A stretch of DNA of 64,000 nucleotides, taken from a bacterium (GTDB lineage: Bacteria; Patescibacteriota; Patescibacteriia; UBA10025). A model generated the notes under the pieces. It saw nothing but the letters and a program-made list of their open reading frames with translations. It was not told the DNA's origin and did no database searches. The translations under genes and the position numbers were made by a program. Positions 1 through 64,000 of this stretch are shown piece by piece (the first letter of the stretch is position 1; the number at the start of each line of letters is the position of its first letter). The stretch covers positions 531,710-595,709 of the forward strand of contig JAKAGM010000001.1 in NCBI GenBank assembly GCA_021815445.1, written 5' to 3'.

Positions 1-96
1 TTTTGACAGTACTGCACTGTAACAGATTATATATACCCGGTCAACTCGAAACACGCGCAGTGGAGGGGCCTGCGCTGAAAGGCATGAATGAACTTC

Positions 97-1239
97 CTAG
101 CCTTCTATATCCTCTCCCCGCAAATCAGCTAGCTCTTTGAGCAGATCTTTTTCGCGCCTTGAGAGCTGTGCGGGAGTTTCCACCTGCACGGTCACGAGAT
201 GGTCTCCGCGCCCGCGTTTGCGCAGGTGGGTTACACCCTTCCCGTCCAGGCGAAATACTTTGCCCGACTGTGTCCCGTGAGGAATTTTGAGGATTACTTC
301 GCCGTCGAGCGTTTCAATGTGCACCTTAGTGCCAAGCGCCGCCTGTGAGAAGCCGACGGAAACGTCAGAATAGATGTCGTCCCCTTCCCGCCTGAAGTTC
401 GGATCGTTCGGTACTTTGATGCGGACAAAAAGGTCACCGGCCTCGGCTCCCCTGACCCCGGCGGCTCCCTTTCCCGACAGGCGGAGAGATTCCCCGTCGC
501 TGATGCCCGCGGGAATTTTTACGCTTATGGTCTCTTGGCCTGTCGTGCGCCCTTCGCCGTGGCAGACCGTGCATTTCTTCGAAGCTTTGCGCCCTTCGCC
601 GTGGCACTCAGGGCAGACTCCCATTTGTCTGAGGGCGCCGAAGAATGTCTGCTGGATATTTTGCACCTGTCCGCTGCCGCCGCATGTGGCGCACGAGACT
701 ATCTTTGCCCCGGGGTCGGCTCCGCTGCCGCCGCACCGCTTGCAGGTGATTTCTTTTTCTAGGGTGAGAACTTTGTCGGTACCAAAGGCCGCCTCATGCA
801 AAGATACGGTTACGGATATCTCGGCGTCATTGCCGCGGCGCACCTCACTTCGCGCCCGGCCTCTCGACCCGCCCATGCCGAAGATATCGCCGAAAATGTC
901 TCCGAGATCGCCGAAATCAAAATTGGCATTCTCGGTCCTAAACCCCCCGAACGGTCCTCCCCCGCGCGCAAAGTCCTCGGCAGAAAATCCGCCGAATCCG
1001 CCCGGGCCGCCGCCCTGTCGCCGCGCCTGGTCAAATGTCTGCCCGAACTGGTCGTACTGCTGGCGCTTCTCCTTGTTGCTTAGGGTTTGGTAGGCCTCGT
1101 TAATTTCTTTGAACTTTTCCTCGTCGCCGCCGTCCTTGTCAGGATGATGCTCATGCGCAAGCTTGCGAAACGCTTTTTTGATGTCAGCTTCGCTCGCGTC
1201 CTTCGGCACGCCTAAAATGTTATAAAAATCTTTTGCCAT
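97..1239 (-). CDS. dnaJ: Molecular chaperone DnaJ
   Basis: N-terminal J domain with HPD motif (HEHHPDK), Gly/Phe-rich linker, four CxxCxGxG zinc-finger repeats, C-terminal substrate domain. Confidence 0.9.
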   Translation of the reverse strand: MAKDFYNILGVPKDASEADIKKAFRKLAHEHHPDKDGGDEEKFKEINEAYQTLSNKEKRQQYDQFGQTFDQARRQGGGPGGFGGFSAEDFARGGGPFGGFRTENANFDFGDLGDIFGDIFGMGGSRGRARSEVRRGNDAEISVTVSLHEAAFGTDKVLTLEKEITCKRCGGSGADPGAKIVSCATCGGSGQVQNIQQTFFGALRQMGVCPECHGEGRKASKKCTVCHGEGRTTGQETISVKIPAGISDGESLRLSGKGAAGVRGAEAGDLFVRIKVPNDPNFRREGDDIYSDVSVGFSQAALGTKVHIETLDGEVILKIPHGTQSGKVFRLDGKGVTHLRKRGRGDHLVTVQVETPAQLSRREKDLLKELADLRGEDIEG

Positions 1240-1297
1240 AGTGTTGTGTATCTTTTCAGCATGACAGGATACCCCGTATCCAAGCTCCAGTCAAGGC

Positions 1298-2350
1298 CTA
1301 GAGTTCGAGGCGCTCCTTGCTGATCATGACTTTGCCGATGCGGACAAATCTGAACGCAGAAAGGACGCGGTAGACGATAAAAGAGAAAAACTGGATCAGC
1401 GGCTGATAGACAATATCGAATATTTTAAGCACGAAAAAGAGTGAAAGCGCCAGCACCGCCGGCAAAAACTTTTTGTACGGGGCCACATACTTTTCGAGCT
1501 GCTGGTTCACAATTTTTTCCACGATAACTTCCATCCTGTCAGTCCCCGACGCCGTGATGCCGAAGGTGGAGAGAAACTTCGCGCGGGCTTCGTCGGTCAA
1601 CTGCCCCTGCGCGCTGGCTAATCCTTCCTGGATTGATTTCTCTATTTCGGCGGTTCCCGGAAATCCCAGCGTCGTGGTTACCTGCTGTGAAGGTTGGACT
1701 GTCGACTCCCTGATGAACTCATCAAGCGTCATGTCCGGCGAATAGTGGGCGACATAGCGCGGAAGAACTCTGTCCACGGAAACAACGGCAGTCTTTACGA
1801 TACCGCTGAGGAGCCGCTCCGACTCCTGCCGGGTGATAAGGAAGGAATAATAGGTGAATGACACTGAGAGCAGAATGAGCGAAATGGCTATGCCCAATCC
1901 TGCCGGAATCACTTGGCTGACTTTGAAGCTGATGCGAGTCTCCATATCACTCCGGATATTCTTGCGCCAGAGAATGAAAGCCAAAATCATAGCTATAATG
2001 GCGATCATGTTCGAAAGGCTCACGGGGAAAAAAGCGACATGGCTCAGGGCTCCGACAGCCACGATGACGTAAAAAACCAGACTTCGCTGGATAAGCAATG
2101 CTGTCAGACCCACGACGGCAAACATGAGCGCAAAAGCGAACAGAACGAATGCGAACGTCAGGAGCGTGTCGAGACGGAGCGAAAATCCCTCGCCGCTCTG
2201 GAAAATCCTGAAAAACGTAAACCAGAAAAATGCCATCGATGTCACTGTCAGCGCGCTGAGAATGGTAAGTTTATGCAACGGTTGCGGGACCGGTTTTTCT
2301 TTTTGGGCTTGGAGCGCCTGCTCTTCCTGCGTAGGTTTTTCAATTCGCAT
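1298..2350 (-). CDS. Hypothetical integral membrane protein
   Basis: 350 aa ORF with multiple hydrophobic helices at both ends and a soluble central segment; no recognised family. Confidence 0.55.
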   Translation of the reverse strand: MRIEKPTQEEQALQAQKEKPVPQPLHKLTILSALTVTSMAFFWFTFFRIFQSGEGFSLRLDTLLTFAFVLFAFALMFAVVGLTALLIQRSLVFYVIVAVGALSHVAFFPVSLSNMIAIIAMILAFILWRKNIRSDMETRISFKVSQVIPAGLGIAISLILLSVSFTYYSFLITRQESERLLSGIVKTAVVSVDRVLPRYVAHYSPDMTLDEFIRESTVQPSQQVTTTLGFPGTAEIEKSIQEGLASAQGQLTDEARAKFLSTFGITASGTDRMEVIVEKIVNQQLEKYVAPYKKFLPAVLALSLFFVLKIFDIVYQPLIQFFSFIVYRVLSAFRFVRIGKVMISKERLEL

Positions 2351-2548
2351 AAGGATATGTTACTCAGTGTACCATCGCGTCCACCATCAGACAATCATGC
2401 GCAGATCGCATGTTTACCGATTTCTGATTTTGGCAACGTTCTTCCCGATCGGAACAGGTGTGATATCAAACTTCTCTCTATTTAATCAGGTTTATAGGGA
2501 CTTTCTTGAAGCTAGGGAAGTTATTCCCAGCTTATCCACTCTGCGGTC

Positions 2549-2577
2549 TTGACCGGTTTTTCCAGTAAGAGTAGCAT
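2549..2577 (+). promoter_or_regulatory. Sigma70-like promoter (TTGACC-17nt-TAGCAT) in front of a GC-rich non-coding stretch
   Basis: Hexamers read directly, 17 nt spacer; no convincing ORF downstream. Confidence 0.35.
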
Positions 2578-3068
2578 GCTCATTACGTCTTTACGTTCTT
2601 TCCATTCCACGAACTTTGTCGGTGACTATTACCGGCTCGATGCTCACAATGGATGGGGGTGAGAGACTTCTCTCGATCAAACTCTCCGTGAGTTATGACG
2701 CGACAACGTCGCACCCTTTCAAGTCGGAACACCTCGGAAACTTTGACGTTTCCGTGACTCAGGTAGTCGGACCTTTATATGGGAGGCCTGACTGCTGGAA
2801 CATTTCCGGCGTCATCTACTGAGCTCGAGAAAGCGCGATTGCATTTGATGCGGGGATTTGGCCGGGAGGAATCCAGGCCGCAGCCTCCGTGCTGACCCCC
2901 AAGGACCTTACGGTCCGCCCTTGCCCATTGCGGGCAACTGTACCCATCGCCCCAGGGCGATGATATCTGCACTTTGCGCCAGGTTTCCCGACACGGCCCC
3001 AAGATCCTTTGATGACACACCTCCTCATTGAATCGCGGGGCTGTTTTTCTTTGGGTGAAAAAACGCTC

Positions 3069-3096
3069 TTGACTTCATCTGACAGGGCATTATACT
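3069..3096 (+). promoter_or_regulatory. Sigma70-like promoter (TTGACT-16nt-TATACT) for a candidate small RNA
   Basis: Near-consensus -35 and -10 hexamers; about 165 nt downstream is a strong intrinsic terminator. Confidence 0.5.
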
Positions 3097-3102
3097 ATCG
3101 AC

Positions 3103-3271
3103 GTGTTCTTCGGATACTACCCGGCTGGGCAATGAATTCGGGGATTCATCCCACCCGGCGCTACGCGCAATGCTTCTCCGCTTACAAGGAAGGCGAGGAC
3201 GACCAGAGTCCAAAACGGAGTTGCGCACGTAGCAGGGCTCGGCAAATGATACTGCGCCGAGCCTGTTTTTT
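3103..3271 (+). ncRNA. Candidate small non-coding RNA, about 170 nt, identity unknown
   Basis: Bounded by promoter 3069-3096 and terminator 3237-3271; no ORF with an RBS fits inside; convergent with DUF3467 gene. Confidence 0.35.
3237..3271 (+). terminator. Rho-independent terminator (GCTCGGC...GCCGAGC stem plus T6)
   Basis: Perfect 7 bp GC-rich stem followed by TGTTTTTT. Confidence 0.6.
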
Positions 3272-3279
3272 ATATCCCG

Positions 3280-3585
3280 TTATCCGTGGAACCCGATCTC
3301 ACTATTCATCGGGGCCTTTGCGACCTCGATGGTCCCGAAGTTCTTTTCATATTTCTCTATATTATCTTTGAGCGCGCCGAGGACCCGCTTCATATGGCCC
3401 GGCGAGAGGATCACCCGCGCATTGACGATGCCCGCGCGCTGGAGCGGATAGACATTCATAAAATCGAGGACGAATTCCTCCTTGGAATGCGCCACTGACA
3501 TCATGTTCGCATAGATGCCTTTCATCGTGGCGTCGTCTATCTTAATTTGTATCTGCTGCCCTTCGGGGGCTTGCTGTCCGTTCAT
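3280..3585 (-). CDS. DUF3467 family protein
   Basis: About 100 aa; conserved EFVLDF...ILSP.H.KR...AL..N..KYE..FG core typical of DUF3467. Confidence 0.75.
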   Translation of the reverse strand: MNGQQAPEGQQIQIKIDDATMKGIYANMMSVAHSKEEFVLDFMNVYPLQRAGIVNARVILSPGHMKRVLGALKDNIEKYEKNFGTIEVAKAPMNSEIGFHG

Positions 3586-3702
3586 AGTGCGTTGGGATTA
3601 GTGGATAAATGTTAATAATAAACTGCATATTGACATTGGCACCTCATATGCGTAAGCTGTGGTTAATAACATCGCACAAACAGGGAAACGAGGAGGAAGT
3701 CC

Positions 3703-3942
3703 ATGAGGATTTTCATTACAGATGTTGAGGTGTTGGGGACAGAGTTGATAGTCCGCTCAAATTTACGGAGATGGGCGTATCATCTCTCAGACGTCATTTC
3801 CGGCGTGCTTTCTATCGAAGAGATCGTCGAGGATAGCGAGTCCGAGGAATTGATCGTCACGGCAGATGGCGTTAAACTCCGTCTCTATACTTGGAGACAG
3901 GCTGCCCTCGGCGAACGGTCCAAATCCTGCCTCGCCGCGTAG
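3703..3942 (+). CDS. Hypothetical small protein (79 aa)
   Basis: AGGAGGA RBS 7 nt upstream of ATG; followed by terminator at 3973-4004. Confidence 0.5.
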   Translation: MRIFITDVEVLGTELIVRSNLRRWAYHLSDVISGVLSIEEIVEDSESEELIVTADGVKLRLYTWRQAALGERSKSCLAA

Positions 3943-3972
3943 GTCTGACCGACTAACGCAATGTTCCTGCCC

Positions 3973-4004
3973 CCTGCCGCCCCGTTTGACGGCAGGTTTT
4001 TTTA
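3973..4004 (+). terminator. Rho-independent terminator (CCTGCCG...CGGCAGG plus T8)
   Basis: 7 bp stem followed by TTTTTTTT. Confidence 0.6.
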
Positions 4005-4111
4005 TTCATGAGCGCTTGCACATCTTAGTAGTACATGGTAAAGATGACAATGAGTATACGTTAAACGAAAGTAATGCACAATTGTTCTGTCACATGCGGA
4101 GGGAGGGAAGT

Positions 4112-4183
4112 ATGCGGTTCGAGATAGCAAATTGGTGCTTTGATAACACCCGCGGAATTGTCCTTTTGCATCTGAGGGCCTGA
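4112..4183 (+). CDS. Putative 23 aa peptide with strong RBS (MRFEIANWCFDNTRGIVLLHLRA)
   Basis: GGAGGGAGGGAAG directly upstream of ATG; weak terminator-like hairpin plus T-tract follows. Confidence 0.2.
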   Translation: MRFEIANWCFDNTRGIVLLHLRA

Positions 4184-4243
4184 TTAAGCTTTACGGTCAT
4201 TCCAGGCCCCCGGCACACGCTGACGGGTCTTTTCTTTTTTGCA

Positions 4244-4278
4244 TTGACAAAGAGCAAACAACTGCTAGACTGGCGATA
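4244..4278 (+). promoter_or_regulatory. Sigma70-like promoter (TTGACA-17nt-TAGACT) for the small membrane protein gene
   Basis: Hexamers read directly. Confidence 0.4.
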
Positions 4279-4331
4279 TCTGTTAAGAATTGATGAGGAA
4301 TATAATTGCTCATTCGAGGAGGGGTACTAAA

Positions 4332-4493
4332 ATGGAAACGTTCAAATCGTGGCCTGGATGGGCACAGGCGCTGACGGTTATCGTCGGCATCATTCTCGTC
4401 CTGGCTGCGGTGGGCTATCGCTTCATCGAGCTGATGAAACAGATTCCGTCCGAATCAAAGGACGAATCGGCGCAGAGCTCTGCACGAACCTGA
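4332..4493 (+). CDS. Small membrane protein (53 aa, single TM helix)
   Basis: GAGGAGGGG RBS upstream of METFKSW; hydrophobic helix ALTVIVGIILVLAAVGY; ORF track start at 4290 is probably too early. Confidence 0.45.
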   Translation: METFKSWPGWAQALTVIVGIILVLAAVGYRFIELMKQIPSESKDESAQSSART

Positions 4494-4622
4494 TCTTCAT
4501 CGGTCATTCATCCAGATCGCTGACTCCGCACGATACAACTATGTGGAGTCTTTTCTTATAGTGGTAACCCTGTAGGGGTCAAGCAAGCTTGACCCGATTT
4601 TCTAAAAGTCGAAGCTTTGCCC

Positions 4623-4904
4623 CTACTTCTTTCTCGGCCCGCGATACAGGACTTTAAACTTCAACCGGCTCACGTTCTGGTTCTTTTTCGCCTTTGAACC
4701 ATGTGCGCCGATCGCCCACACGTTAATACCCGCTTTGCCTTTTTTCTCGTCTGTGGACGTGACTGCCACGTCGAATTCAACGAACGAACTTGATGATTTG
4801 CTGTCTGTCGTTATCCAAAAGAGATGATTGCCGGCCTTGTTGGCCGCCTCAATACCCTTGGCAATGTTTGTTAATGTCGTGGTGATAAATTGGTCGAGTT
4901 GCAT
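4623..4904 (-). CDS. Hypothetical protein with trypco2-like (trypsin-co-occurring domain 2) signature
   Basis: 93 aa; VEFDVAVTxT...GKAGINVWAIGA...RLKFKV pattern resembles the trypco2 domain seen in conflict systems; preceded by conserved hairpin-pair leader. Confidence 0.5.
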   Translation of the reverse strand: MQLDQFITTTLTNIAKGIEAANKAGNHLFWITTDSKSSSSFVEFDVAVTSTDEKKGKAGINVWAIGAHGSKAKKNQNVSRLKFKVLYRGPRKK

Positions 4905-4919
4905 AATATTCTAGCTTTC

Positions 4920-4968
4920 GCACCCTAGAGAGGGTGCTCTCCTTGTCATGCCGAACTTGATTCGGCAT
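4920..4968. repeat. Hairpin-pair motif copy A (GCACCC-N6-GGGTGC and ATGCCGAA-CTTGA-TTCGGCAT)
   Basis: Perfect inverted repeats read directly; lies in the 5' leader of the minus-strand gene 4623-4904. Confidence 0.7.
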
Positions 4969-4980
4969 CTTTATCAAGCT

Positions 4981-5178
4981 TTAGTTTCCTAGGAACTTCA
5001 AAGCGCCATAGACCAGGAATATCGGCCAGATGATTGCCTTAAGGAATCCAAGCACACCCGCCCAAAAAGTCGCTGCCACGGAAATATAATAAATCGCGGC
5101 GCCGATGAAACCTAACCCATAGACCGCCTCTCCGCCACGCTTTGTAACATTCACGTCCATCATATATGCCATGTACAT
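4981..5178 (-). CDS. Small hydrophobic membrane protein (65 aa)
   Basis: Two predicted TM helices; tightly packed between island genes. Confidence 0.4.
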   Translation of the reverse strand: MYMAYMMDVNVTKRGGEAVYGLGFIGAAIYYISVAATFWAGVLGFLKAIIWPIFLVYGALKFLGN

Positions 5179-5202
5179 TTAATAATTAGCCTTGTCATGC
5201 CC

Positions 5203-5715
5203 TCATTTTACCCTCCCGAGAAAGTAATCATCAATAGCCCGCACGAGCGCCACGGGTTTGGCGTCGAACGACCATTCTTTCTTTTCCCGCTTGGCGTCGT
5301 TCTCGAGTATTAATTGGAACCTGTTCGACTTGGTGAGGATGCATTTCGGCGGAGTGGCGTGAAAATGCCACGGCGTGCCATCTTGGACGAACTGTTTCAC
5401 CATCTCAAGCGCTTCATGGTCAGCTGGCCCGAAATCCCCCTGTGCCTGCAAGTATGCGCGTCCTTCAAGCTCCTCGCGGAGTTCTTTCGTACTCCGGCAG
5501 TAGATATTCCCCTGCGGCGTCTCAAGCAAAATAATCTCCTTGCCGGTGTCATTCATGAAGCATTCGGGCGAAAGGCAATGATGATGCCACGCCGTGCCCA
5601 TGCGGACGGTCCTTTGCTCAGCGTCGTCGTATTCTACGTATTTTGCGTCTTCGGATATCATATATTCTGTACTTTCTTTCGCACCCTCGAAAGAGTGCTC
5701 TTCTTTATCCACCAT
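5203..5715 (-). CDS. Hypothetical protein with duplicated G-T-x-W-H-x-H ... C motif (WHH-like); likely true start at 5661
   Basis: Internal repeat GTAWHHHCLSPEC and GTPWHFHATPPKC; the first 18 codons overlap a conserved leader hairpin, so the ATG at 5661 is favoured. Confidence 0.5.
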   Translation of the reverse strand: MVDKEEHSFEGAKESTEYMISEDAKYVEYDDAEQRTVRMGTAWHHHCLSPECFMNDTGKEIILLETPQGNIYCRSTKELREELEGRAYLQAQGDFGPADHEALEMVKQFVQDGTPWHFHATPPKCILTKSNRFQLILENDAKREKKEWSFDAKPVALVRAIDDYFLGRVK

Positions 5716-5798
5716 CCTGAACTTGATTCAGGATCCCGAATTAAATACCTTGGCAGATTACCTCGGGATGCCGAATCAAGTTCGGCATGGGGACAGCT
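5681..5798. repeat. Hairpin-pair motif copy B (GCACCC hairpin, CCTGAA-CTTGA-TTCAGG, ATGCCGAA-TCAAG-TTCGGCAT)
   Basis: Inverted repeats read directly; same stems as copy A. Confidence 0.7.
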
Positions 5799-5839
5799 AA
5801 TTATCTCCGAGCGTGGCCCGCCGCGGCCGCGCTCGCCTG

Positions 5840-6286
5840 TTAAAGTCCCAGTACTTTCTCCAATATCGGATGTGAAAAATACGCCAGTACATCAAAGTCC
5901 TTATCTGCCAATTCAATCATTTCATGGCCCGGCCGTTCAATAAGTTTGAACCCCGGCTTGTCGAGGTATGCTTTCTTAAACGCCGGGTAATCACTCACCG
6001 TGAAGTCCGCGTCTCCTCGCTCTGGCCGGTTCGGATCCGGTTTCCGTATTTTTACAATTCGCAACGGCCCGGCAACGGTTTCAAACGACTCAACGAGATA
6101 CACGTTACCCATTTTGGTACTCTGAATAACCTTGCCTATTTTCGCAACCATCGCTTCGAGCCTTTGATACTCATCATCTGATTGAGAAAAAATACAGGCA
6201 TAATTCACCGGCGCGTTTTTCTGGTCCGTGTGGAGGTCCTTGAGCTTGCGCGCTTGGGAAACAATGTTCTGTACAATTGAAATCAT
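5840..6286 (-). CDS. Hypothetical protein (148 aa), immediately downstream of SIR2-like gene
   Basis: ORF with ordinary composition; no recognised family. Confidence 0.5.
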   Translation of the reverse strand: MISIVQNIVSQARKLKDLHTDQKNAPVNYACIFSQSDDEYQRLEAMVAKIGKVIQSTKMGNVYLVESFETVAGPLRIVKIRKPDPNRPERGDADFTVSDYPAFKKAYLDKPGFKLIERPGHEMIELADKDFDVLAYFSHPILEKVLGL

Positions 6287-6357
6287 GTTTTTCGTGTTCT
6301 TTCTTTGAATGTTGTATCCTCAGATATCATATGGTTGTTGTTGGGGCATATTTACTT

Positions 6358-7449
6358 TCAAATTTTATTGTAATTTTCTACAAATGTTTTAAAACCATTT
6401 TTAAAAGATGTATTCGATGGATCGAAGAATACCTTCCCTTTTTGGAGTTTTTTTGGATGTCGTTTAATCACTCTTTCCATTATTTCTGTTGCGCCTTCAA
6501 CACTATTGCTCACCACGTGGAGTATCGGGGGTTTCGAGGTTGTATACTTTTCTATCCAGTCATGTATTAGCTCATCATTTGCTTGATAGCCAATCAAGAA
6601 TATCTGACTAACATTTGGAAAGAGTGTTTTAGCTCCCTCTTCTATTTTTTTACCTAACTCGGGAATATGTGAATAAATTTTTTCGGATAGTGGGAGAAAT
6701 ATTAACGGCTGGAAGTAATCCCATCCAAAATCTTGGGAATATATTGAGTCTCGCTTTTGTAAAAAGTTATGACCAGGATCGTAATATTTATAATCAGTTA
6801 GAGCCAGCCCACTACCCTTAAATAGATTAACTGAGGCAAACCGATATCTATTTTGCCAGTCATTATCGGCGCTTTTACCTGGAATGCCACCATCTTCTTG
6901 TCTTTTCTGACCGAGCCAGTTAACTGATCCGTGCGGCTTTAGTATTTTTTGCGTTATGTATGAATCGACATTGTCTAATGGCCTGCTCCAAACTTTAGTA
7001 AAAGCAATATCAAACAGGGTGTCATAATTAAAATTAATGAACGCATGGTGAATGTCTTTCTGCGTTTCTTCGCGAAGTATTATTAAGAGCTTTTTATAAA
7101 GGCTATTATTCCCTGGATGTGTCGAAATCGTTTGAAACATCCAACGTAAGTAATGTGCAAACTTTCCAAGGTCGCCTCTGAGAGAGATCGCGGCCTCCGC
7201 GGTATATCCCTCTCCACCTTGATTTGAGTACTTCCATAATTCACTTAGCCAATCTTCTAAACTACGATCTTTTTTGGTTCTTTCAAATGTGGCACGAAGG
7301 TAGTTAATATCAAGGCTAAGCTCCTCGGCATATTCTTCATAAACAGAATTTAATAATTCATTTGCAAGAGGGGCCTGATATTTATTGTTATCTACATTTT
7401 TATTTGTAGATCCTCTAGAGGCACCCGCACCGAAGATAAAGAGTTTCAT
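6358..7449 (-). CDS. SIR2-like domain protein (SIR2_2 / defence-associated sirtuin family), putative NAD+-consuming effector
   Basis: N-terminal FIFGAGASRG Rossmann motif, NYDTLFD (catalytic Asn) and KPHGSVNW (catalytic His), third strand IFLIGYQANDE; gene is AT-rich (about 38% GC) against 50-55% surroundings. Confidence 0.8.
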   Translation of the reverse strand: MKLFIFGAGASRGSTNKNVDNNKYQAPLANELLNSVYEEYAEELSLDINYLRATFERTKKDRSLEDWLSELWKYSNQGGEGYTAEAAISLRGDLGKFAHYLRWMFQTISTHPGNNSLYKKLLIILREETQKDIHHAFINFNYDTLFDIAFTKVWSRPLDNVDSYITQKILKPHGSVNWLGQKRQEDGGIPGKSADNDWQNRYRFASVNLFKGSGLALTDYKYYDPGHNFLQKRDSIYSQDFGWDYFQPLIFLPLSEKIYSHIPELGKKIEEGAKTLFPNVSQIFLIGYQANDELIHDWIEKYTTSKPPILHVVSNSVEGATEIMERVIKRHPKKLQKGKVFFDPSNTSFKNGFKTFVENYNKI

Positions 7450-7492
7450 AATTACTACCGCCCCCGAGTTTTCCCGGAGGCGTTTTAATTAC

Positions 7493-9424
7493 CTATTTAC
7501 TTTTCGCAGACCCTGAGGTTCCTGAAGGGTTGACCTCCTCATACTGGGCGTCCACGGGTCCCTTGTCATCCTTTTTCTGCTCTGCTCCTTTTGCCTGGCC
7601 TTGGGGACTGCCTTGAGGGGGCTGCTGGCCCTGGTACATCGCCTGGCCTATCTTCTGGATAGCCTGTGAGAGTTCGTCGTGGGCCTTCTTTATTGCCGCG
7701 GCATCGTCGCCGTCTTTCACTTTTTTGAGCGCATCAATCTTTTCTTGCACCTCTTTCTTGGTCTTGTCGTCTACTTTGCTTCCGGCGTCTTTGAGTGACT
7801 TCTCGGACGTATAGACGAGGGATTCTGCCATGTTGCGCATATCAATTGTCTCTTTCTTTTTCTTGTCATCTACGGCGTGCGCCGCGGCTTCCTGCTTCAT
7901 CTTTTCCACTTCGTCTTTTGACAAGCCTGAGGACGCGGTGATAGTGATGGACTGTTCTTTGCTTGTGGCCTTGTCTTTCGCTTTCACATTCAGTATGCCG
8001 TTCGCGTCAATGTCGAAGCTGACCTCTACCTGCGGCACTCCACGGGGCGCCGGCGGAATGCCCGAGAGCATAAACCGTCCGAGCGACTTGTTGTCACCTG
8101 CCATGGGGCGTTCGCCCTGCAGGACGTGGATTTCCACTGACGTCTGGTTGTCCGCGGCTGTGGAGAATACTTGCGACTTGGATGTCGGGATAGTGGTGTT
8201 GCGGTCAATCAACGGTGTCATAACACTGCCGAGCGTCTCTAACCCTAGCGTGAGCGGCGTGACATCAAGCAAGAGAATGTCTTTTACATCTCCTTGAAGA
8301 ACGCCCGCTTGGACAGCCGCGCCGACTGCAACTACTTCGTCAGGATTCACGCCGAGGTGCGGTTTCCTGCCAAAGAACTTCTCGACTGTCTGTTGAACTA
8401 AGGGCATACGAGTCATACCGCCGACCATAACTACTTCCTGGATGTCGGACGTCTTGAGTCCTGCGTCATCCAGCGCTTTTTGCGTCGGGCCCATGGTCTT
8501 TTGCACCAGGTCCCCTACCAGATCTTCCAACTTAGCGCGGGACATCTTGAGGAGCAAGTGCTTCGGTCCTGATGCGTCAGAGGTGATGAACGGCTGGTTG
8601 ATTTCAGTTTCCATCTGCGTCGAGAGCTCCATCTTTGCCTTTTCAGCTGACTCCTTGAGACGCTGTAAGGCGAGCTCATCCTTGCTGAGGTCGATGCCTT
8701 GATCCTTTTTGAACTCTTCAGCAATCCAATGAATAATCACCTGGTCAAAGTCATCACCGCCCAAGTGCGTGTCGCCGTTGGTCGCTTTGACTTCCACCGT
8801 GTCTTTTGAAACTTCGAGGATGGAAATGTCGAATGTACCGCCGCCGAGGTCGTAGACGGCTATCTTTTCATCCTTTTTCTTGTCGAAACCGTAGGCAAGC
8901 GCCGCCGCTGTCGGCTCGTTGATGATGCGGCGGACTTTGAGACCGGCGATTTCACCGGCGTCTTTCGTCGCCTGGCGCTGTGAGTCGTCGAAATACGCGG
9001 GGACAGTGATGACAGCTTCTTCGATCTTTTCGCCGAGCTTGTCCTCTGCGTCAGCTTTGAGCTTCGAGAGCACCATCGCAGAGATTTCCTGCGGCGAGTA
9101 TTCCTTGCCGCCCATCTCTACTTTGACGCCCTGCCCCGACTGGACCATCTTGTAGGGCATGAGCTTGAGGTCTCGCTGAACCTCGGCGTCGTCGAAGCGT
9201 CGTCCGATCAGGCGCTTCACTGAAAAAATAGTGTTCTTTGGGTTGACGACGGCCTGGCGCTTGGCCGACATGCCGACGATGCGTTCTCCTGTCTTGGAGA
9301 CGGCGACGACTGACGGAGTCGTCCTGTTGCCGTCTTTGTTTTCGATGACCTTCGGTTCGCCGCCCTCCATGACTGCCATGGCTGAGTTGGTCGTACCGAG
9401 GTCTATTCCGAGAATTTTTGACAT
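7493..9424 (-). CDS. dnaK: Molecular chaperone DnaK (Hsp70)
   Basis: [16 protein letters not shown] and other Hsp70 signatures; 643 aa. Confidence 0.95.
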
Positions 9425-9655
9425 AATGGTGAGTTGAGAATTAGTAATTGATTATGGGAATGAATCTGCCTGCCGTACGCCGCATTTTTCCGCATGTGGC
9501 CGCGAACCTTGATGCCGCCGCGCCGGGTATGGGCCGCCACCCAGAATTGCTTCCTTGAGCGGGCCGGCGGAGCTTTGTGCTCGTCGCCGCCGGAGTATTT
9601 CCGGCCTTTCGCGCGTTCTTTTTTCCATGAACCTGGCGTAACCATATATTTTTAC

Positions 9656-9997
9656 TTAAAACATATCGAGGAAATTATCCTGGGAATTGAGCCGGGCGTG
9701 AATCTCCAGCACCTGGTCGTCTCCGAGCATTTCATCCTCCGTGTAGCGTAGGACCTCATTTTCATTCAAATCGGTAGGCATGGTGACAAAATTCAGCCGC
9801 CCCTGTCCGAAAGAAATTGATGAGACGGAGCCCGTCTGGCACTGCTGGCAGCGGATGTAGAGCAACGTATTGCCTTCACGTTCCTCCAGAACCTGCAGGT
9901 GGACGAGGTCGAACCTCTGCCCGCAGATCGAGCAAAACGCTTCTGCTTTGATGATGTCGTGCCGCGGTCCGATCGGAAATTGTGGTCGAATAGGCAT
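9656..9997 (-). CDS. Zinc-ribbon hypothetical protein inside heat-shock operon
   Basis: CSICGQ ... CQQCQ pairs; start moved to MPIRPQF (track ORF starts at 10048). Confidence 0.45.
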   Translation of the reverse strand: MPIRPQFPIGPRHDIIKAEAFCSICGQRFDLVHLQVLEEREGNTLLYIRCQQCQTGSVSSISFGQGRLNFVTMPTDLNENEVLRYTEDEMLGDDQVLEIHARLNSQDNFLDMF

Positions 9998-10072
9998 AAT
10001 GATTGATTCACGAGTCTGGCACGGTTTTTTGGCCGTGGTCAGGCCCATGCCCCAATCGGGGCTGGGAAGTAA

Positions 10073-10477
10073 TTACTTGGATATTTTGACAGGGACTTTT
10101 TTGGGCTTTACCTCCTCCGCTTTCGGAATAGTGACTTTCATCAAACCGTTATGGAAGTGCGCCGAAGCCTTGTCAGCCTGTACGTGGGTCGGGAGAGCGA
10201 TGCTCCTATAGAAACTCCCGGACCTGACTTCCTTGCGGTAGTAATTCTTCTCATCCACTTCACTCTTTTTTTCCATGTTGCCTTCGATCTTGAGAACGTT
10301 GTCCTCGACGGTAATGCTAACTTTCTCCGGGTCCACGCCCGCAAGCGCAGATTCTACGTAGACATTGTCTTTGTCTTCATAGACATCCATCGCCGGGACG
10401 AAAGACTGGGGTATGCCCTCAAAAAACCTGTCAAAGGCGTCAAGGTCTGTCCATGGATTCCATCGTATAATTGCCAT
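10073..10477 (-). CDS. Hsp20 / alpha-crystallin family small heat-shock protein
   Basis: Alpha-crystallin domain pattern (DVYEDKDNVYVESALAGV ... GLMKVTIPK). Confidence 0.85.
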   Translation of the reverse strand: MAIIRWNPWTDLDAFDRFFEGIPQSFVPAMDVYEDKDNVYVESALAGVDPEKVSITVEDNVLKIEGNMEKKSEVDEKNYYRKEVRSGSFYRSIALPTHVQADKASAHFHNGLMKVTIPKAEEVKPKKVPVKISK

Positions 10478-10516
10478 ACTATGTACACCTCCTTTCGTTG
10501 GTAAGGTTACGCGTTT

Positions 10517-10663
10517 TTACGAGCAACAATCTCCGTGCTTGCCGCACATGCACTCATGTTTTTCGCCGTGTTCTTGAGACTTACCATCTTTGCAGCAGTC
10601 ATCATCGGAACCTTGGTGAGAGTGCTTTTTATCTGCCGGGCTCTGCTTGTGTGTATTGTCCAT
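10517..10663 (-). CDS. Putative 48 aa Cys/His-rich metal-binding peptide (MDNTHKQSPADKKHSHQGSDDDCCKDGKSQEHGEKHECMCGKHGDCCS)
   Basis: Not in ORF track (under 60 aa); AGGAAA RBS 5 nt before ATG; 7 Cys and 6 His; between grpE and hsp20 on the same strand. Confidence 0.35.
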   Translation of the reverse strand: MDNTHKQSPADKKHSHQGSDDDCCKDGKSQEHGEKHECMCGKHGDCCS

Positions 10664-10691
10664 AGTTTTCCTGAAAAATTAATGAAGATGA

Positions 10692-11222
10692 TTATTCAGC
10701 TATTTTGACCTTTGCCGCCTGGAGGGTTTTGCCGTGGTATATGTAGCCGGGCTGTATTTCCTCGAGAATCTCCCCGTGCTCCTTGCCTTCAATCTTTTCC
10801 TTTGCCACCGCTTCATGGAGCTCAGGGTCAAATGTTTTTCCGGCTGTCTCTATCTCGTGGATATTGATGTTTGAAAGCAGCGTCTTGAATTCGGTGGCGA
10901 TATGCTCTATACCTTTCATCCACTGGTGCGACTTCTGCTCCTGCGGGGCGTGCTTCAGCGCGAGCTTCAGGTGGTTATAGATGGGTAGCAGTTCGATAAT
11001 AAGCGCCGCATTGGCAAACTGGACAATCTCCTGCTCCCGTTTCGCGGAATCTTTCTTGAGATTCAGGTAATCGGCTTTCGCCCGCTTCCAACCGTTCAGA
11101 TATTCTTCCGCAATCTTTTTCGCTTTTACGAGTTCATCAGTTGGACGCTCGGGCTTCTTCGGGGCGTCGTGAACTTTTTCGGGTTGAGCTGGAGCCGGCT
11201 TGGGCTGGACGTCTTCAGGCAT
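10692..11222 (-). CDS. grpE: Nucleotide exchange factor GrpE
   Basis: GrpE coiled-coil and C-terminal beta domain; overlaps hrcA stop. Confidence 0.85.
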   Translation of the reverse strand: MPEDVQPKPAPAQPEKVHDAPKKPERPTDELVKAKKIAEEYLNGWKRAKADYLNLKKDSAKREQEIVQFANAALIIELLPIYNHLKLALKHAPQEQKSHQWMKGIEHIATEFKTLLSNINIHEIETAGKTFDPELHEAVAKEKIEGKEHGEILEEIQPGYIYHGKTLQAAKVKIAE

Positions 11223-11934
11223 GGGGGTTCTGTTGTGAAGTTTCTAAAAGCTCCTGGGCAAACCTGAGACGGCATGAGTTCGCCGCGTAATCCATCCGCA
11301 TGGGTCCCACAATAGCCATCACAGAGTTTTTTCCGTCATGAGTATACTGCATCATCATGGTACCGCATTCTTTGCCAAACGGATTTTCGCTCCCGATCAG
11401 CGTTTCGATTTCACGTTTCACATTTGGGAAAATATCGTGGACAATGTCATCGAGGTGGTCGATGACTTCTGTGATATGCGAAATGATATTGAAGTCCCGG
11501 AACTCCGGCTGAGAAAAAAGACATGAGATGCCGGTGTAATAAATGTCATCGGGTGAAAAAGCCACGACGACGGCCTCCTGTGAAAGCTCGGCAAGCGCTT
11601 TTGCCAGCCGTTTTGTCTTGGCTTCATAGTCCGGTGCATCGGCAACGGCATCGGTAAGAGCGCCTTTCTCTTTTGTCGCTAACTCTTTTTCATGGACGAG
11701 ATTATCGAGATAATACTTCCAGCCCTTTTCGGTGGGAATTCTGCCAGCTGAGGTATATTGGTGGGTTAAATATCCCTCTTTTTCAAGCTCCATCATGTCG
11801 TTACGAACGGTGGCCGGAGATACACCAAGCTGGTACTTATCCACAAGCAGCTTAGACCCTACTGCGCCGCAGTTCCTGATGTGTTCATTGATTATTGCGC
11901 TAAATAAAGCGATTTTTCTGTCATTCGTACTCAT
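11215..11934 (-). CDS. hrcA: Heat-inducible transcription repressor HrcA
   Basis: N-terminal winged-helix (SKLLVDKYQLGVSPATVRNDMMELEKEGYL), HrcA C-terminal domain; CIRCE immediately upstream. Confidence 0.85.
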   Translation of the reverse strand: MSTNDRKIALFSAIINEHIRNCGAVGSKLLVDKYQLGVSPATVRNDMMELEKEGYLTHQYTSAGRIPTEKGWKYYLDNLVHEKELATKEKGALTDAVADAPDYEAKTKRLAKALAELSQEAVVVAFSPDDIYYTGISCLFSQPEFRDFNIISHITEVIDHLDDIVHDIFPNVKREIETLIGSENPFGKECGTMMMQYTHDGKNSVMAIVGPMRMDYAANSCRLRFAQELLETSQQNPHA

Positions 11935-11966
11935 AGTTTGTTCGCTCAGACCTAATTATAAACTGG

Positions 11967-11993
11967 TTAGCACTCTATGGTCAAGAGTGCTAA
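11967..11993 (-). promoter_or_regulatory. CIRCE operator (TTAGCACTC-N9-GAGTGCTAA), HrcA binding site
   Basis: Perfect match to CIRCE consensus, located 33 nt upstream of hrcA start. Confidence 0.85.
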
Positions 11994-12225
11994 TTCGTTG
12001 AAATACCAAATTATCTGCCCAAAGAAGAGTCCGAAGTCCTTTCACAACAGCCTAAAGATCTTTTCTCTCCATCCTGAGCGACCCTGAGCACAGTCGAAGG
12101 GGAGCCGAAGGATCCCCTGGATATTCGTGACATCGAGTATTTCTGCAGAACCTTCGTCACCCAAACCTGAACTGGCCCGGAGGGCAAACTTCCCTTTCAA
12201 GTATACTCGTATGGTCCTTTCAAAC

Positions 12226-13290
12226 TCACTGCTTATCGGGCTGGGACAAATTGGTGGCCTGCCCGTTCCCATTTCCGTTTGCCGGCAAGGTTGGCTTGCT
12301 AAAGATAGCCTGGCCGATCCTGATACCGAAGTGAGAAAGGAAAAGGAATCCGATGATAACTTTAAGGAAATCCACTGAGCGGAAGATGAGACTGAAAGCT
12401 ACTCCGCTCTCCGGGCTGAACCCGATGACTGAAAAAATTAATGCCTCCCCCGTCTCCGTACTGCCGAAGGAACCCGGAATGGGGAGGAGAAAGGTGATAA
12501 TCGTCAGCGTCGAGACGAGGACGACATGGAGCAATGTGGCATGGAGCCCGATAGATATCATGATAAACCACATGGCAAGCAGCGTCATCAACCCGCCAAG
12601 CACGGAGAGTCCGAGACCCTGCCAAAGCGCCTTGCGGTCACGGTTAAAGAATCTGATGATGATAAGCTCAAGCTTGCCTATCTTGTCCATGAATTTCGCG
12701 ACGAACGCAAGCCTATGGAGCTGCAAGAATCTGATGATGGCCCCGAAGAAATCCCGCGAGCGAAGAGTTTTGTAATAAAAGAGGATGATGAGGAAAATAA
12801 ACGTCAGGCCCACAATAAGCAAAATGGCTATGCTTTTCCATGAAAGACTGAATTTCATCAGCACGTAAAATATGGAAAAAAGCAAGAACGGCAGCCCGAA
12901 ACTGAAATCCATCATTTTATCTATAATGACGGAGGCAAGCCCGTCCGAAAACGGTACTCCCGCGTCTTTTTTGAGCACGAGAGCGCGGAAGCTCTCCCCG
13001 AAGCCGGCATTGGGCGAGGGCGTGAAATAATCCACCGCATACCCGACGATCTTGGAGGGAAAAAGCTTCGACATGGGCAGGTCGTGTCCTTCACTCTTGA
13101 GAATTATTTTCCAGCGGTACTGGGTGATGATGAACGCGAGGAAATACAAGAAGAGAATGACAAACCATCTCGCGAAAGAAAAGCCGGTGATCGTTTGCCA
13201 AATGCTGGTAACGCCTACTTTATAGATGACGCCGATGAATAACGCGATACCGATGACGCCGGAGACGATAAAAAAGATGATTTTTTTCAC
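12226..13290 (-). CDS. Flippase-like / lysylphosphatidylglycerol-synthase TM-region family membrane protein (UPF0104)
   Basis: 354 aa polytopic membrane protein with conserved basic patches typical of UPF0104 family. Confidence 0.55.
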   Translation of the reverse strand: MKKIIFFIVSGVIGIALFIGVIYKVGVTSIWQTITGFSFARWFVILFLYFLAFIITQYRWKIILKSEGHDLPMSKLFPSKIVGYAVDYFTPSPNAGFGESFRALVLKKDAGVPFSDGLASVIIDKMMDFSFGLPFLLFSIFYVLMKFSLSWKSIAILLIVGLTFIFLIILFYYKTLRSRDFFGAIIRFLQLHRLAFVAKFMDKIGKLELIIIRFFNRDRKALWQGLGLSVLGGLMTLLAMWFIMISIGLHATLLHVVLVSTLTIITFLLPIPGSFGSTETGEALIFSVIGFSPESGVAFSLIFRSVDFLKVIIGFLFLSHFGIRIGQAIFSKPTLPANGNGNGQATNLSQPDKQ

Positions 13291-13359
13291 GAGAGGAAAA
13301 GCTAAAAAAAGAGAGTGTTTATCCTCTCGATATCATAGCATATCGGGCCTTTTTTTCAA

Positions 13360-14166
13360 TCATTCATTAGGCCAGACGACAATCATTGCTTTCGCGCCCG
13401 TGGTAATGTCCCCGCCTTCCACCCAGTCATGGATGGCATTGTAGAGTACGTCGGGTTTGTACTGGTATTGCTCACCCTTTCGGGTGCCGGGATCGTTGGT
13501 GATTATCATATCTTTGGTCCATCCGCGAACCACGAGCATGTGGTAGATGGGCCCTGGCGACTTGAAATTCGGATTGCCGAGCAAACGTCCTGCAGTAGGA
13601 ATAATAACAGGCCTCCCCTGGGCAACCTCGCGTTTAATGTCATCAATGGTTATCCCATACTTTACATCAACACGTTTGTAGCCCCAGAGTCCTTTGATAA
13701 CATTGGCTGTCTGTTGGGCTGTAGTATCTTTATAAAATCCTAATGTCGCATTTTCGTAATCAACGATACGTTGAAGTTCCTGCGCAGCAATATCGTTTGT
13801 AAAAGTCTTGTGCTGCCAGTAGTAGTGCACAATAAGCGATGCCGCTTCTTCACAGGATTCCTCGTCCTGCGCCGTCCATTTCGCGTATGGCGACTGTGTG
13901 GTAAACGGAACCGCGAGGTTAAATGTCTCCGGGAGCGGTTTCTCGACTTGGGTGTTAACGAGGGTATTGGTGTTCACCGAGTTTGTTGCTGAATTAACTG
14001 TGGGCGTATCATGCTGAGTATTTTGCAGCTCGTCAAACGTAACTGCGGGTACGTCTTTTTGGAAAAGTTTGTCGATGCGAGCCTTAATTCCGATGCGGTG
14101 TTGGTAACCGAAGACGGCCGCGGCTGCAGCGAGGATAAATAATGAGATGAGAAGTTTGCGTTTCAT
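13360..14166 (-). CDS. Secreted C39-like/papain-fold cysteine peptidase domain protein
   Basis: Signal/anchor MKRKLLISLFILAAAAA; C-terminal domain with SCEEAASLIV (Cys) and GPIYHMLVVRGW (His); paralogous to C-terminus of next gene. Confidence 0.6.
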   Translation of the reverse strand: MKRKLLISLFILAAAAAVFGYQHRIGIKARIDKLFQKDVPAVTFDELQNTQHDTPTVNSATNSVNTNTLVNTQVEKPLPETFNLAVPFTTQSPYAKWTAQDEESCEEAASLIVHYYWQHKTFTNDIAAQELQRIVDYENATLGFYKDTTAQQTANVIKGLWGYKRVDVKYGITIDDIKREVAQGRPVIIPTAGRLLGNPNFKSPGPIYHMLVVRGWTKDMIITNDPGTRKGEQYQYKPDVLYNAIHDWVEGGDITTGAKAMIVVWPNE

Positions 14167-14466
14167 ATATTCAATATCGAGGCATAAAACAACTCATGCT
14201 AGCATGAGTTCACGGCAATGTCAACACCGAACCGATATCGGACAACCAACAGCCGGACTGTTTTTGACGCTTGAAGATACTTTCTTAATACAAAAAGTAA
14301 ACAGAAACGGCAATGCCCAATAGCACGATAAGACCGAGCCCGATCCAAAGTGCGCGCTTTGCTTTGCGTATTCTCGGGTCTGAAATAATGGGAAAGTTAT
14401 CCATCGTATGTATACTCTCTCTATGTTATGCAGCCACTTGTCACTGCACCGCACCCTCCGTGTATT

Positions 14467-16422
14467 TTACTCCACAACCACCGCACCCCTTTGAAGCAGA
14501 GACCAGTTCGCCTCAAAGGCCGACGTGGTAAAGTACCTCTCGCCGGACAAAGGGTCAAGGGTGATAATTCGTGAGGGATTGTCGGCCGACCCGATGAACC
14601 CGATAACGACCCGGGCGTGTTCGCCGACTATGGCGATAATACTTTGGCCGTCTTTTGTTTTCCAATCGGCGCGCCGGCCTGACGATGCGTTGCCCCAGAC
14701 GATAACAGGGTTGCCCTTTTGGATTTCTTTGGTGAGATCCTGGACGGTGCCGTTGGTAAAATACCGTGTGCTGCGATACAACGCCCCGACACGCGCTATG
14801 GGCTCCCAATACACTCCGTAGCCCGTCGTCACCTGCTTGCCGTAGTAGTCGCCCACGAACGCTACGTGCGGATTCCCCCACACGCCGTCCTTATGCGGAG
14901 TGGTATCAAAGCCGATTTGATCAATCAGCGCGGATTCCGATACATTCACCCCTTTGTAACGGAGCGCCATGGTAAGCGCCGCGGCTTCACAGGAGAGCGG
15001 GCGTTCCTGCCGGTGAAAAGTGGCGGCGAGCTTGGTCTGGGAAAGCTCGGTGGAAAAAGATGCGCTAAACTCTTTGTTTGAATCGAGACCGTCGACACTC
15101 TTGACGCCTTTTGCAATTTTCACCGCATACGAGCTGTTATACGCGAGCGCGTTGTCGGGCTTGAACAGCATCGTGTTTCCGTTCCATGAGATTTTGCCAC
15201 TGACTGCCGGCGAAAAAGAAAAAACTTTTTCGGCAGACGCGTGGTTCACGTCCTGGTTAAAGGTAACCTCAACGGTGCTTGAGACACCTGCGCCTGTTGA
15301 ACTGTCGCCGGGTGAGAAATGGTTGACGGTAACATTTCCCAGCGTTGTGAACGTGTAGGGAGCGTCGTTTTCAAAATACCCTCCGGACGCCGTTTTCACC
15401 CCTTTTGGAATTGTAACAGTATACGTCGTGCCAAGCGCCAGCGGGCCGGAGGAATGCGTGAAGGTTTTTTTGTCCGCATCTGCTTTCCATGAACCCGCGA
15501 GCTTGGGATCTATTGTGATGTGTTCAGTAACTGATTTCGCGTCCATGCTCTCGGAAAAAGTAACGGCAATCTTTTCGCCTTTTTTTACGGCATCACCTGT
15601 CGGGGTAAAATCCTTGATGCCCGGCGCCTCCCGGGTCTTCCATGCGCCCGTGAATGCCTGCGCCGGATCGCTCGCATGGACTACAGTCTGTGTCCCCACA
15701 AAATATTGGACATTCTTGCGAAAAATTGTGAGCGTATACTCAGTCCCCTGATGCAGAGGTTCATTGGGCGTTACCGTGTATTGAGTTTTTTCGGCATTCA
15801 GCGTGGCAGCAGCCTCGACTGCCGGATCAAAAACAAAGTCGAACGAAGCAAGCTGGTCATTGGCCACGTCGAGAGCCACGGCCCACGAGGCATCCGGACG
15901 CAGTATATCAGTCTGCGCAGGAGTTACTTCTTTCACCGACGGCACCGGCGGGGTCAAAAGGGTAAACTCAATATTCTGGCTTTTTCCCTGCGCGGTTAAT
16001 ACGTTCCGTACTCCCGCGAGATGTACTTTATACTCGGTGCCCGGCGCAAAAGACACTATCGGCGTGAAGGTCAGCGTTCGCGCCAGGTGCGTAGAATAAG
16101 CAAAATTTTCATACGTCCAGTTGCCCGCAACTTCAGGTTCGATGGTAGCGACAATTTTTCTGTTCACAGGCCGGTCAAAAGCAATGCGGATGGAGGCCTG
16201 CGGTGAGACATATGTGCCAAGGGTATCATACGTAGCGGCATGGGAGGGCGGTAAAGAGATAAATATTAATACCCCTAGAACAAAAACGAGCGCAACATTT
16301 AAACGATAAAATGTTCCGGAATGTTTACGTGGCTTCTTTTCTCCCAATGGATTTTCCATGGGCAATGATGATTCAGCTTTTATTTTCGTCATTATTATAG
16401 CATAAAAACAGGAAAAAATCAA
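14467..16422 (-). CDS. Secreted multi-Ig-like repeat protein with C-terminal C39-like cysteine peptidase domain
   Basis: N-terminal TM anchor, several Ig/Big-like repeats, C-terminal LSCEAAALTMAL ... HARVVIGF peptidase-like domain. Confidence 0.6.
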   Translation of the reverse strand: MIFSCFYAIIMTKIKAESSLPMENPLGEKKPRKHSGTFYRLNVALVFVLGVLIFISLPPSHAATYDTLGTYVSPQASIRIAFDRPVNRKIVATIEPEVAGNWTYENFAYSTHLARTLTFTPIVSFAPGTEYKVHLAGVRNVLTAQGKSQNIEFTLLTPPVPSVKEVTPAQTDILRPDASWAVALDVANDQLASFDFVFDPAVEAAATLNAEKTQYTVTPNEPLHQGTEYTLTIFRKNVQYFVGTQTVVHASDPAQAFTGAWKTREAPGIKDFTPTGDAVKKGEKIAVTFSESMDAKSVTEHITIDPKLAGSWKADADKKTFTHSSGPLALGTTYTVTIPKGVKTASGGYFENDAPYTFTTLGNVTVNHFSPGDSSTGAGVSSTVEVTFNQDVNHASAEKVFSFSPAVSGKISWNGNTMLFKPDNALAYNSSYAVKIAKGVKSVDGLDSNKEFSASFSTELSQTKLAATFHRQERPLSCEAAALTMALRYKGVNVSESALIDQIGFDTTPHKDGVWGNPHVAFVGDYYGKQVTTGYGVYWEPIARVGALYRSTRYFTNGTVQDLTKEIQKGNPVIVWGNASSGRRADWKTKDGQSIIAIVGEHARVVIGFIGSADNPSRIITLDPLSGERYFTTSAFEANWSLLQRGAVVVE

Positions 16423-16440
16423 CTTAACCTGGCTGCTGTC

Positions 16441-16537
16441 ATCCTGAATTTATTTCAGGATCTTAACAAAGATTGTAAAGATGCTGAATCGGGTTCAGCA
16501 TGACAAACGCGGCGCGCACCCACAGCAGCGGGGTGCG
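16441..16537. repeat. Hairpin-pair motif copy C (ATCCTGAA-N5-TTCAGGAT, ATGCTGAA-TCGGG-TTCAGCAT, GACAA, CGCACCC-N8-GGGTGCG)
   Basis: Same architecture as copies A and B; between peptidase gene start and tgt stop. Confidence 0.65.
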
Positions 16538-16584
16538 TATGTTATTACTCTCCAGCGTAGGCAGCTGCGCCTGCGCTGCGTTTT

Positions 16585-17721
16585 TTATATTTTCCCCCTC
16601 CTAATCCCCTCCCGTATCTTCGCCACGAACGCATTGAAGAAAGACAGGTTATGGAACGTCAATAAACGCAGGGGTGTCATTTCTTTTGCCCGCAGTAAAT
16701 GGGTAATGTAACCTCGTGAATATGTTTGGCACACTTCGCACGCGCAACGAGGGTCAAGCGGTTTCCTGTCGCTTAAAAAAATATTTTTGCGCATATCCAG
16801 CTGTCCCGCCGACGTGAAGGCAACACCGTGCCGTGCAAAGTGCGTAGGGACGATGCAATCGAACGTGTCCACGCCCGCTTGAATGATGTTTGGGATATCC
16901 TCGAGGTAGCCGATGCCAAGTAAATGCCGCGGTTTGTTTTCCGGCAATGCCGCCGTCACCCAGCGAATCATCCGTACCATCGTCGCTTTGTCACTGCCGA
17001 ACTCTCCGCCGATCCCGTACCCGGGGAAAGGAAGCGAACCGATATACCGTGCGCTTTGCTCACGCAGGTCTCTGTATCGCCCGCCCTGGACTATGCCGAA
17101 TAGCGCCTGCGCACCCTTGTGAACCCGCAGACACTCTTCCGCCCAGCGGTGGGTGAGCTTCACCGATTTCTTCACATAGGCCTTGCTCGCCACCGGCGGA
17201 GGACATTCATCGAAGGCGAATATGATATCGGCGCCCAGGGCCTCTTGGATGCGCATGGATTCTTTCGGGCCTATGAAAAGCTTTTTGCCGTCGACGACGG
17301 ATCGGAAATGCACTCCTTCCTCGGTAATCTTCAGAAACTTCGGCTGGGCGGCGACATGGACCGACTCGGTATGCCCTTCTTTCAGCTGCTTTCCGATGTT
17401 GAAATCGAACCCAAACCCGAGACTGAACACTTGAAAACCGCCGGAATCGGTCATTATGGGCCTATCCCAGTGCATAAACCGGTTCAACCCGCCGTGCCGC
17501 TTCACAACCTTTTCGCCCGGCTTCAAGTGCAAGTGATAGGTGTTTGCGATCACGACCTGGCTTCCGGTCCTTTGTACCTCCTCACCTGTCAGCGTCTTGA
17601 CGACTGCCTGCGTGGCAACGGGAACAAGGGCGGGGGTCTCAATGACTCCGTGCGGCGTATGCAACAATCCCGCGCGCGCTCGGCTTTTTTGAGACTTCTT
17701 TTGAACGGTAAATTTAAACAT
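16585..17721 (-). CDS. tgt: Queuine tRNA-ribosyltransferase
   Basis: TGT signatures incl. zinc site CxCxxC...H and GIGY/DxFDC motifs. Confidence 0.9.
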   Translation of the reverse strand: MFKFTVQKKSQKSRARAGLLHTPHGVIETPALVPVATQAVVKTLTGEEVQRTGSQVVIANTYHLHLKPGEKVVKRHGGLNRFMHWDRPIMTDSGGFQVFSLGFGFDFNIGKQLKEGHTESVHVAAQPKFLKITEEGVHFRSVVDGKKLFIGPKESMRIQEALGADIIFAFDECPPPVASKAYVKKSVKLTHRWAEECLRVHKGAQALFGIVQGGRYRDLREQSARYIGSLPFPGYGIGGEFGSDKATMVRMIRWVTAALPENKPRHLLGIGYLEDIPNIIQAGVDTFDCIVPTHFARHGVAFTSAGQLDMRKNIFLSDRKPLDPRCACEVCQTYSRGYITHLLRAKEMTPLRLLTFHNLSFFNAFVAKIREGIRRGKI

Positions 17722-17795
17722 GTGTGTAGTATATCATATGCCCCAATTTCCATATATGCAATTTTGTTTTAAAAAGTTGTTTGACTCTGATGCAT

Positions 17796-17831
17796 AAAAA
17801 AAGGGGGCGGAAAACACAAGGCTCCGCCCTC
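17796..17831 (-). terminator. Rho-independent terminator on minus strand (GAGGGCGG...CCGCCCCC plus T7)
   Basis: Stem-loop followed by TTTTTTT when read on minus strand; directly after stop of ORF 17856-18254. Confidence 0.55.
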
Positions 17832-17855
17832 AAAACCTATGGACCGAAATGTGCA

Positions 17856-18254
17856 TCAACTGCAACTGCAACGGTCCGTGCCAGATTCGCTCCCGGGCAT
17901 ACCCGTTTGCTGACCACCAGCGGCGTTTGCGGTTGTAATGGCTGGCGAGACCGATTCCTCGACTACCGGAGTTCCAGACGCTTCAGATTGATCGGACACA
18001 ACGGCAGTATCGACAGTCCAAGCTGCTGGTGGCTCGAGATCACACCTCAGGACTATGAGAAAGGTGTCGCGGTCCTTGACCGGGTAATGGTCGGGATCTT
18101 CAACAACTGCCCCGTTAACCACATTGATAATGACACAACCGCTGAGGGCGAGTTTTACGCCTTCCGCAACCTCGGCAAAAGATACATCCACCTCTCCTTC
18201 CGCGAGAGCGACATTGAGCACCCTCACTCTCGCGTCGATGCTACTGACTTTCAT
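17856..18254 (-). CDS. Hypothetical protein (132 aa)
   Basis: Supported over the overlapping plus-strand ORF by the minus-strand terminator immediately downstream and by same-strand flanking genes. Confidence 0.4.
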   Translation of the reverse strand: MKVSSIDARVRVLNVALAEGEVDVSFAEVAEGVKLALSGCVIINVVNGAVVEDPDHYPVKDRDTFLIVLRCDLEPPAAWTVDTAVVSDQSEASGTPVVEESVSPAITTANAAGGQQTGMPGSESGTDRCSCS

Positions 18255-18390
18255 GCATTCCTCCCATCCGACTATCTATGGTTTTGAGTTTTACCAACAC
18301 TTGTGCTGGTGGTTAACGAACAATATGCGAACACTCTATGCCAAAACAACCGGGGTGTCAATACTCCTAGGTAAACCTGGGTCCAGGTAA

Positions 18391-18867
18391 TTAGGGCTGA
18401 TCGTTGCTTGTGAGGTGGAAATGTAGGTACGTAACCGACTGCAACCCCGGGCCGTTGGTTGTTATCTTGTACTGAACTAGATGATTGTCTTTAATGAGCT
18501 TCGCCATGACGGCAAAAGCGTCTTCAAGATATGGCATGTCTTCTTTGGTAAAGCCTGCGGCATTTTTAATATCTTTTTTGGGAATTATGACATAGTGCAC
18601 GGGCGTCGTGGGTTCAGGATGGGATATAACGATGGTCTTATCTGTTTCATATACAACTCCGGGAATACCTCCTTCAAATTTTTGAATGCCGATCGAGCTC
18701 AATAAACCCAGGAGATCTTTGGATGTCAAACAGTCGCTGCCGCAGTTGGTCAGTGCGATCAACGAGCGCGGTTGGGTATCAGCAAAAAGATAGCCGCCAA
18801 TAAGAATGCCAAGCCCGAGAATAACCAATGCACCGATGACCCACCGTATACGTCGTAATATCGTCAT
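18391..18867 (-). CDS. HIT-family (histidine triad) protein with N-terminal membrane anchor
   Basis: C-terminal HFHLTS histidine triad motif; N-terminal hydrophobic helix. Confidence 0.7.
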   Translation of the reverse strand: MTILRRIRWVIGALVILGLGILIGGYLFADTQPRSLIALTNCGSDCLTSKDLLGLLSSIGIQKFEGGIPGVVYETDKTIVISHPEPTTPVHYVIIPKKDIKNAAGFTKEDMPYLEDAFAVMAKLIKDNHLVQYKITTNGPGLQSVTYLHFHLTSNDQP

Positions 18868-18877
18868 AGCAGAAAAA

Positions 18878-19216
18878 CTATCTCTTGGTGATTGAATTCG
18901 TGAGCCACGAAATGACCCAGAGGATGGCCCCTCCGATTAATGCCGCGGTAAAACTTGATATAGTGAATCCCTTAATGAGCGTTGAAACAAACCAGATGAG
19001 AACCGCGTTAATCACCAGTGTAAACAGGCCAAGCGTTAATATGTTTATCGGAAGGGTGACGAGGATCAGCACCGGCTTGATTATCGCGTTGACAATGCCG
19101 AGTACCAGCGCAACCACGAGCGCAGTATAGAGGGACGATACCCCGAAGCCCGGCACCAGGTACGCCACCAGGAGCAAAGCAATCGCATTGAGCAACCAAC
19201 GGAGAAGAAGATTCAT
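18878..19216 (-). CDS. Phage holin family 4-like / DUF360 small membrane protein
   Basis: 112 aa, 3-4 TM helices, composition typical of the family. Confidence 0.5.
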   Translation of the reverse strand: MNLLLRWLLNAIALLLVAYLVPGFGVSSLYTALVVALVLGIVNAIIKPVLILVTLPINILTLGLFTLVINAVLIWFVSTLIKGFTISSFTAALIGGAILWVISWLTNSITKR

Positions 19217-19235
19217 ATGATGGACAATGATTTAT

Positions 19236-19511
19236 TTAGCATGAAATGACATTCCGCAACAAAGCATCGCTATAGAGCTGGTTATTAACACCGAGGTAAA
19301 AGAGTTCAGACCCAGGTTTTAATGTCCGCCCGGGAATACACACCTGAAAGTTTCCCGTATCTGTTGCGATGGTTAATTGCTGTTGTGGCCATGTGAGGTT
19401 AACTTCAGCTAGATTTCCTAATGAAATGACCAGTGGCGCCGAGCCGTTGAGAACCTTGCTCTCTGGCTGCAAATCACCAGCTTCCCAGCCGGTGCCCCGT
19501 ATAGCGCCCAT
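19236..19511 (-). CDS. Hypothetical small protein; possibly a frame-disrupted tail of the upstream gene
   Basis: ORF only; 30 nt after stop of 19542-20267, weak RBS. Confidence 0.25.
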   Translation of the reverse strand: MGAIRGTGWEAGDLQPESKVLNGSAPLVISLGNLAEVNLTWPQQQLTIATDTGNFQVCIPGRTLKPGSELFYLGVNNQLYSDALLRNVISC

Positions 19512-19541
19512 AACTCTAGAGTAAGCTTTGGCTGCCGTTTC

Positions 19542-20267
19542 CTACGAACAAGTGTGGGTGGCAGTAGTATCCCACTTAAATTCGTTAGAGAGCACGGGAT
19601 TATCAAAATTGTCGGTTTGCATCAGTCCTCGGGAATTGGCATGAAGGTTCTTTACCTTGCCGAACTCAATCCGGAATATGTCCATGCCGCAGGTGAAATA
19701 GTGCGAGGTGGCGTTGGATTCAGAATAGAATGTGCCAGTGCTGTCTTTGCCCAGGACCGTCCAAAAAGAATTCGGAGCCTTATCTTGGACATTTAACTCT
19801 CGGAGTGTAAAGGTGATTTCCTTGGTTTCTCCGGGATTGATGGTGCCGAAGTCCTGCGCTTGAAGCTTGCGCGGTTCCGGCAAGTCACGGAAATATTGGT
19901 AGCTTTGTGCTTCCAGGGCCCATTCTTTGCCGTCTTTCAATTTTTGCCAGAGCTCAAAACCATAAACGCTGTTGCTAATATCTGCGTAGCTGATTGCCGC
20001 GGAGGAGGTATTTTTCATGCTCATTTTTAACGATGCCTTTTCTCCCATGGCAATCTTTGCCGTTAGACTGGCTACACTTAAAGATGCTGGCTGGCCGCCG
20101 ATCGCGGTAGTATTAGTAGTTGAATTTGTGGTGTTGGTATTAGAGTTTTTTGTTCCCCGGCCAAATAGCCACCAAAGCGCCGCCGCCAGAATGATAATAA
20201 TGATAATTACAATGACGACTAACATGGTTTTTGATTTTTTTTGCGGAGCTGTTTGGTTATTGTCCAT
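19542..20267 (-). CDS. Membrane-anchored secreted hypothetical protein
   Basis: N-terminal TM helix (LVVIVIIIIIILAAALWWLF), Thr/Asn-rich linker, globular C-terminal domain. Confidence 0.5.
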   Translation of the reverse strand: MDNNQTAPQKKSKTMLVVIVIIIIIILAAALWWLFGRGTKNSNTNTTNSTTNTTAIGGQPASLSVASLTAKIAMGEKASLKMSMKNTSSAAISYADISNSVYGFELWQKLKDGKEWALEAQSYQYFRDLPEPRKLQAQDFGTINPGETKEITFTLRELNVQDKAPNSFWTVLGKDSTGTFYSESNATSHYFTCGMDIFRIEFGKVKNLHANSRGLMQTDNFDNPVLSNEFKWDTTATHTCS

Positions 20268-20449
20268 AATTTATTTAATGTTTATTATTTAAAACAAGTT
20301 GCAACTTATAGTATACCTTTTGATTCCCAGAAATACAAATAGCAGGGCGTTATTATCTGACCCAGTATTTATTCAAAATCCGCAAAACCACTGGTTTGCC
20401 GTACCAAGTGCTAAGGAAAAAATCCGAGAAATTTCCGAAAGTTGTGCGT

Positions 20450-20527
20450 TGGTAGTCCCATCGGGATTTGAACCCGAGTTTCTTGGATGAGAACCAAGTG
20501 TCCTAGACCGGGCTAGACGATGGGACC
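20450..20527 (-). tRNA. tRNA-Glu (anticodon CTC)
   Basis: Cloverleaf folded by hand; close to E. coli tRNA-Glu D-arm (TCGTCTAG...GGACAC); TTCAAAT T-loop; CCA encoded. Confidence 0.8.
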
Positions 20528-20735
20528 CCGTTTATTTTTTCACCTATACCACCCGTCTGGTTTTCTGACGGGACCGGCTCCGGTCTCGCAGGAAGAGAGT
20601 GGCGGCATAAATAAAAAACGCCTAGGAATTATATCCTTTAGGCGCTAAAAAATCAAGGTTTGCTTACGTGGAGTTGGACACGCGAAAGCGTGTTACCGTT
20701 TGGATATATAACAGCCTATCGGCTGTCTAACCTGA

Positions 20736-21743
20736 CTATAAACCATGCCCCGCCTTTTCCACTAGCTCAATAAGCCTGTGCGCGTACCCCATTTCGTTGT
20801 CGTACCACGCGATGACTTTTACCAAGTCGCCGTCGACTACTTTGGTCAGCGAGAGATCGACGATGCTTGAATGGGTATTCCCGATAATGTCTGACGACAC
20901 GATCGGGTCTTCAGTCACCTCGAGAACTCCCTTTAGCTCGTTTGTACGTGCGGCATTTTTTAACGCAGTGTTTATCTGCTCGACAGTCACTTTTTTCTTT
21001 ACCAAAAACGTAAAATCGGCCAGTGAGCCGTCAATAGTCGGTACGCGAATCGCCAGCCCGTCGAACAGGCCTTTGAGCTCTGGAATGGTTTCCGCCGTTG
21101 AAATCGCGGCCCCGGTGGTCGTAGGGACGATGTTGTGGGCTGCAGCGCGGGCGCGGCGGAGGTCTTTGTGCGGACCGTCAACCAGGTTCTGGTCAGCAGT
21201 ATACGAATGAATAGTAGTCATCATTGCTTTCTTGATGCCAAACGCCCGTGATATCACTTTCGCGACTGGCGCTATACAGTTGGTCGTACAGGATGCGTTT
21301 GATATCACCCCTTGGTCGCTGAGCGCACCTTCATTCACCCCGAGAACTATCGTCTCTACGCCGCCGCCCTTCGGCGGGGCCGAGATAATGACCCGCTTGG
21401 CCCCGGCGGTGATATGCTGGGCCGCCAGGTCTTTTTTGACAAACCTGCCCGTGGATTCTATGACCACGTCCACCGACATTTTTTTCCACGGGAGCTTGGT
21501 CGGATCCTTCTCGGCGATGACAGGAAACCTCGTGCCGTCGACAACAAGCTCCTGTGCCGTATGGCTGACCTTACGGCCGTACTTTCCGTACACAGAATCA
21601 AAACGCAATAAATACGCCAGAGTCTCCGTGTCGGTCAGGTCGTTGACGGCGACTACCTCGAGGGACGGATGCTCAAGGGCGATCTTGAATGCGGCGCGCC
21701 CTATCCGTCCGAAACCGTTGATGGCTATTCGTATTTTTTTCAT
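20736..21743 (-). CDS. gap: Type I glyceraldehyde-3-phosphate dehydrogenase
   Basis: INGFGRIGR NAD-binding motif, ASCTTNC active site. Confidence 0.9.
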   Translation of the reverse strand: MKKIRIAINGFGRIGRAAFKIALEHPSLEVVAVNDLTDTETLAYLLRFDSVYGKYGRKVSHTAQELVVDGTRFPVIAEKDPTKLPWKKMSVDVVIESTGRFVKKDLAAQHITAGAKRVIISAPPKGGGVETIVLGVNEGALSDQGVISNASCTTNCIAPVAKVISRAFGIKKAMMTTIHSYTADQNLVDGPHKDLRRARAAAHNIVPTTTGAAISTAETIPELKGLFDGLAIRVPTIDGSLADFTFLVKKKVTVEQINTALKNAARTNELKGVLEVTEDPIVSSDIIGNTHSSIVDLSLTKVVDGDLVKVIAWYDNEMGYAHRLIELVEKAGHGL

Positions 21744-21749
21744 ATGAGA

Positions 21750-22616
21750 TTAAACGCGATGAGCGCTTCCAAAGAGTGCAAGCTTTTCTTCTACTACGCG
21801 CTGGAGCGCATCTGTCGGGCCTTTGAGGATGTCACGGACATCATAGTACTCCTGATGCGCGATAAGCGCGTCCCGAAGGCTATTGGTGAACTCGAGCTTC
21901 AATTCAGTGTTTAAATTGACAATCTTGATGCCATAGGTGAAAGTCTCTTTAACCTGATCCGCTTGCAGCCCCGAAGCTCCGTGCAGAACAAGCGGAGTGT
22001 TAGGTATGCTTTGGTTGATCTCTCTGAGCCGCGCAATGTTAAGTTTTGGCAGGCCTTTTTTGAGCTTGACGATTCCATGAACATTGCCGACAGCGACGGC
22101 GAGCGTGTCGACCTCTGTCTCTTCGACGAATTGCTTAGCCTCGGCCGGGTCTGTCATGAACTTTTCGCGGTCGTCTGGGCTCGCCTCTTCAAGTCCTTTG
22201 ACGACGCCGAGCTCGCCCTGCACCCAGACGTCTTTTTTGTGCGCGTACTCGACTGACTGCCGGGTCAGGATGACGTTTTCTTTAAAAGGCACGTCCGAAT
22301 TGTCTATCATGATGGACGAAAAACCCGCCGCAATGCATTCTGCGACAGAGCGGAAACTTCGCCCGTGATCGAGGTGAAGGGCTATGGGGATATTCCCCGC
22401 TTCGTCACGCACCATCGTCTCTATCATGGCGGTCATCGTCTTGAGCCCGCCGTACTTGATTGTCCGTTCGGAAATCTGAACGATCAAGGGCGACTTTTGG
22501 GCTTCAGCCGCGCGGACTACGGCAATCGTCGTCTCGAGATTATCCACGTTGAACGCTCCCAGGATATAGCTATTTTGCTTGGCGTCCGCAAGGAGCTCGG
22601 AAATATGTGTAAGCAT
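21750..22616 (-). CDS. fba: Class II fructose-bisphosphate aldolase
   Basis: Class II FBA motifs (LHLDHG, GxFN); start placed at MLTHISE because the longer ORF overlaps tpiA. Confidence 0.8.
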   Translation of the reverse strand: MLTHISELLADAKQNSYILGAFNVDNLETTIAVVRAAEAQKSPLIVQISERTIKYGGLKTMTAMIETMVRDEAGNIPIALHLDHGRSFRSVAECIAAGFSSIMIDNSDVPFKENVILTRQSVEYAHKKDVWVQGELGVVKGLEEASPDDREKFMTDPAEAKQFVEETEVDTLAVAVGNVHGIVKLKKGLPKLNIARLREINQSIPNTPLVLHGASGLQADQVKETFTYGIKIVNLNTELKLEFTNSLRDALIAHQEYYDVRDILKGPTDALQRVVEEKLALFGSAHRV

Positions 22617-22633
22617 AGAAGTAGTATATGAAT

Positions 22634-23398
22634 TTAGGCAACAGCAAAAATAATGCCGAGAAATTTTTCGAGAACACTGCTGGCGCCGCCCACTATAACG
22701 CCGCAAATAGACTCGTTGTCCACATAGCTGGATACGTTGGACTCATCGACGCTTCCTCCGTACATCATGATAAAGTTCTCGTCCGCAATATGTTGCTGAT
22801 ACAGATCCACAAGCGCGCTGCGGATCACCTCAGTCGTCTCCCGCGCCTCCTTAGGGTCGCATGCTTGGCCGGTACCTATCGCCCAGACGGGTTCATACGC
22901 TATCATGATTTTTGCCTTTTCTGAAGGTACAATCCCGGTGAGCGCCTCCTGAATCTGTTTCATGATAACCACGTCTTTATTGCCCTGCTGACGCTGCTCA
23001 AAGGTTTCCCCGACGCACAGAACCGGCGTTATGCCGGAATCCATGGCATGCCGCACCTTCTTTCGGACAATTTGGTCGGTCTCATGGAGATAAATCCTGC
23101 GCTCCGAATGGCCAATGATTGCATAGCTGCATCCCAGCTCGAGGAGCATCGGACCCGACACTTCTCCCGTGTACGCGCCTCGTGGCTCCCAAAATATATT
23201 TTGAGCCGCGAGCTTTATCGGGCTTCCCTCGATAAGCTTCCCGACGGCGTCGAGATACGGCATTGACGGGGCGACAGCCACGGTAACGCCGGATCCGAGA
23301 TCATGGAGCGAATTTTTTAACCCGACCGCAAGATCGCCGGTTTTTTTCCGGTTGAGATTCATTTTCCAGTTCCCTAATATGAGCGGCGGTGTTGCCAT
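22634..23398 (-). CDS. tpiA: Triosephosphate isomerase
   Basis: GNWKMN, AYEPVWAIGTG motifs. Confidence 0.9.
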   Translation of the reverse strand: MATPPLILGNWKMNLNRKKTGDLAVGLKNSLHDLGSGVTVAVAPSMPYLDAVGKLIEGSPIKLAAQNIFWEPRGAYTGEVSGPMLLELGCSYAIIGHSERRIYLHETDQIVRKKVRHAMDSGITPVLCVGETFEQRQQGNKDVVIMKQIQEALTGIVPSEKAKIMIAYEPVWAIGTGQACDPKEARETTEVIRSALVDLYQQHIADENFIMMYGGSVDESNVSSYVDNESICGVIVGGASSVLEKFLGIIFAVA

Positions 23399-23477
23399 AA
23401 GACGTCGTAGCTATTGAATCTGGATCAAGGGGGCCCGGATGAATGAGTGCCTAAACCCCGCTTGTATTCATCATATA

Positions 23478-24437
23478 CTATTTAGGGACTGATGTAAAAA
23501 TGGGCAGCCAACGTTCTGAAGTAAAAGCCCAATCGACCAGCTTCCGTGCGTCCTGAAACCTGTTTTGGTCCGTGGACGCGCCAAGGAGCACCACAATGAG
23601 TTCGTGCTTGTTTTGGGTAACGTCTGCGGCGTACGTATAGCCAGCCTCATCGAGGTATCCTGTTTTAGCGCCGATAAATGTGAACTCCGGCGATCCGAGC
23701 AGTTTATTCGTTGTCCCGATGCGAATTGAACGGTGTGTATTGACCGTTGAAAGCACGTACGACCGCCGAAGTACGGCGTCCCTTATTCGGGAAAAGGTAA
23801 AAGCACGCGATACGAGCAAAGTAAGGTCTGAAGCAGTCGATACATTGCCCGGGTCGAGCCCGGTGACATCGGTAAATGTCGTGGAACGCATGCCAAGCTC
23901 CGTTGCCGTCGAGTTCATCTGCGCCACGAACTGGTCCGCCGGAATCCCGATGCTTCGCGCTAAGGCTCTGGCCGCATTGTTCATCGAATCCATCAACGAA
24001 GCGGCGAGCAAATCTCCCCGTGTAACCTGTTCTCCTGCGTCGACGTTCAACCAATTCGTAATATGGGGCGTATTGTCTTCCACAATGATTTCGACTGGTT
24101 CGGAGAAATCCGGACGGGCATTCGCAACGACAATGGCTGTCATAAGCTTTGTGAGGCTCGCAATCGGACGGGGGGTATTGCTGTTCTTTTCCCAGAGGAC
24201 GGCGCCGCTTGCTACATCGACGACAACTCCGGCTTCTGCGGTAACTGCGGGTGGAAGCCGGTACGACGGAATAGGCACCGGCGGGAGCGACCTCGAGATG
24301 TTTCGTAAGTAGACGTTCCTCCCGCCGATAATTTGCCTGACAATCGCGTACGAATCATCGGAAGATAACGAAAAAATCTTCTCCTGATGGTCGACGGAGA
24401 GCAGGGCGCCGAGCAGTCCGAGGTAAAAATCCAACAT
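23478..24437 (-). CDS. D-alanyl-D-alanine carboxypeptidase (S11 family, PBP5-like)
   Basis: SLTK (SxxK) and KTG (GAKTGY) motifs, signal peptide. Confidence 0.8.
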   Translation of the reverse strand: MLDFYLGLLGALLSVDHQEKIFSLSSDDSYAIVRQIIGGRNVYLRNISRSLPPVPIPSYRLPPAVTAEAGVVVDVASGAVLWEKNSNTPRPIASLTKLMTAIVVANARPDFSEPVEIIVEDNTPHITNWLNVDAGEQVTRGDLLAASLMDSMNNAARALARSIGIPADQFVAQMNSTATELGMRSTTFTDVTGLDPGNVSTASDLTLLVSRAFTFSRIRDAVLRRSYVLSTVNTHRSIRIGTTNKLLGSPEFTFIGAKTGYLDEAGYTYAADVTQNKHELIVVLLGASTDQNRFQDARKLVDWAFTSERWLPIFTSVPK

Positions 24438-24452
24438 GTGAAAACGGGGAAA

Positions 24453-25049
24453 TTACTTCTGCTGCCCCGCAGGAGGTTCTTGCTGCTGTGTTTCCGCAGG
24501 GCGGGTCGCCATCAACGCAGTGATGTGCTGGTGGTTGCGAAGCCTCTCATAATCCGGGAGCTCTTCGACAGCGTGAATTCCAAGGAACTGGAGGAAATCG
24601 AAGGTTATCTGGTACACCGTCGTCATCTTCTTCCTGTCTTCACGCGATTCGACCAGCCCTTTGATGAGCAGGTTTCGTAAAATCAGGCTGCAATTCACCC
24701 CCCTGATATGTTCAATTTCCGCTTTGGAGATGGGCCCACAGTACGCGATAATGGTGAGTGATTCAAGCGCCGGTTTCGTCAGCTCGCCGGTCAGCTCCGA
24801 TTTAATGAACTGTTTTGTAATATAGGACACCGCCGGGCTGGTCGCCATCTGATATCCGGAACTTGTCTTCATGATATGAATTCCGTACTCCTCGGTATTA
24901 TATTTTTTCATGAGGCTTTCCGCCGCTTCTTCCACTGCTTTGGGCGATTGCTTGGTTATCTCGGCAATTTTTTTTATTGACAAGGGTTTGCCCGCGAGAA
25001 AAAGGAGGCTCTCGGTAAGATTTTCGGCGTTCGGTTCATTCATGGCCAT
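24453..25049 (-). CDS. scpB: Segregation and condensation protein B
   Basis: Tandem winged-helix ScpB pattern. Confidence 0.85.
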   Translation of the reverse strand: MAMNEPNAENLTESLLFLAGKPLSIKKIAEITKQSPKAVEEAAESLMKKYNTEEYGIHIMKTSSGYQMATSPAVSYITKQFIKSELTGELTKPALESLTIIAYCGPISKAEIEHIRGVNCSLILRNLLIKGLVESREDRKKMTTVYQITFDFLQFLGIHAVEELPDYERLRNHQHITALMATRPAETQQQEPPAGQQK

Positions 25050-25067
25050 AGGGATTGATTATAGTGC

Positions 25068-25775
25068 TTAGTTAGCTTGTTGAGAAGACAACCGCTGGAT
25101 TTCAATATCGGAAAAAACGTCTTTTTGCACGACGGCGACCACCCGCTGTTTCACAAGCTCTAATAGCGCGAGAAATGTGACGATAATCTCTGTTTTGTCT
25201 TTTGAAGACTGGATAATCTTTGTAAAATTCATCGTTGCCTGCTTGTAGAGATTCTCCCTGAGATTCGCTATTTTTTCCTCGATGGACACCGACTTGCGGT
25301 ATGACTCTTTGGGCAAAGAGATAATGGGCTCAATGTCCTGCAGAACGCTGATGAAAAGCTCCTTGAGGCGGAGTGTCGTCATCGTTTTTGGCGGGTTGAA
25401 AACCGCCTCAAGCACTACAGCGGGCTTATCGCGCGGGAAGAGGAACCGTTTCTTGAGGGTCATTTTGTGGATAACCTTTGACGCCTCATAGTATTCCCGG
25501 TAAATCTTCAGCTGGGTCTCGAGGTCGGTCTCATCTTCTTCCACTTCGATACTCGGGATCAGGATGCGGGATTTAATGAGCAGCAGCTTCGCGGCGACAA
25601 CGAGAAAGTCTGCAAGCTCCTCCGGATTCTTTTCTTGGACCTGCGATAAATACCCGATGTACTGCTCGGTGACTTCTGAAAGCGATACCTTCGAAATATC
25701 GAGCTCCTTCTGCTCAATAAGTTGCAGAAGGAGTTCAAGAGGCCCTTCAAACTGTTCTACTTTTACCTTGTACAT
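25068..25775 (-). CDS. scpA: Segregation and condensation protein A
   Basis: FEGPLELLLQLIEQKELDI N-terminal signature. Confidence 0.85.
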   Translation of the reverse strand: MYKVKVEQFEGPLELLLQLIEQKELDISKVSLSEVTEQYIGYLSQVQEKNPEELADFLVVAAKLLLIKSRILIPSIEVEEDETDLETQLKIYREYYEASKVIHKMTLKKRFLFPRDKPAVVLEAVFNPPKTMTTLRLKELFISVLQDIEPIISLPKESYRKSVSIEEKIANLRENLYKQATMNFTKIIQSSKDKTEIIVTFLALLELVKQRVVAVVQKDVFSDIEIQRLSSQQAN

Positions 25776-25792
25776 GCTGTAGGGGTATGGGG

Positions 25793-26284
25793 TTATTTAT
25801 TTTTCCTCTTTTTCGGAGCCGGTTTTTCGACAAACTTTCCCGTCTGAGGCTGTTCAAGCTTCAGGTAATCCTTCATTTTCATCCGCACGCTCTCGGTGAA
25901 GCTGCCCGCCTGGAAAATGGCTTTTTGGAGCTTGAGCAGTGAGAGGTCGGCGACAACGGCTATCTTGTGAATGGTGCCGAACGCCGTCAGGGCCCCCGGC
26001 TTCACTTTGAACTTTGTGACCATGTCTTTCTCCTTTGCTATCGATACCTTTTTCGCTTTCAGGAACTTCTTGAGCTTCGCGAGGTCGAGGCGGTAGTGCG
26101 CCGGAACGACGACAATCATGTACTCCTTATCTACTTTCACGAGGAGCGACTTGGCGATATTCTGCATTTTCTCGCCTAAGGTCTGGGCAAGATCATATGC
26201 CGTAAACACCGTCTTGTGGGTGAGCACCTCATGCGGGGTCTTTGCTGACTCGAGATGATTGATGACTTTTTTTGGAAGCGACAT
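25793..26284 (-). CDS. YbaK/ProX-type aminoacyl-tRNA deacylase domain protein
   Basis: YbaK-like core, with basic C-terminal tail. Confidence 0.65.
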   Translation of the reverse strand: MSLPKKVINHLESAKTPHEVLTHKTVFTAYDLAQTLGEKMQNIAKSLLVKVDKEYMIVVVPAHYRLDLAKLKKFLKAKKVSIAKEKDMVTKFKVKPGALTAFGTIHKIAVVADLSLLKLQKAIFQAGSFTESVRMKMKDYLKLEQPQTGKFVEKPAPKKRKNK

Positions 26285-26302
26285 AGGCCTTGTGAATCGT
26301 AA

Positions 26303-26875
26303 CTAAACTGCTGGATGCTGCCTGTCGTGGAATCGCTTTTCCGCGAAGATAATGAGCCAGGTCAGGAGGCCTGCCAGAATGATAAGAACGACATAGAGCC
26401 CGGCTGCTTTGTACTGTTTAATGAGGAAGTACAGCGCCTCGATAACGAGATGGATGACCATCCAGATCGAGAAGATAAAGTAGGGCCAGGCGATAATATA
26501 CTTGGTGCTTTTTTCCTTGCGGAAATTGAGCCAGAAGTAGAGCAAAAATCCGGCGAGAAGGACGGGGATAACGAAGGCGCCGTGGATTGCGAGTCGACGC
26601 GCTTCGTAATCCTGCAGGGTAAATGTTTGAGTTCTGTTCGGGTACTGCAGCACTTTCTCCGGCGTCGAGGAGTAGATATAACTATGGTAGCCGTACTGGT
26701 CGTACGCGGGGTTGAACCAGCGGTTCAGGTCAAAAAGGAAGCGCTCGCCGAGGATAATCAGGACAATGGTAAGGATGACGACAAACAGGATGGATACCCA
26801 TGATACTCTGACTTTAGCCACGGGCTTTGGCGGCAGGGGCAGGGTCGAAGTAGGAGGCATAAATGTTTCGTTCAT
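26303..26875 (-). CDS. Hypothetical membrane protein
   Basis: 190 aa, four predicted TM helices. Confidence 0.5.
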   Translation of the reverse strand: MNETFMPPTSTLPLPPKPVAKVRVSWVSILFVVILTIVLIILGERFLFDLNRWFNPAYDQYGYHSYIYSSTPEKVLQYPNRTQTFTLQDYEARRLAIHGAFVIPVLLAGFLLYFWLNFRKEKSTKYIIAWPYFIFSIWMVIHLVIEALYFLIKQYKAAGLYVVLIILAGLLTWLIIFAEKRFHDRQHPAV

Positions 26876-26925
26876 AGTTTTTCCTTTCTTTCACCGTATT
26901 AAAATTTCGGCGAAAATGTTAATAG

Positions 26926-28743
26926 TTATGGCAATGGATGAGATGGCGGAGGGATGCGCCTACCGAGCAGGAGGATAGCGACAGCGAGCACGACAGAAAC
27001 GCCTATCGCAATGAGAATCATCATATTGAATGATCCGACGGCATGGGAGCCGAACGACGTAGTAGCTTGTCCTATTGTCGTGTTAGTGTCGGAATCCCGC
27101 AGGAACAGATCGTCAGTCATGTCTGAATACGCCATCGTCCGGGAAAGGCTGGTGAGGAAATAGGAATTCTGGGTTGGTTTGAGGAGCGGGTTTCCCTGGT
27201 CGTCAAGCGCAAGGTTCTCAATGCTCTTTTTATCGATGGTGTTGGCAAAATTTGTTGAAAAGCTCGGCAACGTCTTCCTATTGTTCGCGATAACATAGAG
27301 AAGGACCGAGGATTGTGAAGTGGGGAACGGAGCTATGGGTATGATGACGTTGTTTTGGGCACTCCCGCTCTTGTATGTCAGCGTGGTCCCTGTCTTTGCC
27401 TCGGTAAGGTTGCCGTCGAAGTGGGCAAGGAAAGTTGTATCGTTGGTCACACTCAGCGCATTACCGCTTAAGACAGACGTGTAAGCATTTTGAATATCAG
27501 TTGCGGAAAGCTTTTTGGAGGATAAGCGAACTTCATCGGCAACTCCCCAGAGTGCCGAGGAACCCGAATCTTTGCTTCGCTGACTGATATAAACCGTTCC
27601 GCCGGCAGCGGAAGGCATGGTCCACTGTGTCCCGCTGTAGGCGGCCTCCATCGTCTGTGCAACGCCGTTAATATAAACCTGAGGCGCAGAATCCTGTGAC
27701 CACGTCGCTGCTATATAATACCATTGGCTCGTGTCCCACGATAGCACCTTCTGGTCAGTTGTCTTCCATGAAGTTGCGGCCGGATTGTAGGTAATCAGCT
27801 GGACATTGCCGTGCGAGGAATCCTTGGCTTGGCGCAGTTCAAAAATGTCCTTGCCGTCTTTGCCGACGACATTGAGAAACTCATGGTAGCCGGAATTCTG
27901 CCACAAATTAGTTGTCGGTTTTACCCAGAGTTCGACCGAACCCTCTGTCGGGGTAAAGATCGCATCCGCAGGAAAAGAAAAAACGTCGTTTGTTTCTATC
28001 GTCGCCCCCTGGCCTACGCGCCCCGTTGCGTAACTTGGGGTCTGCGTTGCAGTCCCGCCCGAACCGGTTGTTGCGGATGGTGATCGGCTGACGACTGATG
28101 AAATCTTTAGCGGGTAGACGATATTCGCCGTTTCGAAAGAAATTGATACGGGAGTCGCATGGCCGGTGCGCAGTTTATTGGTGGAATCGCTCCACTCGAG
28201 ACTCTCCGGATTAATGCGCATCGCCACGAAATACCACCCATTATTGATATAGCTGTCGAGGATGTAGCTTGCTGAAGAAGGGAAATTGTATTTGTTGTCC
28301 TTGAGCCAGTTGACGAGCGACTTTTTGTCCGTGGACGAAAGAACTGTAACGTCGTAATAATCAACTTGCTTAGTCTCAATGACAGTCACCCCTTCCTTTG
28401 CCACGTCCTGTGACGTGCCCAATCCGTACATCGGGATGGGATTCTCGATACCGACGCCGGTCAGTGTCTGCAGACTGGTAAAAAGCTCATCGGAACCTTT
28501 CGCTACCGTCGGCTTCGAGGGCGTTGGTATCACCCACCCAAAATCATTTGCATTGCCCTGGAACGTGGCTGAAACAACAAGCGTTTCTACGCCTTTGTCG
28601 TAAAAGATGACGGCTTTTTGGCCGTTTTCCTGCATCCAGTAATTGTCAGGCGGCAGGATCATTCCGTCAGCCAAAATCAATGCGGGGAAAAGCAGCGCCA
28701 AGAGCCCGCCAATGGTTATGAGAACTTTCATGAGTGTGCGCAT
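26926..28743 (-). CDS. Secreted/cell-surface protein with LamG-like (concanavalin A-like) domain and C-terminal TM anchor
   Basis: Signal peptide, LamG-like jelly-roll segment (ELWVKPTT ... LSSKKLSATDIQNAY), C-terminal hydrophobic anchor. Confidence 0.6.
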   Translation of the reverse strand: MRTLMKVLITIGGLLALLFPALILADGMILPPDNYWMQENGQKAVIFYDKGVETLVVSATFQGNANDFGWVIPTPSKPTVAKGSDELFTSLQTLTGVGIENPIPMYGLGTSQDVAKEGVTVIETKQVDYYDVTVLSSTDKKSLVNWLKDNKYNFPSSASYILDSYINNGWYFVAMRINPESLEWSDSTNKLRTGHATPVSISFETANIVYPLKISSVVSRSPSATTGSGGTATQTPSYATGRVGQGATIETNDVFSFPADAIFTPTEGSVELWVKPTTNLWQNSGYHEFLNVVGKDGKDIFELRQAKDSSHGNVQLITYNPAATSWKTTDQKVLSWDTSQWYYIAATWSQDSAPQVYINGVAQTMEAAYSGTQWTMPSAAGGTVYISQRSKDSGSSALWGVADEVRLSSKKLSATDIQNAYTSVLSGNALSVTNDTTFLAHFDGNLTEAKTGTTLTYKSGSAQNNVIIPIAPFPTSQSSVLLYVIANNRKTLPSFSTNFANTIDKKSIENLALDDQGNPLLKPTQNSYFLTSLSRTMAYSDMTDDLFLRDSDTNTTIGQATTSFGSHAVGSFNMMILIAIGVSVVLAVAILLLGRRIPPPSHPLP

Positions 28744-28755
28744 AATGATTGTAGG

Positions 28756-29070
28756 TTATTTTTTAACCTTTTGAAGTCGTAATGGGAGGGATTGCTGCTG
28801 CCCGAGAAGCGAACGCGCCGTCCGCCGGCCTTTCGCGGTGAGCTTGATCTCGTCGATAAACCATTTGTGCGGCGTGCGTCTGCCGTAGCCAATCATGAGC
28901 TCTTTATCGATAAGTCGCTCAAGACTCTTGGTAATAGTATTCTGCTGGTCCTCTTTTTTTGTTTTTTCCTTTTGCTTATCGTAAAACGACATGAGCTTGT
29001 TACGCTTAAACACCCCCGTTGAGCCGTAGCAGTCTTTTAATATGAATTTTTGGAGATTGGAAAGTCGCAT
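28756..29070 (-). CDS. Hypothetical protein (104 aa)
   Basis: ORF only; basic. Confidence 0.35.
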   Translation of the reverse strand: MRLSNLQKFILKDCYGSTGVFKRNKLMSFYDKQKEKTKKEDQQNTITKSLERLIDKELMIGYGRRTPHKWFIDEIKLTAKGRRTARSLLGQQQSLPLRLQKVKK

Positions 29071-29091
29071 ACTTCTATCTAAACTCAGTGC

Positions 29092-30495
29092 TCACTTCTT
29101 GACTATCTTGATGTGGAGGTCTTTGAGCTGGCCCGGATCTACATCGCTTGGTGATCCTGTCATTATTTCCCTGTTGTCAGCTGTCTTTGGAAACGCGACG
29201 ACTTCACGCACACTCGGTTCGTTCAGCAAAATGGCTAATAGCCTTTCGATGCCGCAAGCGATCCCCCCGTGAGGAGGTACGCCGTACTCGAACGCTTCCA
29301 TCATGTGTCCGAACTGAATCTTGGCCTCCTCCTTTGTCACGCCGACCAGCTCCAGCACTTTTTCAAGCACTTTCGGGTCAGTCGAACGGATACTGCCGCC
29401 GGCAATTTCGTAGCCGTTGAGCGCTATGTCATGCTGCCAGGATCGAACTTTACCGGGGTCCGTGTCGAGCAAACCGATGTCTTCCGTGTGCGGCGCTGTA
29501 AAAATGTGATGATGCGCAACGTACTTGCCGTCTTTGCGCTCTGCTTCAAAGAATGGCCAGTCAACGATGAAGGCGAACGCGAGCTCATTCGAGTCGTTCT
29601 TGTTTTTACGTAAATCAGGCTTGTCAGTCTTATTCTTCGCCATTGCCTCTGCGTATGATATTCGCGGCCAGGGTGAAAAAGTGATTTTTTTCTCTGGGAA
29701 ATACTTTTTTATCATCTCGGTATAGAGCCGCTCTACCAGGTCAAGGATTTCTCCCTGTTCGACGAATGACATTTCTATATCAAGCTGGAAAAATTGGTCA
29801 GGTGCCCGGTCAGAACGCGCGTCCTCGTCCCTGAAACACGGCGCTATCTGGAAATACTTGTCGAACCCCGCGACCATGAGCATCTGCTTGTATTGCTGGG
29901 GCGACTGCGGCAGGGCATAGAACTTGCCCGGATACTCCCTGGACGGTACGAGGTAATCTCTCGCCCCTTCGGGGGTGGACTTCGCCAAAATAGGCGTCTC
30001 TATCTCGATAAACCCTTCACTATGCAAGAAGTCGCGCATGAACTTCAAAAGCTTTGACCGGACGATGATAGTCCGCTGGTTTCTCGCACGGCGTAAATCT
30101 AAGTATCGGTATTTAAACCGCAGTTCCTCGGAAGCGTCCATTTTTTCGGTTTCCACAATCTCAAACGGTGGAGTTTTTGATTCGGCAAGGATTTTTAACC
30201 CCTCAGCTTGCACTTCAACACTGCCGGTGGCCATCTCTTTGTTAATCAGCTTCTCGGGACGTTTACTTACTGTGCCGGTAATTTCTACCACGAATTCTGA
30301 CCTAAGTTTTTTTGCAGCCTCAAGCACTTCTGCCTTGTCTGGAGTGAACACAACTTGAACAATCCCCGACACATCGCGCAGGTCGACAAACACCATCTTG
30401 CCCATCCTGCGGGCCATGTGCACCCAGCCGTTGAGACGGACTTGCTTGTCAGTATTATTAACTGTTTCTGTTACTAGCAGTCTTTTCATGCGCAT
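29092..30495 (-). CDS. aspS: Aspartate--tRNA ligase (class IIb, compact form without GAD insertion)
   Basis: OB-fold N-domain, class II motifs incl. FRDEDARSDRAPDQFFQLDIEMSF and GGSIR. Confidence 0.8.
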   Translation of the reverse strand: MRMKRLLVTETVNNTDKQVRLNGWVHMARRMGKMVFVDLRDVSGIVQVVFTPDKAEVLEAAKKLRSEFVVEITGTVSKRPEKLINKEMATGSVEVQAEGLKILAESKTPPFEIVETEKMDASEELRFKYRYLDLRRARNQRTIIVRSKLLKFMRDFLHSEGFIEIETPILAKSTPEGARDYLVPSREYPGKFYALPQSPQQYKQMLMVAGFDKYFQIAPCFRDEDARSDRAPDQFFQLDIEMSFVEQGEILDLVERLYTEMIKKYFPEKKITFSPWPRISYAEAMAKNKTDKPDLRKNKNDSNELAFAFIVDWPFFEAERKDGKYVAHHHIFTAPHTEDIGLLDTDPGKVRSWQHDIALNGYEIAGGSIRSTDPKVLEKVLELVGVTKEEAKIQFGHMMEAFEYGVPPHGGIACGIERLLAILLNEPSVREVVAFPKTADNREIMTGSPSDVDPGQLKDLHIKIVKK

Positions 30496-32108
30496 TACTT
30501 AGTGAAAGTGAAGGTGGAGAGAATATTTTGATAGAGGTCACTTAACCCATTATACTCAGCATCCGGAAATAATGTTACTGCAACTTGATATGTCTGACCG
30601 CTCTTTACAACGAAGGCTGTGTGCCCAGTCCGATCTGACTGGTTAGGACCTGGACCACCTTTCGTATCGATCTCTCGCCATTCAATAGAATTAACAGTTT
30701 TTTTAGTGTCGGACACCGTTTCTACTGCGCTAAACCATCCGGCTGAAACAATGTCGGTTGACGGCTGTACAAAAACAGCAACGTCCAAGTTGGCGTTTCG
30801 GGCTTGACTATATCCAGTCCTAACAGAGACACAAGTGGTCACCAACGAACCGGTTGTGCCACATGGATCTATAATTTGATCCTCTGCTGGATATTTGAAG
30901 CTGAAGTTGTACTTCGAGTTCGTATACGTCTTCCACCCCGCGGTTAAATCTTTCAGCGTCAACGTGGACAGCATTAGGTTGGCAGTTAAATATTCATTGG
31001 CATTAACAACATCCAAAGCATCATAAGCTATTTTATTGCTGCTAATTTCCGCGGTAATATCGTGTCCCCCAATTTGCACTAAACTTGAATCCTTGGGGTA
31101 ATAAAACACGATTTTCACCTTGTTGTTACTTATAAGTCGCGAAGTGAGAGTCGAGGAACCGTCTATTTTTATATTCTGGTCACTCGCAACTATATCGCCT
31201 GCGCCAGTGCCAGTCCGCGCAGAAATCCGGACATCTTCTCCTGATAACCTGATACCAAGTGTCAGAATATAATTTTTATTTGGGCTGTAAAAACTCACAT
31301 ACTTAACCGGCACTCCAAAACTTGAATCCGCTTTGGCGATACTTGTCTCTTGATAGGTCCAAGTTTGCGGATACTTTAAGGTATATTGATAATCGGTGTT
31401 CGTATACGTTTTCCACCCCGCGATTTCGTCCGCTGTTGTATCGTTATCGGTATTGTTCGTAACAACTGAGGTGTTTGTATTCAGCATTGCGGCAGTAGCC
31501 AAGGCAAATGACTGTTTAATGGCAGTCATTTCCTGCGCCGCTACAGAAAACTGCTGCTTGGCGGCTGCAGCATATCCAGCCGGCGGAGTCGTGCTTGAGG
31601 AGACGAAAAAGAAATTATTTGTTCCGTCGGTGCCGATTTTTTCCGCGCCAGCCATTGTAACTTGCGTGCTCTTGGTAATGGTGAAATATAACGCGTCCCA
31701 GGTTGAATGAATCGTGACACTATTATCGCCATCCACCGGCTTGTATCCCGCCCACTCAGTCGGCATGACTATATAAAACCCTAATTTACTTGTATAAACA
31801 TCTTTCCCGGCTAATGGGTTAGTATTTAAATTAGTGTTAACCGCCGTATTCACATTTACCGCATGATTGTTATTTGCCACCACCTCCACGAACGTCTGGC
31901 CGTTTACCCGGCATTGCCTCGGGTAGCTTTCCATAACCGGGTTTCCTGCCGCAACGCATTGCTCAAAGGTAGATATCTTTGCCGGGCCGCCTTTTGATTT
32001 GTAATACAATCCCGCGCCGACCATGGTAGCGGCTACGAGAGCGATGAAAATGACGACGACTATCGGGATAAAGCCTTTGGGTTTCATGGGAGGTTTTTTA
32101 TTAAACAA
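30495..32108 (-). CDS. Secreted repeat protein with two G-W-K-T-Y-T-N-x-x-Y-x-F-S/T-x-K-Y-P modules
   Basis: N-terminal TM anchor; two copies of the WKTYTN...KYP motif; paralogous to next gene. Confidence 0.55.
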   Translation of the reverse strand: MFNKKPPMKPKGFIPIVVVIFIALVAATMVGAGLYYKSKGGPAKISTFEQCVAAGNPVMESYPRQCRVNGQTFVEVVANNNHAVNVNTAVNTNLNTNPLAGKDVYTSKLGFYIVMPTEWAGYKPVDGDNSVTIHSTWDALYFTITKSTQVTMAGAEKIGTDGTNNFFFVSSSTTPPAGYAAAAKQQFSVAAQEMTAIKQSFALATAAMLNTNTSVVTNNTDNDTTADEIAGWKTYTNTDYQYTLKYPQTWTYQETSIAKADSSFGVPVKYVSFYSPNKNYILTLGIRLSGEDVRISARTGTGAGDIVASDQNIKIDGSSTLTSRLISNNKVKIVFYYPKDSSLVQIGGHDITAEISSNKIAYDALDVVNANEYLTANLMLSTLTLKDLTAGWKTYTNSKYNFSFKYPAEDQIIDPCGTTGSLVTTCVSVRTGYSQARNANLDVAVFVQPSTDIVSAGWFSAVETVSDTKKTVNSIEWREIDTKGGPGPNQSDRTGHTAFVVKSGQTYQVAVTLFPDAEYNGLSDLYQNILSTFTFTK

Positions 32109-32119
32109 AAATATCTGAA

Positions 32120-33361
32120 TTAATTAAATTGAAGTGTTGATAAAATTGTTTTTTGTATTGTTTGATTTGGAATGTTTTGCCATGTTATCCGTAAAAATTT
32201 CTGATCAAGCGGAAAAATTGTTGTAAAAAAGTCTACCATACCATGTTCAATCCCTTGTTTCGCTTGTTTGCCACTTACGGTAATTGTCGTCGGTTCGTTT
32301 GACCCCTGTATTGATTCGCTTGTAGTGAGAAACATGCCGATACTATCCGGCCCATAAATGTTTCCTGATGCTACTGGGTAAATTCTCGCGATTGCATCAG
32401 TGGTTGTCTTTTCCGTAACTCCCCAATCAGCCGGATACTTCATCGAAAATTTATACACACTATTCGTATACGTCTTCCACCCCGTGGTGTCAGAGAGGGG
32501 GGTGAATGTGGAAAGGATTTCCAGCCTTAAACTCTGTTGATCCTGAGAGCTTTTGAGTCCATAGTCTGCCAGCGCAGTCATATCTTGACTTTCAAGGACA
32601 TAATAAACCCAGCGGCTATTTCCTACAAAATCTCCACCGAAAGGACCATTTTTATTAAAATCATTTTTCGACTGCACTACTTTAAGACCACCATCTAATA
32701 TGTCTGATTTTGCAAAATTAATTTCATTCGAAGGGGCTAGATATTTGTCTAACCATGACTGTAAAGAAAGACCTTCAGTATTATCAAAAACGGTGACCAT
32801 TAATAGCTCACTCGCTCCATCTATCCCTATCTGTCCACCCTGTTTTCCGCGTACAGAGAATCTAAGGTTCTTGACCGCATTACCACCCCGTTTCCACGCT
32901 GAATTTTCTTCCTTAACCTGCGCATCCCACTCAGATGGGTAATTAAAGGATACATCATATACAGAATTCGTATATGTCCTCCACTCCGCGGTTGCGTTAG
33001 TGGCAGTGTTGGCATTTGTATTAGCTACGTCGCAATACCTATATTTAATCCCAAAACTGCATCCTGTTGTCGGGCAGTCAGCGCTTTGTGAGGCCTTTTT
33101 ATCATCAGAAATTATTTTAGTTAGATCATCGCCTTTGGCATGATACAGGCATTGCTCTTGTGGATTGGAACCGCAACAGCCACAACCACAAGCGATATAG
33201 GTTTCTGATGTGGCTGTATTGGTATTTGTCACATTATTAATATTTGTCTTTGGTTCTTCGTTTTTTTTTGTTGCAAAGTACCACGCTGTACCTGCGGCGG
33301 CAAGTGCTAAGACAGAAATGATGATGACGGTGACTACTGGGATAAAGCCCTTTGGTTTCAT
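32120..33361 (-). CDS. Secreted repeat protein, paralogue of 30495-32108
   Basis: Same N-terminal anchor (MKPKGFIPVV) and two WRTYTN/WKTYTN modules; Cys-rich stretch CGCGCCG. Confidence 0.55.
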   Translation of the reverse strand: MKPKGFIPVVTVIIISVLALAAAGTAWYFATKKNEEPKTNINNVTNTNTATSETYIACGCGCCGSNPQEQCLYHAKGDDLTKIISDDKKASQSADCPTTGCSFGIKYRYCDVANTNANTATNATAEWRTYTNSVYDVSFNYPSEWDAQVKEENSAWKRGGNAVKNLRFSVRGKQGGQIGIDGASELLMVTVFDNTEGLSLQSWLDKYLAPSNEINFAKSDILDGGLKVVQSKNDFNKNGPFGGDFVGNSRWVYYVLESQDMTALADYGLKSSQDQQSLRLEILSTFTPLSDTTGWKTYTNSVYKFSMKYPADWGVTEKTTTDAIARIYPVASGNIYGPDSIGMFLTTSESIQGSNEPTTITVSGKQAKQGIEHGMVDFFTTIFPLDQKFLRITWQNIPNQTIQKTILSTLQFN

Positions 33362-33388
33362 AGATGAAAAGAATGTCTCACCACTAAA

Positions 33389-33817
33389 TTACTGCAGGCA
33401 AAGATTACCCTGCTGTAAACATGTGGCAACTGTGTAGGGAGATAACAGTTTCTCACACTTACTTTTATTAAACTTCGCTTCGCTCGTGGAGCATACCCCC
33501 AATGTTTCCCCGTCAGTATTGAGCAGGACTTCATCCTGGTCGGTGCAGTCGCTTTGGAGGAGGAAATAGCTTCCGCAGCTCGTCGCTTTGCCTATCAGGC
33601 ATTCCGGCGTCGCCGGGTTGTACGCTTTGCCGCAAAGCGAGCTGACGACTTTGAAACCTGAAACTTTTGCCAGAGCGATTTCTGCCTTTTTCCTGTTGCT
33701 CAGGTTCATGGCGATACCGTTGGCAAGCACGACGCTTAACACAAACACTACAAAAAGGAGAAGCGTCGTTCCCGAAATACCCCTGGTATCATGAGCAATG
33801 CGCGAAAGAAGTTTCAT
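33389..33817 (-). CDS. Cys-rich secreted protein with pilin-like N-terminal hydrophobic segment
   Basis: RGISGTTLLLFVVFVLSVVLA resembles a prepilin leader, but the +5 Glu is absent, so pilin assignment is weak. Confidence 0.4.
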   Translation of the reverse strand: MKLLSRIAHDTRGISGTTLLLFVVFVLSVVLANGIAMNLSNRKKAEIALAKVSGFKVVSSLCGKAYNPATPECLIGKATSCGSYFLLQSDCTDQDEVLLNTDGETLGVCSTSEAKFNKSKCEKLLSPYTVATCLQQGNLCLQ

Positions 33818-33835
33818 AGGGGCATGCGTTAATAA

Positions 33836-35128
33836 TTAAGGTTTCAGCCTGTTTAAAAGACGCGGGAAAGGTATTGCCTCGCGGACATGGTCGAGCTTAC
33901 ACATCCATGTTACGACGCGCTCCAGACCCACCCCGAAGCCGGAATGCGGGAAAGATCCGTATCGGCGGAGGTCGAGGTACCATTCAAATGGCTCTACAGG
34001 GAGTTTCTGCTCGACAAAACGCTTTTTGAGAAGCGCGAGATCATCGATGCGCTGCGAGCCCCCGATGATTTCCCCGTACCCTTCCGGCGCGAGAAGGTCC
34101 GCGCAGAGGACGCGTTCGGGGTTGTCGGGAAGCGGCTTCATATAAAACGCTTTGATAGCCGTCGGAAAGTTCGTAATGAACACCGGCTTCTTGTGATGGT
34201 TCGAAAGCAGCGTCTCATCGTCAGCGCCGAGGTCATCGCCCGACTTAATGTCGGATCCGTTTTTCATGAGCCACTCGACGGCTTCGTCGTACGTTAAACG
34301 CGGAAACGGAGCTGTGATGTTTTTTAACGGTTCGAGAGGGCGCCCGAGAATAGTAAGTTCTTTTTCACAGTTTCTGACGACGTCCCCGGCAATCCGGCAT
34401 ATAAGCTCCTCCTGGAGTTTGAGGCTTTCTTCATGCTCCATGAACGCAGCTTCGGCGTCGAGCATCCAAAACTCCATCAGGTGACGCCGGGTTTTTGACT
34501 TTTCGGCGCGAAACGTCGGCCCAAAATCATAGACTTTGCCAAGAGACGCGGCGAGCGCCTCGAGGTAGAGCTGTCCCGACTGGGCGAGATACGCTGTCTG
34601 TCCGAAATAGTCTGTCGAGAACAGCGTCGTGGTCCCCTCGCACGACGTCGGAGTCAGAATTGGCGTGTCGGTAAGGATAAATCCTTTTTCACGGAAAAAA
34701 GACCTCATCGACCAGATAACCTGGTCGCGGATGATTAAAATGGCGGCCTGCTTCGATGACCGGATCCAGAGATGCCTGTTATCGAGGAGAAATTCTATCC
34801 CGTGCTCCTTTTTGGCTATCGGATACTCCTCAGCCCGGTGAATAATTGTGATATCGTTGACATGAAGCTCGAAACCGCTGGGCGACCGTTTTTCGGATAC
34901 CACCTTGCCGGTGAGTTTCACGGAACTTTCCTGGGTGACTTTTGAACACCGCTCGAAGCCGCCTTCCGCCATTTCCGCTTTATTTGCGACAGCTTGGATA
35001 GTGCCCGTACCGTCGCGCAGCTGCAAAAAGAAGATCTGTCCTGACGAGCGCAAATTATACACCCAGCCCTTCAGGCAAACCTCCTTATTGAGATGTGTCC
35101 CGATCTGACGAATATCGATGCAATCCAT
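33836..35128 (-). CDS. asnS: Asparagine--tRNA ligase
   Basis: Class IIb with FRAEKSKTRRHLMEFWMLDAEAAF motif 2 region. Confidence 0.8.
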   Translation of the reverse strand: MDCIDIRQIGTHLNKEVCLKGWVYNLRSSGQIFFLQLRDGTGTIQAVANKAEMAEGGFERCSKVTQESSVKLTGKVVSEKRSPSGFELHVNDITIIHRAEEYPIAKKEHGIEFLLDNRHLWIRSSKQAAILIIRDQVIWSMRSFFREKGFILTDTPILTPTSCEGTTTLFSTDYFGQTAYLAQSGQLYLEALAASLGKVYDFGPTFRAEKSKTRRHLMEFWMLDAEAAFMEHEESLKLQEELICRIAGDVVRNCEKELTILGRPLEPLKNITAPFPRLTYDEAVEWLMKNGSDIKSGDDLGADDETLLSNHHKKPVFITNFPTAIKAFYMKPLPDNPERVLCADLLAPEGYGEIIGGSQRIDDLALLKKRFVEQKLPVEPFEWYLDLRRYGSFPHSGFGVGLERVVTWMCKLDHVREAIPFPRLLNRLKP

Positions 35129-35160
35129 GCCGCGATTATACCATTTCTGCCGCTTTTTGC

Positions 35161-35190
35161 AAAGAAAAAAAGGCCATTAATAAGCCTTTT
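35161..35190 (-). terminator. Rho-independent terminator after P-type ATPase gene (AAAAGGC...GCCTTTT plus T-run)
   Basis: Stem-loop plus TTTTTTTCTTT on minus strand. Confidence 0.5.
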
Positions 35191-35215
35191 ATGCCCCATT
35201 TTTTTCAGGGAAAAG

Positions 35216-37963
35216 TTAATCCTTTGTCCGGATCCTGAAGAACAAAAATTTCGTCAGTTCTATTGAAACGACAACTGCGCAAGCGATCAAGACTATGACA
35301 AGCCATTGGTTACTATTGAGCGGGACCGTGTGAAGGATTTTTTGCATAAAAGGCGTATAGACGGCGATTAATTGCATCAGCAGGCCGCCGCCGACGGTGT
35401 AGATTAGGGCCCTGTTGGCAAAAAGGCTCGTCCGCCAGACAGGAACGCGGAGAGAACGGATACTGAACACGTAAAAAAGCGAATTGACCGCCAAGCCGGT
35501 GAATGCCATTGTCCGGGCAAGGTCGATGTTTTGGGTCACTTTGAGCACGATGAAAAATAGAAGGAATGCCGAAACTCCCGTGACAACGCTGATCAGCGAA
35601 ATAATGGACCACATTCCGGATGTAATAATCGGTTCGCGGCGGGAGATGGGTTTTTCGGTCATCACATTGCTGTCTGACGGCTCAAGCGCCAAGGCAATAT
35701 AGGAAAAGCCGTGGGTGACGAGGTTAATCCATAAAATCTGGGAGGCGAGAATCGGCAGGGGAAATCCTTTGTATATCGTGACACCCAAAAAAAGTCCCAG
35801 CGTGATGGTAATCATCTCGTTGAAACTGTCCGACATGAGGAAGAGGATAACTTTCCTGATATTCTGGTAAATAATCCTCCCCTCCTCCACTGCGCGCACG
35901 ATTGTCGTGAAGCGATTGTCCAGGAGGACAATGTCCGCGGTTTCTTTCGCGACATCAGTCCCTGAACCGAGTGCGATGCCTATATCAGCGGCTTTGAGCG
36001 CCGGAGCGTCATTGACCCCGTCGCCTGTCATTGCGACGACTTCGCTTTGGCGCTGGAGCGCGCCGACGATGCGAAGTTTATCTGAGGGGTTTACTCGGGC
36101 ATATACCGAGATTTCTTTCACCCGCCTGTCCAGCTCATCCTGCGGTAATTTTTCCAGGCGGAATCCTTCTATGACATTCTCTTCCGATGCAGGGAGATGA
36201 AGTTCGCTCGCTATAGCCGTCGCCGTGAAACGATGGTCTCCCGTAATCATCACGGGCCGGATGCCGGCGCGAAGACACAGCTCGATGGTCTCGCGCGAAT
36301 CCGAACGCAAAGGATCCTTCATGGCCATAAAGCCGACTAGCGTCATTTTTGCCGTAAGATCGCTGTGCGCCTCAATATGCTCGAAATGCGAATCGACGCG
36401 CTTGTATCCGACTGCCAACAAACGAAGTCCTTCACGGGACAGTCCTTTGTATTCCCCTTCAAGCCGGGTGCGAACTGCAGGGGTCAGCGCCATTTCCTTT
36501 CCGTCTGCCTCTAGCGTCGTTGACGAGTCGAGCATAATCTCCGGAGCGCCTTTGATGAAAAGTATCCTTCCGTTATTCTCTTCTGTGTGCAATGTGACCA
36601 TGTACTTTCTTTGGGCGTCAAAAGGATACTCCTCGAGACGCGGATATTCACGGGCAAGCGCTCGTTGTTGAAGTCCGGCCTGGGAGGCCGCATAAACAAG
36701 CGCCTGCTCCGTCGGCGTGCCGCGAATGACCCGGTGTTCAAAGGCCGCTTCGGGGTTTTGGATCACCGCGTTGGAGCACAACATGCCTATCTTCAGCGCC
36801 AGGAAATAGCTCGGATTTCCACCCATGCCGCCGTCGGCATGTAGCGGCATCCCCTCCATCACCGTATGGCGGTCGTGGGTGATTACCTTCGTGACCCGCA
36901 TGACACCTTCAGTCAGCGTCCCGGTCTTGTCGGCGCAAATGACCGTCGTGGACCCCAGCGTTTCCGCTGCGACAAGCTTCCGCACGAGCGACCCCTGCTT
37001 GAGGATTCGCTGCATACCTATGGCGAGAATCACTGTCACAACGACGGCAAGTCCTTCGGGGATCGCCGCAACGGTAAGCGCGACTGCCGTAGTGAACATT
37101 TCCTCAAAACTGTACCCGAGCGCGATACCGATGAAAAAAATCACCAGGCTGATTCCGATAATCACCATGCCGAGAACCCGCCCAAAAGAGGTAAGTTTGT
37201 GCTGGAGAGGAGTCGGTTCATCATTTGTCGATTCGAGTAGGGTGGCAATTTTTCCGAGCTCTGTCGCCCTGCCGGTGGCGATGACCATCCCTTCTCCCGT
37301 GCCGCGAATGACCGTCGTACCGAAAAAGGCGCAATTTTTTCTCTCAGGGAGAGTGACAGCGCTGGGAAGAAGTTTATTCGTTTTTTCCACCTGTACCGAT
37401 TCACCGGTAAGCGTCGATTCATCGACTTTCAGGTCGGATATTTTTGTTAGGCGAATATCAGCTGGGACTTTGTACCCGGCACGGAGAATTACCATGTCGC
37501 CGACGACGATGTCCCGGGTGTCAATCTCCCGCTCATGCCCGTCCCGACGGACAACTGTGGTGAAGGTGGCAACCTTATGGAGATTTTCAAGCGCATGCTC
37601 GGCGCGGAATTCCTGGATAAACCCGATAATCACGTTGAGCGCTATAGCTGCGCAGATTACATAGCCATCGACAAAATCCTTTAGTAGGAAACTAACGGCC
37701 ATCGCCACCAGAAGGATGATGATGAGCGAACTTTGGAACTGCCGCAAAAAGATTTTGAGTGCCGAAAATCGCTTCTGCTGAGGAAGCAAATTCTCTCCAA
37801 AACGGCTCCTCCGGCGGACAATTTGTCCTTCCGTCAAACCCTTGGATGTCGCATGCAATTCCTCAAATGCTTTTTCTATTGAGAGGTTGTGCCATGCTGT
37901 AGCTGCCATATACTGCAGTATACCAGAGAATGTGCACTCGGATAAACAATAGCGACCCCGCAC
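35216..37963 (-). CDS. P-type ATPase, cation-transporting (type II, Ca2+/Mg2+-like)
   Basis: DKTGTLT phosphorylation site, MITGDH, VAMTGDGVNDAPAL; ten TM helices; real start probably at 37909 (MAATAWH). Confidence 0.9.
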   Translation of the reverse strand: MRGRYCLSECTFSGILQYMAATAWHNLSIEKAFEELHATSKGLTEGQIVRRRSRFGENLLPQQKRFSALKIFLRQFQSSLIIILLVAMAVSFLLKDFVDGYVICAAIALNVIIGFIQEFRAEHALENLHKVATFTTVVRRDGHEREIDTRDIVVGDMVILRAGYKVPADIRLTKISDLKVDESTLTGESVQVEKTNKLLPSAVTLPERKNCAFFGTTVIRGTGEGMVIATGRATELGKIATLLESTNDEPTPLQHKLTSFGRVLGMVIIGISLVIFFIGIALGYSFEEMFTTAVALTVAAIPEGLAVVVTVILAIGMQRILKQGSLVRKLVAAETLGSTTVICADKTGTLTEGVMRVTKVITHDRHTVMEGMPLHADGGMGGNPSYFLALKIGMLCSNAVIQNPEAAFEHRVIRGTPTEQALVYAASQAGLQQRALAREYPRLEEYPFDAQRKYMVTLHTEENNGRILFIKGAPEIMLDSSTTLEADGKEMALTPAVRTRLEGEYKGLSREGLRLLAVGYKRVDSHFEHIEAHSDLTAKMTLVGFMAMKDPLRSDSRETIELCLRAGIRPVMITGDHRFTATAIASELHLPASEENVIEGFRLEKLPQDELDRRVKEISVYARVNPSDKLRIVGALQRQSEVVAMTGDGVNDAPALKAADIGIALGSGTDVAKETADIVLLDNRFTTIVRAVEEGRIIYQNIRKVILFLMSDSFNEMITITLGLFLGVTIYKGFPLPILASQILWINLVTHGFSYIALALEPSDSNVMTEKPISRREPIITSGMWSIISLISVVTGVSAFLLFFIVLKVTQNIDLARTMAFTGLAVNSLFYVFSIRSLRVPVWRTSLFANRALIYTVGGGLLMQLIAVYTPFMQKILHTVPLNSNQWLVIVLIACAVVVSIELTKFLFFRIRTKD

Positions 37964-38006
37964 AGAGCGGGGCCGCTATAGGAAAGTATAGTGAATATAC
38001 TACCGG

Positions 38007-38375
38007 CTAGGTGGTGACGTTTGTAGCAGTGCCCACGACAAAGATAACAATAGCCCATGCAAGCAGAACAACGACAAGACCAATGAGCGCTGAAGTAATA
38101 ATTTTCTTTGCGGTGGAAACACGCTCTTCGTTGCCTCCTGCAGTCATCCACATGAAACCGCCGTACAGCATGAAGATGACGGCAATCAGTCCGAGAAGCC
38201 CGAGGATCCACTGGATAATTTTGATTACGGTTGATTTCAGATCCGCAGTGCCGAGGCCAAACGTGCTCCCGAGATTGGTATCAATGAGACCGTTCCCGAG
38301 TGCGTGAGTCATAAGAGGTATTGTCAGGACTGTAACAGCCAAGAGGAGCCCGAACACGTACCTTTGTTTTTTCAT
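38007..38375 (-). CDS. TrbC/VirB2-like pilin family small membrane protein
   Basis: Signal peptide, then two hydrophobic helices separated by short charged loop (GGNEER) as in VirB2/TrbC. Confidence 0.45.
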   Translation of the reverse strand: MKKQRYVFGLLLAVTVLTIPLMTHALGNGLIDTNLGSTFGLGTADLKSTVIKIIQWILGLLGLIAVIFMLYGGFMWMTAGGNEERVSTAKKIITSALIGLVVVLLAWAIVIFVVGTATNVTT

Positions 38376-38718
38376 AGTGATATTTAGGTCAGAAATTGGA
38401 TATGTTGCGTAAAAAGGGATCGACCTTTTCTCTGTCTCTAGTATAATCTTTTGAGCCGATATGTCAATATCCTCCGCTGCAGCGGAAAAGACTCATTCCG
38501 CGTGTTCAGAAACTATCGTGACGGCTAGAATTTCTTTCTCGTATACAAATAAATCCCCCCTAAAAAAATGAGGAGAAGCAGTAGGACGAATATTTGGCCG
38601 CCGCCGAGATTCATACTTGACTGTGTTTATAATAGTCGTAACAACATCCAGTGTACCAGAATTTTGCCCTCCAGCACAATACCCAAAAAACCCTTGAGGG
38701 GCTTGTGGATCTTTGATC

Positions 38719-38790
38719 CTTTACAATTTGCGTCCAGGAGGGCTCGAACCTCCAACCTTAGGCTTAAAAGGCCTCTGCTCTACCATTGAG
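38719..38790 (-). tRNA. tRNA-Lys (anticodon TTT)
   Basis: Cloverleaf folded by hand: acceptor GCGTCCA/TGGACGC, D-arm GCTCAATGGTAGAGC, anticodon loop CTTTTAA, T-arm GGAGGTTCGAGCCCTCC; CCA not encoded; 10 bp of extra flank complementarity. Confidence 0.8.
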
Positions 38791-38886
38791 CTATGGACGC
38801 AAATTGTAAACGATCAGGTAAAAAATATCTTAACCTTAGGTCCCGGCCCCGCTTCCTGCGGGGCCGCGGATCCTCGATCCCGTCGC

Positions 38887-38924
38887 GGGGTCGGGACTTA
38901 AAAGGCCTCTGCTCTACCATTGAG
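38887..38924 (-). pseudogene. Truncated tRNA-Lys(TTT) 5' half, identical to positions 1-38 of the intact gene, then a 56 nt GC-rich insert and a 9 nt continuation
   Basis: Exact 38 nt match up to anticodon loop; downstream T-arm and acceptor 3' strand absent. Confidence 0.55.
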
Positions 38925-38991
38925 CTATGGACGCACAGTAATAGTTTGAATTGTAATTTACCGGCGAACAAACGCAAGGCGATGCGGGCGG

Positions 38992-39018
38992 GTAAGAGGC
39001 CTCTGCTCTACCATTGAG
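38992..39018 (-). pseudogene. Second truncated tRNA-like 5' fragment (acceptor GGGTCGT, identical D-arm, loop would give anticodon CTT)
   Basis: 25 nt identical to tRNA-Lys D-arm region; no T-arm or 3' acceptor strand found. Confidence 0.4.
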
Positions 39019-39083
39019 CTAACGACCCGGAAAATAATTGTACTAACCTGTCAATGAAGTTGCTTACGGACAAACACATCGCG

Positions 39084-39647
39084 CTAATTACCCCTTTGTC
39101 GCGTTGTTCGTTGAGCTTCGCGATCGCGAAGTTTGAGGAATACCTGGCGGGTGGTCTGAACGTCTGCCAACGCTCGGTGGGCCTCAGGCTGAGGAACTTT
39201 GAGATACCGTGCGACATTTTCTAATGTGTACCGGGGGAGAAGCAAATGACGGCGGGCAAGTTCGAGCGTATCTATGGTAGGATGGGCCAGCGGCGCCCGT
39301 GAAAGACGCACAAGATGAGAATTCAGGAACGAAAGGTCAAAGGAGATATTGTGCCCTACTAGGACGGCATTATCAATGAACATGACAAAATCGTCAATGA
39401 TGTCGTCCATATTCTTTCCCTCCCTTTCCAGAAGTTCCTGCGATATACCGTGCACCGCCTCGGCTTCGGCAGATGACGGGCGGCTGGGGCGGACAAGCGA
39501 GTGAAAGGTGGAAATAACTTCATCTTCCCGCATGCGCTCAGCGGCAATTTCAATGATTTCATCTCCGTTTTGGGGATTGAACCCTGTCGTCTCGACGTCG
39601 ACGATGACATAGTGTTGCAGGTCTTTTTTTTCCTTGCGGGAAGTCAT
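39084..39647 (-). CDS. DnaQ-like 3'-5' exonuclease (DNA polymerase III epsilon-like)
   Basis: Exo I VDVETTG, Exo II HNISFDLSFL, Exo III HRALADV. Confidence 0.8.
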   Translation of the reverse strand: MTSRKEKKDLQHYVIVDVETTGFNPQNGDEIIEIAAERMREDEVISTFHSLVRPSRPSSAEAEAVHGISQELLEREGKNMDDIIDDFVMFIDNAVLVGHNISFDLSFLNSHLVRLSRAPLAHPTIDTLELARRHLLLPRYTLENVARYLKVPQPEAHRALADVQTTRQVFLKLRDREAQRTTRQRGN

Positions 39648-39752
39648 AGTAGTCGAATTGTAGCAAAATACGGCGGAAAGGCAAGAGAGTGGATAATGTG
39701 TGAACAGAACGTCGTGGCACTGCCTTGATAGTCATTCGACAGTCATGGTACG

Positions 39753-41144
39753 ATGACGGGCACATTGGAACCATCTATGCCTGACGAAATTATCGGCAAA
39801 CTTCCACCGCAAAACCTGGAGGCAGAACAGTCAGTTCTGGGGTCTTTGCTTATTGACCGCGATGCGATTATCCGGATCTCCGACTTCCTCACTGAGGACG
39901 ACTTTTACGCTGACAAACACAGGATTATCTTCTCGGCGATGATTGACTTGTACCGGCAGCATGAGCCGATAGACTTACTCTCACTCTCCAATAGACTCAG
40001 TGAACTTAAGAAGCTCGATGAGATCGGCGGCAGAAGCTATTTGACCACGCTGACGACCGTCGTCCCGACTTCCTCGCACATCGTATCATACGCCCAGATC
40101 GTCCAGCGCAAATCGACGCTCCGCCGCCTGATTCAGACAGCCGCCGACATCACGAAGCTCGGATATCAAGAAGACGCTAATATCGAGAACACGCTCGACC
40201 AAGCGGAACAAAAATTATTCGGTGTTTCCCAGAAATACATCAAGAGAAATTTTGTCGCCCTTCGCGACGTGCTCTCTGATGCTTTTGAGCGCATTGACGA
40301 GGTGCACAGGGAGTCTGGAAAACTCCGCGGCGTGCCGACGGGATTTCACGACCTGGACAACCTCCTCGCCGGCCTTCAGAAATCTGATTTGATCATCCTT
40401 GCCGCGCGCCCGTCAGTGGGAAAAACATCGCTGGCTCTGGATATCATGCGCAACGTTGCAACGACGGCTAAAGTGCCAGTCGGCCTCTTCAGTCTTGAAA
40501 TGTCAAAGGAGCAGATGGTTGACCGTCTCCTCTGCGCGACGGCAAACGTCGATTTGTGGAAGATGCGGACGGGCCATCTCTCGGACGAGGAAGATTTCAA
40601 AAATATCGGCCACGCCATGGGCGTGCTCTCTGAATCTCCGATATATATCGACGACTCTGCGTCATCAAACGTCATGGAGATCCGCACAAAAGCCCGACGC
40701 CTGCAGGCGGAGCACGGAGTCGGCCTCCTGATCGTTGATTACCTCCAACTGATGCAGGGCAGGGAGCAATATACCGAGAACCGCGTGCAGGAGATTTCGG
40801 AAATTACCCGCGAGTTGAAAGGCATTGCCCGCGAGTTGAATATCCCCGTCCTAGCGCTTTCCCAGCTCTCCCGCGCCGTCGAGGCCCAGAATCCCCCAAT
40901 TCCGCGCCTGGCGCATCTCCGGGAGTCTGGATCCATAGAACAGGACGCTGATATCGTAATGTTCATCTACCGCGAGGCGGTGTACAAACGGGACATTGCC
41001 CCTGAACGGAAAAATATCGCCGAAATCCACATAGCGAAACATCGTAACGGGCCGACAGGCGTCATCCAGCTCCATTTCAATGAAGCGCGGGCGAGTTTCA
41101 GTAACCTTGAGACTAAGTTTCAGGCCCCGCAACAGCCGTTTTAA
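39753..41144 (+). CDS. dnaB: Replicative DNA helicase DnaB
   Basis: N-terminal DnaB domain, Walker A ARPSVGKTS, RecA-like C-domain. Confidence 0.9.
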   Translation: MTGTLEPSMPDEIIGKLPPQNLEAEQSVLGSLLIDRDAIIRISDFLTEDDFYADKHRIIFSAMIDLYRQHEPIDLLSLSNRLSELKKLDEIGGRSYLTTLTTVVPTSSHIVSYAQIVQRKSTLRRLIQTAADITKLGYQEDANIENTLDQAEQKLFGVSQKYIKRNFVALRDVLSDAFERIDEVHRESGKLRGVPTGFHDLDNLLAGLQKSDLIILAARPSVGKTSLALDIMRNVATTAKVPVGLFSLEMSKEQMVDRLLCATANVDLWKMRTGHLSDEEDFKNIGHAMGVLSESPIYIDDSASSNVMEIRTKARRLQAEHGVGLLIVDYLQLMQGREQYTENRVQEISEITRELKGIARELNIPVLALSQLSRAVEAQNPPIPRLAHLRESGSIEQDADIVMFIYREAVYKRDIAPERKNIAEIHIAKHRNGPTGVIQLHFNEARASFSNLETKFQAPQQPF

Positions 41145-41152
41145 AAAAATCT

Positions 41153-41443
41153 ATGTTTGATAAAATGAAACAGCTTAATGATTTACGGGTTCAGGCTCAC
41201 CGGCTCAAGGATTCCCTTGGCCAAAAGAGAATCACGGGCACGGCGCTCGACGGCCGCGTCGAAATAGTAATGAACGGCAATCACGAAGTCTTGTCGACGA
41301 CTATCGACCAGGGGCTTCTCACTCCGGAGAGCAAGACAAAGCTTGAAGAGGCCCTCTCCGAAGCGACAAACCACGCCTTGCAAGAAATACAGCAGGTAAT
41401 AGCCCAGACGATGAGAGAGTTCGGCGGATTTCCCGGGTTATAA
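41153..41443 (+). CDS. ybaB: Nucleoid-associated protein YbaB/EbfC
   Basis: 96 aa, YbaB family pattern. Confidence 0.8.
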   Translation: MFDKMKQLNDLRVQAHRLKDSLGQKRITGTALDGRVEIVMNGNHEVLSTTIDQGLLTPESKTKLEEALSEATNHALQEIQQVIAQTMREFGGFPGL

Positions 41444-41445
41444 TC

Positions 41446-42051
41446 ATGCCAAAATACCCAAAACCGATCCAAGAACTCGTCGACAGTTTCAGGACACTGC
41501 CGGGCGTCGGGGCGAAATCCGCCGAACGTTTTGTATTTCGCCTGCTCCAGCTCCCTGCAGATAAACGGTCTGCATTTGCTAAGCGCATTATGGAGCTGAC
41601 GGATGTCATTAAACAATGCACTGAGTGCGGGCGATTTGACGTCCAGACCCCGTGCTCAATCTGCGGCAATGGAAAACGGGACCACACAACCATCTGCGTC
41701 GTAGCGGAGCCCCAGGACGTTGAAGCAATTGAAAAAACGGGAGAATTCAGCGGTGTTTACCACTTGCTCGGCGGTACGTTGAACCCGCTTGAAGGGATAG
41801 GCCCCGACAAACTTGCAATTGAAAAGCTCGTGGCCAGAATAAAAAAGCAATCTCCGCGGGTACAAGAGGTGATTATCGCCACTAACCCCGACCTTGAGGG
41901 CGAATCTACGGCGCTCTACCTTACACGTGCTCTCAAACCTCTGAAGGTCAAGGTGACCAGGCCAGCCAAAGGCCTGCCGATGGGATCAAGCATAGAGTAC
42001 GCCGACGAGCTGACGCTATCCAGCGCCCTAAAAGAGCGCAAAGAGATGTAA
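41446..42051 (+). CDS. recR: Recombination protein RecR
   Basis: HhH motif LPGVGAKSAER, C4 zinc finger, Toprim domain. Confidence 0.9.
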   Translation: MPKYPKPIQELVDSFRTLPGVGAKSAERFVFRLLQLPADKRSAFAKRIMELTDVIKQCTECGRFDVQTPCSICGNGKRDHTTICVVAEPQDVEAIEKTGEFSGVYHLLGGTLNPLEGIGPDKLAIEKLVARIKKQSPRVQEVIIATNPDLEGESTALYLTRALKPLKVKVTRPAKGLPMGSSIEYADELTLSSALKERKEM

Positions 42052-42071
42052 TATTTGCTCAGAAATGAACC

Positions 42072-42103
42072 AAAAAGCGATGGATTTATTCCATCGCTTT
42101 TTT
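42072..42103. terminator. Bidirectional rho-independent terminator between recR and rplU (A-run, AAGCGATGG...CCATCGCTT stem, T-run)
   Basis: Perfect 9 bp stem flanked by A5 and T6. Confidence 0.55.
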
Positions 42104-42107
42104 GAAA

Positions 42108-42416
42108 TTATGCTGTAGGGATTTTTGTGATGCGGACTCTCGTGAGGTACTGCCGATGTCCCTTATGCCTTTTATAACGAACCTTGGATTTGAACTTAAC
42201 TATGCTGACTTTCTTATCCCGATAATGGTCGACGACCTCGCCGGCAACTTTTACCCCGAGTTCCGGCGTGCCGACCGCCGCCTTATCACCGTCAGCGATA
42301 AGGAGCACATGGGAAAAAGACACGGCCTTGGTCTTTTCCGGCAGCCGTTCGAAAGAGACGACATCGCCTTCTTTGACTTTATACTGTTTTCCGGATGTAG
42401 CAATAATGGCAAACTT
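42108..42416 (-). CDS. rplU: 50S ribosomal protein L21
   Basis: MKFAIIATSGKQYKV start; track ORF extended 9 codons upstream. Confidence 0.85.
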   Translation of the reverse strand, partial: KFAIIATSGKQYKVKEGDVVSFERLPEKTKAVSFSHVLLIADGDKAAVGTPELGVKVAGEVVDHYRDKKVSIVKFKSKVRYKRHKGHRQYLTRVRITKIPTA

Positions 42417-42517
42417 CATATATTTGTAGACTGATGGTAGCAAGCCGCATCCCGGCTGTCAAGCATTGTCTTGAGAGCCCCGGGACATTACTGATAGCGC
42501 GAATGCTCAGGCGCCGC

Positions 42518-43015
42518 CTACTTTGTGCCCGCAAGATCAATAATAATCTCGTCACCCACCTCGAGACCGACTGATTTGCTAAAACCAGACCGTGTTTCTA
42601 AAACATAATCACTCATCTCGGCTGGCGTATACACGGCGGGCTCTTCCCCCGCTTTGGGGGCAGGAGCGTTGGCTTGGATTCGAACAACCTTATTATTATC
42701 GATCCAAATAATATCAATTGGGAAATTCATGCCGCGCATGGTGAAAGGGTATATTCCTTCTTTGCCAAAACTGAAAAGCATGCCATGCCCGATAGGAAGC
42801 GACTCTCTGCCTGACAAACCGTGTTCCATGGCTGAGGCAGTCTTGACTACCTCAGCGTTAATGATCTGGCCGTGAATGTTAACTTTTGCGGTCTCATGAA
42901 TGACATCTTTCACATAATACGGTATCTCATCCTTGACCTGGCTCCCGCCGAAATACCAGAACATCACCCCGAAAAAGAGGGCGAAAAAGAGAAAGACAAA
43001 CATGCTTCTATTCAT
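42518..43015 (-). CDS. DUF192 domain protein with signal/anchor
   Basis: DUF192 core (MLFSFGKEG ... GMNFPIDIIWID). Confidence 0.7.
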   Translation of the reverse strand: MNRSMFVFLFFALFFGVMFWYFGGSQVKDEIPYYVKDVIHETAKVNIHGQIINAEVVKTASAMEHGLSGRESLPIGHGMLFSFGKEGIYPFTMRGMNFPIDIIWIDNNKVVRIQANAPAPKAGEEPAVYTPAEMSDYVLETRSGFSKSVGLEVGDEIIIDLAGTK

Positions 43016-43072
43016 AGGTCTTGATAATAACGACGAGTGCTTTTATAGTACCACTTCGCGAAAGGAAACAAA

Positions 43073-43237
43073 ATGCCAAATCGCACACTTCGCAGAGGGG
43101 GATCAGTGAGACAGAAGAAAAAGGGCCGTGAAAATCCCTTTAACGCCTATGATGCGGCGCTTGAAACTGCCACCAAAGGCCTGCGCCGGAGACACCAAGA
43201 GGATCTGCTTGAGCAGCTCGCTAACGTTGGGATATGA
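43073..43237 (+). CDS. Small basic hypothetical protein (54 aa), first of a translationally coupled pair
   Basis: AGGAAA RBS; stop overlaps next ATG (ATGA); under 60 aa so absent from ORF track. Confidence 0.35.
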   Translation: MPNRTLRRGGSVRQKKKGRENPFNAYDAALETATKGLRRRHQEDLLEQLANVGI

Positions 43238-43395
43238 ATCCGACATTGGCAGAGTTCGATGCACTGATGAGTGAAATCCGCGAAGAGCGGATCAATCGTC
43301 GCCTGGTCAGAAAGGCATTCAATACAGCGAGAGGGGAATACAACAAAGCGCATCCGGGGAAAAAGTTCCTCTTCACGATTGACGAAGCGGAATAG
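43234..43395 (+). CDS. Small hypothetical protein (53 aa), second of coupled pair
   Basis: ATGA overlap with upstream ORF; followed by terminator. Confidence 0.35.
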   Translation: MNPTLAEFDALMSEIREERINRRLVRKAFNTARGEYNKAHPGKKFLFTIDEAE

Positions 43396-43417
43396 CCAGA
43401 AGTTTTAATCTCGCTGG

Positions 43418-43450
43418 TGGGGACACTCACGTTGTGTCCCTTCTTTTCTT
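43418..43450 (+). terminator. Rho-independent terminator (GGGACAC...GTGTCCC then TTCTTTTCTT)
   Basis: 7 bp stem and T-rich tract; overlaps 3' end of convergent minus-strand gene. Confidence 0.5.
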
Positions 43451-44539
43451 GTACGCGAGAACAAGGACGCCGCCCAATATCAGCATGAGCCCGAACAGGG
43501 CCAGCAAAGAAATAAACTTTTCCCTTCCGTGAAAAAAGAGTCCCGCGACCCCGAAAGCTCCCGTAACCAGGTAGAGAAAAAGCACGGCCTGCCGGTGTGA
43601 CAACCCCGCGTCAAGCAAGCGGAAGTGGAGGTGCTGGCGGTCAGATTGAATGACTGACTTCCGTTGAAACAGCCGCCGGATGATTACCCAGCCCACGTCG
43701 AGGATAGGGATACCAAAAATAAGCAATGCTGTCGCTACCTTGGCTCCTGACATAATAGCGAGCGTCCCGAAGATAAACCCGGTCCACAGACTTCCGCCTT
43801 CTCCGAGGAATACTTTAGCCGGATGGAAATTGAAGAAGAGGAATCCCAGGGCGGCCCCGGCGAGAATCGCCGTCAGAAGGGCGGTCTCCGGCTGGGCAAC
43901 CTCGCGCCCAAGGCTCAGGAAAAAGAGCACGATAGAACCGATGGCAGTGACCCCGGACACAAGCCCGTCGAGCCCGTCGAGAAACTTCGTGGTATACATC
44001 ATACCCATCAGCCAGACGAACGTGAAGAGATCCGCAAAGATAACCAGGTGGTACGGCAGCCCGTTGAGAGAAAAAAGCGTGATACTCAATTGCTCGAGGC
44101 GGATTGTGCCGCCAAACGGGTTCTGGATATACGTGACCCCTATGCCTGACGCGATAATTGTGAATGCTGCGAGCGCAGGCCAGATGATTTGTTTCTTAGC
44201 GGAGAGGTGGAAACGGTCGTCAAGAACCCCGCCAATCATGATAAAAAGGCCGCCGATGGTGATCCCGATAAGATACTTTGGCAGGACATATCCGCCGAGA
44301 ATACGGTGACTGAAGAAAGTGTATGCCGCAAGGATAATTGAAAAGCTGAGAAAAACGGCTACTCCGCCAAGCAGCGGAACGGGTGTCGTGTGTATCCTCC
44401 GGCCGCTGTCGACAGAGGGATAATCCATGATTTTTGCCCGTCTGGCGAGGGCGCGGACGGCCACGGTAAGAAAAACCGACAACACAAGCGCCGAAAGAAA
44501 CGGGACTATATACGAACTTATTGACAGAGAAGCGTTCAT
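43427..44539 (-). CDS. Glycosyltransferase family 4 (MraY/WecA-type polyprenyl-phosphate sugar-1-phosphate transferase)
   Basis: 10-11 TM helices; DDxxD-like LDDRFHLS and other MraY/WecA family motifs. Confidence 0.75.
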   Translation of the reverse strand: MNASLSISSYIVPFLSALVLSVFLTVAVRALARRAKIMDYPSVDSGRRIHTTPVPLLGGVAVFLSFSIILAAYTFFSHRILGGYVLPKYLIGITIGGLFIMIGGVLDDRFHLSAKKQIIWPALAAFTIIASGIGVTYIQNPFGGTIRLEQLSITLFSLNGLPYHLVIFADLFTFVWLMGMMYTTKFLDGLDGLVSGVTAIGSIVLFFLSLGREVAQPETALLTAILAGAALGFLFFNFHPAKVFLGEGGSLWTGFIFGTLAIMSGAKVATALLIFGIPILDVGWVIIRRLFQRKSVIQSDRQHLHFRLLDAGLSHRQAVLFLYLVTGAFGVAGLFFHGREKFISLLALFGLMLILGGVLVLAYKKRRDTT

Positions 44540-44964
44540 AAGGGTTGCCGATGATGGATACGGTCAAGATAGCTCTGGAGAATAATACGAGCTGACTCCT
44601 CATCATCCGGCATCCGTTTTTTCCCGGCTTCCCTTTGCAATATCTTCGCGAGGCCCGTGCTCATGCGTTCGTCTTCGAGAATTACGGGTAATTTGAGGTG
44701 ATCGCGGAGTTTTTCCGCGAGCGCTTCCACCTTCTTAGCAGCGTCTCCTTTTTCACCTTTGGCATTCAGAGGAAAACCGACAACGACAGAAATAATATTT
44801 TCTTGGAGGCACAGCGCCTTGAGATGCTCAACGAGCTTGTCGTCCGACTCGCGCCTCACCACTCCCCGGCCAAAAACGAATCCTGCGTCCTCCGAACTGA
44901 TCGCCAAACCCACTTTTGCGGCGCCGTAATCAACCCCCAATATTTTTCCTCGGATGGGCGTCAT
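44536..44964 (-). CDS. ruvX: Holliday junction resolvase-like RuvX/YqgF
   Basis: ILGVDYGAAKVGLAIS N-terminus. Confidence 0.85.
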   Translation of the reverse strand: MTPIRGKILGVDYGAAKVGLAISSEDAGFVFGRGVVRRESDDKLVEHLKALCLQENIISVVVGFPLNAKGEKGDAAKKVEALAEKLRDHLKLPVILEDERMSTGLAKILQREAGKKRMPDDEESARIILQSYLDRIHHRQPL

Positions 44965-45710
44965 GATCTGGTGAGAATTTCGTAGCCGCGCTCGGTGACA
45001 GCAATGGTATGCTCAAAATGCGCCGCGAGCGATCCGTCATCGGTAATCACTGTCCACTGGTCGTCGAGTGTCGAGACAGCATAATCCCCTACAGTAACCA
45101 TGGGTTCTATGGCAAGCGTCATCCCCGCCTTAAGTACTGCGCCTGTCCCCGCTTCACCGTAATTTGGCACCGGGGGGTCTTCGTGCACCTCTGTGCCGAC
45201 TCCGTGGCCGACAAGGCTGCGAACGACGCCGAATCCTTTTTTTTCCACGAATGACTGCACGGCGTTGCCGATATCTCCAAGTGTGGCCCCCGCCCGCACT
45301 TTCCGCAGGCCCCGTTCCAGCGCTTGCCTGGTGACTTCAATAAGTCTCCGGGCTGTCCTCGATACTTTTCCGACTCCGACGGTGACCGCCATGTCCGTGT
45401 AGAACCCTTTGTACAACACACCGAGATCGAGTCCGACTACGTCTCCGTCCCGTAATTTTTTTTCACGGGATGGAATCCCGTGGACTACTTCGTTATTTAT
45501 GGAGACACAAAGACTCGCGGGATATCCCTGGTATCCTTTGAACGCAGGAGTTCCTCCCCGGGCGACCAAAAGATCCTGCGCCATCCGATCCAACGAGAGC
45601 GTATCTGCGTCGGGAACAGCATGGCGCGCGACCTCATGGAGCACTTCGGCGAGGATTGCTCCGCCCTCGCGCATCGTGCGAATGTCCTCCTGAGATTTAA
45701 TGACGATCAT
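44961..45710 (-). CDS. map: Type I methionine aminopeptidase
   Basis: Metal ligands in conserved context (D-D-H-E-E pattern). Confidence 0.9.
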   Translation of the reverse strand: MIVIKSQEDIRTMREGGAILAEVLHEVARHAVPDADTLSLDRMAQDLLVARGGTPAFKGYQGYPASLCVSINNEVVHGIPSREKKLRDGDVVGLDLGVLYKGFYTDMAVTVGVGKVSRTARRLIEVTRQALERGLRKVRAGATLGDIGNAVQSFVEKKGFGVVRSLVGHGVGTEVHEDPPVPNYGEAGTGAVLKAGMTLAIEPMVTVGDYAVSTLDDQWTVITDDGSLAAHFEHTIAVTERGYEILTRS

Positions 45711-46368
45711 GCAAGTGTTTCTTGATTGATCTCCACACCGTGCCTATCGACGGCTCGCCGTCGACGGTCATGACTATTCCACGGTGTTTGTAGTATGAGA
45801 GTATCGGCTTTGTTTTCTTAAGATACTCCCGCAACCTTTTCTTGATCACCGGCGGAGTATCGTCCTTTCGCTGGATAACTTTACCGCCGCACTGCGGGCA
45901 GATAACGGCACGCCGCGGGATTGTGACGCCCGAAATCCATGGTGTCCTGCATTTCAAACAAATGCGCCTCAGCGAAAGTCTTCTGATGGTCGTCGACTGG
46001 CGTAGGGGGATATAGATAACATGCGTGAGTTCGCGGCCGGCCTTTTTGAGGAGACCGTCAAACGTGCGCGCTTGCGCAAGCGTCCTCGGATATCCGTCGA
46101 AAACGATGCCTTGCTTCCGGGGAACTTTTTGCATAGCCCCGGCAATCACTTGGATGACCATCTTGTCAGGAATCAACTTGCCCTCGACATTAATCAAGCG
46201 GTTAATTTTCCTGCCAAGCGTATTATGCTGGGCGGCAAAGTACCTGAACACGGCGCCGGTCTCTATGTGAGCGAGCTTATATTGTTTTGCGAGCAATTTG
46301 GCTTGTGTGCCCTTCCCCGAACCCTGCGGACCGAGGAGGACGACATGCATCGAGCGAGAACGATTCAT
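45697..46368 (-). CDS. adk: Adenylate kinase with zinc-binding lid
   Basis: GPQGSGKGTQ P-loop; CLKC ... CPQC lid. Confidence 0.9.
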   Translation of the reverse strand: MNRSRSMHVVLLGPQGSGKGTQAKLLAKQYKLAHIETGAVFRYFAAQHNTLGRKINRLINVEGKLIPDKMVIQVIAGAMQKVPRKQGIVFDGYPRTLAQARTFDGLLKKAGRELTHVIYIPLRQSTTIRRLSLRRICLKCRTPWISGVTIPRRAVICPQCGGKVIQRKDDTPPVIKKRLREYLKKTKPILSYYKHRGIVMTVDGEPSIGTVWRSIKKHLHDRH

Positions 46369-46488
46369 ATACTCAGTATACTTGAAAAGAAGCTATGATT
46401 CTACTTTTGTTCATCCCGCCTTATATGCCCACAAAAAAAGCCGTGTAATGATCGGCTTTCTCCCGTCGGAAATCTGCGGTGATGTTTA

Positions 46489-47766
46489 TTAGTAAAATCC
46501 TTCATAATCCCTCATGATCAGCTGGGATTCAACCTGTTTGACAGTTTCAATGACGACGCTGACGACAATGAGAAGACTCGTGCCTCCGATGACCAGATTC
46601 TGGGAACTCGTTGCTGACTGGAGCAAGTTGGGCAGGACCGCAATGATACCGAGAAAAAGCGCTCCGCCTAAAATGATGCGGTTAGAAATATAACTGAGAT
46701 AATGCGATGTCGGTTCCCCGGGACGTATGCCGGGAATAAACCCTCCCTGTTTCTGCAGGTTTTCAGCAAGCTGCTGCGGATGAAATACGACGGCGGTATA
46801 AAAATAGGTGAAAGCGACAACTAAGATAAAGTAGAGAGCGGCATAAAAAATTTGGTTTTTGAAAAGTAGAATAATCTCTGTCGCAAGCCGGGCTAACCAC
46901 GGAATGGAGGAATTGCTGAAAAATTGGGCAACAATAGGGGGAAAGACTACTATAGAAACCGCAAAAACTATAGGGATTACTCCCGCCTGATTAACTCTCA
47001 TGGGGAGGTGCGTGTCGACACCACCGTACATCCGGTTGCCCCGGATGCGTTTTGCATAAGATACGGGAATGTTGCGCTGGCCCTCGGTAATAAACACAAC
47101 CCCGGCAATAGTGATCGCGGCAATAGCGACAAAGATGACTATTGTGGGTAAATTACTCGGATCGTATGTCGCCAAAGTCTGCTGGATGGAGCTGGGAAGC
47201 CGGGCAACGATACCAGCGAAAATAATCAGCGATATGCCGTTGCCGATTTTCTTTTCTGAAATCAATTCCCCGAGCCACATGAGGAATATAGTCCCTGCCG
47301 TAATAGTTAGTATGGTAGTGGTGAGCTGCAGCGTCGTGAGATTGCCGATGATTCCCTGGCCGGATTTAGCGAAAAAAGTGATGAATCCGTAGGCGTTGAG
47401 CATCGCGAGAGGGACGGTAACGTAACGCGTGTACCGATTAATGCGCGCCTGCCCTGCCTCGCCTTCCTTCTGTATCTCCTCAAGCTTGGGAATAACCATC
47501 GTGAGAAGCTGGAAGATGATAGACGCCGTGATATACGGCCCGACGCCGAGCATGACGATTGAAAAATTTTGCATTCCGCCGCCCGTGAAGACATTGAGCA
47601 GTCCCAGCAATTGGTTTGATTGAAAAAAATTCCTGAGGTTCGCCGCATCGACTCCCGGGACCGGAATATGGGCGGACAGCCGGAAAACAATCAGCATTGC
47701 AAAAACAAACAGAATCTTATTCCGTAATTCCCGAATTTTCCAAATTTGGACGAATCGGTCAAGCAT
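46489..47766 (-). CDS. secY: Protein translocase subunit SecY
   Basis: 10 TM helices, SecY family pattern. Confidence 0.9.
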   Translation of the reverse strand: MLDRFVQIWKIRELRNKILFVFAMLIVFRLSAHIPVPGVDAANLRNFFQSNQLLGLLNVFTGGGMQNFSIVMLGVGPYITASIIFQLLTMVIPKLEEIQKEGEAGQARINRYTRYVTVPLAMLNAYGFITFFAKSGQGIIGNLTTLQLTTTILTITAGTIFLMWLGELISEKKIGNGISLIIFAGIVARLPSSIQQTLATYDPSNLPTIVIFVAIAAITIAGVVFITEGQRNIPVSYAKRIRGNRMYGGVDTHLPMRVNQAGVIPIVFAVSIVVFPPIVAQFFSNSSIPWLARLATEIILLFKNQIFYAALYFILVVAFTYFYTAVVFHPQQLAENLQKQGGFIPGIRPGEPTSHYLSYISNRIILGGALFLGIIAVLPNLLQSATSSQNLVIGGTSLLIVVSVVIETVKQVESQLIMRDYEGFY

Positions 47767-47772
47767 AGCAGG

Positions 47773-48219
47773 CTACTTCCTGTAAATGGTTTTACCCCCT
47801 GCTTTGATGATAGCAGAATCGGCTCCCTGGGAAAAATGATCCGCGACGACAGTAAGTTTCTTCGTCAGCTTTCCCGATCCGAGAATTTTGATTCTCACAC
47901 GGGGAGTAACCGTGAGTTTTTTTTCAAAAAGCTTTTGAACCGTCACCCGATCTCCCGTTGAGAAATGTGCGTTGAGCACGGAAAGATTTATTACGGTTGG
48001 TTTCATGAAGTGACTTTTAAATCCCCTGCTTTTGGGGAGCTGCTGGAGGAACTGCTTTAAGCCTCGCCGTTTCAGTCCCCGTCTGCCTCCGGTGCGCGCT
48101 TTCTGGCCTTTTTGTCCCCTGCCCGAATACGTCCCGTGGCCGGAAGCATTTCCGCGGCCGATGGGGCGGCGGCGCTTTCTTCCTCTTGGCGCTGAAAGTT
48201 GGTGAAGGGTCAGGGTCAT
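47773..48219 (-). CDS. rplO: 50S ribosomal protein L15
   Basis: Gly/Arg-rich N-terminus GRGNASGHGTYSGRG. Confidence 0.9.
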   Translation of the reverse strand: MTLTLHQLSAPRGRKRRRPIGRGNASGHGTYSGRGQKGQKARTGGRRGLKRRGLKQFLQQLPKSRGFKSHFMKPTVINLSVLNAHFSTGDRVTVQKLFEKKLTVTPRVRIKILGSGKLTKKLTVVADHFSQGADSAIIKAGGKTIYRK

Positions 48220-48746
48220 ACTTTTGATGCTGATGAATGAAATTGTCTCAGTGTCGCCTGGTCCTTAAGCTGCTTCAGCGCCAGCACGGTAGCCTGGACA
48301 TTATTAATCTTGCTTTTTGATCCCAACATCTTGCTGACGATATTTTTTATACCCGCGAGCTCCACCATCGAGCGGATTGCGCCGCCGGCGATGACCCCCG
48401 AGCCTTTTGGCGCTGGGCGCAGAAGGACGTGAGCGGCTCCAAATTTCTGCCGAACAATATGGGGTATGCTGTCGTTAACTATGGTGACAGTGACTAGGTG
48501 CTTTTTTGCCTTACTGACGGCTTTTGTGATCGCCGCTGAAACATCGGCGCCCTTCGCGATGCCGATGCCTATCTTCCCTTTGTGATTGCCTATGGCAACG
48601 CAGGCCCGGAATCGCATGCGCTTGCCGCCCGCCATGACGCGGGTAACGCGCGCAATATCAATAATCCTTTGGTCGAATTCTTTCTTTTCCTCGCGATAAC
48701 CGCCCTGATTTCTTTGTCGAGATCCTCTCTGTTTCATAGTAGACAT
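48216..48746 (-). CDS. rpsE: 30S ribosomal protein S5
   Basis: S5 dsRBD and C-terminal domain; directly abuts rplO with no L30 gene between. Confidence 0.9.
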   Translation of the reverse strand: MSTMKQRGSRQRNQGGYREEKKEFDQRIIDIARVTRVMAGGKRMRFRACVAIGNHKGKIGIGIAKGADVSAAITKAVSKAKKHLVTVTIVNDSIPHIVRQKFGAAHVLLRPAPKGSGVIAGGAIRSMVELAGIKNIVSKMLGSKSKINNVQATVLALKQLKDQATLRQFHSSASKV

Positions 48747-48754
48747 TAATTGCG

Positions 48755-49111
48755 CTAAAACTTTAAACCGGCATGGCGGGCAGCTTCTGCAAAAGCTGCT
48801 ATCCTGCCGTGGTACAGATACGGCCCACGGTCAAAAACAACCCGTGAAAATCCTGCAGCAACAGCCTTTTTCCCGAACAGTTCTCCCAGTTTCTGCGCAC
48901 GTTCTGTTTTAGTCCCTTTTGCTTTCTGGAGATCTTTCTCTGACGCTGAAACGAGCGTCTTTCCTGCATCATCGTCAATCAGTTGTGCGGAGATATGCTG
49001 AAGACTGCGGAAGACATGAAGTCTTGGCTTCGTACGATCCCCTTTCACTTGTGCGCGAACACGGAGTGCGCGCGCGTTGTGTAACCTTCTTTTGTGTATA
49101 ATCCCGTTCAT
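48755..49111 (-). CDS. rplR: 50S ribosomal protein L18
   Basis: C-terminal FDRGPYLYHGR motif. Confidence 0.9.
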   Translation of the reverse strand: MNGIIHKRRLHNARALRVRAQVKGDRTKPRLHVFRSLQHISAQLIDDDAGKTLVSASEKDLQKAKGTKTERAQKLGELFGKKAVAAGFSRVVFDRGPYLYHGRIAAFAEAARHAGLKF

Positions 49112-49117
49112 ATTCGT

Positions 49118-49669
49118 TTATGATGCGCCTGCGGCTTTTACAACCTTTCCGGCCTTACGACGGATCACTTCGTCAGAATATTTTATTCCTTTACCTTTGT
49201 ACGGTTCGGGTACTTTCAATGCCCGTATCTCTGCCGCAGTCTCACCCACCACTTGTTTGTTTATTCCGCTCAGTACCACCACATTCTTTTCTACCTTGGC
49301 TGCTACTCCTTGGGGAAGCGGGAAGTTTACCGGATGGGAGAAACCGAGATTAAGAACCAGTGTGGTGCCTTGCACGGCAGCCTTGAATCCGATACCGTTG
49401 ATTTCGAGCTTCTTCTCGAACCCTTTCGACACTCCTTCCACCATATTGGCTGTCAGAGCGCGGAAAAGCCCCCAAAGTGCACGTTCCTTCTTGTCGTCTT
49501 TGTTTTTTACACTGATAACTGCCGCTCCTTTTTCTACGGCGCACTGAACATTGGCCGGCACCGGCTGTGTAAGCGTGCCCTTGGGACCCTTGACGGAGAT
49601 CTGTGAATTCTGAAAAGTCACCGTCACGCCGTCTGGAATTTGAATTGGCTGTTTGCCGATGCGCGACAT
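49118..49669 (-). CDS. rplF: 50S ribosomal protein L6
   Basis: MSRIGKQPIQIP start, two L6 repeats. Confidence 0.9.
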   Translation of the reverse strand: MSRIGKQPIQIPDGVTVTFQNSQISVKGPKGTLTQPVPANVQCAVEKGAAVISVKNKDDKKERALWGLFRALTANMVEGVSKGFEKKLEINGIGFKAAVQGTTLVLNLGFSHPVNFPLPQGVAAKVEKNVVVLSGINKQVVGETAAEIRALKVPEPYKGKGIKYSDEVIRRKAGKVVKAAGAS

Positions 49670-49672
49670 AGA

Positions 49673-50068
49673 TTAATATATCTCACAGATAATTTCGCCT
49701 CCGACCTTCTTTTTCTTTGCTTCACGGTGGGTCATAATCCCCTGAGAGGTGGAAAGAATAGCGACTCCAAGCTCAGGAGTCCACATGGGAAGGTCCTGGT
49801 AGCCGTTATACACCCTCCTGCCCGGCTTGCTGATGCGTTTCACTCCGCGAATTACTGGTTCGCCTTTCACATATTTTAATCCGAGGGCCAGAACGTTGCC
49901 GTGTTCCGTATTTTTTTCTTCAATACCAGAAAGATACCCTTCTTTTTCCAATATTTTTGCGATGGCAAGCTTCAGCTTCGAGAATGGGATAATGGCCTGG
50001 TCTTTGCGCACCAAACTCGCATTGCGGATTCGCGTAATCATGTCTGCTATGGGGTCTGTAGATTGCAT
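49673..50068 (-). CDS. rpsH: 30S ribosomal protein S8
   Basis: DPIADMITRIRNA motif. Confidence 0.9.
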   Translation of the reverse strand: MQSTDPIADMITRIRNASLVRKDQAIIPFSKLKLAIAKILEKEGYLSGIEEKNTEHGNVLALGLKYVKGEPVIRGVKRISKPGRRVYNGYQDLPMWTPELGVAILSTSQGIMTHREAKKKKVGGEIICEIY

Positions 50069-50082
50069 AAAGGTGTATTTAT

Positions 50083-50268
50083 CTACCAGCTTGATTTGGT
50101 AATGCCGGGAATTTGTCCGTTATTCGCCAGTTCTCGGAAACAGATCCTGCATAAGCGGAACTTACGTATATATCCCCGCCGTCTGCCGCATCTGAAACAA
50201 CGCCGGACTGTGCGGGTCGAGTACTTAGGTTTTTTCTTAGCTCTGGCTATTTGGGAGGTTTTTGGCAT
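50083..50268 (-). CDS. rpsZ: 30S ribosomal protein S14 type Z (zinc-binding)
   Basis: 61 aa with CxxC ... CxxC. Confidence 0.9.
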
Positions 50269-50286
50269 AAAAGAAAATAGAAAATG

Positions 50287-50835
50287 CTACTCCGGCCGGC
50301 TAAAAGGAATGCCGAGAAGTTGCAAAAGATACATGCCTTCATCGCGAGTCTTGGCTGTCGTACTGATGGTTACCTGGAGACCATGCGTGAAGTCTACATT
50401 GTCCTGCCCTATCTCGGGAAAAATCCCCTGCTCGCGGATCCCGACTGATAAATTCCCGCGCATGTCGACGCTTTGAGGAGAAATACCGCGAAAATCCCTG
50501 ATACGAGGCATAACGATGCGAACCAGCTTCTCGACAAAATCGTACATGCGTTTCCCCCGCATCGTCGCCATCATCCCCACAATCATGCCTTCCCTGATTT
50601 TAAAGCTTGATATCGATTTTTTTGCCGCGCGATTCACAATATGCTGTCCTGTAATAAGTTCGAGGTTATGCCTGATTTTTTCAAGGATTTTATCATCTTT
50701 GCCAATCTTCCCCACGCCCGCATTGACAACGACTTTTTCAAGCCGGGGCACCTCCAGCGCATTGGCGTATCCGAAACGCTTCTTCATTTCGGGTATAACA
50801 ACTTTTTTATAATGGTCCACTAAAGCTGGTTTCAT
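50287..50835 (-). CDS. rplE: 50S ribosomal protein L5
   Basis: L5 family pattern. Confidence 0.9.
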   Translation of the reverse strand: MKPALVDHYKKVVIPEMKKRFGYANALEVPRLEKVVVNAGVGKIGKDDKILEKIRHNLELITGQHIVNRAAKKSISSFKIREGMIVGMMATMRGKRMYDFVEKLVRIVMPRIRDFRGISPQSVDMRGNLSVGIREQGIFPEIGQDNVDFTHGLQVTISTTAKTRDEGMYLLQLLGIPFSRPE

Positions 50836-51152
50836 GAGATTGCTTGCTTACATTTTTTACATACCCGAGTTTTTTTCCCGTCGCGTTGCATCAGGTATCC
50901 TGCGCGTCGTCCACGACCGCAATGCGAGCAGTAGAGGAGAACATTCGAAATGTCCATGGGAGCGTTATAGCGTATGATCTGCCCCTTTTCCCCCTGCCGG
51001 CGCGGACGCACGTTCTTTGCGAGGAGATTAAGCCCCTCGACGACGATCTTGCCGCTCTTGGGCATGATCTGTAATGCTTTCGCACGCTTGCCCTTGTCCT
51101 TGCCTGCGATAACGCTTACCATATCTCCTTTTTTTATGAGCATCTGTGTCAT
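50832..51152 (-). CDS. rplX: 50S ribosomal protein L24 (unusual Cys4 C-terminal region)
   Basis: KOW motif [16 protein letters not shown]; C-terminus carries CSHC ... CKKC. Confidence 0.85.
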
Positions 51153-51520
51153 AAGACTTCTGGTGCAAGCGAAATAATCTTTATGTAGCCCCTTGCGCGC
51201 AGTTCGCGGGGTATCGGGCCGAAAATTCTAGTCCCCCGGGGTTCTTTTGTTTTTCTGTCGATGATAACTCCCGCATTATCATCGAATCTGATATAAGAAC
51301 CGTCTGTACGACGAATTTCCTTGCGCTGGCGGACAATGACGACATGCACAATGTCGCTCTTTTTTACCGCGCTGTGCGGCACTGCTTCTTTAACAGTCAC
51401 TGTTACGATGTCACCGATACGTGCATACCGGCGTTGATATCCGTTAAGAACTTTAATCACTCTGAGGCGTTTTGCGCCCGTATTATCTGCAACAGATAAT
51501 GCTGTGCCAAGTTGAATCAT
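51149..51520 (-). CDS. rplN: 50S ribosomal protein L14
   Basis: [17 protein letters not shown] start. Confidence 0.9.
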
Positions 51521-51524
51521 AGGA

Positions 51525-51782
51525 TTAAGCTTGCGGGTAGATTACCATCCAGCGTTTGCGGCGCGAAAACGGCCGACAGGCGTGAAAAGAAACTGCGTCT
51601 CCGACATGAAACCTGTTTTGCGGATCATGAACAAAATATTTTTTTGTCCGGGTATACCGTTTCCTATAACGAGGATGGAGGACTGTCCGCTTGACGATGA
51701 CGGCGATTGTCTTATCCATCGCATCAGAAGTAACTATTCCCTGGAGTGTGCGGATATTCTTTTTTTCTTGCGTAAGGGTCAT
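51525..51782 (-). CDS. rpsQ: 30S ribosomal protein S17
   Basis: S17 OB-fold pattern. Confidence 0.9.
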
Positions 51783-51787
51783 AATGG

Positions 51788-52006
51788 TTATTGCTTCGCA
51801 GATTCACGTTTTTTTAATAATGTTTTTTTGGTATTGAGAATAGTATGTATCTGCGCGATTTCCTTCCGCAGCGCGCGAATTTCTCGCACATCCTTAAGCT
51901 GTTTCGCCACAACCCTGAAACGGGCATCGCGGAGTTTCTCGCGTAATTGCGCAAGTAATTTCGTTAACTCTGTTGAATGTTTTACCCTGAGTTCTTTGAG
52001 TTCCAT
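51788..52006 (-). CDS. rpmC: 50S ribosomal protein L29
   Basis: 72 aa helical, L29 pattern. Confidence 0.85.
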   Translation of the reverse strand: MELKELRVKHSTELTKLLAQLREKLRDARFRVVAKQLKDVREIRALRKEIAQIHTILNTKKTLLKKRESAKQ

Positions 52007-52013
52007 AGTGGAC

Positions 52014-52427
52014 CTAGGAAGTCTTTTTTTCTACAAATGTCGTGATGACGGGAAGTTTGTGCGCGGCCAATTTCATCGCTTCAGCGGCTATCTCACGGGA
52101 TACGCCGTCCATCTCAAAGAGGATAGTTCCCGCCTTGACGACTGCGACATAATGATCGACGGGGCCTTTACCGCCGCCCATGCGAATTTCAGAGCCTTTG
52201 ATCGTAATAGGTTTGTCGGGAAAAATTCTGATCCAGATTTTCCCTCCCCGTTGGATATACCTCGTCATCGCCCTTCGTGCGGCTTCGATTTGGCGTGACG
52301 TAACCCAGCTCTTTTCCATCGCACGCAATCCGAAACTTCCGAAACTTAGATGAATTTTTTGAGTAGCTTTCCCCCGGATACTCCCCCGCTGCCATTTCCT
52401 GTATTTAACTTTTTTCGGCATTAACAT
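52014..52427 (-). CDS. rplP: 50S ribosomal protein L16
   Basis: [15 protein letters not shown] start. Confidence 0.9.
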
Positions 52428-52439
52428 AGGAGTTCCTAG

Positions 52440-53108
52440 CTATTGTTTGATTTCAGCGGGCGCTTCCTTCTGCGAGAAGACTTGGCCTTTGTATATCCAG
52501 ACTTTCACTCCGATAGACCCGTACGTAGTGTGGGCGGTACCGCGTCCATAATCGATGTCCGCACGAAGCGTGTGCAGCGGCAAACTGCCCCAGGTAAGTT
52601 TTTCAGTTCGAGCAATTTCAGCGCCGCCGAGTCTCCCGGCTACAGATACTTTAATCCCTTTCGCACCGGCCTTTTGCGCCTGATCTACTGATTGTTTCAG
52701 CACCCGGCGAAACGGGACGCGTTGCTCAATCTGCTCGATCATGTTTTGGCAGACTATCTGGGAATGCAGTGCTGGTTGGGAAATTTCTTCAATACTGATG
52801 CGTAAATTGATTTTCTGTTTGTTGAGAAACTTTTTTGCAATTTCCTTGCGCAGTTCTTCGACGCCTACTCCGCCCCGGCCTATCACTACTCCTGGTTTTG
52901 AAGTGTGGATAGTGATAGTGAGACTCGATCCTGAACGCTCAATAGTAACATCAGCGACTCCGCCGTCTTTGAGTTTCTTAACGATGAAACGGCGGATACC
53001 GATATCCTCTTGGAGCAAAACGGAAAAGTTTTTCTTTGCGAACCAGCGGGATTTCCATGTCTGGGTAATGCCCATGCGAAATATTTTTGGATGTACTTTT
53101 TGTCCCAT
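52440..53108 (-). CDS. rpsC: 30S ribosomal protein S3
   Basis: MGQKVHPKIFRMG start, KH domain. Confidence 0.9.
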   Translation of the reverse strand: MGQKVHPKIFRMGITQTWKSRWFAKKNFSVLLQEDIGIRRFIVKKLKDGGVADVTIERSGSSLTITIHTSKPGVVIGRGGVGVEELRKEIAKKFLNKQKINLRISIEEISQPALHSQIVCQNMIEQIEQRVPFRRVLKQSVDQAQKAGAKGIKVSVAGRLGGAEIARTEKLTWGSLPLHTLRADIDYGRGTAHTTYGSIGVKVWIYKGQVFSQKEAPAEIKQ

Positions 53109-53117
53109 AAAGATATA

Positions 53118-53639
53118 TTATGATGTTCCCTGCCGAGGCACGATATGGTCGCCAAGCCGTTTCGTACGTGTTAAAACCTTTTTCTCAAGTTGGCGAGGTT
53201 TCTTCCCTTCCACTTTTGCGGGGTGATGCTCTTTAATATCCTTTTTTTTCATTACCGGTAGAGATGTTGTCTTAGCGCTCTCTTTCTTTGCGGTGTGTAC
53301 TGACGGATGTTTCTCGCTCAGCACTATAGTGACATGGCAGGAGTGTTTCTTGATGGGTGCGGCGGTGCCGAATGCGCGCGGCCTGAACCGTTTGAGCGAT
53401 GGTCCCTGATCCACCGTTATGGTTTTGATGTAGAGTTCCTCTTTCTTGAGTTTGTTGTTATTGACTGCATTAGCAGCCGCTGAATGTAATAATTTCATCA
53501 GAGGGTGCGCGGCTCGCTTTGATGAAAAGCGCAACTGGTTTTCCGCCGGCTCCACATCAAGCCCGCGGACAAGATTGGCCACTAGCCTGACCTTGCGATC
53601 TGACATCCGTAAGTAACTGAGTTTTGCGGTAACATCCAT
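53118..53639 (-). CDS. rplV: 50S ribosomal protein L22 (with basic C-terminal extension)
   Basis: L22 core plus about 60 aa Lys-rich tail. Confidence 0.85.
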   Translation of the reverse strand: MDVTAKLSYLRMSDRKVRLVANLVRGLDVEPAENQLRFSSKRAAHPLMKLLHSAAANAVNNNKLKKEELYIKTITVDQGPSLKRFRPRAFGTAAPIKKHSCHVTIVLSEKHPSVHTAKKESAKTTSLPVMKKKDIKEHHPAKVEGKKPRQLEKKVLTRTKRLGDHIVPRQGTS

Positions 53640-53645
53640 AGGTGG

Positions 53646-53999
53646 TTATTCCGGTTTTGCGGCCTTCTTCTCTGGAGCCGCTTTCTGCGCTTCAGTCGCC
53701 TGCTTTTCTGCCTCTGCAGCCGCTGCTTCAGCTTCACGCTGCATGCGCCCGCCGTGTCGCACGAATTTTCTCGTCAGGGAAAACTCTCCTAACTTATGAC
53801 CCACCATGTTCTCAACAACAGTGACAGGGATGTGTATTTTACCGTTGTGCACCCCAAAGGTGAATCCGATAAAATCAGGAATAATGACAGAATCGCGAGA
53901 CCACGTTTTAATGACAGTTTTGTCGCCAACGCGCAACCGCTTTACTTTTTCGAGCAACTTTGGATCGGTAAATGGGCCTTTTTTGAGACTGCGAGACAT
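53646..53999 (-). CDS. rpsS: 30S ribosomal protein S19 (with Ala/Glu/Lys-rich C-terminal tail)
   Basis: [10 protein letters not shown] start. Confidence 0.9.
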
Positions 54000-54014
54000 A
54001 GGATAATATTAAAA

Positions 54015-54851
54015 TTATTTCTTCCTGCGCTGAAGTATGAGCGCCGCGGAGTGCTTGTTGGCTCTTCGCGTTTTGACACCGAGCGCCGGTTTGCCCCAAG
54101 GGGTCTTAGGATGTTTCAAACCTATCGGGTTGTGCCCTTCCCCGCCGCCGTGCGGGTGGTCGACAGGATTCATCGCTTTACCGCGGACAGTCGGGCGGAT
54201 ACCCATGAGACGCTTGCGTCCTGCTTTGCCAAGTCTGATGTTGCTGTGATCGATATTGGACACCTGGCCTATAGTTGCCATGCACTGCCGCGAAACCTGC
54301 CGTATTTCCCCTGAAGGCAGTTTGATTTGGGCATATGCCCCCTCGACAGCCATCAACGTCGCCGATGACCCGGCCGATCTGACGATTTCGCCGCCTTTTC
54401 CGGGCCACAATTCGATATTGTGTATGCTTATTCCCGGGGGGATTTTCTCAAGCGGGAGCCTGTTGCCGACGCGAATCTCTGCCCGCTCGCGAGATGATAC
54501 CACCTGACTTCCAATTTGTAAATCAGTCGGTGCGAGAATATAGCGCCGTTCTCCGTCCGGATATTTCACCAACGCGATATGCGCCGAACGGTTTGGGTCG
54601 TATTCAATAGTTTGGACAACAGCGGGAACATCAAAGCGGTCAAGGATAAAGTCAATGGAGCGCAGGAATCTTTTCTGCTGACCGCCGCGGTGGCGCACGG
54701 TGATCTTGCCCTGTCCATTTCGGCCGGACGTCGTTGGCGCCGTCGAACGCAGAGATCGCGGGACGCGGCTCGGCTTCGTCAGATGGCTGGTGTCCACTAC
54801 CGACGCATGGCGCCTTCCGGGTGTTGTTGGTTTATAACTCTTGATAGCCAT
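54015..54851 (-). CDS. rplB: 50S ribosomal protein L2
   Basis: L2 signatures incl. GGGEGHNP-like C-terminus. Confidence 0.9.
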
Positions 54852-54857
54852 AGCAGG

Positions 54858-55334
54858 TTAGACTCCTTCGTACAAATCAATTTTTTCCCCCTCTTTGAGC
54901 GTCACGACGGCTTTTTTCCAATCGTTGGTGACACCCTCAACTTTTCCGAATCTGACCTTTTTTCCTGAAACATTGACCATATTCACATAAATAGGATGGA
55001 CGCCGTACACGTTCGAAACGGCTTCAGCTACTTGGGCCTTGTTCGCGTGGAGCGCGACGGCAAACGTATACTGTCTGTCAGCCGCCTGCATGGACGCTTT
55101 TTCTGTTATCACGACGTGCCGAAGTATTCGGTAGGCGTCTTTTGTGTCCTCTTTTATTAAAACTTTCTTGGCCCGCGGCGCCTCTTTATCTTTTTTCTTT
55201 TCGTCGCGCGCATTTTTTGGGAGCGCTTCGCGACCCTTGCTGCCAGCTTTTTTGGCCTCTTCAACAACATTGCGAGGTTTTTTGTCCTTGCCAACGGATT
55301 CAAATCGCTTTTTAAACCGGTCAAATAATCCCAT
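54858..55334 (-). CDS. rplW: 50S ribosomal protein L23 (about 65 aa Lys-rich N-terminal extension)
   Basis: C-terminal 95 aa match L23; N-terminal extension unusual. Confidence 0.8.
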   Translation of the reverse strand: MGLFDRFKKRFESVGKDKKPRNVVEEAKKAGSKGREALPKNARDEKKKDKEAPRAKKVLIKEDTKDAYRILRHVVITEKASMQAADRQYTFAVALHANKAQVAEAVSNVYGVHPIYVNMVNVSGKKVRFGKVEGVTNDWKKAVVTLKEGEKIDLYEGV

Positions 55335-55336
55335 AG

Positions 55337-55984
55337 TTATTTCTTTGCGGCGTTCTTTGCGCCGTATGTTTTGATCATCATCTCGACGGCGGGTTTTGTC
55401 GCGACGAGCGTTTCGTACCGTAGCACGTCGAGAACATTGAGGCTGTTCGCGCGAATTGTTTCAACATGCGGGAGGTTGCGGGTAGCTTTTAGTACTGAGA
55501 GGTTCGCCTCGGCTAATACGGTAAGCGTTGTTTTACTGGTCGGCAGGGCTTTGAGTACAGAGACGAATCGCTTTGTCTTTGGTTGGTCAAGAGCAAGCTG
55601 GTCGACGACAATAAAGTGTTTGTTGCGGACTTTCTCGGAAAGTACCATTGCGAGCGCCTTGCGACGGGCTTTGGCATTTACTTTGACATGAAAATTTCTG
55701 GTATTGCGGGGACCGAATGTCACGCCTCCGCCTTTCCAAATCGGCGATCGGATAGACCCGTGTCGCGCCCTGCCGGTGCCTTTTTGACGCCAGGGTTTGC
55801 GGCCTCCGCCTTTGACTTCGCCCCGTGTTTTGGTGTGCGCGATGGACCTTCGGGCGTTTGCCTGCTGCGCGATAACCGCCTGCTGGACAACCACGGGATT
55901 GCCTGCCACACCGAAGAGGCTGTCGGGGAGCGACATTTTCCCGACTTCCTTTCCTGTTTGATTATAGACGCTGACACTGGGCAT
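55337..55984 (-). CDS. rplD: 50S ribosomal protein L4
   Basis: L4 family pattern. Confidence 0.9.
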   Translation of the reverse strand: MPSVSVYNQTGKEVGKMSLPDSLFGVAGNPVVVQQAVIAQQANARRSIAHTKTRGEVKGGGRKPWRQKGTGRARHGSIRSPIWKGGGVTFGPRNTRNFHVKVNAKARRKALAMVLSEKVRNKHFIVVDQLALDQPKTKRFVSVLKALPTSKTTLTVLAEANLSVLKATRNLPHVETIRANSLNVLDVLRYETLVATKPAVEMMIKTYGAKNAAKK

Positions 55985-55987
55985 AGA

Positions 55988-56599
55988 TTATATCGTTTGG
56001 AGGAGCAGGATACCGTGGCGAGCGCCGGGCACCGCGCCTTTCACGTACAAAATATTTTTTTGCGGATCTATGGAAACAACAGTAAGGTTGCGTGCAGTCG
56101 AGCGCGCTCCGCCCATTCTGCCTGCCATTCGCATTCCTTTGATGACGCGCTGGACTCCGCCGGCACCGATGGAACCTGAGGTGCGAAGCTGGTCTTTATG
56201 GCCGTGAGTTGCGGGGTGACCATGAAATCCGTGCCGTTTGACGACGCCCTGGAAACCCTGCCCTTTGGAAATCCCTGTCGCTTTTATCTTGTCTCCCGCC
56301 TTGAACGTATCAACGGTGAGCTGCTGGCCCCGTGAAAATTGCTTGGGGTCGACGACGGCAAATTCCCGCAGCTGTTTGAACGATTGAAGCCCTTTCAGAT
56401 GGCCGGCAAGCGGCTTGGAGGTCTTTGAAGCTTTTCGCTCCTGGAACCCAAGCTGGATAGCATTGACGCCATCTTTTTCGGCGATTTTCACCTGAGTGAC
56501 GGTACAGGGCCCCGCATGGAGTATGGTGACTGGGATGACAGTTCCATCATCGGTGAAGTGCTGGGTCATTTCGATTTTTTCTGCAATGAGAACCGACAT
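55988..56599 (-). CDS. rplC: 50S ribosomal protein L3
   Basis: L3 family pattern incl. GKGFQGVVKRHGF. Confidence 0.9.
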   Translation of the reverse strand: MSVLIAEKIEMTQHFTDDGTVIPVTILHAGPCTVTQVKIAEKDGVNAIQLGFQERKASKTSKPLAGHLKGLQSFKQLREFAVVDPKQFSRGQQLTVDTFKAGDKIKATGISKGQGFQGVVKRHGFHGHPATHGHKDQLRTSGSIGAGGVQRVIKGMRMAGRMGGARSTARNLTVVSIDPQKNILYVKGAVPGARHGILLLQTI

Positions 56600-56806
56600 A
56601 GTGTGATATATAAAAAAACCGGTCTAGTGAAGAGCCAGATGACTTGAGAAACAGAGAGGTGAGCCTAGCTCATTTTTTTCACTCCGGTCCTATGAATATT
56701 GACGAAGTATCTGGCAAATTGTTATCTGAGGATTAACTCGTATTCCATGAAACGTATTGTCATCCCCAGAACCGATCTACCGTAATGATTTGTGAAAGAC
56801 GTTATG

Positions 56807-57157
56807 CTACATCTTAATCTCGACATCGACGCCCGCGGGAAGATTGAGATTCATCAGCGCATCGACTGTTTTGGGCGTCGGCTCCAAAATATCTATCAGC
56901 CGTTTGTGGATCCTCATTTCGTACTGTTCCCGGGAATCTTTATGGACGAACGTCGAGCGGTTGACGAGGTACTTGGTTTTTTCGGTGGGAAGCGGAACGG
57001 GGCCCTTGATGTGCGCCCCTGACCGTACAGCGGTATCGAGAATAGTCCGCGTCGACTGGTCGATAATCTTATTGTCGTAGGCGCGAATCTTGATACGTAT
57101 CCTGCTTGAGCCGCTCGGCTCTTCTTCCTTTGTCTTCGGGTTATCGTGTTCTGCCAT
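56807..57157 (-). CDS. rpsJ: 30S ribosomal protein S10
   Basis: [10 protein letters not shown] ... S10 core. Confidence 0.9.
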
Positions 57158-57217
57158 GTACCTTGTGAGAAAGAAAGTCCCCCCTACCCGTGAAAGGATG
57201 TGGAGGAATTCCCTTTT

Positions 57218-58402
57218 TTATTTGATTATCTTTGTGACGGCTCCTGCACCGACGGTGTGGCCGCCCTCTCGGATGGCGAAACGCTGCTGTTCTTGGAGTG
57301 CGACTGGAACAATGAGCTTGATATTGAGCTTGAGCGTATCTCCGGGCATGACCATTTCAGTCTTTTCAGGGAGGATAACTTCTCCGGTCACATCAGTGGT
57401 TCGGATGTAGAATTGGGGCTTGTAGCCCTTGAAAAACGGAGTGTGCCGGCCGCCTTCTTCTTTGGTAAGGATATATACTTGGGCCTCAAATTCTGTATGA
57501 GGGGTAATAGTTCCCGGCTTCGCGAGCACCTGTCCCCTTTCGACATCTTCTTTCTTAGTGCCACGGAGGAGCAGCCCTGCGTTATCGCCGGCCCGTCCTT
57601 CGTCCAACTGCTTATTGAACATTTCTATTCCGGTAATGACAGTCTTGCTCGTATCATGGATACCGACAATTTCCACTTCATCGTTGAGCTTGACAGTACC
57701 CCGCTCGATACGGCCGGTAACAACGGTACCGCGGCCCTCGATCGAGAAAATGTCTTCGATGGGCATGAGGAACGGCTTGTCGACTTCGCGTTTCGGCTCA
57801 GGGATGTATTCATCAAGCTTCTTGACCAGTTCGAGAATTGATTTCTTGGCTTCTTCGTCTCCCTCGAGCGCTTTCAGCGCGGATCCTTTGATAATCGGAA
57901 TTTCATCTCCCGGATATTCGTACTTTTTGAGCAGATCGCGAATCTCGACTTCGACAAGGTCGATAAGCTCTTTGTCATCAACCATGTCAATCTTGTTGAG
58001 AAAAACAACGATATACGGAACACCGACCTGGCGTGCGAGAAGGATATGCTCTCGAGTCTGAGGCATAGGACCGTCTGCTGCGGACACGACAAGGATGGCG
58101 CCATCCATCTGCGCGGCGCCGGTAATCATATTTTTTACATAGTCGGCATGACCGGGACAATCGACGTGGGCATAATGACGCTTGTCGGTTTCATACTCGA
58201 CATGCGCTGTTGCGATAGTAATACCGCGTTCGCGCTCTTCGGGAGCGTTGTCAATCTGGTCAACTGATTTATCTTGCGCTTTATATCCGGCGTCTTTTAA
58301 CGTCTTAAGAATTGCAGCGGTGAGAGTCGTTTTCCCGTGGTCAACATGACCGATGGTACCAACGTTCACGTGCGGTTTTGATCTGTCGAATTTCTCTGCC
58401 AT
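57218..58402 (-). CDS. tuf: Elongation factor Tu
   Basis: [15 protein letters not shown], NKxD motifs. Confidence 0.95.
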
Positions 58403-58446
58403 TGTGGTAAGGGTTAATTATTGATAATTATTTATGCCGAAGGGTA

Positions 58447-58475
58447 CATTGTACGTACCGCTTACGAAACTGTCA
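58447..58475 (-). promoter_or_regulatory. Consensus sigma70 promoter for tuf (TTGACA-17nt-TACAAT on minus strand)
   Basis: Hexamers read on minus strand, 17 nt spacer, about 45 nt upstream of tuf start. Confidence 0.6.
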
Positions 58476-58653
58476 AGGTTATTACCCCTTGAGCTGAAAA
58501 GTTATGTACTGAGCAGTATAGCAGTCGCTGAAGTTAGCCGCAAGGCGCGACCTGTAGGCAAAATGTGCACAAGAGGATTGATTACACAAGAAAATGCTTA
58601 AATGCGCAAGTTTCTGCCTAGAACTTATCCCCAGACTGTGGATAGTTCATTGT

Positions 58654-59220
58654 TTACAGTTCCTTTATCCCTGTAGCCAGAGTATCGGTTTCGGCTGTTT
58701 TGCCTGAAACGAGGTACGTATTTTTCGTCCCATGGATAACATAGAGCACAGTAGTGGCGGAATCCTTTTCGCTGGTGATGACGTATTTGTCAGCCGACAT
58801 GCCGTTGATTGTCGAGCGGATTGCATTGGGCGCCCCCCCTTCGCCAAAGTACGTGGCAGGCACATCAAAATTCTTCTGCAGGACACTGAAGGTAATAATG
58901 CCGCCGTTACCCGGGGTAAAATAATAGGCTGTCGCAACTTCATTTGTCAGTGTTGGCACCGTTGTTTTAGACCATCCGCTTGGGTAGGTAATCTGGTATC
59001 CGACTTCCGTATTCACAAAAACTGTCGTTTGCGAAACCGAGGGCGCGGTGTTCACTGTTGGTTGAGAGGTGTTCGCGATATTCTGTACATTCGAGCTGGA
59101 GGATGGCGGAGTCTGATTCCGTGCTTTTGTCAGAGCAAAATACGCTCCTGCACCCGCAAGAATGACAACAATCACGGCAGAGATCCATCGTTGAGATACG
59201 CCTTGGGTTTGTGGGGACAT
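58654..59220 (-). CDS. Membrane-anchored secreted hypothetical protein inserted between fusA and tuf
   Basis: N-terminal TM helix, Ser/Thr-rich linker, domain starting with GYQITYPSGW motif related to the WKTYTN...KYP modules. Confidence 0.5.
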   Translation of the reverse strand: MSPQTQGVSQRWISAVIVVILAGAGAYFALTKARNQTPPSSSSNVQNIANTSQPTVNTAPSVSQTTVFVNTEVGYQITYPSGWSKTTVPTLTNEVATAYYFTPGNGGIITFSVLQKNFDVPATYFGEGGAPNAIRSTINGMSADKYVITSEKDSATTVLYVIHGTKNTYLVSGKTAETDTLATGIKEL

Positions 59221-59233
59221 GGGAAAAGAAAAT

Positions 59234-61324
59234 TTACCTTCTTACCTGAGTACCTGCGGCTTCACCGACTATCGTCTCAGTGACATGGTGAGGCACCGGA
59301 GCATAGTGAGAGAACTCCATGGAGTATGAAGCGCGTCCTTGCGACATTGAACGAAGCTGGGTGGCATAACCGAACATTTCAGCGAGTGGAACTTCGGCGT
59401 CAATCAGGCGGTTGGTTTGCCTTTCACGCATCTCGTTAATCACCGCGCGCTTTGAGTTGAGATCGCCGATGACATCGCCCATATATTTTTCGGGAACGAC
59501 AACCTCCACCTTCATGATCGGCTCGAGAAGTATGGGGCTCGCACGCTTCGTCGCGGCCTGGAGCGCCATTGACCCGGCTATTTTGAACGCAGCCTCGGAT
59601 GAATCGACTTCATGGTAGGTGCCGTCGTAGACCGTTGCCTTGACGTCGACGAGCGGAAACCCGGCGACGACCCCTCTGTCCATGGCTTCCTTGATGCCTT
59701 TGCTGATAGGCAGAATATACTCATGCGGGATGACGCCGCCTTTTACCTCGTCGACGAATTCAAACCCTTTGCCTCGCTCCAACGGCTCGACGCGGACAAA
59801 ACAATGGCCGTACTGGCCGCGTCCGCCAGACTGCCTGATGTACTTACCCTCAGCTTCAGCTGTCGCCGTGATCGTCTCTTTGTAGGCTACGCGGGGCTTA
59901 CCGACGTTAGCCTCTACTTTGAACTCCCGTTTCATGCGGTCCACGATGATATCGAGATGGAGCTCTCCCATTCCGGAAATAATCGTCTGGTTGGTCTCTT
60001 CGTCAGATTTGATGCGGAAGGTCGGATCCTCTTCGGCAAGCTTGCCGAGCGCCATGCCCATCCGTTCCTGGTCTTGCTTCGTCTTAGGCTCGATGGCAAT
60101 TGAGATGACCGGCTCGGGAAATTTGATTGACTCGAGGATGACCGGATGGTCTTCGGCGCAAATCGTGTCGCCGGTTGTCGTGTCTTTCAATCCGACTGCA
60201 GCGGCTATTTCTCCTGCAAATACTTCTTGCACTTCTTCCCGGTGATTTGCGTGCAGACGGACAATGCGTCCGATCCGTTCTTTCCGTCCGCTCCGGGAAT
60301 TCAGGACATACGACCCTGCGGCGAGCACGCCTGAGTAGACTCTAAAAAACGCCAGCTTTCCGACGTACGGGTCAGTCGCAATTTTAAAAACTAAACTGAC
60401 AAACGGGTCGGTGTCACTCGGTTTCACTTCAATGTCGGCCTGGGTCTTCGGATCGATTCCATGCACGGCTTTTGCCTCAAGCGGAGACGGTAGGTAATCA
60501 TTCACGGCGTCGAGAAGAAATTGCACGCCTTTGTTTTTCAACGCTGAGCCGCAAAAAACCGGCACCAGCTCGTTGTTGATGCATGCTGTGCGCATCACCC
60601 GTTTTAACTCTTCGAGAGGAGGTTCTGTGCCCTCGAGGTACTGGTGAAGAAGCTTTTCATCCTTTTCTACGATGGCTTCAATAAGTTTATGTCGGTACTC
60701 GCTGACCTGTTCTTTCATGCTCTCGGGAACGTCAGTTTCCTCCCATTCTTTACCCATTTCATCCTTATATACAATGGCCCGCTGGGTGAGTAGGTCGATC
60801 AGACCGGTGAAGGTTTCAGCGGCGCCGATAGGCAGTTGCATCGGGTACGCGTTGGTCGTCAGACGCTCATGAATTGAAGCAATGTCCGAGTAGAAATCGG
60901 CTCCCATACGGTCCATTTTGTTGATGAAACAGATTCTCGGGACGTTAAATTTCTCAGCCTGGTGCCAAACGGTCTCTGACTGGGGCTCGACACCGGCAAC
61001 ACCGTCGAATACGACAACTCCCCCGTCAAGCACGCGGAGTGACCGTTGAACTTCGACAGTGAAATCAATATGACCCGGAGTATCAATAATGTTGATCCGA
61101 TGGTCTTTCCAAAAGCATGTCGTGGCAGCCGCGGTAATGGTAATGCCGCGTTCTTTCTCCTGTTCCATCCAGTCCATTTCGGCCTCGCCCTCGTGCACCT
61201 CGCCTATCTTATGCTTCTTGCCCGTGTAATACAAAATACGTTCCGACACGGTTGTTTTTCCAGCGTCGATGTGCGCTATGATACCGATGTTTCTGGTTTG
61301 TTCCAAACTAAATTCTCGGGGCAT
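59234..61324 (-). CDS. fusA: Elongation factor G
   Basis: [14 protein letters not shown], five EF-G domains. Confidence 0.95.
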
Positions 61325-61327
61325 AGA

Positions 61328-61918
61328 TTACGAGTGTTTATAATCAGCTAAAAGAGCGCGAAAATGCTCGAGATCGAGCTTTAACATGTGCCATAGGCCG
61401 AATTGAGCGCTGAGATATTCCGGGTTTTTCGCCTGCTGCTTATCAAAATTTTGGACAAGGGCGAGATATTTTTTCAGCAGATCCCCGAACTCTTTGCTCA
61501 GCGAAGGCAGCTCTGGGTGGGCATTTAAAAACTCTCGGGTAGTTGTTGTATTTACTTCATCGAGAAGATTTGAGATTTCAAAAAAATCTGCCTGGAATTC
61601 AATGTTGTATCGCGACGCCCGCTCCCGGTCAAATGAAGAGGCTGCCTGTTCTGTGCCTGGTTCCTGACTTTCTGCAAATCCGGCCTCGATCTCCTTCATC
61701 TGCTGCTCGAAAGTAATTTCACCTTTCTTTACTGCCTCTTCAAAATCCGGAGTAATGCTTTCAGCACGTTTGGTACTATCAAGTTTTTCTCGATACTCGC
61801 GCTGAACGGCGACAAATGAACAGTCTTCAGCATGTGAAGATATGGATTGACCGCAAAACTTGCAGATTTCTTGTCCTTTGTCTCCCTCAGGAGCAGGAAT
61901 GTCGCCTTCTCTGGCCAT
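61328..61918 (-). CDS. Hypothetical protein with N-terminal CxxC ... C cluster, inserted between rpsG and fusA
   Basis: 196 aa, acidic, CKFCGQ ... C motif. Confidence 0.5.
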   Translation of the reverse strand: MAREGDIPAPEGDKGQEICKFCGQSISSHAEDCSFVAVQREYREKLDSTKRAESITPDFEEAVKKGEITFEQQMKEIEAGFAESQEPGTEQAASSFDRERASRYNIEFQADFFEISNLLDEVNTTTTREFLNAHPELPSLSKEFGDLLKKYLALVQNFDKQQAKNPEYLSAQFGLWHMLKLDLEHFRALLADYKHS

Positions 61919-61922
61919 ACAC

Positions 61923-62387
61923 TTACGCGAAATGAGCGAACGCCCGGTTCGCCTCAGCCATGCGGTGGACGTCCTCTTTCTTTTTCACGGCGTCGCCTTC
62001 GTTTGCCGCCGCGCTAAGGAACTCGTTAGCGAGCTTTTCGCTCATGGATTTGCCTTTCTTGCCGCGAGCAGCCTCGAGGAACCAGCGGTACGCAAGCGTC
62101 AGCTTCCTGTCGCCGCTCACTTCGATGGGGATCTGGTAGTTCGCCCCGCCGACGCGGCGTGATTTCACCTCGACAAGGGGACTCACATTCTTTATCGCGA
62201 GATCAAAAACTTCCATGGGATCCTTCTTGGTCTTCTCATGGATAATGTCGAAGGCGCCATAGACGATGCTCTCAGCGATGGTTTTCTTGCCTTTGCGCAT
62301 GACCTGATTGATCAGCTGGGTGATGACCGGCGACTGGTATTTCCAATCAGGGAAGTGCGCGCGACGTGGTGCTCGTTTTCCTCTCAT
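61923..62387 (-). CDS. rpsG: 30S ribosomal protein S7
   Basis: S7 family pattern. Confidence 0.9.
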
Positions 62388-62390
62388 AGC

Positions 62391-62807
62391 TTATTTCTCC
62401 TTTTTAACCCCGTACAGGCTGCGTCCCTGCTTCCGGTCGGCAACGCCCTGGGTGTCGAAAACGCCGCGGACGATATGATAGCGAACACCGGGAAGGTCTT
62501 TGACGCGGCCGCCGCGAATCAACACAATCGAGTGTTCCTGCAGATTATGGCCGATGCCGGGGATATACGCCGTGACTTCCATGCCGTTGGACAAACGGAC
62601 TCTGGCGATTTTTCGGAGCGCCGAGTTCGGTTTCTTTGGAGTAGTCGTCGTAACCTTGATACAGACGCCGCGTTTGAACGGTGAGCTTTCAGGCAAAAAC
62701 GTCCTGCGCCGCTTAAGCGTGTTAAACACGGTCTGCATGGCAGGGGTTTTGGACTTGCGCACGGCGCTCGTCCTACCTTTTCGTATCAGTTGGGATATTG
62801 TGGGCAT
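62391..62807 (-). CDS. rpsL: 30S ribosomal protein S12
   Basis: [11 protein letters not shown] start, [10 protein letters not shown] motif. Confidence 0.95.
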
Positions 62808-62858
62808 AAAAACTATTAAAAAAGTCTCTCATGACGAGACCTACAGGAACCGTTTCGA

Positions 62859-62887
62859 AGTATAGAATAATCTCCGGAGCCTGTCAA
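62859..62887 (-). promoter_or_regulatory. Sigma70 promoter for rpsL operon (TTGACA-17nt-TATACT on minus strand)
   Basis: Hexamers read on minus strand about 50 nt upstream of rpsL. Confidence 0.6.
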
Positions 62888-62923
62888 ATAGTCCGAACCC
62901 AACCTTCACCCTGCCCGAGAAAA

Positions 62924-63562
62924 CTAACTGAAGATGCGGAAAACGAAGTTGGTAACGGCCGTGAATATGCTGCTCAACGGGGAAACGGACGAAAAGCTGT
63001 TCAGCAGGATGAAAGCGAGGAGAATCAGCGAACCGTAGCGCTCAAGCATGATCTTGAAATGGATATATTTGTCCGAAAGGGCCGAATAGAGCAATTTCGA
63101 CCCATCGAGAGGCGGAATGGGGATCAGGTTGAATAACCCGAGGATGATATTAACCTGAACTAGGGCGACGAGGAACAGTGTCAGGAGATTGTCTTGCGAG
63201 AGATGCCCTCCGACAACCAGGAATTTCAGCGCAAACCCGAAAATGATAACGCTGACAAAATTTGAAATTGGCCCGGCAAGTGAAATGACGGCTGGCCCCC
63301 ATCGGTGGTTTTTGAGCGAATACGGGTTAAACGGCACCGGCTTCCCCCATCCGAACCCCACGAGCACGAGCATGACGGATCCAAGCGGGTCGAGATGGGC
63401 CAGAGGATTCAGCGTCAGGCGTCCCTGGTCCCTCGCCGTCGTATCGCCCAAGCGGTAGTCTGCGAGCGCATGGGAAAACTCATGGACGGTAATGGCATAC
63501 ACAATTGCCGCGATCCATACGATGAAAAACTGGGGGTTGGTGAAAAGGTATTGCAATATCAT
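62924..63562 (-). CDS. M50 family (site-2 protease-like) zinc metalloprotease
   Basis: HEFSHAL HExxH motif inside TM helix, second LDGS motif; start moved to MILQYLF. Confidence 0.7.
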   Translation of the reverse strand: MILQYLFTNPQFFIVWIAAIVYAITVHEFSHALADYRLGDTTARDQGRLTLNPLAHLDPLGSVMLVLVGFGWGKPVPFNPYSLKNHRWGPAVISLAGPISNFVSVIIFGFALKFLVVGGHLSQDNLLTLFLVALVQVNIILGLFNLIPIPPLDGSKLLYSALSDKYIHFKIMLERYGSLILLAFILLNSFSSVSPLSSIFTAVTNFVFRIFS

Positions 63563-63595
63563 AAATGATCTGCTATGATGCTCGGCACTACCCCT

Positions 63596-63781
63596 ATGGC
63601 AAGAATTTGCTCCATTTGCGGCCGCGGATCCCTCAAGAGCGCGAGCCGCAGTCATTCAAACATCAAGACGATCCGTCGCCGGCATATAAACTTGCAAAAA
63701 GCGAGAATCGAGAACCACTCGGTGCTTGTCTGCACGAATTGCTTAAGGACACGGATCAAGAACGCAGCCGTCCCAGCGTAA
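63596..63781 (+). CDS. rpmB: 50S ribosomal protein L28 (Cys4 form)
   Basis: MARICSICGRG ... SHSNIKTIRR ... CTNC; start moved to MARICS. Confidence 0.85.
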   Translation: MARICSICGRGSLKSASRSHSNIKTIRRRHINLQKARIENHSVLVCTNCLRTRIKNAAVPA

Positions 63782-63898
63782 GTTCTCCCGAACTTTGCGC
63801 TCGCGGCCCATACCGTCCATTGTCTGGCCGAGTTTTTTGCTCATCAAAAGTACAAAACAGACTCACTATACCAGAGAACAGTGCCGGCGTCTATTGTT

Positions 63899-64000
63899 TT
63901 AGGCGACCCGAAGCGACGCGCAAGCTTTAATCTTAGTGTCGAGCTGTGTCAGCCGGGTGATGTCTTCTGCGGTGATGCGGGACAACGTCGGATCGCGCTG
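63899..64000 (-). CDS. C-terminal fragment of a minus-strand gene continuing beyond the window
   Basis: Open frame from base 64000 to TAA at 63899-63901; product unknown. Confidence 0.3.
   Translation of the reverse strand, partial: QRDPTLSRITAEDITRLTQLDTKIKACASLRVA

Follow-up and report, generated by a model that had tools for sequence, protein, structure and literature searches.

A solo SIR2-like gene in the post-dnaK slot of a Patescibacteria heat-shock locus

SIR2-domain effectors that deplete NAD+ rank among the most common means by which bacteria counter phages. In the systems with which the gene studied here was compared (SIR2-HerA, ThsA, DSR, SPARSA, and Avs5), the enzyme is controlled by a partner or by a fused sensor. 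The family described below presents the reverse case: its members are minimal proteins of ~340 amino acids, a conserved partner is absent, and the structurally nearest Sir2 is inert without HerA. What might such a protein do on its own, encoded directly downstream of dnaK? Its members come mostly from episymbiotic bacteria of ultra-small size, and little is known of the immune repertoire of these organisms. If active, the protein would reveal infection sensing and self-restraint by a bare SIR2 domain, and the catalogue of compact defence genes would gain one from the Candidate Phyla Radiation (CPR). We found no paper linking SIR2 with Patescibacteria; SIR2 is unmentioned in an aquifer defensome paper and a metagenomic selection paper, and orphan Sir2 proteins are not discussed in a Sir2-HerA classification paper.

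Gene, motifs, and fold of the solo sirtuin

The window (the whole 64-kb stretch of a Patescibacteria genome that was analysed) contains a previously unannotated gene with dnaK 43 bp upstream. Its features, all on the minus strand, are as follows (invariance refers to a 58-sequence family alignment):

6358..7449, minus strand: solo SIR2-like (SIRim-type) coding sequence, ATG start, 363-aa ORF
7417..7431, minus strand: codons of G7-A-G-A-S11, Rossmann dinucleotide-binding loop after strand 1 (S11 in 57/58 sequences; G7, A8, G9, and A10 invariant)
7060..7347, minus strand: codons of aa 35-130, all-helical small (variable) domain inserted after strand 1 (helices from the model)
7021..7032, minus strand: codons of F140-N141-Y142-D143, with the predicted catalytic Asn and Asp (all four invariant, 58/58)
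6916..6939, minus strand: codons of K171-P-H173-G-S-V-N-W178, with the predicted catalytic His (K171, H173, G174, S175, and N177 invariant)
6679..6693, minus strand: codons of P253-L-S-E-K257, with a family-specific Pro and Lys (P253 and K257 invariant, 58/58)
6574..6591, minus strand: codons of G287-Y-Q-A-N-D292 at the end of strand 282-286 (G287, Y288, and D292 invariant)

The 363-aa ORF proposed in the initial annotation was confirmed, and M1 is common to 55 of the 58 aligned homologs, so the start fits the family. The four motif regions named there were all located (GAGAS at aa 7-11, FNYD at 140-143, KPHGSVNW at 171-178, and GYQAND at 287-292), and their key residues are invariant across the 58 sequences. 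The stretch IFLIGYQAND, described in the same annotation as the third strand, is indeed the third conserved motif block but corresponds to the sixth of eight strands in the model. No equivalent of P253 or K257 was identified among characterised relatives.

The AlphaFold2 (AF2) model of the protein is confident (pLDDT 93.4) and lists 8 strands, with helices of the small domain at aa 35-42, 48-58, 64-77, 84-110, and 116-129; Foldseek agrees on the fold. The central sheet of SIRim proteins usually has seven or more strands, and that of sirtuins exactly six (preprint 10.1101/2024.09.18.613514). The model shows a three-layer Rossmann fold with more than six strands and a helical insert after strand 1; a Zn-binding Cys tetrad is absent, and the G7AGA10 pocket together with N141, D143, and H173 is invariant, the last three residues being matched to Paenibacillus PsSIR2 by sequence alignment. 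The protein has no cysteine at all, the family median is one, and the 58-sequence alignment lacks a conserved Cys column. As had been claimed, the whole protein is a single SIR2-type domain, starting at residue 1; no SLOG, Macro, APAZ, HerA, or any other extra domain was found in it with Pfam, PADLOC, or the model.

In the profile alignment, N141-Y142-D143 match PsSIR2 N163-Y164-D165 residue for residue, H173 corresponds to PsSIR2 H212, and a second, weak stretch aligns GYQAND with GYSYKD. N163 and D165 have been named putative catalytic residues of PsSIR2, and the PsSIR2 small domain (aa 53-130), the equivalent of the helical domain described here, autoinhibits that protein (PMC11472057). By analogy, the small domain of the solo sirtuin (aa 35-130) may have a regulatory role. 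F33 is near-invariant in the family, is replaced by Leu in the subclade of the window (F33L), and may line the nicotinamide pocket, judging from its position after strand 1.

Direct searches with the single protein gave fainter signals. The Pfam check on SIR2_2 (PF13289) did return a match, covering aa 136-178 only (E 9e-4), but its 19.8 bits lie under the gathering cut-off of 24.5; 45 of the 58 family members match at E<=0.01 (best 1.7e-7), and several second-tier relatives exceed the gathering threshold. PADLOC SIR2 matches were weak as well (E ~1e-5). It is thus the family profile and the structure, and not a direct HMM call, that place the protein in SIR2_2. A PDB search with the single sequence produced a chance match only (ADP-dependent phosphofructokinase, E 0.6); the sole match of the family profile was the SIR2-HerA Sir2 (PsSIR2). 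NCBIfam returned no match for the protein. Together, the 58-sequence alignment, the PsSIR2 profile, the AF2 model, and Foldseek support the proposed layout: a stand-alone, defence-type (SIR2_2/SIRim-like) sirtuin fold with an N/D/H catalytic set.

Relation to known SIR2 systems and distribution of the family

The closest structural relative is the Sir2 subunit of SIR2-HerA (Nezha), for example PsSIR2 (PDB 8w9l) or Escherichia coli Sir2 (8j4u, 8su9). It is of similar size (360-400 aa), is bilobed, with a Rossmann large domain and a helical small domain, carries an NxD...H catalytic set that aligns with ours, and likewise lacks a Zn site. Identity, however, is only 14-17%, and although a Sir2 subunit of the matching structural type is present here, an adjacent HerA-type ATPase gene is not: there is no HerA nearby or within 64 kb, the neighbours being dnaK and a 148-aa VOC-fold gene. 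PsSIR2 forms a dodecamer and is inactive without HerA (PMC11472057). Characterised bacterial relatives in this clade are all defence NADases, and Sir2 alone is autoinhibited (PMC11472057; preprint 10.1101/2024.09.18.613514).

Vertebrate FAM118A/B (SIRanc) are also stand-alone, Zn-free SIR2_2-type sirtuins of similar size. FAM118B models span residues 28-325 and show a seven-stranded central sheet with conserved N163 and H206; either paralog by itself processes NAD weakly, interaction between FAM118B and FAM118A raises the activity markedly, and filament-deficient mutants lose it (PMC12700824). These proteins nevertheless form a vertebrate-specific clade, with ThsA as the HHpred-nearest protein, whereas for the family studied here it is the SIR2-HerA Sir2.

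Other systems differ more in architecture. ThsA (Thoeris) carries a fused SLOG or Macro domain and is accompanied by a gene for the TIR-domain protein ThsB, whereas our protein is single-domain and has no TIR gene beside it. In DSR1/DSR2 an N-terminal SIR2 domain precedes a sensor region of >600 aa that spans the middle and the C-terminus, in contrast to 363 aa that are all SIR2. SIR2-APAZ/pAgo (SPARSA) combines APAZ with an adjacent pAgo, neither of which was detected with the sirtuin, and matches to Aga_SIR2 were weak and confined to second-tier relatives; the STAND module fused in Avs5 SIR2-STAND is likewise missing. Canonical deacylases (CobB, Sir2-Af1, SIRT1-7) have a Zn tetrad and six strands, unlike the Cys-free, eight-stranded protein described here, whose insertions are larger (aa 182-245). 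Abortive infection by AbiH depends on a single gene, whose product is roughly comparable in size. In the SIR2 tree, AbiH is placed with the SIRim (immunity) proteins (preprint 10.1101/2024.09.18.613514). No AbiH match was obtained for the sirtuin in Pfam or PADLOC (E<=1 in each) or for 58 relatives in Pfam.

The sirtuin belongs to an uncharacterised family, found mainly in Patescibacteria, of 171 homologs (~95 clusters at 50% identity), all of them 330-390 aa long (~340-aa solo proteins). It is rare and patchy, with 66 loci among 185,579 species genomes. No recurrent neighbour family was found within 5 genes at 19 core loci or within 3 genes at 48 second-tier loci. Among 127 neighbour proteins from 18 loci, no Pfam or PADLOC family occurred more than twice, HerA was not found, and no recognised defence island was apparent; the neighbours are mostly housekeeping genes, and their PADLOC matches are generic helicases only. 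At the locus itself, neither HerA nor another known defence system was found among the 43 ORFs of the window, and no TIR gene was detected among these ORFs or the flanking slot genes scanned. PHROGs gave no match for the sirtuin or any slot gene, and a viral contig scan revealed no relatives.

The post-dnaK slot, its age, and its transcription

The gene lies at one end of a variable slot that follows the heat-shock operon:

3586..7492, minus strand: variable slot between dnaK and DUF3467 (backbone conserved, content differs)
5840..6286, minus strand: 148-aa neighbour, YecM-like VOC-fold protein (CPR-wide family, at least 795 members)
7459..7482, minus strand: GC-rich hairpin, 10-bp stem, AAAA loop, no U-tract, CGCCTCCGGG-AAAA-CTCGGGGGCG
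7493..9424, minus strand: dnaK (HSP70), the conserved gene that closes the heat-shock operon upstream of the sirtuin
9656..11934, minus strand: block of co-oriented genes upstream of dnaK
9656-10048, minus strand: Zn-ribbon gene, co-oriented, upstream of dnaK
10073-10477, minus strand: hsp20, co-oriented, upstream of dnaK
10692-11222, minus strand: grpE, co-oriented, upstream of dnaK
11215-11934, minus strand: hrcA, co-oriented, upstream of dnaK
11967..11993, no strand assigned: perfect CIRCE operator, TTAGCACTC-N9-GAGTGCTAA, just upstream of hrcA

The backbone dnaK-[slot]-DUF3467-membrane protein-dnaJ is kept in related loci, and the slot contents differ. In the window, the slot holds the sirtuin gene, genes for 148-aa, 170-aa, and 65-aa proteins, Trypco2, and small ORFs; in the sister genome L002 it also contains Fic, two NUDIX genes, and GIY-YIG, and in other genomes a Schlafen/AlbA_2 protein, a PADLOC PDC-S11 candidate (1.3e-15), and a weakly TIR-effector-like protein. 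The sirtuin occupies it only in the sister pair formed by the window genome and L002, out of ~37 related heat-shock loci, and none of the 35 other loci examined (0/35) holds the gene. The slot thus appears to be a lineage-specific hotspot for different, foreign-looking, often AT-rich, defence-like genes. No tRNA was found within positions 1-13000, no direct repeats flank the sirtuin gene, and no integrase or transposase was recognised among the window ORFs scanned.

The sirtuin gene has a GC content of 0.373 and a GC3 of 0.324, compared with a GC3 of 0.52-0.71 for neighbour genes. The initial annotation, which estimated ~38% GC, was right on this point, and the sliding-window calculation placed the gene at the very minimum: it is the lowest-GC 1092-bp stretch of the whole 64-kb window (mean 0.502, sd 0.032), ~4 sd below the mean. 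It also ranks last in codon-adaptation score among the 26 window genes scored. The recent acquisition that had been read from this composition is not supported. In the nearest sister genome, L002 (DnaK 82%, GrpE 54%, and HrcA 43% identical; sisters in 71/100 bootstraps of the chaperone tree), an equally AT-rich ortholog (GC3 0.30) occupies the same site with 54% identity, a value like that of GrpE. Since the ortholog sits at the same position, the insertion predates this deep split; the sirtuin entered the slot before the divergence from L002, has descended vertically since, and is an old resident. Low GC is a trait of the whole family, in which the gene is AT-rich relative to the host at 18 of 19 loci. 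A gene may therefore stay far from the base composition of its host through a deep vertical history, which calls for caution in equating low GC with recent transfer.

Two neighbours were considered as partners and rejected. The 148-aa protein, put forward as a candidate, is not tied to the sirtuin: its family is CPR-wide (at least 795 members), occurs elsewhere without the sirtuin, and is absent beside the L002 ortholog. At several loci, an unannotated gene of ~190 aa lies directly upstream of the sirtuin, and in L002 a 190-aa gene, equally AT-rich (GC3 0.35), separates it from dnaK; the ~190-aa proteins of L002 and of two further loci, L006 and L010, share no detectable similarity with one another and do not form a conserved partner.

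The strong hairpin noticed between dnaK and the sirtuin is real and is not followed by a U-tract. It begins 10 nt past the dnaK stop and ends 9 nt short of the sirtuin ATG, and the predicted fold of the surrounding 81 nt has an energy of -26.8 kcal/mol (z = -4.2), a stability reached by 0 of 200 shuffles. Its 3' arm (GGGGGCG) overlies the expected position of the sirtuin ribosome-binding site. It is not, however, a feature of the sirtuin gene. An equivalent GC-rich hairpin follows dnaK in most related slot-bearing genomes, whatever gene comes next, and the one seen here accordingly belongs to the 3' end of dnaK. A repeated element was ruled out, since the hairpin occurs only once in the window. 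An Rfam scan of positions 2000-13000 gave no element or thermometer match, the only signal being a sub-threshold chance miRNA match at a different hairpin.

The CIRCE operator has 0 mismatches; the window contains one such site, against a chance expectation of 0.06. No sigma-70-like promoter was found in the gap between dnaK and the ATG, with the proviso that this consensus may not suit Patescibacteria promoters. The 43 bp upstream leave no promoter-sized space, so low-level read-through from the heat-shock operon under CIRCE/HrcA control is the probable source of sirtuin transcripts.

Candidate functions

We hypothesize, with somewhat better than even confidence, that the protein is a self-contained NAD+-consuming abortive-infection effector, an accessory cargo of the hotspot inherited vertically since the split from L002. 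NAD+ would occupy a cleft with the Rossmann domain (GAGAS loop, GYxxxD) on one side and the small helical domain on the other, and the nicotinamide-ribose bond would be cut using N141, D143, and H173. Before a trigger the enzyme would be inactive, probably through the small domain, as in its closest structural relative; once triggered, it would exhaust NAD+ and so bring the cell to a halt, as a defence by abortive infection. Since no partner or sensor domain is present, sensing and activation must reside in the sirtuin itself, which might, for instance, bind a phage factor directly or be activated in a concentration- or oligomerisation-dependent step. The defence role is plausible on circumstantial grounds. 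The closest structural relative needs HerA, so the solo protein may also be inactive or do something else.

A more speculative extension, which we regard as improbable as a whole, treats the post-dnaK region as a stress-coupled defence hotspot of this Patescibacteria lineage. Promoterless, AT-rich single-gene defences (the solo sirtuin, the Schlafen-like protein, the PDC-S11 candidate, and the TIR-like protein) would insert right after the U-less, leaky hairpin and would depend for their transcription on read-through out of the CIRCE/HrcA heat-shock operon. The proteotoxic stress of a phage takeover would then raise the dose of these cargo defences, and the sirtuin would be switched on by concentration-dependent self-assembly, without a separate sensor; rare codons and lasting AT-richness in its coding sequence would hold this lethal NADase at a low basal dose.

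A role outside defence would likewise agree with the long vertical retention of the gene beside dnaK in two genomes. The protein could be an NAD-dependent enzyme tied to the heat-shock/proteostasis operon, either a protein ADP-ribosyltransferase or an NAD-sensing regulator, which might modify chaperones or their clients under stress. The 43-bp distance from dnaK, the perfect CIRCE of the operon, the position kept in two deeply diverged genomes, the missing space for an own promoter, and the mostly housekeeping neighbours of the family elsewhere all agree with such an enzyme. We nevertheless consider it unlikely: the gene accompanies dnaK only in the sister pair among the ~37 related heat-shock loci, other members occur in unrelated contexts with no chaperone link, and AT-richness and patchy distribution are typical of accessory genes. 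The Zn module for protein-substrate binding in canonical sirtuins is also missing (preprint 10.1101/2024.09.18.613514).

Quite unlikely, too, is that the sirtuin is half of a multi-gene system whose partner is distal (e.g., a HerA-like ATPase) or a small adjacent gene such as the L002 190-aa gene. The inactivity of the closest structural relatives without HerA speaks for it, as do that AT-rich gene between dnaK and the sirtuin in L002, the ~190-aa genes directly upstream at several loci, and the fact that inspection covered 64 kb of an 877-kb contig. Against this stand the mutual dissimilarity of the ~190-aa proteins, the lack of such a gene in the window, where the gap to dnaK is 43 bp, the missing recurrent neighbour family at the 18 core and the second-tier loci, the absence of HerA from the window, and the housekeeping-type, CPR-wide nature of the 148-aa family.

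NAD+-degrading toxins are common in bacterial conflicts. A toxin serving conflicts other than anti-phage defence, as part of an addiction-type or selfish element or as an effector of the episymbiont against its host bacterium, would suit this general background, the AT-rich accessory character of the gene, and the presence of Fic and Trypco2 genes in the same hotspot; Patescibacteria are moreover described in the literature as host-attached episymbionts. We hold this to be very doubtful, as neither a secretion-associated domain or extension nor a conserved adjacent immunity or antitoxin gene was detected, mobile-element genes, tRNAs, and flanking repeats are absent at the gene, and homologs are absent from viral contigs and PHROGs.

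It is extremely unlikely that the abortive-infection effector proposed here is instead a decaying or catalytically dead remnant kept by chance: the lowest codon adaptation of the window, the sub-threshold Pfam score, and F33L could be taken that way, but the ORF is intact and full length with all invariant family residues other than F33, the model is confident and compact, and the deep split has left all motifs intact in the 54%-identity ortholog, implying purifying selection.

A SIR2-fold protein with an intact NAD pocket

Just past dnaK lies a gene whose product has the SIR2 fold, with NAD pocket and catalytic set both intact and strongly conserved; its architecture is solo, and the gene behaves as an accessory gene in a hotspot. 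The 363-aa open reading frame reported in the initial annotation is present (6358-7449, minus strand), as are its motifs GAGAS (aa 7-11), FNYD (140-143), KPHGSVNW (171-178), and GYQAND (287-292). Judged by sequence models, direct HMM evidence for the identity of the protein is thin: it reaches 19.8 bits against Pfam SIR2_2, under the 24.5 cut-off and over aa 136-178 only, its matches to PADLOC 'SIR2' models are at about 1e-5, and NCBIfam gives no match. A homology search returned 171 relatives, nearly all stand-alone, ~340 aa long, and unannotated or 'hypothetical'. In a 58-sequence alignment, G7 A8 G9 A10, F140 N141 Y142 D143, K171 H173 G174 S175 N177, and G287 Y288 D292 are invariant, together with the family-specific residues E65, Y118, Y164, P253, and K257; SIR2_2 matches 45 of the 58 members at E<=0.01.

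The sole meaningful PDB sequence match of the family profile is PsSIR2, the Sir2 subunit of the Paenibacillus SIR2-HerA (Nezha) anti-phage system, in which N163, Y164, D165, and H212 coincide with N141, Y142, D143, and H173; N163, D165, and H212 are its putative catalytic residues (PMC11472057). The protein contains no cysteine, the family has no conserved cysteine column, and the structural model lists eight strands, the first of which is followed by a helical insert (aa 35-130). Absence of cysteine, strand number, and the helical insert are traits separating immunity-type SIR2 domains (SIRim) from classical sirtuins (10.1101/2024.09.18.613514). The fold and active-site reading therefore has very good support, which comes from profile and structure and not from a Pfam match of the protein itself.

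On structural criteria the protein fits the SIR2_2/SIRim branch. It does not have the architecture of ThsA, DSR, SPARSA, Avs5, or canonical sirtuins, and no AbiH model matches it. In its working it would most resemble the Sir2 protein of SIR2-HerA, but HerA, which defines that system, is missing. Solo SIRim proteins are already known, namely FAM118 (PMC12700824), with AbiH also listed as sirim (10.1101/2024.09.18.613514), so the family does not stand for a new type of system. It is a CPR-centred clade, uncharacterised and without a partner, and its closest characterised relative is partner-dependent.

Distribution, genomic neighbours, and proposed mechanism

When 1.84 billion representatives were searched with the family profile, ~95 core clusters scored above 280 bits, each single-domain and of 330-390 aa. 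Below these, scores fall steeply and a much larger second tier follows (1,936 matches in all, E<=1e-10). Second-tier relatives are mostly solo too (320-470 aa), and several score near the SIR2_2 threshold. An unannotated N-terminal extension of ~100 aa occurs in second-tier loci L029, L036, L037, L044, L055, and L056 (proteins of 444-487 aa), a subgroup that is mostly Bacteroidia/Bacteroidota-type. Among 185,579 species (one genome per species), family loci total 66. Full-length core members come mainly from Patescibacteria (Woyke-, Kerfeld-, Levyi-, Parcu-, Sacchari-, Roizman-, Gottesman-, and Peribacteria), with a few in MAGs of Chloroflexi and Zixibacteria and in MAGs labelled 'Gammaproteobacteria'; the viral contigs scanned contained no member.

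The sirtuin has no conserved partner. Clustering of neighbours up to five genes away at 19 core loci gave no family common to independent loci; the 127 proteins encoded near 18 loci included no Pfam family more than twice, and PADLOC returned generic helicase matches only. Second-tier loci likewise have no conserved partner, and PADLOC detected neither HerA nor another established system among 43 ORFs of the window. One of these ORFs strongly matches the phage-defence candidate family PDC-S48 (6.3e-35). Separately, three loci, of which two are near-identical, have near the sirtuin homolog a pair of small adjacent genes (about 82-88 and 112-119 aa) that may be toxin-antitoxin-like (L014 8421-9023, L023 11210-11804, and L024 3748-4345).

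By analogy with characterised relatives, the protein would cleave NAD+ at the nicotinamide-ribose bond and would normally be off, probably through its helical small domain; that of PsSIR2 occludes the pocket (PMC11472057). Once triggered, it would deplete NAD+ and thereby abort infection. Since no sensor exists, activation would have to be intrinsic: the protein might bind a phage product directly, or activation might depend on dose or assembly. The solo FAM118 sirtuins are reported to work in the latter way: they assemble head to tail into filaments, and filament-deficient variants lose their effect on cellular NAD (PMC12700824). From these relatives, NAD+-consuming chemistry appears likely, while the prospect of an anti-phage role is evenly balanced.

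A variable slot behind the heat-shock operon

The contig carrying the window (877 kb, Patescibacteria) has hrcA-grpE-hsp20-(Zn-ribbon)-dnaK upstream of the sirtuin gene.

11967-11993: CIRCE operator just upstream of hrcA, TTAGCACTC-N9-GAGTGCTAA, 0 mismatches
7459-7482, minus strand: hairpin CGCCTCCGGG-AAAA-CTCGGGGGCG, 10 nt past the dnaK stop and 9 nt ahead of the sirtuin ATG
3586-7492, minus strand: slot between dnaK and DUF3467
4623-4904, minus strand: Trypco2 gene (PF19631, 'trypsin-co-occurring domain 2'), 93 aa
4915-4969, 5676-5735, 5767-5789: copies of a ~55-nt hairpin-containing element
5712-5790: 79-nt palindrome

The perfect CIRCE before hrcA marks the five genes as an HrcA-controlled heat-shock operon. 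The hairpin and its lack of a U-tract are as initially described; it is unique in the window, and its context folds far better than shuffled sequences (z = -4.2). Most relatives with the slot have a strong GC-rich hairpin within ~10-20 nt of the dnaK stop (a stem of 9-15 bp, in general with a tetraloop, and in most cases no U-tract), conserved in position and not in sequence; it was found in the 70 nt after dnaK in the sister genome's locus (L002) and in L077, L083, L084, L087, L098, L102, L103, L123, L127, L137, and L149. No such hairpin occurs where dnaJ directly follows dnaK. The hairpin thus belongs to the 3' end of dnaK, with cargo placed just beyond. Cargo genes often begin 9-26 nt past the hairpin, too close for a promoter to fit between, and ahead of the sirtuin gene the scan detected no sigma-70-like promoter. 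From this layout we infer that the sirtuin is expressed by read-through from the HrcA-controlled operon.

With GrpE as anchor, 80 related heat-shock loci were recovered. Nearer relatives share the backbone dnaK-[slot]-DUF3467-membrane protein-dnaJ, and in more distant ones dnaJ abuts dnaK. Across a Patescibacteria lineage, slot cargo (window and loci L077-L156) varies by genome and is often strikingly AT-rich (GC3 0.15-0.24); the sirtuin family occurs in 0 of 35 informative heat-shock loci.

Cargo of the slot after dnaK
Schlafen/AlbA_2 protein: 414 aa, GC3 0.24 (adjoining dnaK, 0.78)
PADLOC candidate PDC-S11 match: 354 aa, 1.3e-15
Weak TIR-effector match: 252 aa, GC3 0.15
DUF218
Several membrane proteins, unannotated
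L002: PNPOx, two NUDIX genes, Fic, GIY-YIG

In L002, an equally AT-rich orphan gene (9398-9970, 190 aa, GC3 0.35) precedes the sirtuin gene, and PNPOx-like, NUDIX, NUDIX, and Fic genes follow it (11261-14940). NUDIX enzymes can use ADP-ribose as a substrate, so a functional link of these genes to NAD+ breakdown products is conceivable. The Trypco2 gene has a counterpart at the equivalent place in L002 (58% identity), and in the window no adjacent gene is trypsin-like. The ~55-nt element, repeated at 83-87% identity in or near intergenic spacers of the slot, brackets the slot's 170-aa and 65-aa genes; it may mark the boundary of a cassette or serve as a terminator module. Its 23-nt arm at 4947-4969 is exactly complementary to 5767-5789, and the palindrome corresponds to a sub-threshold Rfam 'mir-605' match (5717-5786).

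Base composition and history of the sirtuin gene

The AT-richness noted initially was borne out: GC is 0.373 and GC3 0.324, against GC3 0.52-0.71 in neighbouring genes, which makes this the lowest-GC gene-sized stretch of the 64-kb window (~4 sd under the mean), and its codon-adaptation score is the lowest among 26 genes scored. The recent acquisition read from this composition is not supported. The closest homolog (P0002, 54% identity) lies in L002, on a contig of 1.08 Mb, at the same position behind hrcA-grpE-hsp20-dnaK. In a neighbour-joining tree (concatenated HrcA+GrpE+DnaK, 32 taxa) the two genomes are each other's nearest neighbours, and 71/100 bootstraps make them sisters. Between the window and L002, identity is 82% for DnaK, 57% for Hsp20, 54% for GrpE, 58% for Trypco2, 43% for HrcA, and 54% for the sirtuin. 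Most simply, the gene was inserted once, in the common ancestor of the two genomes, and has been inherited vertically since.

GC3 is near 0.30 in both sirtuin orthologs versus roughly 0.65 in their genomes, and GC lies below the flanks in 18 of 19 family members (differences -0.02 to -0.19). Synonymous sites should be saturated at this depth, so that neutral amelioration would be expected to have removed the signal. Candidate explanations for its retention are selection for poor codons that limit a toxic enzyme and recurrent replacement out of an AT-rich shared gene pool.

A second low-GC patch of the window (30495-33361, minus strand) comprises two adjacent genes, encoding proteins of 537 aa (GC3 0.47) and 413 aa (GC3 0.36). 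In both products the motif KPKGFIP stands at the N-terminus or close to it, with a hydrophobic stretch behind it, and the two appear to be surface or membrane paralogs.

Follow-up and report, generated by a model that had tools for sequence, protein, structure and literature searches.

The window, the whole 64-kb stretch of DNA that was analysed, belongs to the core chromosome of a Patescibacteria bacterium with a reduced genome of ~0.88 Mb. It carries an intact tRNA-Lys(UUU) gene of 72 nt without an encoded CCA (38800–38729, minus strand), which scored 73.2 bits against the Rfam tRNA model RF00005 and was called by ARAGORN at 38801..38728 on the minus strand. The sequence of this gene was identical to that of the tRNA-Lys of a relative, L084 (loci of related genomes are given L numbers throughout). 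The neighbouring genes encode an RNase_T/DnaQ-like exonuclease and a T4SS_pilin protein, which bears out the DnaQ-like and VirB2-like flanking genes of the original prediction; in relatives both are conserved syntenic chromosomal neighbours and not genes of an element. Two partial tRNA-Lys copies, which we have designated orphan copies 2 and 3, lie beside the intact gene, and a 25-mer common to all three copies occurred 3 times where 0.00 occurrences were expected. The features that the original prediction had placed within 38719–39030 were all present, far beyond chance, although several of its details needed correcting. One was their order: the fragments had been said to follow the tRNA, yet all copies are on the minus strand, so both fragments are upstream of the intact tRNA-Lys.

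Orphan copy 2 (38897–38935, minus strand) consisted of nucleotides 1–38 of tRNA-Lys(UUU) (38934–38897) and the T at position −1 (38935), and was identical to the intact gene at 39/39 positions; the identity over nucleotides 1–38 was as predicted, but the position first given (38887–38924) was off by ~10 nt. The intact gene starts 96 nt downstream. The anticodon stem of copy 2 is interrupted by a GC-rich insert of exactly 56 nt (38841–38896, minus strand), the length originally stated, and this insert is unique in the window. It contains a perfect 9-bp hairpin with an AGGAA loop, CGGCCCCGC-AGGAA-GCGGGGCCG, which could be located at 38866–38844 (minus strand), and a second small hairpin, TCCCG-N9-CGGGA (38896–38878, minus strand). 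After the insert the tRNA sequence does resume for 9 nt as described, with CCTAAGGTT (38832–38840, minus strand) supplying the remaining 3′ strand of the anticodon stem and the variable loop; copy 2 then stops immediately before the T stem and no T arm follows. The orphans of L100, L085 and L135 stopped at this same ...AGGTT position. An A/T-rich spacer, AAGATATTTTTTACC (38817–38831, minus strand, read directly), for which no alignment to its counterparts in L100 and L085 could be made, separates orphan copy 2 from the 5′ arm of an extended acceptor stem. The gap from the end of copy 2 to tRNA-Lys was 31 nt and that from copy 3 to copy 2 was 55 nt.

Orphan copy 3 (38992–39028, minus strand) corresponds to the first 37 nt of a gene of the tRNA-Lys(CUU) type. 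Its acceptor strand, GGGTCGT, and its loop, CTCTTAC, agree with the different acceptor stem and CTT-reading loop noted before. The GGGTCGT start was also found after DnaQ in L134, the relative with the most similar DnaQ. Alignment to Rfam divided the remainder of copy 3 (38936–38991, minus strand) into an 11-nt insert, GCCTT and a degenerate tail. This insert, CCGCCCGCATC (38991–38981), had been overlooked earlier, and GCCTT (38980–38976) is the 3′ strand of the anticodon stem of copy 3. A TACAAT −10-like box, read by eye, is present in the tail, 17 nt before copy 2.

A functional tRNA gene was defined as a complete cloverleaf at the RF00005 gathering score of 29 bits, or as an ARAGORN call. 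Copies 2 and 3 scored 19.5 and 21.1 bits respectively, both below this threshold, and ARAGORN in its intron and pseudogene modes found the intact gene alone, as did its default mode and Rfam. Copies 2 and 3 are not functional tRNA genes, and the intact tRNA-Lys(UUU) is the sole functional tRNA at the locus. At a low threshold ARAGORN called a 'tRNA-Arg' opposite the insert, on the other strand, but this was spurious. At E ≤ 10, Rfam returned nothing except tRNA for this region of the window, and likewise for 12 related loci. A promoter scan gave no consensus site directly upstream of the fragments and a terminator scan gave 0 terminator-like sites. The orphans have −10-like boxes at sensible distances, while the box of the live gene abuts the tRNA. 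The live tRNA is for this reason probably transcribed through the orphans, which would form its leader.

The flanks of the intact gene continue its acceptor stem. The 5′ arm of this extension, TGATCGTTTACAATTT (38801–38816, minus strand), forms an inverted repeat with a 3′ arm made up of the discriminator A and AATTGTAAAGGATCA (38714–38729, minus strand). That the stem is extended had been recognised in the original prediction, but the complementarity covers 16 positions (15 paired and one G-G mismatch) instead of the 10 bp first reported, and acceptor stem and flanks together give 23-nt arms that are 96% complementary. Folding of the tRNA with both arms gave −49.5 kcal/mol (z = −7.8). The 5′ arm aligned at 16/18 positions with the sequence preceding the plain tRNA-Lys of L084 and derives from the ancestral upstream flank, which is promoter-like. 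The 3′ arm repeats this flank in inverted form, and the 3′ flank of L084 was unrelated to it. That one arm is an old flank and the other its inverted copy suggests a DNA event and not stepwise compensatory evolution. An extension of such length was found at 3/82 tRNA loci examined, and all 3 carry a leader of orphan plus hairpins; it was missing at L144, L147 and L170, which still hold a gene for a GIY-YIG nuclease. The extended stem was complementary in both lineages in which it occurs despite unrelated sequences. L085 and L100 have paralogous 3′ arms whose differences keep pairing through G-U in 4/4 cases, although by our own count G-U and A-C mismatches were about equally frequent across all hairpins.

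Alignment of the 56-nt insert with the L100 insert, which is at the same tRNA position, showed 44/56 identical nucleotides (79%). The 4-fold sites of the two genomes were only 27% identical, meaning that neutral sites are saturated; the insert must therefore have been either selected or spread horizontally. Its first 19 nt matched L085 at 17/19 positions, where the insert has been shortened to 19 nt. The anticodon loop CU(U/C)UUAA was retained in copy 2, L100 and L085, and the folding z-scores of the insert region and its homologues were −2.6, −0.4 and +0.3. The insert opens with a junction motif, YCCCGA(C/T/A), that is common to the orphans associated with GIY-YIG genes. This motif occurred 13 times in ~1.1 kb of leaders compared to 0.0–0.7 times per kb elsewhere, and in 11/13 cases, the window insert among them, it directly touches tRNA-derived sequence. 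A genome-wide miniature palindromic repeat (REP/MITE-like) was excluded as the source of the insert, which is single-copy in the window; among related loci TCCCGA..TYGGGA hairpins were moreover confined to tRNA-Lys leaders. A group I intron in the tRNA was likewise excluded, as 56 nt compares with a ribozyme core of at least ~200 nt and no Rfam intron match was found at E ≤ 10. The hairpin 16-mer CCGACCGAAGCGTCGG had 22 matches in viral contigs, which by rough estimate is about chance, and none of them was in a comparable context.

The DnaB-DnaQ-tRNA-Lys locus varied widely among the relatives examined. Next to DnaQ, L083 and L084 have a plain tRNA-Lys, L085-87 and L135 have an orphan with hairpins and a tRNA, L136-138 have a tRNA with a GIY-YIG gene and a hairpin-riddled copy, L139-142 have a tRNA with a repeat of its own 3′-end, and L088 is missing the tRNA. 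Among related genomes the target locus is therefore found plain (L083, L084), occupied (L136) or with orphans left behind (the window, L085, L135). L084 is the closest relative by DnaB, and the arrangements of L135 and L136 differ despite DnaB proteins that are 90% identical. The single plain tRNA-Lys of L083 and L084 supports a DNA-level origin of the scars in the window. Comparison of L085 with L100 showed the whole module to be sharply bounded and set among unrelated genes in the two; the syntenic L085 version was visibly decayed, having a 19-nt insert and mismatched stems. In L139, L099 and L122 a repeat of 18–21 nt of the tRNA 3′-end lies ~140 nt downstream. A search of genome contigs with the DnaQ alignment and generic motif patterns was also run, and the matches listed were to unrelated phyla.

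The recurrent partner of such tRNA arrangements in relatives was a small GIY-YIG nuclease gene and not an integrase. Five independent GIY-YIG loci were examined, and in all five an intact tRNA had a partial copy with hairpins close by. L129 and L136 involve tRNA-Lys; in the former a 39-nt direct repeat flanks the GIY-YIG gene and the tRNA, and the latter is the locus orthologous to that of the window. The other three involve tRNA-Arg, namely UCU in L144, where two orphans are stacked as in the window, CCU in L147 and GCG in L170. The order was 5′ tRNA fragment with hairpins, GIY-YIG gene, intact tRNA in 4/5 of the loci, the exception being L136, where the partial copy is nearly whole and lies downstream of the nuclease gene. 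The breakpoint was not uniform, with tRNA-Arg orphans stopping after the D arm and tRNA-Lys orphans before the T arm. The encoded proteins are ~83–112 aa long and comprise a bare catalytic domain with no obvious DNA-binding domain. The family comprises at least 594 protein clusters and, where the source is named, it is Parcubacteria, Paceibacterota or Kaiserbacteria; comparison of the GIY-YIG alignment with viral contigs revealed no relatives. The window itself contained no GIY-YIG gene by tblastn or Pfam, and so can only be a derivative, and not a member, of the class of GIY-YIG cassettes. The putative link between the window and the nuclease is made through shared architecture and the short hairpin motif; the window insert had no alignable homology to the tRNA-Arg hairpins.

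As the same architecture contains a GIY-YIG gene in related Parcubacteria, we take the window to carry a derivative, devoid of the nuclease gene, of a homing-endonuclease-type element that invades tRNA genes, with the fragments being orphaned 5′ parts of earlier tRNA-Lys copies. On balance we favour this reading, by a modest degree of confidence. Successive DNA-level replacements or duplications at tRNA-Lys would have stacked fragments upstream of the current gene, the element sparing its target by bringing a replacement tRNA copy. Copy 3 would then be the relic of the tRNA-Lys(CUU)-type gene that originally resided here, and copy 2 a later displaced copy bearing the hairpin of the element. 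The 39/39 identity of copy 2 may indicate a recent event, or gene conversion that halts where the insert begins. Fold-back or template-switch repair, primed at the acceptor stem, could have copied the ancestral 5′ flank in inverted form and so produced the 16-position extension. This extension would lock the 3′-end against the true 5′-end and thereby keep the identical upstream copy from competing, and could also act as a double-strand processing stem. Counting against the element reading are the lack of a GIY-YIG gene in the window, the bare catalytic domain of the nucleases, the non-uniform breakpoint, and the absence of the extended stem from L144, L147 and L170. In addition, the insert is conserved well beyond neutral expectation, and the wobble-preserving changes between L085 and L100 fit a host-selected RNA equally well.

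Such an RNA is the subject of an alternative that we consider unlikely, though it is the more serious of those weighed here. It holds that, whatever their origin, the orphan with its hairpins and the 23-bp stem form a 5′ leader on the tRNA-Lys precursor, derived from a tRNA and selected by the host, which could serve as a folding or processing module or as a protein-binding decoy presenting the tRNA-Lys anticodon loop. The 79% identity of the insert to that of L100 against 27% at neutral sites, the pairing of the extended stem in both lineages from unrelated sequences, the 4/4 pairing-preserving differences in the L085 and L100 3′ arms, the constant position of the leader upstream and on the tRNA strand, the anticodon loop preserved in copy 2, L100 and L085, and the streamlined genomes (~0.88 Mb) all argue for it. 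However, L084, the closest by DnaB, has a plain gene for the identical tRNA, the syntenic L085 version has decayed, the stability of the insert is not conserved (z = −2.6, −0.4 and +0.3), G-U and A-C mismatches are about equal over all hairpins, there is no Rfam family, and the stem pairs an old flank with an inverted copy of that flank. Tandem duplication of the promoter and the 5′ two-thirds of the gene by slippage or unequal exchange, followed by decay and unrelated small insertions, would dispense with a mobile element altogether. Both copy 2 and the intact gene are preceded by a flank similar to the single one in L084, and recombination can create and remove a 39-nt direct repeat; but this account leaves unexplained why a genome at saturated divergence has the insert too and at an identical tRNA position, why tRNA-Lys and tRNA-Arg loci share the YCCCGA junction motif, and what lies behind the 5/5 GIY-YIG association, and we therefore give it little credence.

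The original prediction had favoured att-site scars from serial integration or excision of mobile elements at tRNA-Lys. In its classical form this would mean that tyrosine-integrase islands repeatedly entered tRNA-Lys and were later deleted to miniature remnants comparable to cis-mobilisable elements. The general part of the proposal is supported, in that serial events at a tRNA-Lys hot spot have left scars in the DNA; the specific mechanism of integrase att sites is not supported. Islands do leave a direct-orientation tRNA-gene fragment beside the regenerated gene and do form tandem arrays, 5′ fragments upstream can occur (159/3919 islands in Islander; PMC4383910), and the 3′-end repeats of L139, L099 and L122 (18–21 nt, ~140 nt downstream) are a classical att-like pattern. 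In the window each fragment is a 5′ part that lies upstream of the gene and on its strand, as an att scar would have it. Against this, Pfam matched no integrase or recombinase in the 47 window ORFs of at least 110 aa that were scanned, nor in any of the related loci examined. There is no kilobase island, the gaps of 31 and 55 nt being tens of nucleotides as opposed to at least 2 kb, and 5′ fragments are the rare case among islands (~4%; PMC4383910). The tRNA 25-mer had no match in 2.9 million viral contigs, and the insert is inside the fragment, not beyond its end. An integrase origin is thus improbable. The companion suggestion was of split or permuted tRNA halves. Split, permuted or intron-containing genes with their pieces joined as RNA are extremely improbable here and were rejected. 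The breaks in both fragments do fall in or beside the anticodon arm, close to where archaeal introns canonically sit, and the ends of the insert can pair (TCCCG...CGGGA). The genome, however, is bacterial (DnaB, RecR, bL21 and RuvX are present), a search of the 64 kb for the missing 3′ halves revealed neither a T arm nor a 3′ acceptor strand for either fragment, and ARAGORN and Rfam agree on one tRNA, with the ARAGORN intron mode negative. Moreover, the 56-nt insert is far below group I intron size and matched no ribozyme family, copy 2 would only duplicate an existing tRNA, and the homologous copies in relatives are degenerate as tRNAs.

The nuclease-less element derivative that we favour resembles several known systems in part. 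Ribosomal RNAs have long leader–trailer processing stems that are cut by RNase III, and here too ~23 bp from the 5′ and 3′ flanks enclose a stable RNA; unlike those stems, the predicted one encloses a single tRNA, directly continues its acceptor stem, and is present in the three leader-bearing loci only. Archaea have split and intron-containing tRNA genes, with Nanoarchaeum-type halves and bulge-helix-bulge introns (PMC3218864). As in the split tRNAs, the 5′ half ends at the anticodon arm and is followed by GC-rich sequence, but the host is bacterial, no 3′ partner is in the window, no bulge-helix-bulge motif came to light with ARAGORN in intron mode and an intact gene for the same tRNA is 96 nt downstream. 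Group I introns occur in bacterial tRNA anticodon loops, sometimes with GIY-YIG endonucleases (PMC3984707), and resemble the window in that the anticodon arm of a bacterial tRNA gene carries an insertion; in contrast to them, the insert is 56 nt with no ribozyme core, and the interrupted copy is without a T arm, so that splicing would not rescue it. The regenerated tRNA beside a displaced, direct-orientation end fragment on the expected side recalls the islands of Islander (PMC4383910), in which tandem stacking is possible, but integrase and island are absent, the fragments are of the 5′ kind (a 4% minority) and a conserved hairpin insert is inside the fragment.

A parallel for the nuclease is SegB of the T4 and T6 tRNA clusters. 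This free-standing GIY-YIG homing endonuclease of phage T4 recognises a tRNA T-arm motif and drives the tandem amplification and inheritance of units of tRNA plus segB (PMC2330249; PMC13096335). In relatives of the window a GIY-YIG gene is likewise directly beside tRNA genes, and the amplification driven by SegB creates partial repeats (PMC2330249; PMC13096335), to which the fragments found here can be compared. Unlike phage SegB, the nucleases of the relatives are bare domains of ~83–112 aa on Patescibacteria chromosomes with no viral homologue found, and the 5′ part of the target tRNA stays behind with characteristic hairpins; in the window the nuclease gene was either lost or never present. 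A broader reading, which we put forward tentatively as less probable than the derivative origin itself, is that a widespread, apparently undescribed family of Parcubacteria elements (at least 594 clusters of a ~86-aa GIY-YIG protein) invades tRNA genes, leaving the 5′ part of the target upstream with YCCCGA hairpins beside a regenerated tRNA, and homes by duplicating its target instead of by splicing. The window might then be a domesticated derivative in which selection has kept the insert and the 23-bp stem in the tRNA-Lys precursor. A literature search on GIY-YIG and tRNA in Patescibacteria or CPR found nothing relevant.

For the cell, the feature in the window is a scar and its decoding capacity is unchanged, while the predicted 23-bp stem around a bacterial tRNA is an unusual precursor structure. 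For the group, the locus points to recurrent and seemingly unreported colonisation of tRNA genes by selfish nuclease genes in the reduced genomes of Patescibacteria. If this is true, the homing-endonuclease biology of phage tRNA clusters would extend to bacterial chromosomes. It would also account for assembly breaks at tRNA genes in these genomes, and would give annotation pipelines, and those who search for split tRNAs, a class of pseudo-tRNA fragments to expect.

Read on the minus strand, on which the live tRNA-Lys(UUU) gene (38800–38729) is encoded, the two orphan 5′ fragments lie upstream of the gene, whereas the original prediction had them following it. The predicted truncated copies and insert were present, although copy 2 was about 10 nt from where it had been placed. 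Copy 3 (39028–38992; GGGTCGT TA GCTC AATGGTA GAGC A GAGGC CTCTTAC) was followed by an 11-nt insert (38991–38981), by GCCTT (38980–38976), which completes its anticodon stem, and by a 40-nt tail that runs up to copy 2 (38934–38897). With the T at 38935, copy 2 was identical to the live gene at 39 of 39 positions. After it came the 56-nt insert (38896–38841), CCTAAGGTT (38840–38832), a 15-nt spacer, the 16-nt 5′ arm of the extended stem (38816–38801), the live gene and the 3′ arm, which ends at 38714, all on the minus strand. Flank complementarity, predicted to be 10 bp, extended over 16 positions in the inverted repeat analysis. The inverted-repeat arms, acceptor stem included, were 23 nt and 96% complementary, and tRNA-Lys with both arms had a folding z of −7.8. 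A 25-mer common to the live gene, copy 2 and copy 3 occurred three times in the window (0.00 expected), and the 56-nt insert was unique within these 64 kb. An independent Logan assembly was broken within copy 3, as would be expected of a real repeat.

The intact gene was the sole tRNA called at the locus by ARAGORN and Rfam. At permissive Rfam thresholds the copy 2 fragment reached 19.5 bits and the copy 3 fragment 21.1 bits, below the threshold of 29, and the intron and pseudogene modes of ARAGORN gave no further credible tRNA at the locus. The live gene's own 3′ half was found once in the window, and nowhere in the 64 kb did a T arm lead into ACGACCC, which copy 3 would need as its pairing strand. 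To the extent that sequence analysis can decide, split tRNA halves, the more speculative reading of the original prediction, and intron-containing tRNAs are excluded. ARAGORN run at an 80% score threshold called a tRNA-Arg(gcg) opposite the insert (38829–38897, plus strand); this call is almost certainly spurious and shows that the insert is cloverleaf-prone. The only other tRNA of the window, tRNA-Glu(CUC) (20450–20527, minus strand), had flanks that were ordinary by eye and no extended stem.

The window belongs to the core chromosome of a ~0.88-Mb Patescibacteria (CPR) genome, and the gene order DUF192-L21-RecR-YbaB-DnaB-DnaQ-[tRNA-Lys]-pilin-P-type ATPase-AsnRS was kept among relatives. The DnaQ-like and pilin (VirB2-like) neighbours are as given in the original prediction. 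A Pfam scan of the 47 window ORFs of ≥110 aa revealed chaperones, glycolysis enzymes, ribosomal proteins and elongation factors. Near the tRNA-Lys locus are two genes for class II aminoacyl-tRNA synthetases (Asp/Lys/Asn type; 29092–30495 and 33836–35128, minus strand), separated by ~3 kb. Two long plus-strand ORFs without a Pfam match (49901–50476 and 51531–52298), antisense to or between ribosomal-protein genes, are probably not genes.

DnaB identity grouped the window with the related loci L084 (82%) and L085 (79%). A single plain tRNA-Lys was found in L083 and L084; L085–87, L100, L111, L135 and L136–138 carried fragments or copies. The L084 tRNA-Lys has the sequence of that in the window, without the fragments or the extended stem. 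In L085–87 a degenerate tRNA-Lys 5′ part, between DnaQ and tRNA-Lys(CUU), was interrupted by the hairpins TCCCGAC..GTCGGGA, TCCCGAT..ATCGGGA and TCCCGATGCCGCGACGGGA; the last occupies the position of the window insert and matched 17 of its first 19 nt. L100 and L111, probably of the same population but with a different gene context (CbiM/PDGLE upstream, ABC transporter downstream), had the fullest version of the leader, with five D-arm hairpins and a 52-nt insert. L135 encoded a 13-nt 5′ fragment and a hairpin upstream of the tRNA. In L136–138 (DnaB of L135 and L136, 90% identity) tRNA-Lys was followed by a GIY-YIG ORF and a tRNA-Lys-like copy with hairpins in its anticodon, variable and T loops. 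In L139–142, 21 nt of the tRNA 3′ end were repeated ~140 nt downstream, and L088 had no tRNA at the locus. In the window and in L100, L085 and L135, the orphans shared the end ...AGGTT, just 5′ of the T stem.

Four independent short-read Logan contigs of related organisms (L002, L083, L134 and L135) stopped within the DnaQ-adjacent tRNA-Lys, in its 5′ half, consistent with assemblies broken by repeated or shared tRNA 5′ halves. Additionally, a conserved structured element of ~120–150 nt was present downstream of tRNA-Lys in L139 (3785–3955), L099 (3673–3830) and L122 (minus strand, ~140–230 nt downstream). It reads GGAyTyGAAGGGCAGrAGCGA ... CGCTGCCCAGnACC, followed by an 18–21-nt repeat of the tRNA from T loop to 3′ end, and covariation with the local T-loop sequence is seen in its outer arm, which is either GGATTTG or GGACTCG. 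This element had no Rfam match; it could be what is left of an att-like site, or an RNA in its own right. L093 (minus strand) had an inverted copy of the tRNA-Lys(CUU) T-loop and T-stem, CCTGGGGATCGAA, ~100 nt downstream, a further case of inverted duplication beside tRNA-Lys.

Self-comparison of tRNA-Lys genes and their flanks detected L129, in which nt 1–27, the palindrome CCCCGAAAGCTTTCGGGG, the variable loop and a T-stem strand were followed by an 83-aa GIY-YIG ORF, an intact tRNA-Lys and a matching 3′ part; a 39-nt direct repeat bracketed the nuclease gene and the tRNA. Its nuclease homologues (P0121–P0241 family; ~86 aa, PF01541/T5orf172) fell into at least 594 clusters when grouped at 90% identity, from Parcubacteria-type metagenomes; names, where given, were Parcubacteria, Paceibacterota or Kaiserbacteria. 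Many or most were on contigs <5 kb, which suggests that the loci are multi-copy or hard to assemble. All homologues with an examined neighbourhood had an architecture close to L129 at other tRNAs, in a small sample of five GIY-YIG loci compared. L147 (tRNA-Arg CCU) and L170 (tRNA-Arg GCG) each had, in this order, a 5′ fragment with two hairpins, GIY-YIG and the intact gene. In L144 a stack of two hairpin-bearing tRNA-Arg UCU orphans came first, then the intact gene and then GIY-YIG. The motif YCCCGA(C/T/A) occurred 13 times in ~1.1 kb of leaders versus 0.0–0.7 per kb outside, and directly abutted tRNA-derived sequence in 11 of these cases, including the window insert. The orphan, hairpin and GIY-YIG elements matched no known RNA family, and no relatives of the nuclease were found in viral contigs.

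The window and L100 inserts were identical at 44 of 56 positions (79%) although 4-fold degenerate sites of the window and L085 genomes were saturated (27% identical). Therefore the insert is not an old neutral scar; it is either selected, for host or element, or horizontally spread. The adjoining spacer was not alignable, and the predicted fold of the insert region was not consistently more stable than background (z = −2.6, −0.4 and +0.3). The extended stem was present at 3 of 82 distinct tRNA loci (window, L085 and L100), exactly those with this leader family, and a looser stem with an internal loop in L093 and L129. The sequence just 5′ of the plain L084 gene, which includes a TACAAT −10-like box, aligned with the window 5′ arm at 16 of 18 positions. 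No L084 counterpart was seen for the 3′ arm, which repeats the 5′ arm in inverted orientation. This suggests that the stem was made by DNA fold-back or template switch, primed from the self-complementary acceptor stem; stepwise compensatory evolution is less likely. The 3′ arms of L085 and L100 differed at four positions, and pairing was preserved at each, a hint of present maintenance of the stem at the RNA level. A host-selected leader RNA is a serious rival as the present function of insert and stem, and would not conflict with their origin in an element.

A classical integrase scar at tRNA-Lys, the att-site explanation of the original prediction, agrees with the orientation of the fragments and the side on which they lie but fails on the size, on the insert being internal to a fragment and on the integrase gene. 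Pfam scans of the 47 window ORFs of ≥110 aa revealed no integrase, recombinase or GIY-YIG domain, and tblastn of the window with two GIY-YIG queries gave no match. Moreover, 5′ tRNA fragments are rare among islands (159 of 3919; Islander, PMC4383910). The known analogue of the proposed element family is SegB of phages T4/T6, a GIY-YIG endonuclease with its gene among clustered tRNA genes, that recognises a tRNA T-arm motif and drives tandem amplification of tRNA-plus-segB units (PMC2330249; PMC13096335). The tie between the GIY-YIG loci and the window rests on architecture and the short junction motif. The evidence best fits replacement or duplication, at the DNA level, of a tRNA gene targeted by a family of selfish nuclease-associated elements, of which the window probably holds a nuclease-less derivative with two orphans stacked.
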